This document shows, in pieces, positions 1 through 45,448 of a stretch of DNA of 45,448 nucleotides. Below the pieces are notes generated by a model, which was not told the origin of the DNA, made no database searches, and saw nothing but the letters and a program-made list of their open reading frames with translations. Both the position numbers and the translations under genes were made by a program. The number at the start of each line of letters is the position of its first letter. The first letter of the stretch is position 1. The stretch is from Candidatus Izemoplasma sp. (GTDB lineage: Bacteria; Bacillota_I; Bacilli_A; Izemoplasmatales; Izemoplasmataceae): positions 1 to 45,448 of the forward strand of contig SLFZ01000041.1 in the NCBI GenBank assembly GCA_007123975.1, given 5' to 3'.

Positions 1-26
1 CGTGACAAACATCAGAGGTGTTAACA

Positions 27-1304
27 ATGAACAACATACTGACTGCCCTCAAAGGGCGAATGATGATGCCAACGATTTTCGTGGTTCTCTTCACGATGAC
101 GTTTCTTTTTGACTCACTGGAAAACATTGCCAGAGGCTACTTAGCCATCTTGCAAAGCCCAAGTGTGTTGATTAGTGATTACTTGCATATTGGTGGACTC
201 GGTGCGACACTTTTTAACGTCTCCACCATCATGCTGATTAACATCATCATGCTGCATAAGCTTAAACTGAAAATGTCAGGACCAATTTTTGCCGGACTCT
301 TGACGATTGCCGGGTTTTCGTTTTTCGGAAAGAACATCTTTAACACGCTTCCGATTTATGCCGGCATATACCTTTACGCACGCCACCAAAAACTTGCGTT
401 CAAAGATTTTATCATCGTTGTCTTGTTTTCCACCGGCATCTCACCGATTGTGAGTTTCATGATTTTCGGCACCGGCTGGGAACTCTACATCGGCATTCCC
501 GCAGGCATCGCTGCCGGGCTTGTGACCGGCTACGTCTTGCCGGCCATCAGCGCCAACACGATTCGTTTCCACAAAGGATATAACCTTTACAACATCGGCT
601 TTGCGATGGGCATCTTGTCGATGCTTTATGCGGCGATGCTGACGACGCTGTTCAAGTTTGATTTGTTTCGTTTTGACGATACGACCAGCGAAGCGTTCCA
701 TAGTGAGCTTCTCGTTTTGACCATCGTGATGTCCATGCTTTTTATTGGTGGAGGACTTATAGAAAACAAGCGTGCGTTCACGAAGTATCCACTCATCCTT
801 AAACGCTCCGGACGGTTGGTGTCCGACTTCATCCGTGACGCCGGCCGCGACATCAGCATGATCAACGTCGGTGTGATGGGGCTTATCAGCGTTGTCTTCA
901 TCACCGTGCTTGGCATTGAAATCAACGGCGCCGTCATGGGTGGTATTCTTACCGTCATGGGCTTTGGCGCCTTCGGGAAACATCCCTTTAACAGCATTCC
1001 GGTGATGATTGGCGCAAGCGTATGGTTCTTGCTGTACCCGATTGTCTATGGGGAGCCCGCCGGCGTCGGGCTAGCCATTGCCGTGCTGTTTGTGACCGCC
1101 ATTGCACCAATCGCAGGACGTTTCGGCGTGTTTTTGGGCATTTTCGCGGGCTTTGTACACATCGTTTTAACGCCTTTCACCTACGTGTTTCAAGGCGGCT
1201 TCGACCTCTACAATAACGGGTTTGCCGCAGGGTTTGTCGCCGCGCTCTTGGTGCCTGTGTTTGAAGTGATACGCAAAGAAAAAGTGGAAGAGGAGGAAGC
1301 CTAA
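27..1304 (+). CDS. Polytopic membrane protein, DUF1576-like
   Basis: Long ORF. The ATG at 27 lies 6-7 nt after AGAGGTG (14-20); the GTG at 18 used by the track sits inside the RBS. The translation is almost entirely hydrophobic helices with an acidic tail (EEEEA). The family name is recalled, not verified. Confidence 0.75.
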   Translation: MNNILTALKGRMMMPTIFVVLFTMTFLFDSLENIARGYLAILQSPSVLISDYLHIGGLGATLFNVSTIMLINIIMLHKLKLKMSGPIFAGLLTIAGFSFFGKNIFNTLPIYAGIYLYARHQKLAFKDFIIVVLFSTGISPIVSFMIFGTGWELYIGIPAGIAAGLVTGYVLPAISANTIRFHKGYNLYNIGFAMGILSMLYAAMLTTLFKFDLFRFDDTTSEAFHSELLVLTIVMSMLFIGGGLIENKRAFTKYPLILKRSGRLVSDFIRDAGRDISMINVGVMGLISVVFITVLGIEINGAVMGGILTVMGFGAFGKHPFNSIPVMIGASVWFLLYPIVYGEPAGVGLAIAVLFVTAIAPIAGRFGVFLGIFAGFVHIVLTPFTYVFQGGFDLYNNGFAAGFVAALLVPVFEVIRKEKVEEEEA

Positions 1305-1663
1305 TGACCACCAAACAAGAAGTTCGCATCACCACAAAAATCGTGCATGAGTTAACTCAATACTTCCTGATGCACGGCCATAAACGCGTCACCATCGAGA
1401 CCGTGCTCGACGACGATGTCACCTACTTTCACATCACCATCCCCAAAGCCCTCAAAGACGAGGTTCTGGAATCGATGCATCAGAAATTGATGCGCGAGCG
1501 TGAGCTCGAAGTCGAAACCTACGGGTTTGAACTCGTCGGCGACATCGACTCCAAGAGCGAGCTTGAAATCGTCGGCGTCTTGGTCGATGACATGGCTTAT
1601 AGACGCACAGAAAACGAGACCATCATCACCTTATCACGCACCAACAAGTACCGAAAATCATGA
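1304..1663 (+). CDS. Hypothetical small cytoplasmic protein (119 aa)
   Basis: The ATG overlaps the upstream TAA (TAATG). GAGGAGG lies 8 nt upstream. The stop overlaps the next start (ATGA). No TM segment and no motif I recognise. Confidence 0.65.
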   Translation: MTTKQEVRITTKIVHELTQYFLMHGHKRVTIETVLDDDVTYFHITIPKALKDEVLESMHQKLMRERELEVETYGFELVGDIDSKSELEIVGVLVDDMAYRRTENETIITLSRTNKYRKS

Positions 1664-2055
1664 ACACAAAGCGCATTCTTCGCACGTTGATCGCTTTTGT
1701 GTTGCTTTTTGCCATCCTCGGTGCCATCGGCGTGGTGTTGTTGATGCGGAACCTCGATGAGGTGCTCGAAGAAACCATTGCCCCAATCCAGTTTTCCGAC
1801 ATCGCCGATGGCGTCTACACCGGAAGCTATGAACGTGGACGGTTTTCAAACACCCTTGAGATTACCGTGCAAAACGGCACCGTGATTCAGGTGCGCATCC
1901 TCGACGACATGTGGTTTCGTGATGAAGCCAAGCGCGACCTGTTGTTTCATCGCATCACGCAATCCGACGGACTACCCGTCGATGCCGTCAGCGAAGCGAC
2001 GGTCTCTTCAATCGCCTATATGAAGGCAATTGAAGACGCACTCACATCCGATTAA
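1660..2055 (+). CDS. Membrane-anchored FMN-binding-domain protein
   Basis: N-terminal TM/signal-anchor (ILRTLIAFVLLFAILGAIGVVLL). C-terminal DAVSEATVSSIAYMKAIEDAL resembles the FMN_bind motif D-x-x-S-G-A-T-x-S-S. ATGA coupling to the upstream gene. Confidence 0.8.
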   Translation: MNTKRILRTLIAFVLLFAILGAIGVVLLMRNLDEVLEETIAPIQFSDIADGVYTGSYERGRFSNTLEITVQNGTVIQVRILDDMWFRDEAKRDLLFHRITQSDGLPVDAVSEATVSSIAYMKAIEDALTSD

Positions 2056-2092
2056 AAACCTCTTGGCCTAACGGCTCAAGAGGTTTTCTTTT
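2056..2092. terminator. Bidirectional rho-independent terminator (FMN-binding gene / rnhC)
   Basis: Stem AAACCTCTTG (2056-2065) pairs with CAAGAGGTTT (2077-2086), followed by TTTTCTTTT. It lies between convergent genes and overlaps the last codons of rnhC. Confidence 0.6.
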
Positions 2093-2970
2093 GCTTTATC
2101 GGTGGTTTTGAAATGGAGTTTCGCGACCTGTTTTAGCGCGTCGATTCCGTGGTCTTGTATGAACTGCGCGGCCGCGTCATCGACAGCCTTTGAAGCGCCC
2201 TTCGGCAGCACGACACCATAGGTTTTTCCGAGGTCGTCGAGTTTGGTTAGAAAACGGTATCGCGCGATGATGCTCGCCACGGCAACGCTGGCGTAATGCG
2301 ATTCGGCTTTTGTTTTAAAGATGTCGGGAACCGGCGCATCCTTAAAATCTTTGACATAGCGCGCGTAGTGCGCTGCGTCGCAAAACTGATCGACGATAAT
2401 CGGTGCCTTGGCTTTCACACGGCTTCGGAGCTTCTTGTGCGTTTGGGCATGCAGGTACGCTTTGAGCTTGTGGGCGTTAAAGCCGCGTGATGTTTGGGCG
2501 TTGTAGCTTGGTGGATCCAACACGACGAGCGAATAAGGCACACGTTCGACCAGCACTGGCGCGATGCGCTTAACGGTCTCATCGCTCAGTGTTTTTGAAT
2601 CGCGCACGCCAAGTTTTTCAAGCCACGATTTGTCATTCGGTGTGACGTAGGCGCAGGCGACGACGAGGGGACCGAAGTAATCGCCGACACCCGTTTCGTC
2701 GCTGCCGTAAGAGCGTAGGTAATAGTCGGTTGTCTCGGTGGATGACGCACCGGGATGGGCTATGTTAAAGGCATCGGCGAAAAACGCGGCGTCCGACAGC
2801 GCATCGGCTCCTTGAAAAAGCACCGTGCCGTTTTTGTAGACGGTGACGCTCAACCCTTCTCGTTTAATGCGCGTGAGCACATGGGGCTCTGCATTTGGGG
2901 AAGGCGCATGCCGATAATGGCGCAAAAGTGCGTCAATCTGTTCGCGTTGCAATTTCAATGTTGCGGGCAC
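2068..2970 (-). CDS. rnhC: Ribonuclease HIII
   Basis: N-terminal RNase HIII-specific domain (LSVTVYKNGTVLFQG) followed by the RNase HII/HIII catalytic core (GSDETGVGDYFGPLVVACAYV). GTG start with AAAGGA 9 nt upstream. Confidence 0.9.
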   Translation of the reverse strand: MPATLKLQREQIDALLRHYRHAPSPNAEPHVLTRIKREGLSVTVYKNGTVLFQGADALSDAAFFADAFNIAHPGASSTETTDYYLRSYGSDETGVGDYFGPLVVACAYVTPNDKSWLEKLGVRDSKTLSDETVKRIAPVLVERVPYSLVVLDPPSYNAQTSRGFNAHKLKAYLHAQTHKKLRSRVKAKAPIIVDQFCDAAHYARYVKDFKDAPVPDIFKTKAESHYASVAVASIIARYRFLTKLDDLGKTYGVVLPKGASKAVDDAAAQFIQDHGIDALKQVAKLHFKTTDKAKENLLSR

Positions 2971-3038
2971 GCCATCACATCCTTTTTGTGTATTTTAGCA
3001 CGAAATGGTGTAAAATAGTAGCGATGGGAGTGACCGAC

Positions 3039-5363
3039 ATGGCTTTTGACATCAAGACCTTGGAATTTGATAAGATTGTGAAAAAAATGAAACCCCTCGC
3101 GCAAACGTCACTAGGCAAAGCGAAACTCGATGCGCTGACGCCGTCACCGAAGCAGGATGCAGTCGAAGCGATGCTGCATGAGACCGATGAGGCGCGTCGT
3201 TTTATCGTGGAAGGGTTAGAACCATCGTTCGGAGGTGTCACCGACCTCACGGACGCGATCAAACGTGCTCGCATTGAAGGCGTGCTCTCGGTGTCGGAAC
3301 TGATTCAAGTACACAATCACGTACGCGCAACCACGCGCATTAAACGTGAAATGACACGGCTTTCAGAACGCGAAGAAACCACCATTGACATCGAGACGTA
3401 CGCGCACGAACTTGTGGTTTGTAAATCACTTGGTGAAGCGATTCACGCCGCCATCGACGAGTCTGGTGATGTGCGCGATTCCGCCTCGGCGGAACTCGCG
3501 AGCATTCGTCGTCACATTGACAACACCGAACGAAAAATAAAGACCACGCTTGACCACGTCCTAAAAAAAGAGGCCAAGCGCCTCACCGATCAAATCATCA
3601 CCATCCGCAACAACCGCTACGTCATTCCTGTGAAACCCGGCGAAAAAAACAACGTCCGAGGCACCGTGATTGATTACTCTTCTAGCGGTGAAACGGCGTA
3701 CATCGAACCCGAAGCCATCCGTGAACTGACAAGCACAAAAGACCGACTTGAGGCCGATGAACGACGCGAAATCGAGCGCATCCTGTTCGTGCTGACCCTT
3801 GAAGTCAAAGACCATGCGGACACGCTCTCGGCGAACCTTGAACTGCTTGGGCATTTGGACATGTTGTTTGCGAAAGGGACGTACGCGCACGCCACCGAAT
3901 CGACAAAGCCAAAACTCACCAACCGCCTGCACTTGATGAAAGCACGCCACCCGCTCATTCCTAAAGACGAGGTCGTTGCCAACACCATCACGTTTGATGA
4001 CGACATCAACACCATCATCATCACCGGCTCAAACACCGGCGGGAAAACCGTGGCGCTCAAAACCGTTGGGTTGCTGGCAATGATGGCCCAAAGCGGGCTT
4101 TTGATTCCAACCCTACCCGGCAGCGAAACCCGTTGCTTTACACAAATTCGTGCCGACATCGGCGATGAACAAAGCATCGAGCAATCGCTGTCGACCTTCT
4201 CCTCACACATGAAAAACATCGTGTCGATGCTCAAAGGCCTTAAACCGGGCGGGCTGATCTTGCTTGATGAGCTCGGCGGGGGCACCGACCCGAGTGAAGG
4301 CGCGTCGCTCGCGATGAGCATATTGGAGTACCTCAACGACAAAAACGTGCACGTCATCGCCACCACCCACTACCCAGAACTCAAAGCCTACGCCTATACC
4401 AAGTTCTCGATCGTCAACGCAAGCGTCGAGTTCGACGAGAAGACTTTGCAGCCGACCTATCGGTTGTTGATGCGTACGCCGGGTGAATCGCATGCGCTCT
4501 TGATTGCCTCACGCCTCGGGCTCGATTCAGCGATTGTTGAGCATGCAAAAAAGCATGTGCTGACACAGAAAACCGAGGTCGGTGAGCTCATCGATAACCT
4601 CAAACGCGAAAGCAAGAAACTTGACGACCTCATCATCGAGTACGAAAAGACGACGCGAGCAATCGAGCAAGAACGGCGTGAGCTCAGCGAGAAAAAACGC
4701 GAAGTACAAGCCGAAAAGGAAACGTTGAAAGAGCGGCTTACGCGGGAGAACAGAAAAGCGATGGATTCGCTTCAAAAAGATGCCAAAGCGCTAATTGATG
4801 AACTGCAGGCAATGAAGTCGCAATCCTTTAAAGCACATGAACTGGCCGAGGCCAAACACAAATTGAAATCGCTTCAACCAGATCGAGCAAGCAGCGACGA
4901 ATCCTCAACACGGGGTCACAGCTACAAAGCGGGAGACCGTGTGTACCTGCTTAAGTACAATCGACACGGCGAACTTGTGAAAAAACAAAAAGACGGACGC
5001 TGGCGCGTGCGGATGGGAAGGCTTGAAAGCGTGCTCGATGAAGACGCCTTCGAGTATACCGAACCAAGCACGCCCCACACCCCGGAGCCCACGCCCGCAA
5101 AAACAACCGTTAACAAAAGCGTGCCAAGCGAACTCGATCTTCGCGGCATGCGCGTCCACGAAGCCAAAGAAGCCCTTGATAAATACCTGGATGATTGCTT
5201 GGTCGCAGGCATGCCATTTGCCAGTGTGATTCACGGTTATGGGACCCTCGCGCTTAGGAAGATGGTAAAAGAAACGGTGGCCGAGCACCAGGGCATAACC
5301 GAAGCCCGGGACGGCAAAGGAAACGAAGGTGGACAAGGCGTGACCATCGTCTATTTTTCGTAG
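3039..5363 (+). CDS. mutS2: Endonuclease MutS2 (MutS domain plus C-terminal Smr)
   Basis: Walker A ITGSNTGGKT, MutS core and a C-terminal Smr domain (LDLRGMRVHEAKEALDKYLD...HGYGTLALRK). The ATG at 3039 lies 8 nt after GGGAG. The track start at 2895 would overlap rnhC. Confidence 0.93.
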   Translation: MAFDIKTLEFDKIVKKMKPLAQTSLGKAKLDALTPSPKQDAVEAMLHETDEARRFIVEGLEPSFGGVTDLTDAIKRARIEGVLSVSELIQVHNHVRATTRIKREMTRLSEREETTIDIETYAHELVVCKSLGEAIHAAIDESGDVRDSASAELASIRRHIDNTERKIKTTLDHVLKKEAKRLTDQIITIRNNRYVIPVKPGEKNNVRGTVIDYSSSGETAYIEPEAIRELTSTKDRLEADERREIERILFVLTLEVKDHADTLSANLELLGHLDMLFAKGTYAHATESTKPKLTNRLHLMKARHPLIPKDEVVANTITFDDDINTIIITGSNTGGKTVALKTVGLLAMMAQSGLLIPTLPGSETRCFTQIRADIGDEQSIEQSLSTFSSHMKNIVSMLKGLKPGGLILLDELGGGTDPSEGASLAMSILEYLNDKNVHVIATTHYPELKAYAYTKFSIVNASVEFDEKTLQPTYRLLMRTPGESHALLIASRLGLDSAIVEHAKKHVLTQKTEVGELIDNLKRESKKLDDLIIEYEKTTRAIEQERRELSEKKREVQAEKETLKERLTRENRKAMDSLQKDAKALIDELQAMKSQSFKAHELAEAKHKLKSLQPDRASSDESSTRGHSYKAGDRVYLLKYNRHGELVKKQKDGRWRVRMGRLESVLDEDAFEYTEPSTPHTPEPTPAKTTVNKSVPSELDLRGMRVHEAKEALDKYLDDCLVAGMPFASVIHGYGTLALRKMVKETVAEHQGITEARDGKGNEGGQGVTIVYFS

Positions 5364-5384
5364 ACAAACCATCAAGCGTTCCAT

Positions 5385-5413
5385 TTGTAAATCTCTACAA
5401 ACACGTGTATAAT
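5385..5413 (+). promoter_or_regulatory. Candidate sigma-A promoter of trxA
   Basis: TTGTAA (5385-5390), 17-nt spacer, TATAAT (5408-5413). AAGGAGG RBS follows. Confidence 0.45.
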
Positions 5414-5444
5414 GAGCGTGTAAATAAATAAGGAGGAATTAGAC

Positions 5445-5759
5445 ATGGCAGAAGTCGTATACGCAGATAATTCAAACTTGGAAGAAATCATTCAAGACCA
5501 ACCTCTCGTGCTTCTTGACTTTTACGCAGACTGGTGCGGACCGTGCAAAATGATCGGACCCGTCCTCGAACAAGTCGCTGAAGAAAACACCGACATTAAA
5601 GTGGTTAAAGTCAACGTCGACGAAAACATCTCACTTGCGCAACAATACGGCGTGCAAGGCATTCCTGCGCTCTTCGTCTTAAAAGATGGCGAAGTCGTTG
5701 CACAAAAAGCTGGTTTTATGCCCAAAGACGCACTTGTCAACTGGGTAAAAAGCACCTAA
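5445..5759 (+). CDS. trxA: Thioredoxin
   Basis: 104 aa with the WCGPCK active site and a typical thioredoxin fold sequence. Confidence 0.96.
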   Translation: MAEVVYADNSNLEEIIQDQPLVLLDFYADWCGPCKMIGPVLEQVAEENTDIKVVKVNVDENISLAQQYGVQGIPALFVLKDGEVVAQKAGFMPKDALVNWVKST

Positions 5760-5782
5760 GCATTACCCCGAACCACACATTG

Positions 5783-5816
5783 AAAAGATATGCATTCGTT
5801 TGCATATCTTTTTCTC
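5783..5816 (+). terminator. trxA rho-independent terminator
   Basis: AAAGATATGCA (5784-5794) pairs with TGCATATCTTT (5801-5811), followed by a T-run. Confidence 0.8.
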
Positions 5817-5858
5817 TGTTTGGGTGCGAAGTGGTGTATAATGGGTGTGGTGAGGCCC

Positions 5859-6716
5859 ATGAATGGAATCTTAGTCATCAACAAGCCCACAGGCATCAGC
5901 AGCCACGACTGCGTCAACATTATTCGCAAAGCCATGAAGACCAAAAAAGTCGGCCACGCCGGCACCTTGGATGTGGAAGCGAGCGGCGTGCTGGTGCTTG
6001 GCATCAACAAGGGAACGAAACTGTTAAACTACTTGAACCAAGACGACAAGACCTATCGGTTTGATGTCGTTTTTGGCATCACCACAGACACCTTGGACCA
6101 CGCCGGTGCCATCACCGATGAACAACCCCTCCAAAGTCCCCCAGACATCGACGCGGCACTCCCGAAGTTTATCGGCACCTACACCCAAATGCCACCTGCT
6201 TACTCCGCGGTTAAAGTTGGTGGAAAGAAACTCTATGAATACGCACGGGAAGGCAAACCGATTCCTGAGGTTAACGCTCGAGATCTTACCGTGCACGAGC
6301 TCTATCGAACGACCCCTGTTGTATTTGATGAAGGGCGAGCCACCTGTGGGTTTTACCTCCGTGCCAGCAAAGGCATCTACGTGCGCCAACTGGCAAGTGA
6401 TCTTGCTGAAACACTCGGCACCGTCGCACACACCACCGCAATTCATCGCGTTGCCGCAGGCGATTTCACCATCGACGAGGCCATCGACCTCGACCACGTC
6501 AACGCCAACACCCCACTTATAAGCCTTGCGAACGCACTGCGTTCGATGCCTGAGAAACAGGTTGCGGGAGACGATCTCTTTAAAGCCAAACACGGCCAAC
6601 CGCTACGAATTAACGCCGATGTGGCGCAGTTGAAAATAGTCGATGAACGTGGTAAACTGGTGGCGATTTACGAACGAAAAGAAACAGATTATCGCGCCAA
6701 GAACGTCTTCGCGTGA
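5859..6716 (+). CDS. truB: tRNA pseudouridine-55 synthase
   Basis: MNGILVINKPTGISSHD...GHAGTLDVEASGVL is the TruB signature including the catalytic Asp. The ATG at 5859 follows GGTGAGG. TATAAT at 5837-5842 lies inside the longer track ORF. Confidence 0.93.
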   Translation: MNGILVINKPTGISSHDCVNIIRKAMKTKKVGHAGTLDVEASGVLVLGINKGTKLLNYLNQDDKTYRFDVVFGITTDTLDHAGAITDEQPLQSPPDIDAALPKFIGTYTQMPPAYSAVKVGGKKLYEYAREGKPIPEVNARDLTVHELYRTTPVVFDEGRATCGFYLRASKGIYVRQLASDLAETLGTVAHTTAIHRVAAGDFTIDEAIDLDHVNANTPLISLANALRSMPEKQVAGDDLFKAKHGQPLRINADVAQLKIVDERGKLVAIYERKETDYRAKNVFA

Positions 6717-6732
6717 GAAAACGAGGAACGCC

Positions 6733-7650
6733 ATGGAAATTATCCCACTGAACGGAAACGTCATCAAACCGAACACCGTCGCGGCGATCGGTTTTTTCGA
6801 CGGCGTTCATCTCGCACACGAGACATTGATTAAAACCATGAAAGCCTATGCCGAAACCCACAGCATGTCAACGGCCGTCATCACGTTTGATGTCCATCCG
6901 AAAGCCGTTTTGTTTGATTTGCCTTACCGCTACATCACCCCATTGAAAAAGAAGCTTGAACTGATTGAAACCCATGGCATCGACACGCTTTACCTCATCG
7001 AGTTCGACGAGGCAAAGGCAAGCATGAAGCCCGACGCCTTTATCGAACAGTATCTCAACCGACTCGACGTCATCGTCTGTGGCTTTGATTTTCGCTTTGG
7101 GCATCGGGGCAGTGGTTCGGTATCCACGCTGAAGAACCATCCCGAAATCAAAACCATTGTCGTCGATGAGCTAACCCACGACGGGTATAAAATCGGCTCA
7201 ACCCATATTCGCGACTTGATTATGGCCGGACGGGTCGGTGAAGTGAAAGAAACCCTCGGACGATACCACACGGTGGCCGGCACCGTCATCGAAGGCGCAA
7301 AAAAGGGTCGAGAGATTGGCTATCCCACCGCCAACATCGACACCGGTGATTACTTGATTCCCAAGCAAGGCGTATACGCATCGTTCACACGACGAGGCAA
7401 GCGATGGTATCCATCGATGAGCACCGTCGGACACAACCCAACCCTCAACAAACGCCACGATTTGAGCGTTGAAAGCCACCTTTTCGACTTTGATGAAATC
7501 ATCTATGGTGAGACCATCGAAATCGCTTTCGTTGAACGCCTGCGCAGTGAAATCGCCTTTGATTCCGCCGCCGCCTTAATCGAGCAAATTAAAGAGGATG
7601 AGCGTCAAACGCATGGCATTCTTAAAAGCAAGGATTTTCCCTTGCATTGA
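6733..7650 (+). CDS. ribF: Bifunctional riboflavin kinase / FMN adenylyltransferase
   Basis: GFFDGVHLAHETL (nucleotidyltransferase motif) and a C-terminal riboflavin kinase domain (GYPTANI...). The ATG at 6733 follows the truB stop and ACGAGGA. Confidence 0.93.
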   Translation: MEIIPLNGNVIKPNTVAAIGFFDGVHLAHETLIKTMKAYAETHSMSTAVITFDVHPKAVLFDLPYRYITPLKKKLELIETHGIDTLYLIEFDEAKASMKPDAFIEQYLNRLDVIVCGFDFRFGHRGSGSVSTLKNHPEIKTIVVDELTHDGYKIGSTHIRDLIMAGRVGEVKETLGRYHTVAGTVIEGAKKGREIGYPTANIDTGDYLIPKQGVYASFTRRGKRWYPSMSTVGHNPTLNKRHDLSVESHLFDFDEIIYGETIEIAFVERLRSEIAFDSAAALIEQIKEDERQTHGILKSKDFPLH

Positions 7651-7669
7651 TGTGCGTTTGTGCTATAAT
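7642..7669 (+). promoter_or_regulatory. rpsO promoter (extended -10)
   Basis: TTGCAT (7642-7647), 16-nt spacer, TGcTATAAT (7661-7669). It overlaps the ribF stop. Confidence 0.6.
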
Positions 7670-7755
7670 AAGTATCGCGCCCGCATCTTGGTGTCTCGTC
7701 GCTCCCGACGACCACGAGGATACGGGGGACAACAAAACACACGGGAGGTAAAACC

Positions 7756-8025
7756 ATGGCTTTAAGCAAAGAGCAAAAACAAGCACTTGTCGAAGCATAC
7801 CGCATCAAGGACGGCGACACCGGGTCACCGGAAGTGCAGATTGCGATTCTCACGCATGAGATTCGCGAACTGAACGCGCACTTGAAAGTGCACAAACACG
7901 ACCATCATTCGCAACGCGGCATGATGAAAAAAGTCGGTCACCGTCGCAACTTGATGAAGTATTTGGCGAAACAAGACGTCGAACGCTATCAGAAGCTCAT
8001 CAAAAAACTTGGACTTCGTCGATAA
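7756..8025 (+). CDS. rpsO: 30S ribosomal protein S15
   Basis: 89 aa. [33 protein letters not shown] is canonical S15. GGGAGG RBS. Confidence 0.97.
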
Positions 8026-8026
8026 G

Positions 8027-8055
8027 AATAAGCGCCTTGGCGCTTATTTTTTTTT
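8027..8055 (+). terminator. rpsO rho-independent terminator
   Basis: 9-bp stem (8027-8035 with 8040-8048) with a CTTG loop, then about 8 T. Confidence 0.85.
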
Positions 8056-8118
8056 CGCTTAAATGCCTTTTCAACGCTTCTCCGATGGCGTATAATGAAA
8101 CAAGAAAGAGGTGGGCAT

Positions 8119-9246
8119 ATGAACGCGAATGAACGACGCATCAAAACCCTCGTGACGTTAGGGATCATTGCCGCAACGCTTTTGATTTTTATGCTTGTTC
8201 GAGAGTTGGCGGGAGGCCTTGTGGCGCAGTTTTGGACCGCTTTTTTGGCGATTTTATTGCCGTTTTCAATTGCCTTGTTTATCAGTTATTTAATTGCGCC
8301 GGTGTTTAAACTGCTTGAACGAAGGCTGCGTTTTCGCCACCGACTGATCAACACCATCATCGTGTTCTTCGGCGTCGGGTTTTTGTTGTTTTTGTTCGGG
8401 CGTTTTGCAGGAACGTTAATCTACACGCAAGGTGTCGCGTTCATCGAGAACGACTGGCCCCGTGTCGTCAGCTATTTCGATGAGGTGTTTTCTGAGGATT
8501 CCTCGCTGCGAGCGATTTATGCCTGGTTGACCGAGTACGTGCAAATTGGCGAGGGTGAGAAAATCACCATTGATCTCATCTCTATTTTTCAGAGTTTAAC
8601 CACGATTGTGATCACCATCGTGCTGGTTCCGGTGTTTTTGTTTTTTATCCTGAACGACAAAGACCGAATCTACGAAAGCCTGATTTCACTCGTTCCTAAA
8701 CGCTACCGTGATGATGCCATTGAACTGACGACCCGTGCCAATAAAGTCGTCACCGAGTACTTCAACGGCCGCTTTATCACAATGTTCGTGATGGCGATTT
8801 TCTTTACGTTGTTGTTGCTTGTGCTGGGCTTCCGTGAACGTGCGATTCTCTTCGGCTTCATGCTCGGATTCTTTGACATTGTGCCTTATGTCGGGCCCTT
8901 TATCGCGATTATTTTGCCGGTGCTATGGAGCCTGACCGAGACCGCGCAGCTGCCGTTTGGTGAACTCTCACCTTACATTATCTTGATTGCTGTGGTCATC
9001 GGTCAAATGATTCAAAACAACGTCGCACAACCCCTCATCATGGGTAAGGAAACCAAAATACATCCGCTGTTGGTGTTGAGCGCGTTCATCTTTTTCGCCT
9101 ATTTGTTTGGTGTTGTTGGGTTGATCCTTGCCATTCCAATCACAGGGACGATTAAATCAACCATTCAGTATTATAAAGAAAAACACGCGCATCGATTAGA
9201 ACTAAATGAAGAGCAGCGCAAAAAAATACGGGAGGACACCACATGA
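8119..9246 (+). CDS. AI-2E family transporter (UPF0118/PerM-like permease)
   Basis: Multi-TM protein with a typical AI-2E layout and length. The ATG at 8119 follows AGAGGTGG. The track start at 8095 lies inside a TATAAT box (8091-8096). Confidence 0.8.
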   Translation: MNANERRIKTLVTLGIIAATLLIFMLVRELAGGLVAQFWTAFLAILLPFSIALFISYLIAPVFKLLERRLRFRHRLINTIIVFFGVGFLLFLFGRFAGTLIYTQGVAFIENDWPRVVSYFDEVFSEDSSLRAIYAWLTEYVQIGEGEKITIDLISIFQSLTTIVITIVLVPVFLFFILNDKDRIYESLISLVPKRYRDDAIELTTRANKVVTEYFNGRFITMFVMAIFFTLLLLVLGFRERAILFGFMLGFFDIVPYVGPFIAIILPVLWSLTETAQLPFGELSPYIILIAVVIGQMIQNNVAQPLIMGKETKIHPLLVLSAFIFFAYLFGVVGLILAIPITGTIKSTIQYYKEKHAHRLELNEEQRKKIREDTT

Positions 9247-10412
9247 TACTTATCAAAAATGCCACACTGCACACCATGGACACCATCAACGGCGAACGCG
9301 GATTCGTCGCCGTGAAAAACGGAAAAGTTGAGGCCGTCGGAAAAGGCGACCCCGCTGAGGCGTTTAAAGAATACCGCGTCATTGACGCCGATGGAAAGGT
9401 GGTCACCCCCGGGCTTGTCGATCCACACTGCCATATCGGCGTCATGGAAGAAGGCATTCAGTTTGAAGGCAACGACACCAACGAAATGACGCATCCAATT
9501 TATCCGGAACTGCGTGGCCTCGACAGCGTCTACCCGCACGATCGCGCCTTTGCCTATGCCGCAAAAAGCGGTGTGACCACGGTCGTGACAGGCCCCGGCA
9601 GTGCCAACGTCATCGGTGGGACGTTCACCGCGATTAAAACGATTGGAAACACCGTCGATGAGATGATGTTGAAAGAAGAAGTCTGCATGAAGATGGCCCT
9701 TGGCGAAAACCCCAAGCGGGTTTACTCGCAACAGAAAAAAGCACCCTCAACCCGCATGGCAAGCGCCGCACTCATGCGCGAGTGGCTTCAAAAAGCGCAA
9801 GAGTACCGCAGCCAACTCAAAGCCTTTGAAAACGGCGAAGAGGGCGCGAACAAACCGGCCTTCGACATGAAACTCCATAGCTTGATGCGTGTCTTTGATG
9901 GCATGCTTGTCAAGATACACGCGCATCGCAGCGACGACATCATGACGGCGATTCGCATCGCCAAAGAATTCAACCTCAACGCCACCATTGACCACGCCAC
10001 TGAAGCGTATTTAATCCCTGAAGCCGTGAAGGCAAGTGGTGTTCCCATCATTATCGGTCCGACCCTTGGCTACTCGTCAAAGTACGAGTTGATTCACCGC
10101 TCTTTCACCGCCGGCCGTGTGCTTGAAGAACACGACATTCCCTTCGCCCTAATGACCGACCACCCGGTGGTGACCGTCGATGTGACGATGGTGCATGCCG
10201 GTCTTTATGTCAAAGAAGGACTCAGCCGTCAAAGAGCGCTTGAGTCCGTCACCATCGACGCCGCCAAACTCAACGGCATCGATGACCGTGTGGGCTCGCT
10301 TAAAATAGGCAAAGACGCCGACATCGTCATCTGGGATGGCGATCCCTTTAGCTTGATGACACGGCCAGCCTTGGTTGTACTCGATGGCAACGTTGTCCAC
10401 GAAGCGAGTTAG
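9243..10412 (+). CDS. Amidohydrolase-family metal-dependent hydrolase
   Basis: N-terminal MILIKNATLHTMD...VIDADGKVVTPGLVDPHCHIG (H-x-H metal motif) and C-terminal GSLKIGKDADIVIWD. ATGA overlap with the upstream gene. Confidence 0.85.
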   Translation: MILIKNATLHTMDTINGERGFVAVKNGKVEAVGKGDPAEAFKEYRVIDADGKVVTPGLVDPHCHIGVMEEGIQFEGNDTNEMTHPIYPELRGLDSVYPHDRAFAYAAKSGVTTVVTGPGSANVIGGTFTAIKTIGNTVDEMMLKEEVCMKMALGENPKRVYSQQKKAPSTRMASAALMREWLQKAQEYRSQLKAFENGEEGANKPAFDMKLHSLMRVFDGMLVKIHAHRSDDIMTAIRIAKEFNLNATIDHATEAYLIPEAVKASGVPIIIGPTLGYSSKYELIHRSFTAGRVLEEHDIPFALMTDHPVVTVDVTMVHAGLYVKEGLSRQRALESVTIDAAKLNGIDDRVGSLKIGKDADIVIWDGDPFSLMTRPALVVLDGNVVHEAS

Positions 10413-10418
10413 ATAGCT

Positions 10419-10985
10419 ATGCTGGAACCTGTCTATGTGCTTCTGAATTCATTTTGGATTCCTTCATCGCCGTTTTGGGTATACCTGCTCATCTTCGTCG
10501 TCAAAATCATCGAAGTGGCGATGGCCATCGTGCGGATTGTGCTAATTACCAAAGGGGAGAAGATGCTCGGTTCAATCATCGGTTTCTTCGAGGTCGTGAT
10601 TTGGGTGATCATTGTCGCCAGCGTCTTAAGCAACATCACCGAAGACCCCTATCAGGTGATCGTATACGCCGCGGCGTTCGCCATCGGAAACTACCTTGGC
10701 AGCATCGTTGAGAGCAAGATTGCCCTTGGCAGCGTCAACATCCAAGCCATTGTCAAAAAAATCCACGGCAAGAAACTGTCCAGTGAGTTGCGTCAAATCG
10801 GTCTTGCTGTTACGGCAGTCGATGCCTACGGTCGCGACGACCGCAAAGAAATCCTTTACATGCATGTGCCACGCCGCAACATCGAAAAAACCATCAACCT
10901 CATCAAGTCCTTTCAAAAAGATGTGGTCATCAGCGTCAACGACATCCGTCCGATGTATGGTGGTCATGGTATATTGCGTAAATAA
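10419..10985 (+). CDS. UPF0316 family membrane protein (DUF2179 C-terminal domain, YebE-like)
   Basis: Three N-terminal TM helices (VKIIEVAMAIVRIVLITKGEK motif) plus a soluble C-terminal domain, at about the length I recall for UPF0316 proteins. Confidence 0.75.
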   Translation: MLEPVYVLLNSFWIPSSPFWVYLLIFVVKIIEVAMAIVRIVLITKGEKMLGSIIGFFEVVIWVIIVASVLSNITEDPYQVIVYAAAFAIGNYLGSIVESKIALGSVNIQAIVKKIHGKKLSSELRQIGLAVTAVDAYGRDDRKEILYMHVPRRNIEKTINLIKSFQKDVVISVNDIRPMYGGHGILRK

Positions 10986-10989
10986 GACC

Positions 10990-11018
10990 AACCGCCCCCA
11001 CGTGAGGGCGGTTTTTTC
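10990..11018 (+). terminator. Rho-independent terminator
   Basis: AACCGCCC (10990-10997) pairs with GGGCGGTT (11006-11013), then TTTTTT. Confidence 0.85.
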
Positions 11019-11123
11019 TTGCATGCGAATGGTTGCGCTTAATGAATGAAGCGATTTGTGTTGTGTAATCGCTTACTTCTAACCTACAATAGAAGTATAG
11101 GCTCGACGAAAGGTGCGATCTTG

Positions 11124-11708
11124 ATGTTGCTTGGATTGTTTTCTGTGTTCACAGGCACAGCGCTTCTTTACTTAGCATACAATCTCGCTGAAGATGGTGG
11201 GTTGAACGCCAGCCTGACGATTATCGGCCCGGTTGTGCTTTTGTTTGGTGCCCGCATCACCTATGTTGATGCGAAAGCTTACATGGCATACCGACGTGCT
11301 GTGCGAACGTACTTAAACGGACCAGACGCTGGCCATGTCTATCCGCCGGATGATATCGTTCACCATCGCCGTGTACGCCAGGTGATGCTCGAAGGCATTC
11401 ACAACGGCACGATTCGCCAAAGCAACAAGGGTCTTAACCCAACCATTGCCTTCGACCGGAGACGGCATAAACTCATTCTCTTTCATATTTTGTTTTCGCC
11501 CGATAACGACTACAAGATGTACCGTCGCTGGCGACGTACCTATCAGACCATTGATCAAGCGACCCGCGCCGCCATCGAAACAGAAGCTAAGGTTTTTCAC
11601 ACGGTTGACCACCAGCCCAAATACGTGCATCGCACGAACGAAGCAATTCATACACACCAAAGAAACACACCATGGTGTCTGATTTGGTCAGGTTTGGGAG
11701 CTCCTTAG
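11124..11708 (+). CDS. Hypothetical protein with two N-terminal TM helices and a His/Arg-rich basic tail
   Basis: The only long ORF in a 0.8-kb gap. The ATG at 11124 follows GAAAGGTG. No recognisable family, and coding status is not certain. Confidence 0.45.
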   Translation: MLLGLFSVFTGTALLYLAYNLAEDGGLNASLTIIGPVVLLFGARITYVDAKAYMAYRRAVRTYLNGPDAGHVYPPDDIVHHRRVRQVMLEGIHNGTIRQSNKGLNPTIAFDRRRHKLILFHILFSPDNDYKMYRRWRRTYQTIDQATRAAIETEAKVFHTVDHQPKYVHRTNEAIHTHQRNTPWCLIWSGLGAP

Positions 11709-11842
11709 GCAGACCAACGCAAAGCAAAAACCCTAGTAATCGCCCTCAACATCTTAAGGACTGGGCGACAACACTATACATACACACGCAAATGTGTTAT
11801 TATAATTAATTGTAGAAAAGATAAGAGAAGAGAGGAAAAGAA

Positions 11843-14032
11843 ATGTCAGAAGCCAAAATTTACACGATGGACTTCAACGGCCGGAAGCTCAGCGTTGAAA
11901 TCGGTGGCGTCGCCAAACAAGCGACGGCAGCCGCAATCATCCGTTACGATGACACTGCGGTTCTCAGCGTCACACAGGCATCAAAAAAGCCTGCGGACCT
12001 CGATTTCTTCCCGCTTCACGTGATGTACACCGAGAAGCTGTATGCGGCCGGAAAAATCCCGGGGGGATTTTTCAAGCGTGAGGGAAGGCCTTCGGAACAG
12101 GAGACGCTCACCGCACGGTTAATCGACCGTCCGCTGCGCCCGTTGTTTCCGGATGGATTCCGTAACGATGTTCAAATCATCAACACCGTATTATCGGGGA
12201 ACTACGACCGCACACCGCCACTAACGGCGATGTTTGGAAGCAGCTTGACGCTTGCGTTAAGCCCGATGCCGTTCGGCGGACCAATCGCCGGCGTACACGT
12301 CGGACGCGTCGATGGAGAACTCATCCTTAACCCGACCGAGGAAGAACTGGAAAACTCAGACATCGACCTCATTGTGGCAGGAACCAAACACGCCATCAAC
12401 ATGGTCGAAGCCGGCGCCAAGCAAGTCTCGGAAGCCGACATGCTTGATGCGATGCTCTTCGGACACGACTGGATTAAGAAACTGGTCGCGTTTCAAGAAG
12501 AAATCATCGCCGAACTCGGTCAAGACAAAATCACCTACGAACCACCGATGCTCGATGAAGAAATTAAACAGTACATCGACGAAGAAGCTCGTGAGAACCT
12601 CATTCAAGCCGCCCGCATCGCCAATCGCGATGAACGGTCTGTCGCCTTTGACGCGATTCACACCGTCATTGATGAAGGCCTTGAAAACAAGTATGCAGAC
12701 CTCGACAAAGAGGACTTTGCGAAAAAACGCAAAGAAACCAAGAAGTACATGGACGACATCGTCAAAGAAGAGGTACGTCGTCGCATCGTCGAAGAGAAAG
12801 TTCGTCCCGATGGACGCCCGCTCAACGAAGTGCGCACATTAACCTCCGAAGTCGATCTGTTTGAACTCACCCACGGCAGTGCCATGTTTACCCGCGGTCA
12901 AACGCAAGCGCTCTCGATTACCACACTCGGCGCTCGCGGTGAGTACCAAATCATCGATGGCCTCACCGATGTCGAAAACAAACGCTTTATGTTGCACTAT
13001 AACTTCCCGCCCTACAGCGTCGGGGAAAATGGTCGCTACGGACCACCGGGACGACGCGAAATCGGTCATGGTGCGCTCGGCGAACGCGCGCTTGCGCAAG
13101 TCATGCCGAACGAAGAAGACTTCCCTTACACCGTTCGGGTCGTATCGGAAATCCTCGAAAGCAACGGCTCAACCTCACAAGCTTCCATCTGTGCAGGCTG
13201 CATGAGTTTGATGGCCGCTGGTGTGCCACTTCAGGCGCCGGTTGCGGGCATCGCGATGGGCTTAATTAAAGAAGGCGACATCAACCGCGTGCTGACCGAC
13301 ATCCAAGGACTCGAAGATCACCTCGGTGACATGGACTTCAAAGTCGCCGGATCCAAAGATGGCATCACAGCCCTTCAAATGGACATCAAGATTGACGGCT
13401 TAAGCCGTGAAATTCTTGAAGAAGCCCTCGAAGAAGCTCGTCTTGCACGTCTCAAAGTGCTTGAGAACATGCTTGCAACAATCCCTGAACCGCGTCCGGA
13501 AGTGTCCAAACATGCACCGAAGGTCAAAGTCATGGTCATCGATCCAGAAAAAATCCGTGACGTCATCGGTCCAGGTGGAAAAATCATCTCGAAAATCATC
13601 GACGACTGCGACAACGTCAGCATCGACATTGAACAAGATGGTCAAGTCACCATCATGCACACCGAAATGGACCCAATCTATTGCGCGATGAAGCGCATCG
13701 AAGAGCTGGTTCGTGTCGCTGAAATCGGAGAAGTTTACGACGGAAAAGTCGTTCGCATCGAGAAGTTCGGCTGCTTTATCGAACTGTGGAAAGGCACCGA
13801 TGGGCTCTGCCATATCTCCAAACTCGCCCACGAGCGCGTCAACCGCGTCGAAGACGTGGTCAAGCTCGGCGATAAAGTTAAAGTCAAGGTCATCGGCATC
13901 GACGACCGTGGACGCATCGACTTGTCACGCAAAGCCGTGATTCCGCGTCCCGAAGGCATGCCTGAACGCGATGACAAACCCAAAGGCAACCCGCGTCCGC
14001 GACGTCCTCGTCGCGAACAAGACAAAAAATAG
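11843..14032 (+). CDS. pnp: Polyribonucleotide nucleotidyltransferase (PNPase)
   Basis: Two RNase PH domains plus KH plus S1 (GEVYDGKVVRIEKFGCFIEL). Strongly conserved throughout. AGAGAGGAAAAG RBS. Confidence 0.97.
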   Translation: MSEAKIYTMDFNGRKLSVEIGGVAKQATAAAIIRYDDTAVLSVTQASKKPADLDFFPLHVMYTEKLYAAGKIPGGFFKREGRPSEQETLTARLIDRPLRPLFPDGFRNDVQIINTVLSGNYDRTPPLTAMFGSSLTLALSPMPFGGPIAGVHVGRVDGELILNPTEEELENSDIDLIVAGTKHAINMVEAGAKQVSEADMLDAMLFGHDWIKKLVAFQEEIIAELGQDKITYEPPMLDEEIKQYIDEEARENLIQAARIANRDERSVAFDAIHTVIDEGLENKYADLDKEDFAKKRKETKKYMDDIVKEEVRRRIVEEKVRPDGRPLNEVRTLTSEVDLFELTHGSAMFTRGQTQALSITTLGARGEYQIIDGLTDVENKRFMLHYNFPPYSVGENGRYGPPGRREIGHGALGERALAQVMPNEEDFPYTVRVVSEILESNGSTSQASICAGCMSLMAAGVPLQAPVAGIAMGLIKEGDINRVLTDIQGLEDHLGDMDFKVAGSKDGITALQMDIKIDGLSREILEEALEEARLARLKVLENMLATIPEPRPEVSKHAPKVKVMVIDPEKIRDVIGPGGKIISKIIDDCDNVSIDIEQDGQVTIMHTEMDPIYCAMKRIEELVRVAEIGEVYDGKVVRIEKFGCFIELWKGTDGLCHISKLAHERVNRVEDVVKLGDKVKVKVIGIDDRGRIDLSRKAVIPRPEGMPERDDKPKGNPRPRRPRREQDKK

Positions 14033-14040
14033 TTTTTAAA

Positions 14041-14390
14041 CTGCGTTTTTGACAATCGAGCTCGTCTTCGGACGGGTTAGGAAAGTCCATGCTAGCACGG
14101 GCTGTGATGCCCGTAGTGATTGCGCTGGCGGAAACCATAACGCCAGGCACCCGGAAGGGTGACGGCTGGGATGGCACCCCTTTGGGGTGTCGGACCCTTT
14201 AAAAGTGCCACAGTGACGATGCCAGGGAGCAATCCCCGGAGTGGAACGGGTAAACCCCGCAAGCTAGAAACCCAAAATATGGTAGGGGCGCCCTTCAACG
14301 GGAAACGAACCGACGAAGGGGCGGTCTATGACCGCAGATAAATGATTGTCGCCTGAAAAGGCACAGAACATGGCTTATGAAAACGTGGTT
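14041..14390 (+). ncRNA. rnpB: RNase P RNA, type B (Bacillus-type)
   Basis: Matches conserved blocks of B. subtilis RNase P RNA: AGGAAAGTCCATGCTAGCACGG, GTGCCACAGTGACGA, AGTGGAACGGGTAAACCCC, GAAACCCAAAATATGGTAGGGG, AGATAAATGATTGTCGCCTGA and ACAGAACATGGCTTA. P1 pairs 14044-14050 with 14379-14385. Ends are approximate, within about 5 nt. Confidence 0.9.
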
Positions 14391-14393
14391 TCA

Positions 14394-14417
14394 AAAGGCG
14401 CCTTTAGGCGCCTTTTT
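14394..14417 (+). terminator. rnpB rho-independent terminator
   Basis: AAAGGCGCC (14394-14402), loop TTTA, GGCGCCTTT (14407-14415), T-run. Confidence 0.8.
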
Positions 14418-14440
14418 CATCGAGTTTTCACCAGTCATAA

Positions 14441-14469
14441 TTGCATTAAAGGCTGCGATAGTGTACAAT
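14441..14469 (+). promoter_or_regulatory. Candidate lepA promoter
   Basis: TTGCAT (14441-14446), 17-nt spacer, TACAAT (14464-14469). Confidence 0.55.
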
Positions 14470-14497
14470 TATTTAAGGCGTTGAAAGGAAGATACAG

Positions 14498-16330
14498 ATG
14501 GCCGATAAAACACAGATATCAGCGCTGAAAGAACGACAAAAGCGCATTCGAAATTTTTCCATCATCGCGCACATCGACCACGGGAAAAGCACCCTTGCCG
14601 ATCGCATATTGGAACACACCAAATCGATTACCGCACGGGAGATGCGCGAACAGCTGCTTGACTCGATGGACCTCGAACGTGAGCGCGGCATCACCATCAA
14701 GCTGAACGCGGTGGAAATCAACCACGTTCATCACGATGGAAACACCTACGTGTTTCACTTGATTGACACGCCGGGTCACGTCGACTTTACCTACGAAGTC
14801 TCGCGCAGCCTCGCCGCCTGTGAAGGCGCGCTTTTGGTCGTTGACGCCGCCCAAGGCATCGAAGCACAAACCCTCGCCAACGTCTATCTCGCCATCGACA
14901 ACGACCTAGAGATTATTCCTGTCATCAACAAAATCGACCTTCCCGCCGCCGATGTTGAAAAAGTTCGTAAAGACATCGAAGATGTGATTGGCCTCGACGC
15001 ATCAAACGCGGTGCTGACGAGCGCGAAGGAAGGCATTGGCATCGAAGCCATCATCGATCGCCTCGTCACCGATATTCCATCACCGCAAGGTGACCCCGAA
15101 AAACCGCTAAAAGCCCTTATCTTTGACTCGTTTTACGACCCGTATCGCGGCATTGTGCCATCCATCCGAATCATCGATGGCACCGTCAGCAAAGGCGACA
15201 TTATTAAAATCATGTCCACCGGAAAAACGTTCGAAGTGTCTGAAGTTGGTGTCACCACACCCAAGCAGAGTCCACGCGACGTTCTCGGACCGGGTGATGT
15301 CGGTTACCTGACTGCCTCCATCAAGAACGCCTCCGACGTACGCGTCGGCGACACCATCACCTTGAAAAAACCAGCGGCCGACAAGCCGCTTCCCGGCTAT
15401 CGTTCGCTCAACCCAATGGTGTATTGCGGACTGTTTCCGATAGACTCAAATGACTATAACGATCTTCGTGAAGCGCTGGATCGCTTGAAACTTAACGACG
15501 CCAGCCTCATCTACGAACCTGAAAATTCACAAGCCTTGGGTTTTGGTTTTCGCTCAGGCTTCCTAGGCATGTTGCACATGGAAATTATCCAAGAGCGCAT
15601 TGAGCGTGAGTTCAAGATTGACCTGATTGCCACCGCGCCGAGCGTGGTCTATAACGTCCACCTCACCGACGGCACGATGCAGCGCATAGACAACCCTTCC
15701 TTGATGCCTGAAACACAGCACATCGACCGGATTGAAGAACCTTTTGTCGAGGCAACGCTCCTAACACCCAAAGAATACGTCGGAAACATCATGGAACTTT
15801 GCCAAAGCAAGCGCGGACGATTTCAAACGATGAAATACTTAGGAGATGCTCGGGTTCAACTCATCTACCACATGCCTTTGCTTGAGATTGTGTATGATTT
15901 CTTTGACAAACTCAAATCCCAAAGCAAAGGGTACGCATCACTCGACTATGAGTTTCATAGCTACCAACCCAGCAAACTCGTCAAGATGGACATCTTAATC
16001 AACGGCCAACCCGTCGACGCGTTGTCGATGATTGTGCACCGTGATTTCGCCTATCGTCGCGGGAAAGCAATCACCGAAAAACTTAAAGACTTGATTCCGA
16101 GGCACATGTTTGAAGTGCCCGTACAGGCTGCCATTCAGAATAAAATCATCGCCCGAAGCACCATCCGCGCGATGCGCAAAAACGTCATCGCCAAGTGCTA
16201 TGGCGGCGACGTCAGCCGTAAGAAGAAGCTGCTTGAAAAGCAAAAAGAAGGTAAAAAACGCATGAAGAGCGTCGGCAACGTCGACGTGCCGCAAGAAGCG
16301 TTTTTGACCGTGCTTTCGCTTGACGACTGA
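14498..16330 (+). CDS. lepA: Translation elongation factor 4 (LepA)
   Basis: [21 protein letters not shown]-domain and the LepA-specific C-terminal domain ([14 protein letters not shown]). Confidence 0.97.
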
Positions 16331-16334
16331 TCAC

Positions 16335-16361
16335 GGCATCCCTGCTTGGGATGCCTTTTTT
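16335..16361 (+). terminator. lepA rho-independent terminator
   Basis: GGCATCCC (16335-16342) pairs with GGGATGCC (16348-16355), then TTTTTT. Confidence 0.85.
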
Positions 16362-16407
16362 CACCGTATTAAGCCGTTTGTATGATACAATATAACCAGG
16401 TGATGGC

Positions 16408-17514
16408 ATGAAAGGACTCTACGTGCACATACCGTTTTGTCGGGCGATATGCACTTATTGCGATTTCATCAAGGAAGTCGCAAAACCCGAGAAACAGACG
16501 CGTTACATCAACGCGCTCATTGCTGAAGTTACCATGGCCGCTTCGCGTCTATCAGGGGTCACAACCCTTTATGTCGGCGGTGGAACACCGTCGCTTTTGA
16601 AAGAGGGTGACCTCCACGCGCTTTTTCAAGCGATCTATGCCATCGTGCCGCGCACACAACTGCACGAAGTGACCATCGAAGCCAACCCCGAAGACATCAC
16701 AGCGTCAAAGGCAAAGTTGTTTAAGAGCCTCGGCATCAACCGTGTCTCTCTCGGCGTGCAAACGTTCAATGACGCTTTGTTGGGGTTTTTGAGACGCACG
16801 CACAAGCGTGATGATGTGAAGCACGCCGTGAACCATCTTAAAACGCACGGCATTGATAACCTCAACATCGACATGATTTTTGCGATACCTGCTCAGGATG
16901 AGGCCATCCTTAACGATGACCTCAAAACCCTTATCGAGCTCAACCCCGATCACATTTCGGCATACAGCCTCATCGTCGAAGAGGGCACGAGGCTAAAAAC
17001 CTTGATAGACAAAGGTGAGGTCACGCCAACCGATGAGGACACCGAAGCGAAGATGTTTGAAACGGTCATGGATACCCTAACCAATGCGGGTTACACTCAC
17101 TACGAAGTCAGCAACTTCGCCAGGCCGAACCGCCAATCCATCCACAACCGAATTTACTGGGAAAACGGTGAGTACATCGGGCTTGGCGTCGCTGCGCATG
17201 GCCATGAAAAGGGCCGCCGCATCGCCAACACCGCACGCGTTAAAGACTACATAGAACGCCTTGAATGCGGGCGTTCACCAATCGTGTTCGACGAACCGGA
17301 TGAAGGATTAAAAGATAGCTTGCTGATGGGGCTTCGCCTTCGCGAAGGCGTGTCGCTTGCGACGCTTAAAGCCCGCCATGGAACCGATGTGTTCACACAA
17401 TACCCGGAACTTAAAACCGCCCAGGATAACGGCCTCGTCGAAGTGGTCGAGGGAAACCTCCGACTGACGAGAAGAGGGGTGCTGCTGGGCAACGAAGTCT
17501 TTATGATATTTTGA
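16408..17514 (+). CDS. hemW: Radical SAM heme chaperone HemW (HemN-like, oxygen-independent coproporphyrinogen oxidase family)
   Basis: LYVHIPFCRAICTYCDF is the CxxxCxxC radical SAM motif. lepA-hemN/hemW order is typical of Firmicutes. TGaTACAAT at 16383-16391 lies upstream. Confidence 0.9.
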   Translation: MKGLYVHIPFCRAICTYCDFIKEVAKPEKQTRYINALIAEVTMAASRLSGVTTLYVGGGTPSLLKEGDLHALFQAIYAIVPRTQLHEVTIEANPEDITASKAKLFKSLGINRVSLGVQTFNDALLGFLRRTHKRDDVKHAVNHLKTHGIDNLNIDMIFAIPAQDEAILNDDLKTLIELNPDHISAYSLIVEEGTRLKTLIDKGEVTPTDEDTEAKMFETVMDTLTNAGYTHYEVSNFARPNRQSIHNRIYWENGEYIGLGVAAHGHEKGRRIANTARVKDYIERLECGRSPIVFDEPDEGLKDSLLMGLRLREGVSLATLKARHGTDVFTQYPELKTAQDNGLVEVVEGNLRLTRRGVLLGNEVFMIF

Positions 17515-17522
17515 GGTGAACG

Positions 17523-18422
17523 ATGCTTACGAGATTGTTGAAAGAGTACGAATATGAGTTAAAAGCCTCACACGCGCTCTCGAAGAATTCCGTGAGCGCC
17601 TACATGAGCGATCTTTCAGCGTACGTTACCTACCTCGAAGCACGCGACATCACGAAGCCCGAGACCATCACAAAAACCCATGTTCAGAACTATTTAATGA
17701 CGCTACGTAAAAAACACGTTGCCGCCTCAAGCGTGAACCGCAAACTAAGCGCCATCAACAAGTTCCATCATTTCATGGTCGAAGAGAAACTCGTCGACGA
17801 CAACATCATCCTCGCCATTCGCCGTCCAAAACGGGCGAAAAAGCTTCCCGCCGTGCTGAGCGTCGAAGAAATAGAAGCGCTGCTGGAAGCGGCGCAAGGC
17901 ACAAGCGCTCTTGCAAGACGAAACGTCGCCATGGTGGAACTCCTCTATGGGTCCGGTTTACGGATCGGCGAGTTGATCGCCCTGCAAATTGACGACCTTC
18001 ACATCAACATGGGATTTATCAACGTCACCGGCAAAGGCGGTGTAGAACGGATTGTGCCAATAGGAACCGAGGCCGCTTCGGCACTCAAACGATACCTCGA
18101 AGCGGGGCGACCGACCTTGCTAAAAGCGCCGACACCCCACGTCTTTTTAAACCGACATGGTCGACCCATCGGTCGGGTTGGATTTTACAAAATCCTTAAG
18201 GCCATCGCCAGCGACGCCGGCATTGAAAAAGACGTCAGTCCCCACACCTTGAGGCACAGTTTTGCCACCCACTTGTTAGAAAACGGAGTCGATCTTCGCT
18301 ACGTTCAAGAAATGCTTGGGCATCGCGATGTATCGACCACAGAAATTTACACCCACATCAACCGCAAACAACTGATCGCGGTTTATGACGCGTATCATCC
18401 GCATGCAAAAACCAAGGAGTGA
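17523..18422 (+). CDS. xerD: Tyrosine recombinase XerD
   Basis: Catalytic R ([12 protein letters not shown]), [12 protein letters not shown] and [13 protein letters not shown] (H-x-x-R, H, Y). The xerD-deoB order matches B. subtilis ripX-drm. Confidence 0.85.
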
Positions 18423-18427
18423 TGAAC

Positions 18428-19603
18428 ATGTACGAACGAATTTTCCTCATTGTCATCGACAGCGTTGGCATCGGTGAGATGCCGGATGCCGCCGAATACG
18501 GTGACGCCGGCGCCAACACCTTAAAAAACTTGGCCGCCGCCACCGGAGGGATTGCTTTGCCCACGATGGAAAAACTCGGCATCGGCAATCTCACGGATAT
18601 TCACGGTGTGAACCCGATGAAAAAAGCGCTCGGGTACTATGGAAAAATGGCCGAGTTAAGCGTCGGAAAAGATACGATGACAGGCCATTGGGAACTGATG
18701 GGTCTTCATGTGACCGAGCCTTTCCAAACGTTCACCGAGACAGGGTTCCCCGAAGCGCTAATCGATGAACTCTCGCGCCGGACCGGTCGCGCCATCGTCG
18801 GCAACAAAGCCGCCAGCGGCACCGAGATCCTCGATGAACTCGGCGAACATCAACTGAAAACCGGAGACCTCATCGTCTACACCAGCGCCGACAGCGTTTT
18901 GCAGATTGCTGCGCATGAAGAAAAGGTCGGACTGGATGCCTTGTACGAGGCATGCGAAATCGCGCGAGAACTGACGATGGATGAACGATACAAAGTGGGA
19001 CGCGTCATCGCCCGGCCGTTCATCGGCGAGAAAAAAGGCGCGTTCAAGCGCACGGCTAACCGCCGCGATTACGCGTTAAAGCCTTTTGCGAAAACCACGC
19101 TCGACCACCTCAAAGCGGCCGGCAAAGACGTCGTCGCGTTTGGAAAAATCAACGATATCTACGATGGCGAAGGCATCACCGAAAGCCATAAACAAAAAAA
19201 CAACGAGGAAGGCATGGAAAACGTCATTGCCTATGCGCGCCGTTCGTTTGAAGGCTTGGCCTTCTTGAACCTCGTTGATTTTGATGCGCTCTACGGCCAC
19301 CGTCGCGACCCGGAAGGCTATAAACAAGCCCTCGAAACGTTTGACGGGCAGCTTGCAGACTTAATCGACGTGCTCGGTGAGCGTGATCTGCTCATCGTCA
19401 CCGCCGACCACGGTAACGACCCTACGCACACCGGAACCGACCACACCCGTGAGTACGTGCCTTTGTTGGTATATAACGCTCGGTTTAAAGGCGGAGCGCT
19501 CACGATGCGTGAGACGTTTGCGGACGTTGCTGCCACGATCGCCGAGGTGTTTAATATCCAAGCACCGAACATTGGAACGAGTTTCCTCAAAAGCCTCAAA
19601 TAA
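18428..19603 (+). CDS. deoB: Phosphopentomutase
   Basis: [21 protein letters not shown]... and ...TADHGNDPT are phosphopentomutase signatures. The ATG at 18428 lies 8 nt after AAGGAG; the track GTG at 18419 is inside the RBS. Confidence 0.93.
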
Positions 19604-19605
19604 AA

Positions 19606-19648
19606 AAGGCCTTCCCAATCGCTTAAGGCGATCAGGGAAGGCTTTTTT
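19606..19648. terminator. Bidirectional terminator shared by deoB (+) and the coiled-coil operon (-)
   Basis: GGCCTTCCC (19608-19616) pairs with GGGAAGGC (19635-19642), flanked by A-run and T-run. It lies between convergent stops. Confidence 0.8.
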
Positions 19649-22517
19649 AATACTTGGCATCAATGGCGGTGATGTTCGCTTTATGCTCTTCTTCAAGACG
19701 CTTTTGAATCGGCTTCAGTTTCGGGTCTTGACCGCGCGTGACCGACTTCAGGTAGCGCTTAAAGGCACGAATGGTGGACTGCAGGGCCTTTTCGAGTTGA
19801 ACGCGATCGGCATCGAGTTCCGATAACGTCGCTTTCACGTCTGCTTGCAGATTGTCAAGTTGTTTTTTGGTTGCGGATTCAAGCGATGATTTGGCAATTT
19901 TGAGTTCTTTGAGGAGTTCGGCTTTCAACGACTCGACGGGAATTTTGGCCTCGACAGTGTCGAGTTTCTTACGCGCATCATCAAAGGCGGACGCGGTCGC
20001 TTGCGTGCGTTCATCGAGGTTTTTGAACTCGTCGCGATAGCGCGCGTCAATCGCTTGCATGGCTTGATAATGTTCTTCGGCAAGCGCCATACGCTCAGCC
20101 TCAAAAGCCTCGACGTCAATCGCCGTATCGGCCTCGAGTTGACGAAGTTTCTCGTCGATGGCGGCGATTTTTCCTTGCGGCTCAGCGATTTTTTCATCGC
20201 GTTGTGCTTTGGCTTCGGCAAGCGCTTCCTCAAGGCGTCCTTTGGCTGTTGATGTGGACTCCGATTCGATGTAAGGAATCAGTTTGGAGTCCTCGCGGCG
20301 CTCGAACATCTCGAGCTTTTCTTCGCTTTGTTTAAGCAGCGATTCGAAAGTTTCAACGGTTTTTTGCTTTAAGCCTTCGGCGTCCTCTTTGGCCTTTTTC
20401 GCCCGTTGTTCGGCGGCGTCAATTTGCTTGTTGTAGCGGATGATAAGGGCATCGTTTTCTTTGTCCGATTCAAGTTTTTCAAGCCGTTCTGTGTAGTGCT
20501 CAATCAGACGGGCTTTTTGGCTTTCAAGCTCTTCACGGTCTTTTTCTTCGACAAAAAGCGCCAGGCGGTACTCCACGGTCTCGAGTTTCTCATCGCGCTC
20601 TTCAAGCAACGCCTTGCGTTCATAAAGGTAGGGTTGTTCGGCTTTGGCGAGCTTCTGCTGGGCGTACTCGAGTTCTTGAGCGCGTGCTCGTTCGATGTTT
20701 TCAACCCGTGCATCGTATTCCTTGTGGGCGAACTTGATTTGTTGTTCAGCAAACAAGCGCTGGCTTTCCACGGTCGTTCGAACCATCGCTTCATTGACGC
20801 CCATTCCGACGTTCAAACGTTCGGCTTGGCTCTTGGTGATGTCAATCTCACCTTGATAAAGCGACCGAATTTTCAGCAGCTGGAGTTCGTATTCCTTCTC
20901 GGCAACCTCCATTTGTCCTTCAAGGTAGATGCGCTCGTTTTTTGCGTCTTCCTGAGCTCGGATGCGGTTGATGTCAGCATGCTTTTCTTGGCGATTTTGC
21001 TTTTCCAACAAGGCCTTATGCCGGGTGGCGTAGTTGATGTTTTCGGCAGTTTCATCCAACGCTTTTTGCAAGGTCAAGACGAAGCGATCCTCGTCGTCGG
21101 CTTTGGTTTTCAGACGTTCAGCCAAATCGAGTTCGAGGGTCTTGAACGTCCGTTTTAACTCGTTGAGGCGTTCAAGCGCCTTGAGTTCGGCGAGGGCGAA
21201 ATCGCCGTGTTCGGCAAGGACAATTTTTTGCAGACCTTCGGCGAAACGGATTAATGCTTTATTATAATCGGCGAGGCCTTGGTGGAAACGTTTGAGTTCG
21301 TCGACATAACGAGCATTGACCTTGCGGTCGTTTTCCAACGCCTTGTGGTCTTCACGTACCTTAAAGAGCGCGGTCGATTCCTTAAACTTCAGTTTTTCCG
21401 TTTCGAGCTGGATTTTCAGTTTGTATGTTTCGTCTTCGTGTTTGCGTTCAATCGTTTTTCGTTGCGCCAAAAGCTTGTCGCGTTGGCGCTTGGTCTTTTG
21501 GCTTGCGAGGCGTTTCACTTGTTCTTCGTAGAGTGAAAGGTTTTGTTTTTCTTTACGATCGTAGGCTTTCAGCAACGCGGCGAGTTTTTTCTCATCGCGC
21601 TGTTTTTCCGCTGTCATGATGTCGAAGCGCAACTGTTTCAAGTCGTCTTGTAGGGTCGAGCGCAGTTTCTTCTCGGCTTCAAGCCGTTTTTGGAACTTTT
21701 GTTTGAACTGGTCAAGGGTATCGCTTTCCAGCGTCTCGAGCTCGTCGTCAATTCGCGCGAGTTTCTCCTCACAGGAGGCTTGGCTTTCTTTGATGCGTTG
21801 TTCGAGTTTTCCGACGGCGCGTTCATACATTCGATCGATTTTTTCGCTGAAGAAGTCGTCTTCGGTGGAGGTGTAGAAGAAGTGCGTTCGTTCTTCATCG
21901 GCAATTCTCAATCCTTGACGTAAACTTTGAAGGCCTTTCTTAAAGGCTTCAAAGCCTTCGTTATGTTTCTCAATCAACGACGGAATGGCCGTTTCACCAT
22001 CCAGTCGATTCGCAAACACGTCCTCGGTCGAATCAAAGAGTTGTTCGACCCACGTGAGGGTGTGGGTTTTTAGCGGTTCAATGATTGCTTCACCGACGCC
22101 AATGTCGCGTTGTCGTTCGGTGGCGAAGAATGCCTTGATGCGGTTTTTGAGCATGGTCAGATGAACGCTGAAGGGATGGTCCCGAAGGTAGCGTGCATCA
22201 AAAAGACGCAACGAACGAAGCGAAGCGTGAATATCGTCGCGTGCGGTTAAGAGATGTTGGAACTGCTCGGCTGTTGAGGTTTCGCGGGTGTCGATGTCTT
22301 CTTTGAGCGCATCGATTTCTTTGTTGAGGGCAGCGAGTTTGTCGTTGGTCTCCTCAACACGGCGAAGGTGGCCTTCTTTGACCTTTTGGTTCGCCTCATA
22401 AACCTCTTTGATGAGTTTTTGCAAAAGTTCGGATTCCTTCTGCAAATCTTCATCGATGAGCAGGGCCAAATCGCGATTCGCTTTGGAGAGGGTCGCTAGT
22501 TCGTGCTTTTTGGCCAT
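19647..22517 (-). CDS. Giant coiled-coil protein B (956 aa), unknown family
   Basis: Uninterrupted 2.87-kb ORF. The ATG lies 16 nt after the upstream stop with AAAGGA in the spacer. The sequence is dominated by E/K/R/L/A/D/Q in heptad-like runs, with a less regular segment around residues 100-235. No TM segment, signal peptide, Walker A or LPXTG. Confidence 0.85.
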   Translation of the reverse strand: MAKKHELATLSKANRDLALLIDEDLQKESELLQKLIKEVYEANQKVKEGHLRRVEETNDKLAALNKEIDALKEDIDTRETSTAEQFQHLLTARDDIHASLRSLRLFDARYLRDHPFSVHLTMLKNRIKAFFATERQRDIGVGEAIIEPLKTHTLTWVEQLFDSTEDVFANRLDGETAIPSLIEKHNEGFEAFKKGLQSLRQGLRIADEERTHFFYTSTEDDFFSEKIDRMYERAVGKLEQRIKESQASCEEKLARIDDELETLESDTLDQFKQKFQKRLEAEKKLRSTLQDDLKQLRFDIMTAEKQRDEKKLAALLKAYDRKEKQNLSLYEEQVKRLASQKTKRQRDKLLAQRKTIERKHEDETYKLKIQLETEKLKFKESTALFKVREDHKALENDRKVNARYVDELKRFHQGLADYNKALIRFAEGLQKIVLAEHGDFALAELKALERLNELKRTFKTLELDLAERLKTKADDEDRFVLTLQKALDETAENINYATRHKALLEKQNRQEKHADINRIRAQEDAKNERIYLEGQMEVAEKEYELQLLKIRSLYQGEIDITKSQAERLNVGMGVNEAMVRTTVESQRLFAEQQIKFAHKEYDARVENIERARAQELEYAQQKLAKAEQPYLYERKALLEERDEKLETVEYRLALFVEEKDREELESQKARLIEHYTERLEKLESDKENDALIIRYNKQIDAAEQRAKKAKEDAEGLKQKTVETFESLLKQSEEKLEMFERREDSKLIPYIESESTSTAKGRLEEALAEAKAQRDEKIAEPQGKIAAIDEKLRQLEADTAIDVEAFEAERMALAEEHYQAMQAIDARYRDEFKNLDERTQATASAFDDARKKLDTVEAKIPVESLKAELLKELKIAKSSLESATKKQLDNLQADVKATLSELDADRVQLEKALQSTIRAFKRYLKSVTRGQDPKLKPIQKRLEEEHKANITAIDAKY

Positions 22518-22533
22518 CCGGGGTCATCCTTTC

Positions 22534-25500
22534 TCAGTCGCGGTCGGCGATGGTGCGAGCCGTCTCGCGAACGAGGCGGTCGATGAAATCGTCTTGCAGG
22601 GCGGTGAGTGCCTTGGCCGGCGCCGTCGCTTCGATGTGGAAACTGTCGCGTAAGATGTCGGTGGCGTCGTTCAAGGCTTGTTTCAGTTTTTTAAGCTCAT
22701 TGTCTTCGGCGTGTCTGAACGCTTCGCGATGGTTTTGGACATCGGCGATGAGGGCGGCGAGTTTTTCACGTTGGATGCCGGCGTCTCGATCAACCGAGCG
22801 TGCGGCTTCCTCTATGCTTTCTTCTAAACGTTGCGCGCCCGTAAGCATCTGTGCTTCATGCGCTTCGTTGGTGGCTTTGAGTTTGGCGTTAAGGGCGTCG
22901 ATGCCTTGTTTGGTCTCGACTTCGATCGATTCAATCGATTCGCGAAGTTCGATGATTTGGCTTTCGCTGCGCTGGGCGTTTTGGTCGACGGATTCTTGAC
23001 GGAGGTTGTCGGCGGCGTCGAGTTTGCTTCGGTGGGCTTTTCTTTCATACTCGACAATTTGACCCGCATCCTCAAGACGACCATGCAATTTTTCGAGTTT
23101 CTGAGTATATGCTTTTTCGTGTTCGGCCATGAGGCGGGTGTGTTTTTGATCGATTTCGGCGATGGCTTGATCGCGATCGGCGTTCAAGCGCTCAATGTCC
23201 TCACGCGCCTTTTTTTCATGATGCTTTTTCGTCTCCATAAGACGTTCGGTTTCCGTTTTTAAAGCATTTACTTGACGGTCGACCGTGGCGGTTCGTTCGG
23301 CGAGTTTGCTCTCAAAGGCAGCGCGGTGTGCGTCGAGTTCTTGATCATGGGCAGCAAGGTTTTCCTCGACCGCGGCTTCCAACGGTTGAAGTTCTTGTTC
23401 GAACTTGGCGGCGGTTTGTGCACGCGCTTTTTTGTGGTTGGCACGGGCGCGTTCAACGAGCGCGCGGTCGGCGGCGTTCAGTCCTTCATACACGGCCACG
23501 ATGGCGTCATCCAAACTGCGGTGTTCGGCCTCGACGTTGTCCCGGATAAATTGGTAAACGGGGGCTAGTTTGTCTTTGAGCACGCGCAGCGTGGTTTTCT
23601 GTTCGCCACTCACTTTTTTCTTCGCATCGTCGAGGCGACGCAAGAAGGCTTGAATGGCTTGTTCCTTTTGTTTGACAATTCGCTGGCTTTGACGCTCGTG
23701 CTCTTGGTTTGCCTTGTCGCGGAGGGTTTGACGTTTTTTGGCGTCATCGACGTCTTTGAGTTTGCGTTTCAAGGTGACATCATGCTGGAAACGCGTGGCT
23801 TCTAGCACGCGTTCATAGGCGTGTTCAAGCCACATCTCAAGCTGCTTTGCGAAAGGTCTTGCGACTAAAATAAGCAGTGATTTTAGGCTGCTTTCAGGGT
23901 CTTTAAGCGTCTTTTCATAGGCATCGAGGGTGTTTTTGAGGGGTTCGTAATGCGGCTTGATAAGTTCACGCTCGTGGTTTATGGTGTCGGTCATTGAGCG
24001 GATGTTTTTAAGCGCCGACTCGGTTTCACGCTCTAAGGCGCGATCGATAAACGAAAGGCGCTCGTCGCGGCGACGTTTCGTGTCTTCTATATCCTCGCGC
24101 AGGGTTTGCTGGTTGCGTTCAAAGGTGCGAATCAAAGCGCGTTTGGCTTTTTCGTGGTTGTCGCGCTCGACCTCGCGGAGCTTTTTGCGCTTTTCATCCG
24201 CAAGGCGCAGGGTTTGTTCGATGGCGTCGATTTCGTAGTCTATTTTGGTCGTCGCCTCACGGGTTTCACTGACGACGTCGTTGACCTCCATGTCAAACTC
24301 GCGGTTAATGGCGTGTTTTTCGATGGCGGTTTCAACACGGATGCGCTCGGTTTCAATGTCGCGACGCGTTGTCAACAACTCGATGTCGCGCTCGACGTGT
24401 GTCTTGCGCAATTGATGCACAGCGTCTGACACGGCCTGGGCCAGCTCGAGTTGTTCGACGGACAAGGCGTGTTGATGTTCAACCTTGGTGTTTTCAAGCC
24501 GCTCTTGTTCGCGAACGATTTTTATGTCGCTTAAGCGGTGATGTTTTTTGATGCGAGCTTCGTGTTCAAGGTTGGCTTTGTCGAGATCAAAGCGCAGCTT
24601 GGCAATGCGCATGTCGTAGCGAAGGGCAGCGTCCTCCTGCTCAACAAGCAGTTTGCTTTTGTTGATGCTGATTTCTTTGCGTGCGTCCAAACTGTCGAGG
24701 AAACCTTCAATGTCGTCGATCTGACGGTGAACGTCTTTGAGCTTTTTCATGGCGTCAACGTGAAGGTTGGCGCGGTTTTTCTCGAAGGCATCCAACGCAG
24801 AAAAACACCGATCGACGAAGGCGTTTAAGGTTTTAAACGTCGCATGAGGATGCAAGGCATCGGTCGTCGCGGCGGCTTTGATTTCGGTTTGTTCAACGTG
24901 GTCTTCAACCACAGCGAAAATCGCTTTGATGCGATTGTGGTTGGCTTTAAGTCCTTCGCCGAAGGATTCAAACGCTTGGCCGACAGTGCCTAAGGCATTG
25001 GTGATGGCTTTGTCGGCGAGTTTGGCGTGTCGAGCGATTAACTCGATGACCATTGATGCCTGCTTTTCCAACGTGTTGCGCCGCAGTTCGGCGAGTTTAA
25101 GGCGTTGGTTGAGGTCGCGGATTTCTTCTTTGGTGAGCCCTGATTGCGGGGCTGCCTTGATCGCGGTTTCTAAGCGATTACGCTCAAAGTCGTAATCGAG
25201 TTTTAGGGTGTCTTTGACACGGGAGAGGTAATCTTTGGTGTCGTTGACGAGGGATTGAATGGTTGCTTGGCATGCATTGAAGGGGCTTTCAAGCGCAGCA
25301 CGGTCTTGCGTGATGCGGGCGTCGATGGCTTTAAGACGTTGGTTGAAACGTCGGCGAAACGCGTTCGTGGCACCGGTGATTGTACGCGTGTGCTCACCGG
25401 TGGCTGTTTTTTCATCTTTAAGCCCAGATTCAAGCGCTTCGCGATGGGCCTTTAGGTCGTTTTGCAAGGCTTTGTAGATTGCTTTTGATGCTTGGTTTTC

Positions 25501-26037
25501 ACCGCTTGCAACACGTGAAAGCGCGTCGATTTCTTCATCGACGCTGGTTGCCATGCGTTTAAGGTTTTTCGTTAGGTTTTGTTTGAACTCGTTGAGTTTT
25601 TCTTCGTAGGTTTTTATCGCTTCTAAATGGCGTTTCTCAATTTCTTTGACTTTGACTTTTCGCTCGTTTTCCAACGCTTGGATGTCGTCTTCAATCAGCA
25701 TCGCCGATTTTTTATGGTCGAGTTTGAAGGCTTCGATTTCGGTGCGGATGGCGGCTTTTAGATCAGCGATGGCTTTTTCAATCTTCGCGATTTCTTGCTT
25801 TTGGGCGCGCTTGCGAACTTCGATGCTGTCGGAGTATTGCTTTTCGAGGCGGACTTTGTCTTTCGTGAAGGCACGTTCTTTTTGTTCGTAGGCGGCTTCC
25901 GAGTCCTTGGTCAGCGCGTCGAAGCGTTTGTTGATGTCGGCTAACGCTTGGTAATCGCGTTTGATGCGACGGTTGTAGCGTTTTTCAATCTCATAGCGCG
26001 TGGTGGTATCCGCGTCTTTAGCGAATGGGTCTTTCAC
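22534..26037 (-). CDS. Giant coiled-coil protein A (1167 aa), unknown family
   Basis: Uninterrupted 3.5-kb ORF. GTG start 8 nt after GAGGAGG. Charged helical sequence throughout, with interrupted regions around residues 170-470 and 690-760. No TM segment, signal peptide, P-loop or catalytic motif seen. Confidence 0.85.
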   Translation of the reverse strand: MKDPFAKDADTTTRYEIEKRYNRRIKRDYQALADINKRFDALTKDSEAAYEQKERAFTKDKVRLEKQYSDSIEVRKRAQKQEIAKIEKAIADLKAAIRTEIEAFKLDHKKSAMLIEDDIQALENERKVKVKEIEKRHLEAIKTYEEKLNEFKQNLTKNLKRMATSVDEEIDALSRVASGENQASKAIYKALQNDLKAHREALESGLKDEKTATGEHTRTITGATNAFRRRFNQRLKAIDARITQDRAALESPFNACQATIQSLVNDTKDYLSRVKDTLKLDYDFERNRLETAIKAAPQSGLTKEEIRDLNQRLKLAELRRNTLEKQASMVIELIARHAKLADKAITNALGTVGQAFESFGEGLKANHNRIKAIFAVVEDHVEQTEIKAAATTDALHPHATFKTLNAFVDRCFSALDAFEKNRANLHVDAMKKLKDVHRQIDDIEGFLDSLDARKEISINKSKLLVEQEDAALRYDMRIAKLRFDLDKANLEHEARIKKHHRLSDIKIVREQERLENTKVEHQHALSVEQLELAQAVSDAVHQLRKTHVERDIELLTTRRDIETERIRVETAIEKHAINREFDMEVNDVVSETREATTKIDYEIDAIEQTLRLADEKRKKLREVERDNHEKAKRALIRTFERNQQTLREDIEDTKRRRDERLSFIDRALERETESALKNIRSMTDTINHERELIKPHYEPLKNTLDAYEKTLKDPESSLKSLLILVARPFAKQLEMWLEHAYERVLEATRFQHDVTLKRKLKDVDDAKKRQTLRDKANQEHERQSQRIVKQKEQAIQAFLRRLDDAKKKVSGEQKTTLRVLKDKLAPVYQFIRDNVEAEHRSLDDAIVAVYEGLNAADRALVERARANHKKARAQTAAKFEQELQPLEAAVEENLAAHDQELDAHRAAFESKLAERTATVDRQVNALKTETERLMETKKHHEKKAREDIERLNADRDQAIAEIDQKHTRLMAEHEKAYTQKLEKLHGRLEDAGQIVEYERKAHRSKLDAADNLRQESVDQNAQRSESQIIELRESIESIEVETKQGIDALNAKLKATNEAHEAQMLTGAQRLEESIEEAARSVDRDAGIQREKLAALIADVQNHREAFRHAEDNELKKLKQALNDATDILRDSFHIEATAPAKALTALQDDFIDRLVRETARTIADRD

Positions 26038-26075
26038 CGTGCTGACCTCCTCGTGTGTGGCGTAATGTTGCCCTT

Positions 26076-26104
26076 ATTTTAACATAGAAAGGTCAAGGTG
26101 ACAA
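26076..26104 (-). promoter_or_regulatory. Candidate sigma-A promoter of the coiled-coil operon
   Basis: On the minus strand: TTGTCA (26104-26099), 17-nt spacer ending in TGt, TAAAAT (26081-26076). About 40 nt upstream of the GTG start. Confidence 0.55.
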
Positions 26105-26131
26105 TTGAGATTATCCTTTTGCGGGCTTTCG

Positions 26132-26160
26132 TTGGTATTGTCGGCGGTTTGGTGTATAAT
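26132..26160 (+). promoter_or_regulatory. Candidate ruvB promoter
   Basis: TTGGTA (26132-26137), 17-nt spacer, TATAAT (26155-26160). Back-to-back with the divergent coiled-coil promoter. Confidence 0.5.
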
Positions 26161-26179
26161 TTTCACTGAGGTGATGGCC

Positions 26180-27187
26180 ATGGAAGAACGACTTGTGTCC
26201 GGTGAACGACACGACACAGACATTGAACCGTTGAGCTTGCGTCCGAAGACGCTTGCCGAATACATCGGGCAAGATCACGTCAAAGAAATGATGGACATTT
26301 TTATTCGCGCAGCCAAAGGACGGCGCGAAAGTTTGGACCACGTGTTGCTTTATGGGCCGCCCGGACTAGGCAAGACGACACTTGCGAACATCGTTGCCAA
26401 CGAGATTGGTGTGCAAATTAAAGTCACCAGTGGACCAAGCATCGAAAAAAGCGGCGATTTGGCCGTGCTTTTGACGAGTTTGGAACCGGGCGATATATTG
26501 TTCATCGACGAGATTCATCGACTGCCTAGGGTGGTTGAAGAAGTGCTTTATCCGGCGATGGAGGACTTTGTCATTGACTTGATTGTCGGCAAAGACGAAA
26601 CCAGTCGCTCGATTCGTGTTGATTTGCCGCCGTTTACGCTCATTGGTGCGACGACACGCTTTGGTGACTTAACGGCGCCGTTGCGAGAGCGTTTCGGTGT
26701 GGTGCATAAACTCGAGTATTACGATCAAGATGCCCTTGAAAAAATCGCCGCTCGGACGGCGAAAATCTATGAGGCAACTGTCGAAACCGACAGTTTGAAA
26801 GAAATTGCCAGACGAAGCCGTGGAACGCCGCGCATCACCAACCGTTTGTTCCGTCGGATTCGCGATTTCGCCGACGTGTTAAACGATGGGAAGATGGACG
26901 CCGCCATCACCAAAACGGCGCTCGATAAACTCGGCATCGACACGCTTGGCCTCGACCAAAAAGACCACGATTATCTGCGCGGTCTCATTGAAAACTATGG
27001 CGGCGGCCCCGTGGGCGTGGAAAGCCTTGCCACTTCCATCGGGGAAGAGGTGACCACGGTCGAAGATGTGTATGAGCCTTATTTGCTGAAGATCGGGTTC
27101 GTGCAACGCACACCACGAGGGCGTGTGGCCACCGAAAGAGCCTATAAACACATGAAAATACCTTTTCAAGGCGGGTTGTTTGGATGA
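26180..27187 (+). CDS. ruvB: Holliday junction branch migration helicase RuvB
   Basis: MEERLVSGE...[12 protein letters not shown]...[14 protein letters not shown]...DEIHRL is near-identical in pattern to B. subtilis RuvB. The ATG at 26180 follows GAGGTG. Confidence 0.96.
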
Positions 27188-28215
27188 AGGTCAAGGATTT
27201 TCGCTACGAGCTTCCCGAACATCTTATTGCCCAAACCCCGCTGAAGGACCGAACCGCCTCACGGCTTCTGGTGGTCGACCGTGACAATGGGAAACGCGTT
27301 GACACGACGTTCACCGCGTTTAAAAACTACCTCAGAAAAGGCGATGTGCTCGTCATCAATGACACCGCCGTCTTGCCCGCAAGGCTGATTGGCCAAAAGG
27401 CCGATAGCGGCGGGTTGGTTGAGGTTTTGCTCTTGCGTCAAGAAGCCGATGACGTCTGGGAGTGTTTGGTTAAGCGTGCGAAAAAGGTTCGCGTGGGAAC
27501 ACGGGTTGTCTTTGGCGATGGCAAACTAATGGCCGAATGTGTCGAGGTGCTTCCAGAAGGGTTGCGACGCATGAAAATGCACTATCATGGCGTGTTTCTT
27601 GAAGTGCTGGAGGCGCTTGGTGAGATGCCTTTGCCGCCATACATTAAGGAAAAACTTGACGATAAAGATCGTTATCAAACGGTGTATCGCAACGAGCCCG
27701 GAAGCGCTGCCGCGCCGACGGCAGGTCTCCATTTCACAGACGCCTACCTAAAAGACGTGCAAGCCATGGGCGTTGAGATTGCTCGGATTACGTTGCACGT
27801 CGGCCTTGGCACCTTTCGTCCCGTGTCGGTTGACAAGGTCGAAGATCATAAAATGCACGAAGAGTATTATCGCTTGGATGCCGAAGCGGCCTCAGTCATC
27901 GCAACGGCGATGAAGGAAAAACGGCGCATCGTCGCCGTTGGCACGACGTCGATGCGCACGCTGGAGACGGTGGCGAAAAATCACGGTCGGATTGTCGAAG
28001 ACAGCGGATTTAGCGACATTTTTATCTATCCCGGGTTTCAGTTCAACGTGGTTGATGCGCTCTTGACGAACTTCCATCTGCCTGAATCGACGTTGTTGAT
28101 GCTGATAAGCGCGTTTTCGTCTCGTGATATTATCTTTGATAGTTACCTGTATGCGATTGAACGAGAGTATCGCTTTTTCTCCTTTGGCGATGCGATGTTT
28201 CTCACAAACCTATAG
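27184..28215 (+). CDS. queA: S-adenosylmethionine:tRNA ribosyltransferase-isomerase
   Basis: [20 protein letters not shown]...HFTD...GTTSMRTLE are QueA signatures. ATGA overlap with ruvB. Confidence 0.96.
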
Positions 28216-28216
28216 C

Positions 28217-28246
28217 AAGACCCGAACGCGTTCGGGTCTTTTTTTG
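28217..28246 (+). terminator. queA rho-independent terminator
   Basis: The palindrome GACCCGAACGCGTTCGGGTC (28219-28238) followed by TTTTTTT. Confidence 0.85.
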
Positions 28247-28249
28247 GCA

Positions 28250-28278
28250 AATTAAAACCGGACGCATGGTCCGGTTTT
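28250..28278 (-). terminator. Terminator of the minus-strand MFS operon
   Basis: CCGGAC (28258-28263) pairs with GTCCGG (28269-28274). On the minus strand it is followed by TTTTAATTT. It abuts the MFS stop codon. Confidence 0.7.
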
Positions 28279-29536
28279 AGATTAGGCTGTTTAGGAAGGC
28301 TCGAGAAGGACGACTGAACATCATGATGCAATAGGGCACGACCATCAGCAGCAAACACACGGTGATGAGTGCGCCGATGGAGCCAAACTCAAGCACGACA
28401 CCAGCCAAGGCAAAAGAGAGGGGGATCATCGCGCCGGACAACGTTTCCATGATTGCGAGCACACGACCGCGGACGTCTTGGTCAATGGCACGCATCAGGC
28501 CGGTCATGTAAGGTACGTTGAGGAAAACATTGGCGAACGCGGTTAAGAATAGGGTTGGAAGAAATAGCATCATAAAGGTGTTGTACGGGAGGCGATCAAT
28601 TGAAACGGCAACCATCAGAAAACCAATGAGTATGATACCGATGCCGGTTCCTGTTAGGCCGACACGAATGCTTTTGCCAATCATCAGTTTCGCACCGACC
28701 ACGCCGACGAGCAGACCGCCTGTGAGCATGCCCACAGAGAACATCACTTGGGCGACTGAGAGGTGGTAAGCTTCCTTGCCCAACACAACGTTGAAGAGGA
28801 AGGGGAAGCCGTTGGCAAAGATTGGACTGACGGCGAAGTTGATGGCGAGCACGGCGAACATGAAGGTTAACAAGCCATGTTTTTGGGTCATGTAGGCGAA
28901 GCCGGCTTTGAGGTCAGCAAACACCTTGGGTGGTTCGGCGCCGACGGGCCGCTTGGGATGCGGTGTTCGGATGAACATTTCGCTGATGGCGCTGACGATG
29001 AAGCTGATGCCGTTGATGATAAATATCAGTTCGATGCCGAGGAAGGCATACAGGATACCGGCGAGCAAAATGCCGATAATCGATTGGACGCTGTTGATGA
29101 AACTGAATAACGCATTGGCTTGGTTCAACCGATCGCGGTGCACGATGTCGGGACGAATGGCGGCGACCGCAGGGTAGAAGAAAGCGTTGTTTAGCGCAAG
29201 GATGACGGTGATGCCAAAGAGCAGTGGAATGACCATGCCGTTTGAGGATAGGGCGATGAGGATGCCACCAAGCAAGACAGCCGTGCCGCGAATAAAGTCG
29301 GTGATGTACAAGATACGGACCTTGTGGAGTCGATCGACGAAGACGCCGGCAATCGGTGTCGTGAGAACTTGAACGATGCCGCCGGTGGCGATGTATAGGC
29401 CGGCGATAAGCGGTGAGGCGGTCAGTTCAAGGATGAACCAGCCCACGGCAAAGTTGTAAAACGCGGTGCCGATATGGGAGACGAAACTGCCGACGAAAAG
29501 CAACGTGAAGTTCTTATTTTTTAGCAGGGCGAGCAT
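28277..29536 (-). CDS. MFS transporter (DHA3/EntS-like efflux type)
   Basis: 419 aa with about 12 TM segments. The N-terminal NFTLLFVGSFVSHIGT...VDRLHKVRIL pattern is typical of MFS_3 exporters. Confidence 0.88.
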   Translation of the reverse strand: MLALLKNKNFTLLFVGSFVSHIGTAFYNFAVGWFILELTASPLIAGLYIATGGIVQVLTTPIAGVFVDRLHKVRILYITDFIRGTAVLLGGILIALSSNGMVIPLLFGITVILALNNAFFYPAVAAIRPDIVHRDRLNQANALFSFINSVQSIIGILLAGILYAFLGIELIFIINGISFIVSAISEMFIRTPHPKRPVGAEPPKVFADLKAGFAYMTQKHGLLTFMFAVLAINFAVSPIFANGFPFLFNVVLGKEAYHLSVAQVMFSVGMLTGGLLVGVVGAKLMIGKSIRVGLTGTGIGIILIGFLMVAVSIDRLPYNTFMMLFLPTLFLTAFANVFLNVPYMTGLMRAIDQDVRGRVLAIMETLSGAMIPLSFALAGVVLEFGSIGALITVCLLLMVVPYCIMMFSRPSRAFLNSLI

Positions 29537-29538
29537 GG

Positions 29539-29916
29539 CTATTCGATTGTGATTTCGACCTTGTCACCATCGCCAGATTCGATGTCGACAATTTTCCCGT
29601 CGGTGCCTTGTTCGACCGCGTCGAGAATCGCGTCGAAGTCAAGGTCGACGTCCATGTCTTTCATTTTATCGAATTTCATGAAGCCGCGTTTTCCGCCACT
29701 TTTGAGCGCCACTTTTGCGAACTCAAGAGGAATCTGCACGTTGACTTTATCGCCGTCGTTGCTCAAGATGCGGATTTTGAACATCTTGAACGCTTGTTTT
29801 TTCGCCACAGGAGCATCTTTTCCCTTTTCGAGCGCACCGAGGAGTTCCGCGCCTTCTTGTGGGGTGATTTGCTTTTGCTGGATCATTTCGAGAATCTTTA
29901 GTTTTTCTTGGCTCAT
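29539..29916 (-). CDS. Small acidic protein with an N-terminal SHOCT-like helix; paralogous to the 154-aa protein
   Basis: The ATG at 29916 follows GAGGTG (29927-29922). An alternative GTG at 29931 overlaps the upstream stop. The N-terminal LKILEMIQQKQITPQEGAELLGAL resembles the tail of the DUF2089 protein. The C-terminus reads GKIVDIESGDGDKVEITIE. Confidence 0.75.
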   Translation of the reverse strand: MSQEKLKILEMIQQKQITPQEGAELLGALEKGKDAPVAKKQAFKMFKIRILSNDGDKVNVQIPLEFAKVALKSGGKRGFMKFDKMKDMDVDLDFDAILDAVEQGTDGKIVDIESGDGDKVEITIE

Positions 29917-29927
29917 GGTTTCACCTC

Positions 29928-30290
29928 TCACTTCAACATCTTCAACGCTTGTTCGGAGGTGATTTCACCGTCCGCGAGCTTTTGAAGGATTTCGTCTTTT
30001 TTAGCTTGATCTTCATCGTCGCTTACCGTGTAACCGAGGTGGACGATGACTTCGTCAAGCATTTTTTTGACCGTCGGATACGAGATTTTGAGTTCTTTTT
30101 CGAGTTGTTTGATGCTGCCTTTGTTTTTGATGAAGAGTTCAATAAAGTACAGGTGCTCTTTCGAAAGGTAGTTGAACTTCGACAGTTGGAACTGCCCACT
30201 AATTTCTGTGTGGCAATTTGAACACTCCAATTTTGTTACAAACAGATCGTGGTTGCAAATCGGGCATTCGCCGATAACATGTTTTTGCAT
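29928..30290 (-). CDS. DUF2089-type zinc-ribbon / HTH protein
   Basis: CPICNHDL...CSNCHTEISG zinc ribbon, then LSKEHLYFIELFIKNKGSIKQLEKELKISYPTVKKMLDEV (HTH). The tail ILQKLADGEITSEQALKMLK is SHOCT-like. Confidence 0.85.
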   Translation of the reverse strand: MQKHVIGECPICNHDLFVTKLECSNCHTEISGQFQLSKFNYLSKEHLYFIELFIKNKGSIKQLEKELKISYPTVKKMLDEVIVHLGYTVSDDEDQAKKDEILQKLADGEITSEQALKMLK

Positions 30291-30301
30291 AAAATCACTC
30301 C

Positions 30302-30766
30302 TTATTTTATTCTGATGGCGATGATGGCGTCTTCGCTTTCGATGTCGATGCGGGTGCCGCGTGCGAAGCGTAAGTAGCGGCCGATTTCTTGGAAATCGAT
30401 GGTGTCGAGTTGTTGACTGGATGAGGCGATTTTTTCTTTGACTTCATCGCGTTTTGCTTCGTCGATGTGGTCGAGGTGCTTCGTGGTTTTTTGCACCGCG
30501 TGCGGCGCGTGCTTCCCGGCGATGTTGAGAAAGAAACGAACCATGCCGATGGGAATGGGCATCGCAAAGATGGTGCGCATGAGAAGGTTAACCCGCTTGG
30601 ATTCATTGGGGAGTTTCATGCGAATACGGATGAACCGCGCTTTTTTAAATCCTTTAAACGCAGCCGGATTCTCAATCGTTTCCAGCGCGTCTTCAGGAAC
30701 GGTATCGCCGCGATAGAGTGCATTTAAGACCTCGTGCTTCGACGTGGATTTCTCTAGTGCAATCAT
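30302..30766 (-). CDS. Hypothetical 154-aa protein, first gene of the DUF2089 operon
   Basis: The ATG follows GAGGTG and a consensus promoter. It shares FxRIR...(K/R)VN(L/V) and G-x-(R/K)-I-(I/V)-DIES-x-D motifs with the 125/130-aa protein. Confidence 0.7.
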   Translation of the reverse strand: MIALEKSTSKHEVLNALYRGDTVPEDALETIENPAAFKGFKKARFIRIRMKLPNESKRVNLLMRTIFAMPIPIGMVRFFLNIAGKHAPHAVQKTTKHLDHIDEAKRDEVKEKIASSSQQLDTIDFQEIGRYLRFARGTRIDIESEDAIIAIRIK

Positions 30767-30797
30767 CGTGTCACCTCGTTTTTTATCTTATACCGTC

Positions 30798-30826
30798 ATT
30801 GTAAGCATATATCGATGCGATGTCAA
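30798..30826 (-). promoter_or_regulatory. Near-consensus sigma-A promoter of the DUF2089/MFS operon
   Basis: On the minus strand: TTGACA (30826-30821), 17-nt spacer, TACAAT (30803-30798). An A/T-rich UP-like tract lies immediately upstream (30827-30860). Confidence 0.7.
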
Positions 30827-30932
30827 GTTAAAAATTAAAAAAATTAATTAATACATTAAAAAAATCAATTTAATTCGGCATTATAATTTCAAAAAATCAA
30901 TTAACATTCAAACTGCAAGGGTTTTATTGTCA
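30827..30932. repeat. Extremely AT-rich divergent intergenic block with a 12-nt direct repeat
   Basis: AAAAAATCAATT occurs at 30859-30870 and 30891-30902, 32 nt apart. There are multiple A-tracts and almost no G/C between 30828 and 30905. Confidence 0.6.
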
Positions 30933-31020
30933 TGTGAACACAGTGTTGCGGTGGCGCTTTTTCGTGTTATCATATATAATAAATGCAAACCTTACGAACG
31001 CCACGAACACGGGTGAGACC

Positions 31021-33976
31021 ATGAGTGAAACGCTACGTGCCGGCATCGATATCGGCAGCACCACAATCAAGATGGTTGCCATTGATTGCGATAACCGCAT
31101 CGTCTATAAAGCCTACGAACGTCACATGAGCAGCGTCTCACGTGCGTTAAAAGCATTGCTTGATGACGCCGACGCGGCGCTTTCGGCTCAAGCGATGCGT
31201 TTTAATTTTACCGGCAGCGCAGGGCTAAGGCTCGCCAAGTACGCCGGCGCTCAGTTTACTCAAGAGGTGATTGCCGCGTCGAGCGCGCTCCGCATGCACG
31301 CTCCGGACACCGATGTCTGCATCGAACTTGGTGGTGAGGACGCGAAAATCATGTTTTTCGAAGGCGACAACATCGAGATGCGCATGAACGGAACGTGCGC
31401 CGGTGGCACAGGCGCATTCATTGACCAAATGGCAACCTTGCTCGACACCGACGCCAGCGGCCTCAACAAGCTGGCGAAATCCTATGAAAAACTCTACGAC
31501 ATCGCCTCGCGCTGTGGTGTGTTTGCAAAAACCGATATTCAACCCTTGTTGAACCAAGGTGCAGCGAAAAGCGACATCGCCGCCTCGATTTTTCAAGCCA
31601 TTGTCAACCAGACGGTGGGTGGGTTGAGCCAAGGCAAGAAGATCCGAGGACGCGTTGCCTTTCTCGGTGGACCGCTGACGTTTTCTAGCGAACTGCGCAA
31701 ACGATTTACCGAGTTTTTACACCTCGAAAACCCATACCTTCCCGACCATGGCGAGGTCTTTGTGGCTTACGGCGCTGCGCTTGAGGCCGACCGCGAGCCA
31801 AAGCATATCAACGAATTAATGGCCGATGTCGAACGCTATCGTTTGCGGCACAACGACACTGTGCGGAAAACGATGGAACCCCTCTTTGCCTCGAAAGCGG
31901 ATTACGAGGCGTTTCGCACACGGCATGCTCAAGCCGACGTGCCGCGGCTCGAGCCAAGCGCGTATGAGGGCGATGCGTTTTTAGGCATCGACGCCGGAAG
32001 CACGACCACGAAGTTGGTGCTGTTGACGGCCAATGGAGAGGTTTTGTTCGATTTTTATCGGCACAACCGAGGAAAACCGATTGAAGCGGTCAAAGACGCT
32101 TTGCACGAGATGCACGCGATGCTTCACCCGGGCATTGTCATTCGCCGTGCGATGTCAACCGGTTATGGTGAAGCGTTGATTAAACATGCTTTTTCCTTAG
32201 ACGATGGCGAGGTTGAAACCATTTGCCATTACGAGGCGGCCAAGTATTTCGACCCTGAGGTTAGTTTTGTGGTCGACATCGGTGGTCAAGACATGAAATG
32301 CTTTAAAATCGATGATGGCGTCATCTCGTCGATTGTCTTAAACGAAGCGTGTTCTAGCGGTTGTGGATCCTTTGTTGAAACGTTTGCCGAGAGCCTCGGT
32401 CATTCGGTCGAAGCGTTCGCCGGCATGGCGGTCGACGCCGAGCACCCGGTCGACCTCGGTAGCCGCTGCACGGTTTTTATGAACTCAAGCGTGAAACAAG
32501 CGCAATCGGAAGCCGCCACCAACAAAGACATCAGCGCCGGCTTGGCGGTGAGTGTCGTTAAAAATGCGCTTTATAAAGTAATCCGTGCACACGATGTGCG
32601 CGCCGAGTACGGCGAACACATCCTCGTTCAAGGAGGAACCTTTCAAAACGACGCTGTGTTACGTTCCTTCGAACGCGAGACCGGGGTTGAGGTTGTGCGT
32701 CCACGCATCGCCCACCTCATGGGCGCCTTTGGCGCGGCGTTAATCGCCCGCAAGCGACATCGCGGTGACAGCCGCAGCACGATGCTTGATGAAGCACGGC
32801 TTAAGGCCTTTAGCTATGGCCGAAAACGCGCCACCTGCCATCGCTGTCACAACCTCTGTGCCCTAACCATCAACATCTTCAACGATGGAGAAAAATACAT
32901 CAGTGGGAACCGCTGTGAAAAAGGCGCAGGAATCAACGTCAGTTACGACGACATCCCGAACCTTTATTTATACAAGTACGATAAAATCATGGCGTATGAG
33001 AAAAAGCAGAATCTCATCAACCCGCAAGCCAAGGTTGGGCTGCCAATGATTATGAACATGTATGAAAATGCGCCGTTTTGGCAGCCGTTCTTTGAAGCGT
33101 TGAACGTTGAAGTCACCTATTCGGACCGCTCGACCAAGGCCCTTTATGAACGCGGCCAAGACAGCATCCCTTCAGACACTATCTGTTACCCAGCAAAGCT
33201 TGCCCACGGGCACATTGAATCGCTCTATGAGAAAGCGGTCGATTTTATCTTCTACCCCAACATGCCGTTTAACTTCGATGAAAGTGGCCACGCCCATAAC
33301 CACTATAATTGCCCGGTGGTCGCGCATTACCCAGAAGTCATCAACGCGAACCTTGACCATCTCGACATGGAAAAGTTTCTTCAACCTTACGTCACTTTAA
33401 ACGACAAAACAGCCTTTGTGAATGCGATGGCGAAAGCCCTTAAGCCGTTTGTACGCGCGACGAAAAAAGAACTGAAACAGGCATACGACACAGGGATTAA
33501 AGCCTACAAAGCCTTCCGCCAATCGGTGCAAAAACAAGGCGATGTCGCCCTTGAGTACGCCCGCAAAAACGACCTGAATGTCATCGTGCTAGCTGGCAGA
33601 CCCTATCATATCGATCCTGAAGTTAACCACGGAATCCCCAAACTCATCCGGTCCTTAAACGTCGTTGTCATTAGCGAAGACGCGCTGAACCATCGTGCGT
33701 GCCGTGACCGCGTCGACGTGCTTAACCAGTGGACCTACCACACCCGCCTTTACGACGTTGCCGAGTATGTCGCAACCTTGGATAACCGCGTCAACCTTGT
33801 GCAGCTTGTGAGCTTTGGGTGTGGCATCGACGCCATCACCACCGACGAAGTGAAAACGATTTTAGAACGCAACCACAAGCTTTACACGCAAATAAAGATC
33901 GATGAAATCTCTAACCTTGGCGCCGTCAACATCCGTCTCAGGAGTTTGCTGTCGACGATGGAAGGGGCGAAAAACC

Positions 33977-33984
<8 letters not shown>
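31021..33984 (+). CDS. Acyl-CoA dehydratase activase-related protein (tandem BcrAD/BadFG-type ATPase domains plus a C-terminal uncharacterised domain)
   Basis: Two ASKHA ATPase modules (GIDIGSTTIKMV and GIDAGSTTTKLV). Each keeps the paired cluster cysteines (GTCAGGTG / SRCGVFA and ACSSGCGSF / SRCTVFM). The family-typical CHRCHNLCAL...SGNRCEKG motif follows. The ATG at 31021 follows GGGTGAG. Confidence 0.9.
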
Positions 33985-36366
<2,382 letters not shown>

Positions 36367-36432
36367 CGAAATTGGTTTTATTCTCGCGGTAAATACGTTA
36401 TAATAGGGTAAAGATTTGTGGGAGGTCATACC

Positions 36433-37605
36433 ATGTTTGAACAAAACGACCATTTCAGCCAAAAACCTTCGATAAAAGTCATCGGTGTCGGAGGCGGCGG
36501 TGGAAACGCCGTTAACCGCATGATTGAAAACGAAGTCCAAGGTGTCGACTTTGTCGCCATCAACACCGACGCACAAGTGCTCAGACAATCGAAGGCCAAC
36601 ATCCGCCTGCAAATCGGGAAACTTCTCACCCGTGGACTCGGCGCCGGCGCCGACCCGGAAATCGGACGCCGCGCTGCGCTTGAAAGCGAAGACGAAATCC
36701 GCGAGCTCCTGCAGGAAACCGACATGGTGTTCATCACCGCCGGCATGGGTGGAGGCACGGGAACCGGTGCCGCGCCCGTCATCGCCAAAATCGCCCGTGA
36801 AGCCGGATGCCTCACCGTCGGCATTGTCACAAAACCCTTTAAGTTTGAAGGAAGACGCCGTGTGGGCACCGCGCTTGAAGGATTAGATGCGCTCAAACCG
36901 TACGTCGACACGCTCATTATCGTACCAAACGACCGACTCCTATACGTCACCGACCGCAACACGTCGATGCTCGAAGCGTTCCGCGAAGCCGATAACGTTC
37001 TTAGACAAGGCGTTCAAGGCATCGCCGAGGTCATCACCGTTCCGGGGTTGATCAACCTCGATTTCGCCGACGTGAAGACGGTCATGAAAGACAAAGGGAC
37101 CGCACTCATGGGCATCGGCATCGCCGAAGGCGATAACCGCGCCGTGGAAGCGGCCAAAAAAGCCATTCATTCACCCTTGCTTGATGCCAACATCGACGGC
37201 GCCACCGACGCCATTGTCAACGTCACAAGCGGCACGAACATTGCGCTCTGGGAAGTTACCGAAGCGATTGAAGCCATTCAAGCGTCAAGCTCAACCGAAA
37301 TCAACGTCATTTACGGCACAACCATCAACCAAGACCTTGAAGATGAGGTCATCGTGACGGTCATCGCCGCCGGATTCGACGAGAACCACAAAATCGAACT
37401 CGACAAACTCGGCGAACACGATTACGTGAAACCAACTGACGCCCCCGACGTCGACGACGAGGACGACGAGGACATCAAACCAAAGAAAAAATCCAAGAAA
37501 AAACGCAAGAAAAAAGGGGAAGAGGCAGAAAAAGCTGAGGAGCCCAAGGAAGAAGAACCGTCAAAGACAAACATTCCATCCTGGCTTCGTTCCCGGTTCA
37601 AATAA
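36433..37605 (+). CDS. ftsZ: Cell division GTPase FtsZ
   Basis: [17 protein letters not shown] and [11 protein letters not shown] tubulin signatures. C-terminal conserved peptide IPSWLRSRF. The ATG at 36433 lies 6 nt after GGAGGT. Confidence 0.97.
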
Positions 37606-37613
37606 ACCGCCAC

Positions 37614-37642
37614 GAAAAAGTATGCCTGCATACTTTTTCTTT
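37614..37642 (+). terminator. ftsZ rho-independent terminator
   Basis: AAAAAGTAT (37614-37622) pairs with ATACTTTTT (37629-37637), then CTTTT. Confidence 0.75.
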
Positions 37643-37643
37643 T

Positions 37644-37652
37644 ATGTTATAA
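37644..37652 (+). promoter_or_regulatory. Extended -10 element upstream of ylmE/sepF/ylmG
   Basis: TGtTATAAT directly after the ftsZ terminator. No convincing -35. Confidence 0.45.
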
Positions 37653-37717
37653 TGGTTTTAGCGCCGTCATGAGAGCGCACGCATGACCACGGGGTAACCC
37701 AGGACCGAGGGATTACG

Positions 37718-38368
37718 ATGAACCGCACCTTGAAGACTTCCATTGAGAAAAACCATCCCGGCGTGACGATTGTTGTCGCCAGTAAATACTTGACCACACC
37801 AACGGATTTTCGTCCGTTTTTGGACGCCAACCACCGTGTTTTCGGTGAAAACCGCGTGGAAACGTTGCTCGAAAAACGCGCATGGTTTCAGGATGAAGCG
37901 ATTGAATGGCACTACATCGGCACCTTGCAAACGAAGAAGGTCAAGAAAGTCGTCGATGCCATTGACGTGTTGCATTCGCTCGACCGCATCAAACTGGCTG
38001 AAGAAATCGACAAACGTCGCCAAGGAAAACCGCTCCCGTGCTTCGTCCAGGTCAACATCTCCGGCGAAGCGCAAAAACATGGCATCGAGCCGGATGCTGT
38101 GCCGGCGTTTCTCGATGCCGTGCAATCGTTTGAAAAGCTAACCGTCATCGGCCTGATGGGCATGGCCGAAGAAACCGATGACGACGCGCGCATACGCCAT
38201 CAGTTTGAAACATTGGTGCAGTTGCGCGATGCCGTTTCAACGACTTATCCCACCGTCAAACGCTTGTCGATGGGCATGACCCAAGATTACCGCATCGCGC
38301 TCGAACTCGGCGCCGACACCTTGCGCCTCGGTCGCGTGATGCTTAGGGAGGATACGCATGGGACGTAA
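37718..38368 (+). CDS. yggS: PLP-binding protein YggS/YlmE
   Basis: VASKY (PLP lysine), FGENRVE, WHYIGTLQTKK and SMGMTQDY are YggS signatures. Confidence 0.9.
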   Translation: MNRTLKTSIEKNHPGVTIVVASKYLTTPTDFRPFLDANHRVFGENRVETLLEKRAWFQDEAIEWHYIGTLQTKKVKKVVDAIDVLHSLDRIKLAEEIDKRRQGKPLPCFVQVNISGEAQKHGIEPDAVPAFLDAVQSFEKLTVIGLMGMAEETDDDARIRHQFETLVQLRDAVSTTYPTVKRLSMGMTQDYRIALELGADTLRLGRVMLREDTHGT

Positions 38369-38651
38369 AGCGAAATCGGCCTACGACCGCACCGAGTTCA
38401 TCCGCATGTCGGATGAGCACACCGCGTTCGAACTTGCAGACAAACTGCTCCGCCGCAACCCGCTCATCATCAACTTCGAAGATTACAACGTCGTTGAAAG
38501 CAACCGCGTCATCGTCTTTTTAAGCGGTGTCATTTACGCGCTTGATGGCGAGGTTGAGTTGATTAAGGAAAAAGTCATGGCGTTCGCGACGAAGCAGGAT
38601 TTCCGCGACAAGTCGCTGCGCGATTTCATCAAGAAACACAAGGAGACATAA
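38358..38651 (+). CDS. sepF: SepF-like (DUF552) cell division protein, minimal 97-aa form
   Basis: The core ADKLLRRNPLIINFEDYNVVESNRVIVFLSGVIYALDGEVELI matches the SepF FtsZ-binding domain pattern. GGGAGGA RBS. 11-nt overlap with ylmE. Confidence 0.78.
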   Translation: MGRKAKSAYDRTEFIRMSDEHTAFELADKLLRRNPLIINFEDYNVVESNRVIVFLSGVIYALDGEVELIKEKVMAFATKQDFRDKSLRDFIKKHKET

Positions 38652-38654
38652 ACC

Positions 38655-38912
38655 ATGGTGCTTTTCCTGCAAGGACTTTATTACGTGTTGCAAATCTATT
38701 TTTACATTCTGATTGGCTACGTGCTGCTCAGTTGGATTCCCGAGATCCGCAACACCCGCTTTTATTACTACCTCCATCAGCTCGCCGATCCTTACATGCG
38801 TCTGTTTCGAGGCATCCTCGTGTTCGGCCAGATGGATTTTACCCCGGTTGTGGGGTTCATGCTTTACATGTTCGGCTTACGAGCCTTTCAAATGTTCATC
38901 GCCGGACTTTAA
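38655..38912 (+). CDS. yggT: YggT/YlmG family membrane protein
   Basis: 85 aa. YFYILIGYVLLSWIP...ADPYMRLFRG is the YggT signature. AAGGAG RBS. Confidence 0.87.
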   Translation: MVLFLQGLYYVLQIYFYILIGYVLLSWIPEIRNTRFYYYLHQLADPYMRLFRGILVFGQMDFTPVVGFMLYMFGLRAFQMFIAGL

Positions 38913-38938
38913 CACCATACTACGTTTAGAAAGAGTGA

Positions 38939-39712
38939 ATGTTCATGTTGTTTGATTTTAAGATTAACCGCTTCATTGCCGTCATCGGCCTTATCGGCCT
39001 CGCCGGATTCCTCTATGGCTTCATGGCGGGCGGCGAAATTCATCCGTTGCTATTGCTTGTGTTAACATTCGGTTACGTGTTCATCCTTGGACGCGTGATG
39101 CGCACCGTCGCCATCAACGGCTACCGCGCCATCCACCAACGCCTCTTTATTTATGCCGATGCCAAAGGCTACTTAGAAGCCGTTGGGCGGATGTACACCA
39201 AAACCGCGCGACGTCGTGACATCCATGGTGTCAAGCTGCAAAACATCATCATGGCCTACGTGTTCGCAGGCGATTATAACCAGGCGAAAACGTACTTTGA
39301 CCAGTACGAAAAAACCTATGCCCAAGCGATTGAACACGATCCCAAAGTCAAGTTCTCACACGGACTGATGGACGCCATGATCGGTCTTTTCACCTTCGAC
39401 AAAGAACGGTTTAAAACCGCTTACGACCGCATCGATGAAATCCTCAACCAAATGCCACCGGGCGACGTCCAGCACGTACGCGACAACCCCTACTCCATCT
39501 TTCACATGATGACGTTGCTTTACGAAGTGCTTTTCCGTGAAGACAAGGTGACCATTAACGCCGCCCAAGCACGCATGAAACAAGACAATCCGTTTGTGAA
39601 CTCGGCGATTTTCTACGTGCTCACCAAGTATGACCAACTTGAAGAAAGCGATTTCGAGTCGTTCAAGCGCGAGAACATGAACACGATGTTCTACCTCGAC
39701 ACCGAGTATTAA
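38939..39712 (+). CDS. Hypothetical 2-TM protein with a helical-repeat (TPR-like) cytoplasmic domain
   Basis: Two N-terminal hydrophobic helices (FIAVIGLIGLAGFLYGF and LLLLVLTFGYVFILG), then a helical domain (AYVFAGDYNQAKTYFDQY). It occupies the ylmH/divIVA position. Confidence 0.7.
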   Translation: MFMLFDFKINRFIAVIGLIGLAGFLYGFMAGGEIHPLLLLVLTFGYVFILGRVMRTVAINGYRAIHQRLFIYADAKGYLEAVGRMYTKTARRRDIHGVKLQNIIMAYVFAGDYNQAKTYFDQYEKTYAQAIEHDPKVKFSHGLMDAMIGLFTFDKERFKTAYDRIDEILNQMPPGDVQHVRDNPYSIFHMMTLLYEVLFREDKVTINAAQARMKQDNPFVNSAIFYVLTKYDQLEESDFESFKRENMNTMFYLDTEY

Positions 39713-39717
39713 ACCAC

Positions 39718-39745
39718 TTGCAAAACCCCAAGACTCTGGTATAAT
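39718..39745 (+). promoter_or_regulatory. ileS leader promoter
   Basis: TTGCAA (39718-39723), 16-nt spacer, TGgTATAAT (39737-39745). Confidence 0.65.
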
Positions 39746-39746
39746 A

Positions 39747-39972
39747 AGACAATAATCGATGATGCGGACACGTCCGCGCACGCGCGTTCATTTTCAGAGA
39801 CCGACGGCAGCTGAAAAGTCGGATGAACACGTGCCCGGGTATCACCGCAGAGATGACGCGTCGACAACGTAGCCGCGTCCGTTCCCCGCGTTACGGGTTT
39901 AAGCGCCGGCTTCGGCCGGAAAAAAGGTGGTACCGCGGACACGTTCGCCCTTTTATGGGTGAACGTTTTTTT
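39747..39972 (+). promoter_or_regulatory. T-box riboswitch (Ile specifier) with terminator/antiterminator
   Basis: AGAGA bulge (39796-39800). ATC followed by A on the 3' side of Stem I (39841-39844). A UUCG-capped Stem III (39906-39919). T-box core GGTGGTACCGCG (39926-39937). Terminator 39941-39950 with 39957-39966, plus T7. Confidence 0.9.
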
Positions 39973-39991
39973 ATTTATTAGGAGTGAGAAT

Positions 39992-42712
39992 ATGAAAAAC
40001 TACAAAGACACATTGCTGATGCCGCAGACGGACTTTCCGATGCGCGGCAACCTCGGCCAGAACGAACCTGAACGCCACGCGCTTTGGGAGCGTCACGAGG
40101 TGTATGAAAAGCGTCTCGAAAAAAACAAGGATAACACACCCTTCGTCTTGCCCGATGGGCCGCCGTATGCCAACGGCGACATCCACATCGGCCACGCCCT
40201 GAACAAGGTGCTCAAAGACATCATCGTCCGAGACAAAAGCATGCGTGGTCACTACACCCGCTACGTGCCCGGCTGGGACACACACGGGTTGCCGATTGAA
40301 TCGGCCCTGGTGAAAAAGAAGAAGGTCGATCGCAATAAAATGACCGTCAGCGAGTTTCGCACCGCCTGCGAAAACTATGCCTTAGAACAAATCGACCGCC
40401 AACGCGAGCAGTTTAAACGCCTCGGCATCCTCGGCGAATGGGACAACCCCTACGTTACCCTTGACCGGCGCTACGAAGCCAGCCAACTGCGCGTCTTTGC
40501 GTCGATGGTCGAACAAGGCCTTATTTTCAAAGGGCTCAAGCCCGTTTTTTGGTCGCCCTCAAGCGAAACGGCGCTCGCCGAAGCAGAAATCGAGTACCAC
40601 GACAAACGGTCGCCCTCGATCACCGTCGCCCTTGACGCCGTCGACACCGGCGTCATCGACAACCCGTTTTCGTTTTTGATCTGGACCACCACACCCTGGA
40701 CCTTGCCCGCAAACCTCGCCGTGGCCGTTTCTGAAAGTTTAACCTATGTGCTTGCTGAAGCCGATGGAAAACGCGTCGTGTTCGCTGAAGCGTTGAAAGA
40801 CAGTTTGACACGCGACCTAGGCTGGGAAACCCTCGATGTCATCGCCCGGATGCAAGGAACCGAACTGCTTGGCATGACCTATAAACACCCGCTTTATGAC
40901 CGTGTGTCGCCAATCGTCAGTGGCCACCACGTCACCACCGATTCAGGCACCGGGCTTGTCCACATCGCCCCGGGACACGGGGAAGACGACTACCTCATCG
41001 GCCAAAAAGAAGGGCTCGATGTCCTTTGTCCGGTCAACGAGAAAGGCGTCATGACGCATGAAGCCGGGCCATATGAAGGCATGTTTATCGACGACTGTTC
41101 AAAAGCCGTCATCACCGACCTTACCGCAAGCGGCCATCTGCTTCATGTGACCAACGTCACCCATAGCTACCCTCATGATTGGCGCACCAAGCAACCCGTC
41201 ATCTTCCGTGCGACCGACCAATGGTTCGCCTCAATCGAGACCTTGAAACCCGAGATGTTGAAAGCCATCGGCGAGGTTAAGTGGGTCCCAAAATGGGGTG
41301 AAGTGCGCATGGAAAACATGATCAAAGACCGCGAAGCCTGGTGCATCAGCCGTCAACGCACCTGGGGCGTTCCCATCCCCGTCTTTTACCACGAGGACGG
41401 CACCCCGATCCTCGACGCCGACATCATCCGTCACGTTGCCGACCTCTTTGAAAAACACGGCTCAAACGCCTGGTTTGACCGCGACGCCAAAGAGCTTCTT
41501 CCGGAAGGGTTTGAAGACCTAGAGCGGAGCCCACACGGCGCATTCAAAAAAGAAACCGACATCTTAGACGTCTGGTTTGATTCCGGCACGAGCCACCAAG
41601 GCGGCATGGTCGACAAAGGCCTTCCTTATCCGGCCGACCTTTATTTAGAAGGGTCCGACCAATACCGCGGATGGTTCAACTCCAGTTTATCAACAGGCAT
41701 CGCCTTTACCGGAAAGACCCCGTATAAAGGCGTCCTTACACACGGCTTTGTGCTCGATGGCGAAGGCCGAAAAATGAGCAAATCCATCGGCAACGTCGTC
41801 GATCCAATCAAGGTCATGAACCAACTCGGCGCCGACATTTTACGCCTGTGGGTCGCCTCGGTCGACTACCAAAGCGACGTGCGCATCAGCGACAAGATGA
41901 TTCGCCAGGTATCGGAAACCTACCGCAAAATCCGCAACACCATCCGCTTCATGCTTGGCAACCTTCACGATTTTGACCCTGAGCGCGATGCCATCGACAT
42001 GGCATCCCTGTCCGAGGTCGACCGCTACATGATGCTCAAACTCGATGAACTCACCCACCGTGTAAACCGCGCATACGATCAGTTCGAGTACGATGACGTT
42101 ACGCGCCTCATAATCAACTTCACCACACGCGAACTCTCGGCGTTTTACCTCGATTATGCCAAAGATGTGCTCTATATCGAGCGCAAGGATGATCCTCTCC
42201 GCCGCGGCGCGCAAACCGTCATCCATGAAGCGCTCTCGCGCCTCCTCACGCTTTTGACGCCGATCATCCCACACACCACCGAAGAAGCGTACCAGCATCT
42301 CCCGGGGCGCAAAGAAGCGAGCGTTTACTTAGAAAACATGCCGACACCTCGCTTTGACAACGACGCGGCGCTTGTGAAAAAGTACGACGCTTTCATGAAA
42401 CTGCGCGACCGCGTGCTCAAAGCGCTCGAAGAAGCGCGCGAGCATAAAACCATCGGAAAAAGCCTTGAAGCCGACGTCGTGATTTATGCAACCGCCGACG
42501 CGAAAGCGCTGCTTGAATCAATCGACCGCCTCGACAAGCTCTTCATCGTCAGCGCCGTCAGCTTTAAAGAAGGTCAAGGACAGTACACGTACGATGAACT
42601 CTCAATCGATGTCCGCCGCGCCGAAGGAGAAACTTGCGCGCGCTGCTGGCATGTTCGTGAACTCAATGATGCGGAGTTATGCGCACGCTGCGACACCGTC
42701 TTGAGCGACTGA
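39992..42712 (+). CDS. ileS: Isoleucine--tRNA ligase
   Basis: [15 protein letters not shown] (HIGH), KMSKSIGN (KMSKS) and a C-terminal zinc finger (CARCWHV...CARC). The ATG at 39992 follows GGAGTGAG. Confidence 0.97.
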
Positions 42713-42717
42713 CGCAT

Positions 42718-42746
42718 TGCATTTCACGTAAAAATCAAGTAAACTA
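42718..42746 (+). promoter_or_regulatory. Candidate promoter of the yczE-like/deoC/deoD unit
   Basis: TTGCAT (42718-42723), 17-nt spacer, TAAACT (42741-42746). Confidence 0.5.
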
Positions 42747-42769
42747 ATGACACAACGGAGGTGAGCTCG

Positions 42770-44053
42770 GTGCCCCTAGCCATCACTTGGAAGAACACCG
42801 CATATTACGTGCTGGGCTGCCTGCTCATCGCCCTTGGCGTGGTGATGATGATTCGCGCCGACATTGGCACGAGTCCTTGGGACGCACTGCATGTGGCGAT
42901 GGGACGGACAACGCCGCTCACCATCGGTGCTTCGACGATCGTCGTCGCGGCCACAGTGACGCTCTTTGTGACGTTCGTCCGTCGGCGCGCCAAGTACTTG
43001 CTGATGGGGGTGCCAATCGTGCTTGTCGGCGCGGCAATCGACCTGTTCGACCTCGTCATATTCGCGTCGTTTTGGCCCGACCCGTTGGTGCTTCGCAGCG
43101 CGCTGTTTGCCTTGGCGTTATCGATCATGCCGCTTGGCGGCGCCTTGCTCATTATCTCAACCTATCCGGCAGGGGTTTTTGACGAGTCGATGTACGCGTT
43201 GATGCACCTTTTCAAGACCCAACGCCTCGTCTTGGTCCGCATCATTCAAGACGCGACCCCACTTACCCTCGCCCTAATCATCACGTGGATCACTCACCGT
43301 GACGTCGGCACCGTCGGCATCGGTACCTTGACGTTTGTGGTGCTTGTGGGTCCGCTGCTGAAAACGTACGTAAAAACCTTTAGGAGGTATTTTATGAAAC
43401 TGAATAAGATGATTGACCACACCTACCTCAAGCCCGTCGGCACCAAAGAAGACATTGACGCACTCCTTGAAGAAGCCATTGAGTACGACTTCAAAAGCGT
43501 CTGTGTCAACCCGACATGGGTTGCTTACGCCAGTGAAAGCCTCAAAAAATCGGACGTCTTAGTCTGCACTGTCATCGGCTTTCCCTTGGGCGCAAGCACA
43601 ACCCGTTCCAAAGTGTATGAAACCGAAGACGCGCTCAGAAACGGCGCGCACGAAATTGACATGGTCGTCAATGTCGGTTGGGTGAAAGCCGGCCGTTACG
43701 GCGAGGTCGAAAAAGAGGTTAAAGCCATTAAAGACACATGTGGGAACCGGGTTTTGAAAGTGATTTTGGAAACCTGTTACTTAACCGACGATGAAATCCG
43801 CCAAGCCAGCGAAGCGTGCTTCGCCGCCGGCGCCGATTTTGTGAAGACTTCGACCGGATTCGGCAGTGGCGGCGCCACCCTGCACGCCGTGAAAATCATG
43901 GCCGACGTCGCCAAAGGCCGTGGCGTTAAAGCCAGCGGTGGCGTGAAAACACGCGAGGACGTCGAGATGATGATCGAAGCGGGCGCAACCCGCATCGGCA
44001 CCAGCAGCGGCGTGAAACTCATGCAAGGAAAAACCGCGGAAAGCGATTATTGA
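42770..44053 (+). CDS. Continuous ORF: YczE-like (DUF6198-type) membrane domain read in frame into deoxyribose-phosphate aldolase
   Basis: The GTG at 42770 lies 8 nt after GGAGG. The N-terminal part (about 208 aa) is multi-TM with IRADIGTSPWDALHVAMG. There is no in-frame stop before the DeoC part. Confidence 0.7.
   Translation: MPLAITWKNTAYYVLGCLLIALGVVMMIRADIGTSPWDALHVAMGRTTPLTIGASTIVVAATVTLFVTFVRRRAKYLLMGVPIVLVGAAIDLFDLVIFASFWPDPLVLRSALFALALSIMPLGGALLIISTYPAGVFDESMYALMHLFKTQRLVLVRIIQDATPLTLALIITWITHRDVGTVGIGTLTFVVLVGPLLKTYVKTFRRYFMKLNKMIDHTYLKPVGTKEDIDALLEEAIEYDFKSVCVNPTWVAYASESLKKSDVLVCTVIGFPLGASTTRSKVYETEDALRNGAHEIDMVVNVGWVKAGRYGEVEKEVKAIKDTCGNRVLKVILETCYLTDDEIRQASEACFAAGADFVKTSTGFGSGGATLHAVKIMADVAKGRGVKASGGVKTREDVEMMIEAGATRIGTSSGVKLMQGKTAESDY
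43394..44053 (+). CDS. deoC: Deoxyribose-phosphate aldolase (internal start within the longer ORF)
   Basis: TAGGAGGTATTTT-ATG. MKLNKMIDHTYLKP...SVCVNP...VIGFPLG...DFVKTSTGF...VKASGGV aligns from residue 1 with B. subtilis Dra/DeoC as I recall it. Confidence 0.92.
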   Translation: MKLNKMIDHTYLKPVGTKEDIDALLEEAIEYDFKSVCVNPTWVAYASESLKKSDVLVCTVIGFPLGASTTRSKVYETEDALRNGAHEIDMVVNVGWVKAGRYGEVEKEVKAIKDTCGNRVLKVILETCYLTDDEIRQASEACFAAGADFVKTSTGFGSGGATLHAVKIMADVAKGRGVKASGGVKTREDVEMMIEAGATRIGTSSGVKLMQGKTAESDY

Positions 44054-44064
44054 TAGGAGGCCCT

Positions 44065-44775
44065 ATGAGCACACCACACATCGAAGCAAAACCAGGCGAC
44101 ATCGCCAAAACCGTTCTGATGCCGGGTGACCCCCTGCGTGCGAAAACCATCGCCGACAACTACTTAGAAAACGTCACCCAGTTCAACACCGTCCGCAACA
44201 TGTTCGGCTACACCGGGACGTACAAAGGCAAGAAAATCAGCGTCATGGGAAGCGGAATGGGGATGCCCTCAATCGGCATCTATTCCTATGAACTCTACAC
44301 CGTCTACGGCGTTGAAAACATCGTGCGCATCGGCTCCTGCGGTGCCTACAGCGATCAGCTTAACCTCTACGACGTCTTGCTCGCCGAAAGCGCCTACAGC
44401 GAATCGAGCTATGCGTATGTGCAATCAGGCACCTACAAACAACACTACACCTATCCGTCGAAACACTTGAACGAGAAACTCGAAGCCGCCGCAAAAGCCC
44501 TTAATATCCCCATCACCAAAGGCACGATCCATTCAAGCGACGTCTTTTACCGCGAAAACTTCGACGACTACAAAACCATCCGCGATGACCACGGCGCCAT
44601 CGCCGTGGAAATGGAAGCGTTCGCGCTGTTCCATAACGCCAAACAACTGAAGAAAAACGCCGCGTGTTTGCTGACGGTGTCGGATTCACTCGTCACCAAA
44701 GAAGCGACCTCGGCCGCCGAGCGTCAAAACGCGTTCACCAAAATGATGGAAATCGCACTTTCGCTCGCCGAATAA
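44065..44775 (+). CDS. deoD: Purine nucleoside phosphorylase, DeoD type
   Basis: MSTPHIEAKPGDIAKTVLMPGDPLRAK...GMGMPSIGIY...AVEMEA. The ATG at 44065 follows TAGGAGG. Confidence 0.95.
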   Translation: MSTPHIEAKPGDIAKTVLMPGDPLRAKTIADNYLENVTQFNTVRNMFGYTGTYKGKKISVMGSGMGMPSIGIYSYELYTVYGVENIVRIGSCGAYSDQLNLYDVLLAESAYSESSYAYVQSGTYKQHYTYPSKHLNEKLEAAAKALNIPITKGTIHSSDVFYRENFDDYKTIRDDHGAIAVEMEAFALFHNAKQLKKNAACLLTVSDSLVTKEATSAAERQNAFTKMMEIALSLAE

Positions 44776-44799
44776 AAAAAGTGCTTCGGCACTTTTTTT
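44776..44799 (+). terminator. deoD rho-independent terminator
   Basis: AAAAAGTGC (44776-44784), loop TTCG, GCACTTTTT (44789-44797), T-run. Confidence 0.85.
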
Positions 44800-44810
44800 C
44801 TGGAGGTCCC

Positions 44811-45448
44811 ATGAAACTTTACACATCAAGCCACCACCACGTCACCTACCAACACATCCACACCAGCCAGTTCAAAACCCGCATCATCACGGTGCGGTTT
44901 TTCGCTGTGCTCTCAGAAAAAACCGCCACCCTTCGCGCCCTTACCTTGGCGATGATGAAGGCGAAAAATGCGGCCTTCCCATCGCGCAAAACCGCCAACC
45001 AACACCTTGAATCGCTTTACGATGCCACCTTGCATGGAAGCTCCACAAAACTCGGCACGCAACACATCAATCAATTGTCAATCGTTTACGTCGCACCGCG
45101 TTATGCCAACGATGACACCCTCGAAGCGGATGTGATTAACTACCTTCGAGAGTCCCTCGTCAACCCCGACTTTGACCAAAAAACACTCGAGGAAGAGAAG
45201 CGGTTCCTAAGGGATTACTTTGACGCCGAATACGCCAACAAGACCCGTTACGCCCAAAAGCGGCACCATGAACTCCTCCACGCCGACCACCCGTATAAAA
45301 CCCGTGCTTACGGCGACCCCGAAGCCATCGATGCAATCACGCTCGAAGACGTTTCTGCCTGTCATCGTTCGATGCTTACGGACAACCACATCTACGTCAC
45401 CACCATCAACGCAGACGCTCCCAGCGCCGTTGAGGCGAGGCTCGCCGA
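44811..45448 (+). CDS. Partial CDS (3' end outside the window): M16 (pitrilysin/insulinase)-family protein, probably an inactive YmfF-like subunit
   Basis: Not in the supplied track because no stop is reached. My own translation is MKLYTSSHHHVTYQHIHTSQFKTRIITVRFFAVL...FLRDYFDAEYANKTRYAQ...YGDPEAIDAITLEDV. GGAGG lies 4-5 nt upstream. No HxxEH motif is seen in the covered part. Confidence 0.6.
   Translation, partial: MKLYTSSHHHVTYQHIHTSQFKTRIITVRFFAVLSEKTATLRALTLAMMKAKNAAFPSRKTANQHLESLYDATLHGSSTKLGTQHINQLSIVYVAPRYANDDTLEADVINYLRESLVNPDFDQKTLEEEKRFLRDYFDAEYANKTRYAQKRHHELLHADHPYKTRAYGDPEAIDAITLEDVSACHRSMLTDNHIYVTTINADAPSAVEARLA

Follow-up and report, generated by a model that had tools for sequence, protein, structure and literature searches.

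A two-gene operon of giant, straight-helix proteins as a candidate internal scaffold of wall-less Izemoplasmatales

Two adjacent minus-strand genes, A (22534..26037, GTG start, 1167 aa) and B (19647..22517, ATG start, 956 aa), lie in the 45,448-nucleotide stretch of Candidatus Izemoplasma sp. DNA analysed here (the window). A encodes an all-helical rod protein, and B is likewise all-helical. We tentatively propose that together they build a lineage-specific, nucleotide-independent structural scaffold of two subunits in the wall-less Izemoplasmatales/Liberiplasmatales, a function that we infer. A hetero-oligomeric filament or scaffold, as originally suggested, is still the best inference.

The original prediction had reported two minus-strand ORFs, whose coordinates, starts and lengths we re-derived exactly, and a set of expression signals (promoter, Shine-Dalgarno sites, 16-nt gap and bidirectional terminator), all of which were found again. 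Within the intergenic region that A shares with the divergently oriented ruvB gene, a sigma-70-like promoter, TTGTCA-17-TAAAAT, is predicted upstream of A (26076..26104, minus strand), with 10 of 12 matches and a TG extension. The Shine-Dalgarno sequence of A, GAGGAGG (26046..26052, minus strand), lies 8 nt 5' of its GTG start. The 16-nt A/B junction, GAAAGGATGACCCCGG (22518..22533, minus strand), carries an AAAGGA ribosome-binding site at 22527-22532. The two genes also adjoin closely in 14 related loci, with anything from a 4-nt overlap to a gap of ~23 nt, and (G)AAAGGA(G) is usually found directly 3' of the A stop, which bears out the proposal that the two genes are probably co-expressed. 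A hairpin that stretches between the deoB and B stop codons (19601..19649) is predicted to act as an intrinsic terminator; its folding energy is -26.6 kcal/mol (z = -5.95), which none of 200 shuffles reached, and since A/U runs flank it on both sides, termination is possible in both directions. One predicted promoter, a strong Shine-Dalgarno sequence for A, a tightly linked one for B and one terminator thus define, at the level of sequence, a two-gene operon whose design would favour roughly equimolar synthesis.

Judged by their sequence conservation, A and B are real genes under purifying selection (dN/dS ~0.1). Relative to the nearest relative, dN/dS was 0.11 for A and 0.07 for B, compared with 0.06 for deoB and 0.03 for ruvB, with dS near saturation. 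Same-length intact orthologues of both genes were present at every related locus with enough flanking DNA, with the exception of one frameshift-ridden MAG. A evolves fast, with 13-28% identity between lineages, yet its length stays at 1144-1190 aa; B is better conserved (15-80% identity) and measures 925-976 aa where the gene is intact at the examined loci, or 923-981 aa when all full-length members of the family are counted. Alignments across the family are nearly gapless, and the lengths of both proteins are held within ~5% while identity drops to 13-16%. The low-complexity E/K/R/L/A composition, together with long spurious ORFs on the antisense strand, could suggest that A and B are not functional proteins but ORFs that arose by chance, or genes in decay, within low-complexity DNA. 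This is hardly conceivable and is refuted by the conservation data, that is, by the dN/dS values, the intact orthologues across the order and the conservation of particular blocks and signals.

AlphaFold2 predicts A and B to be almost pure alpha-helix, with a longest single helix of 281 residues (~40 nm), in monomer models whose pTM is just 0.31-0.34. The pLDDT was 72.9 for A, with helices at residues 14-294, 450-712 and 817-1065, and 75.6 for B. Fully extended, one A/B unit would measure ~140-170 nm. The heptad-like spacing initially attributed to the proteins did not hold up: their hydrophobic period is 3.62, not 3.50, in all lineages, even the most divergent one, and the autocorrelation is dominated by lags 11 > 18 > 29 > 7, lags 14 and 21 being weak. 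The controls came out right (tropomyosin 3.50, apoA-I 3.66). The reference periods are 3.63 for an undistorted helix and 3.67 for a hendecad (PMC9858780). As 3.62 corresponds to the pitch of an undistorted helix, the helices should be straight, unsupercoiled and hendecad-type. A and B are, therefore, straight-helix proteins of hendecad type and not heptad coiled coils. Their hydrophobic seam is narrow (~120 degrees), with Ala along one flank.

The rods break at positions other than those first assigned, namely at residues ~300-800 of A and at residues 110-220 (variable) and 520-780 of B. On the minus strand, A begins with a strongly periodic rod of period 3.60, predicted as one 281-residue helix (residues 14-294, 25156..25998). 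Its less periodic middle contains the conserved island IDDIxxFLDxLDARKEIxINxxKxxVEQEDAAL (residues 421-480, 24598..24777, minus strand), a second island, LxFIDxALxRETE, lies at residues 661-690 (23968..24057, minus strand), and the C-terminal periodic rod (residues 817-1131, 22645..23589, minus strand; period 3.66) is similar both to the rod at the A N-terminus and to the one at the B C-terminus. Also on the minus strand, B starts with a highly conserved helix, LIDEDLQKESELLQKLIKEVYEANQKVK... (residues 1-100, 22218..22517), in which all faces are conserved. The most conserved block of B, barely periodic, spans residues 510-780 (20178..20990, minus strand) and contains two conserved loops, RLNxGxGVNE (558-577) and LxPYIESE (737-756), modelled with low confidence in the monomer. 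The periodic C-terminal rod (residues 780-956, 19650..20180, minus strand; period 3.62) ends in a basic conserved tail, TIRAYKRYLK.... The middle block of B is not rod-like, an observation that runs counter to a scaffold.

Searches of A and B against Pfam, NCBIfam, PHROG and PDB families gave no match, in agreement with the earlier reading, in which neither protein could be assigned to a family by eye; the pair is not part of the SMC/Rad50, EzrA, DivIVA, intermediate-filament or tape-measure families. Likewise, no transmembrane segment, Walker A, LPXTG or lipobox motif was present in the 15 A and 17 B members checked (maximum Kyte-Doolittle 19-residue mean <= 1.13), and no catalytic, membrane-spanning or secretion features were found in either protein. 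Below threshold, the A profile matched apoA-I (E = 8e-4, through the C-terminal rod at residues 817-1131), apoA-IV (E = 8e-3) and, marginally, apolipophorin-III (E ~0.1), while the B profile gave marginal matches only (apolipophorin-III, E ~0.1; KMP-11, E ~0.08). PF01442 was the sole Pfam family that recurred below threshold, in 2 of the 5 A and 1 of the 15 B members scanned. That the recurrent sub-threshold similarity is solely to exchangeable apolipoproteins, and none to cytoskeletal proteins, is a point against a scaffold.

These matches, the 11-residue-based periodicity and the wall-less state of the host cells would fit an apolipoprotein-, LEA- or perilipin-like coat, in which long 11-mer amphipathic helices, lying flat against the membrane on its cytoplasmic side or against lipid bodies, would lend stability to the wall-less bilayer. 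A and B do share long amphipathic helices, 11/22-residue periodicity and an E/K/R/L/A/Q-rich composition with apoA-I, apoA-IV and apolipophorin-III. However, the class-A charge signature, which the apoA-I control displays (K/R 53-54% at +/-80 degrees, E/D 52-57% on the far face), is missing from both proteins overall and from every sub-region; the hydrophobic face covers merely ~120 degrees, narrower than in apolipoproteins, and Pro and Gly are few, punctuating prolines included. Moreover, A and B are bacterial and apparently cytoplasmic, and their fixed length, near-gapless alignment and all-face conserved blocks are unlike lipid binders with variable repeat numbers. Every apolipoprotein-type match scores far under the curated Pfam thresholds and reflects the common 11-residue periodicity. 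We consequently consider a membrane coat quite unlikely.

An exhaustive search of 1.84 billion protein representatives, run with the B profile only, retrieved just 64 relatives. All those with names belong to Izemoplasmatales, Izimaplasma or Liberiplasma, free-living wall-less Mollicutes; Liberiplasma is described as free-living and cell-wall-less (PMC12700296, reference 65). A and B occur together in every locus with enough DNA, and their slot was identical in 20 of 20 distinct loci (ruvB-queA | A B | deoB-xerD-hemW), with no partner domain or partner gene conserved in the operon. This fixed core-gene synteny, the absence of relatives from the phage, plasmid and viral-contig collections searched and a G+C content (0.48-0.53) matching the remainder of the window uphold the view that the pair is resident, not mobile.

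The constant position between ruvB-queA and deoB-xerD raises the question of a chromosome-organising or DNA-repair accessory, with A and B as head-less SMC-, MukB- or Rad50-like arms acting with ruvB, xerD and mutS2. The basic tail of B, a weak PADLOC LmuB match in the coiled-coil part (E = 1.2e-6) and the best Foldseek matches of the models (MukB, SMC5/6 and condensin arms), which likewise have helices hundreds of residues long, point the same way. However, the TM-scores of the best-ranked Foldseek matches were 0.05-0.12, with rmsd of 44-117 A, so that they are generic long-helix matches without meaning. Walker motifs, ATPase head, hinge and SMC_N match are absent in every member, and the periodicity expected of SMC arms is that of heptads, as in the tropomyosin control and unlike in A and B. 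In addition, the neighbours form separate, divergent or convergent units that include the unrelated housekeeping genes queA, deoB and hemW. We regard such a role as highly improbable.

In the proposed scaffold, the helices of A and B would pack side by side into straight, unsupercoiled bundles of hendecad type, comparable to Scy/FilP. The periodic rods (A 1-300 and 800-1130, B 220-520 and 780-956) would supply lateral and longitudinal contacts, and the conserved irregular blocks (B 1-100 and 510-780, A 421-480 and 661-690) would set the A:B register, which would account for the constancy of length at such low identity. The heteromer could then form a filament or lattice without nucleotide, in the cytoplasm or beneath the membrane, and provide mechanical or spatial organisation for a wall-less cell. 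Long helical proteins can equally be tethers, rulers, spacers or regulators. The pair might accordingly form a discrete complex of fixed length instead of a polymer, a molecular ruler, a spacer or a tether that could link, for instance, nucleoid, membrane or division machinery; the length constancy, the non-rod blocks and loops as possible docking sites and the equimolar design are consistent with this. However, the operon lacks a conserved partner, and constant rod length, which also typifies the lattice-forming rods of intermediate filaments, does not discriminate between ruler and scaffold. We deem a ruler or tether unlikely. [quoted passage not shown]

The nearest known systems are Scy (>1000 residues) and FilP, polarisome and intermediate-filament-like proteins of Streptomyces, which are long helical rods composed mostly of hendecads, with small/Ala residues adjoining the core (PMC9858780), a composition that implies a hydrophobic period of ~3.64-3.67 and little supercoiling. 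A and B resemble them as very long head-less rods with period 3.62, lags 11/18/29 and an Ala flank, without a catalytic domain and, as predicted, without a nucleotide requirement. In contrast, there is no detectable homology, the N-terminal DivIVA-like motif (PF05103) was found in 0 of 20 A/B members scanned, and A and B carry conserved non-rod blocks. They would also be distinct, translationally coupled subunits in a wall-less Mollicute, whereas Scy and FilP are paralogues encoded at separate loci of an actinomycete that has a wall and grows at its poles. Among bacterial structural proteins rich in heptad coiled coils, crescentin and others assemble on their own without nucleotide and give cells their shape, some being encoded as adjacent gene pairs, such as the Ccrp genes of Helicobacter pylori. 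These proteins are heptad-based (3.5) and much shorter; A and B differ in period, as tested directly against the heptad control, and have no Pfam Filament match. HMW2, one of the rod proteins of the Mycoplasma pneumoniae terminal organelle, is a giant cytoplasmic coiled-coil protein of the internal cytoskeleton, in a wall-less Mollicute as well, and A and B may share the structural role of such proteins. However, the B-profile search matched nothing beyond the 923-981-aa Izemoplasmatales family. The hosts of this order are free-living and are not known to have an attachment organelle.

MreB has been reported in Izimaplasma HR1 (bioRxiv 10.1101/2020.05.13.095042). At least one member of this order thus has MreB, so that other cytoskeletal elements do exist in these cells, a point against the scaffold; the simple idea that A and B replace a missing cytoskeleton is not established. 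The link drawn earlier with a missing ftsA and divIVA holds only locally, within the window: divIVA is absent before ileS, ftsZ follows tgt and a 97-aa SepF-like ORF is present.

The two adjacent minus-strand genes considered here, A and B, make up about 14% of the window, and each element of the operon described in the original prediction was found in the sequence. Gene A (22534-26037, minus strand) is an uninterrupted ORF of 1167 aa with a GTG start, preceded by a Shine-Dalgarno site (GAGGAGG, 8 nt, then GTG) and, further upstream, by a promoter-like TTGTCA-17-TAAAAT element with a TG extension (26104-26076, minus strand). Gene B (19647-22517, minus strand), also uninterrupted, starts with ATG and encodes 956 aa; the junction separating it from A spans 16 nt and contains AAAGGA. 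Between the stop codons of deoB and B, which are 43 nt apart, lies a bidirectional terminator hairpin with U-runs in both directions and a computed folding energy of -26.6 kcal/mol (z = -5.95). A and B are a two-gene operon designed for coupled synthesis. In the nearest relative (locus L006, SLOP01000024.1), approximately 1 kb (12871-13852) separates the B stop codon from deoB, which may reflect an insertion in that relative.

Relative to this nearest relative, dN/dS was 0.11 for A and 0.07 for B, with dS near saturation, compared to 0.06 for deoB and 0.03 for ruvB. Both genes are under strong purifying selection. Because their values fall within the range of deoB and ruvB, they are not chance ORFs, and the idea of a non-functional ORF pair is barely conceivable. 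Several spurious ORFs of 100-250 aa were observed on both strands within 19925-25195, most of them opposing the A/B strand, such as 20406-21158 (plus strand), and one (19925-20233) in a different frame of the A/B strand. They reflect the purine bias of the E/K/R-rich coding strand, which leaves the alternative frames poor in stops; this bias also accounts for the strong AT skew (-0.24 to -0.39).

A word-index search retrieved 15 homologues of B (identity 80-32%), one of them annotated as a hypothetical protein in Liberiplasma polymorphum, and at least five homologues of A, even with a profile. The low number for A is due to saturation of the index on coiled-coil words; A orthologues were instead located in the sequence lying upstream of B orthologues. 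Using a B profile, an exhaustive hmmsearch against 1.84 billion representatives detected only 64 proteins at E <= 1e-3, and the full-length matches among them were all 923-981 aa long and aligned end to end. All named members belong to Candidatus Izemoplasmatales, Izimaplasma, Liberiplasma or metagenome-assembled genomes of unclassified Bacilli/Mollicutes. The pair is restricted to an order of wall-less bacteria, of which one carrier, L. polymorphum C05PYG, is cultured. The arrangement ruvB-queA / A B / deoB-xerD-hemW(-lepA) was present in 20 out of 20 distinct loci examined, including those of barely significant B members (E = 1e-5 to 1e-7). On the proposed check of whether A and B always co-occur, an A-like ORF of 1144-1190 aa was located directly upstream of B wherever the locus had enough upstream DNA. 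In relatives, the junction is anything from a 4-nt overlap up to a gap of about 23 nt, and (G)AAAGGA(G) usually follows the A stop codon immediately. The ruvB/xerD neighbourhood could be taken to mean that A and B are accessories of the chromosome or of its repair, which we consider highly improbable.

No relatives of A or B were found in viral contigs, phage genomes or plasmids, which rules out a mobile-element origin. Together with the fixed slot in the 20 loci, this indicates that A and B constitute an old, vertically inherited core operon of the order. The original prediction had judged the pair resident rather than recently acquired from its base composition; the G+C content over both genes (0.48-0.53) does match the rest of the window, and the conserved synteny agrees with that view.

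A has evolved much faster than B: at matching divergence, identity to the window protein was 75, 27, 18 and 13% for A, versus 80, 45, 30 and 15% for B. Even so, the main-clade alignments of both proteins are nearly gapless, and length changes by no more than a few percent across the family. It is conceivable, although unlikely, that A and B act as a discrete, fixed-length ruler or tether. The conserved positions cluster in blocks, located at residues 1-100, 270-390 and 510-780 of B and at residues 121-150, 421-480, 661-690 and 1051-1080 of A. Among the most conserved stretches of B are 558-577 (RLNxGxGVNE) and 737-756 (LxPYIESE), which appear as low-confidence loops in the monomer model and may represent docking sites.

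Searches of Pfam, NCBIfam and PHROGs gave no family match for A or B beyond noise. Adding PADLOC to these annotation libraries, the pair remained invisible except for noise and the stretch 612-920 of B, which aligned with nothing but the coiled-coil portion of the LmuB profile (E = 1.2e-6). Lamassu LmuB, an SMC-like defence protein that would call for a full-length match including the ATPase head and for an lmuA partner, was rejected, as there was no head and there were no defence neighbours. Single-sequence PDB searches with A and B returned noise, the sole match being a keratin fragment (E = 0.024), and a Pfam scan of every member of both alignments detected no DivIVA, Filament, SMC or EzrA match. 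The first inspection had been unable to place either protein in a family, and Pfam and PDB searches by profile and by sequence likewise gave no confident match. A script applied to 15 A and 17 B family members found no Walker A motif, membrane segment, LPXTG or lipobox, with a maximum hydropathy <= 1.13, extending to the families what had been noticed in the window proteins.

Each of the known groups considered was rejected on specific grounds. For SMC/Rad50/RecN/MukB proteins, the ABC-type ATPase head is missing (no Walker A, no SMC_N or AAA match in Pfam/NCBIfam) and the arms and hinge have no structural counterpart. Foldseek comparisons of the A and B models against the PDB, and of the A model against BFVD, retrieved only generic long-helix proteins such as MukB, SMC5/6, condensin and tape measures. 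MukB, SMC5/6 and condensin matched at TM scores of 0.05-0.12 and with an rmsd of 44-117 A for the top-ranked matches, and the BFVD matches had TM <= 0.15. The structural check proposed earlier, with TM scores of 0.05-0.15 and rmsd values of tens of angstroms overall, therefore provides no evidence of SMC or tape-measure kinship. A phage tape-measure protein is further discounted by the absence of PHROG matches and by the core housekeeping genes on both flanks. The N-terminal motif or domain of the DivIVA-like superfamily (DivIVA, GpsB, FilP and Scy) was not detected, with no DivIVA Pfam match at E <= 1 in the window proteins or at E <= 0.1 in 20 family members. Intermediate-filament or crescentin-type proteins would carry the PF00038 heptad rod with its conserved end motifs; no Pfam match was detected, and the periodicity is not 3.5. 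The N-terminal membrane anchor and spectrin-like repeats of EzrA were missing too, given the low hydropathy maximum and the lack of a Pfam match. Surface adhesins and S-layer-type proteins were dismissed because signal peptide, lipobox, LPXTG and anchor are absent in all members, whose N-termini are polar.

AlphaFold2 predicted almost pure helix for both proteins, with 17 helices in B (pLDDT 75.6) and single helices spanning residues 14-294, 450-712 and 817-1065 in A (pLDDT 72.9). The heptad-like spacing suggested in the original prediction did not hold: the hydrophobic periodicity of A and B peaks at 3.60-3.64 residues (3.62), not 3.50, in every lineage including the most divergent, whereas the controls gave 3.50 for tropomyosin (a method control only) and 3.66 for an apoA-I fragment. 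In A, autocorrelation was strongest at lag 11, followed by 18, 29 and 7, with weak signals at 14 and 21 and persistence at 29, 58 and 87. The reference values are 3.63 residues per turn for an undistorted alpha-helix and 3.67 for hendecads, and such seams produce little or no supercoiling, Scy and FilP being the known bacterial examples (PMC9858780). The peak of A and B agrees with the hendecad-dominated rods of FilP/Scy (about 3.64-3.67) as opposed to heptad rods. In A and B, the hydrophobic residues form a narrow, straight seam that covers about 120 degrees and is bordered on one side by an enrichment of Ala. The periodic signal is clearest in A 1-300, A 800-1100, B 1-110 and B 780-956, and faintest in B 520-780, the most conserved block. 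The two proteins resemble each other weakly by BLASTP (E = 0.001), and whole-profile hhalign aligned their C-terminal thirds with 81% probability. Segment-wise hhalign, with a top score of 48.5 where the reversed-sequence null never exceeded 29.2, linked the rods at approximately A 1-300, A 800-1130 and B 780-956. This hints at a rod module common to the three segments, a hint and not a proof, since directional features of the helices are lost in the null.

A lead to a described family came from apolipoproteins. Against the PDB, the A profile matched apoA-I (E = 8e-4), apoA-IV (E = 8e-3) and, marginally, apolipophorin-III (E about 0.1), while the B profile gave marginal matches only (apolipophorin-III, E about 0.1; KMP-11, E about 0.08); these apolipoprotein-type matches score about 20 bits. 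PF01442 was the sole recurrent sub-threshold Pfam family, with best E-values of 0.0012 in 2 out of 5 A members and 0.0052 in 1 out of 15 B members, and was not reported for A or B of the window. Its gathering threshold was not reached, and membership in the exchangeable apolipoproteins was rejected. Such matches could nevertheless suggest that A and B form an apolipoprotein-like membrane coat. As lipid-surface binding would imply class-A amphipathic helices, their charge pattern was sought, with K/R along the border between polar and apolar faces and E/D in the middle of the polar face. The apoA-I control displayed it, K/R rising to 53-54% at +/-80 degrees and E/D to 52-57% on the far face. 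Neither A nor B has the pattern, whether taken whole or by sub-region, basic and acidic residues being mixed across the entire polar face. A membrane coat is a rather doubtful reading, and the resemblance is best explained by a shared 11-residue periodicity and composition.

A and B are a new pair of protein families that, by their physics, belong among bacterial coiled-coil-rich structural proteins. They differ from every described protein of that kind in lacking homology to them, in comprising two coupled subunits of fixed length with hendecad-type rods and no DivIVA head, and in having a wall-less, free-living host. No publication on either protein turned up in the literature searches. Very large genes, unannotated, kept in one fixed slot throughout the order and under strong purifying selection point to an important structural role that is nowhere described. 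The proteins are predicted to be all-helical, have no catalytic, membrane-spanning or secretion features, co-occur strictly and keep a constant length. The periodic rods of both could co-assemble into unsupercoiled bundles whose register would be set by the conserved irregular blocks, and these units would build, without nucleotide, a filament or lattice that organises or stiffens the wall-less cell. We regard this scheme as a serious candidate, if slightly short of evenly balanced. More tentatively, A and B might be an unrecognised two-component cytoskeleton, either an endoskeleton or a membrane skeleton, made of straight hendecad bundles. It would occur only in the free-living wall-less Izemoplasmatales/Liberiplasmatales and be passed on vertically in all of them; the fixed subunit length would set the lattice or filament repeat, and the assembly would supply the mechanical or spatial organisation once given by the lost peptidoglycan wall.

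The pair bears on how wall-less free-living bacteria keep their shape, divide and resist osmotic or mechanical stress. To our knowledge, the known solutions are specific to host-associated lineages, namely the fibril and MreBs of Spiroplasma and the terminal organelle of Mycoplasma. With A and B, giant hendecad-type (unsupercoiled) rods are now seen in bacteria for a second time, in proteins unrelated to Scy/FilP, and since the sequences drift extremely while length stays constant, the pair lends itself to the question of which features such rods must conserve. The existence of the cultured carrier makes these ideas testable.

The observation that ftsZ occurs without ftsA, with a small SepF and no divIVA, stands within the window only; MreB has been reported in Izimaplasma HR1. 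The plus-strand region 36418-39712 is a reduced division cluster, in which ftsZ (36418-37605) follows tgt instead of ftsA. After ftsZ and yggS come a SepF-like ORF of 97 aa (38358-38651), a YggT-like ORF (38655-38912) and an unassigned 257-aa protein (38939-39712) with an N-terminal membrane segment and no Pfam match, encoded directly before ileS. In Bacillus, the position before ileS is the divIVA site.

Other features of the locus were noted. ruvB (26105-27187, plus strand) has no ruvA upstream, in the window or in any relative (L001, L002, L005, L018, L020 and L022), its upstream neighbour always being the divergently transcribed A/B operon. Starting at the listed TTG (26105) gives the protein an additional hydrophobic N-terminus, so the true start is probably the methionine of MAMEERL near 26177. 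A G+C dip to 0.43 within 30001-31000 surrounds a 154-aa ORF (30302-30766, minus strand) without a Pfam match, upstream of a gene for a 1016-aa BcrAD_BadFG/DUF2229 CoA-enzyme-activase-type protein. The gene adjoining queA in the window encodes an MFS transporter (28277-29536), as in L001. Downstream of queA and close to it, relatives carry a trio of small genes, whose products are an unknown protein (about 125 aa), a DUF2089 Zn-ribbon and a SHOCT-like DUF2089-C protein. The trio adjoins queA in L020, whereas in L001-L003 and L022 other genes intervene and the distance is 0.7-3 kb. Locus L024 (GCA_023156115.1, JALMRS010000028.1), labelled 'Bacillus subtilis' at NCBI, has many frameshift-split genes and the Izemoplasmatales synteny (ftsZ, tgt, queA, A fragments, B, xerD and hemW); its label is probably wrong, and indel errors are probably frequent in it. 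Between pnp and lepA, the window encodes a bacterial class B RNase P RNA (14044-14382, plus strand, 278.9 bits), which fits a Bacillota/Mollicutes origin.
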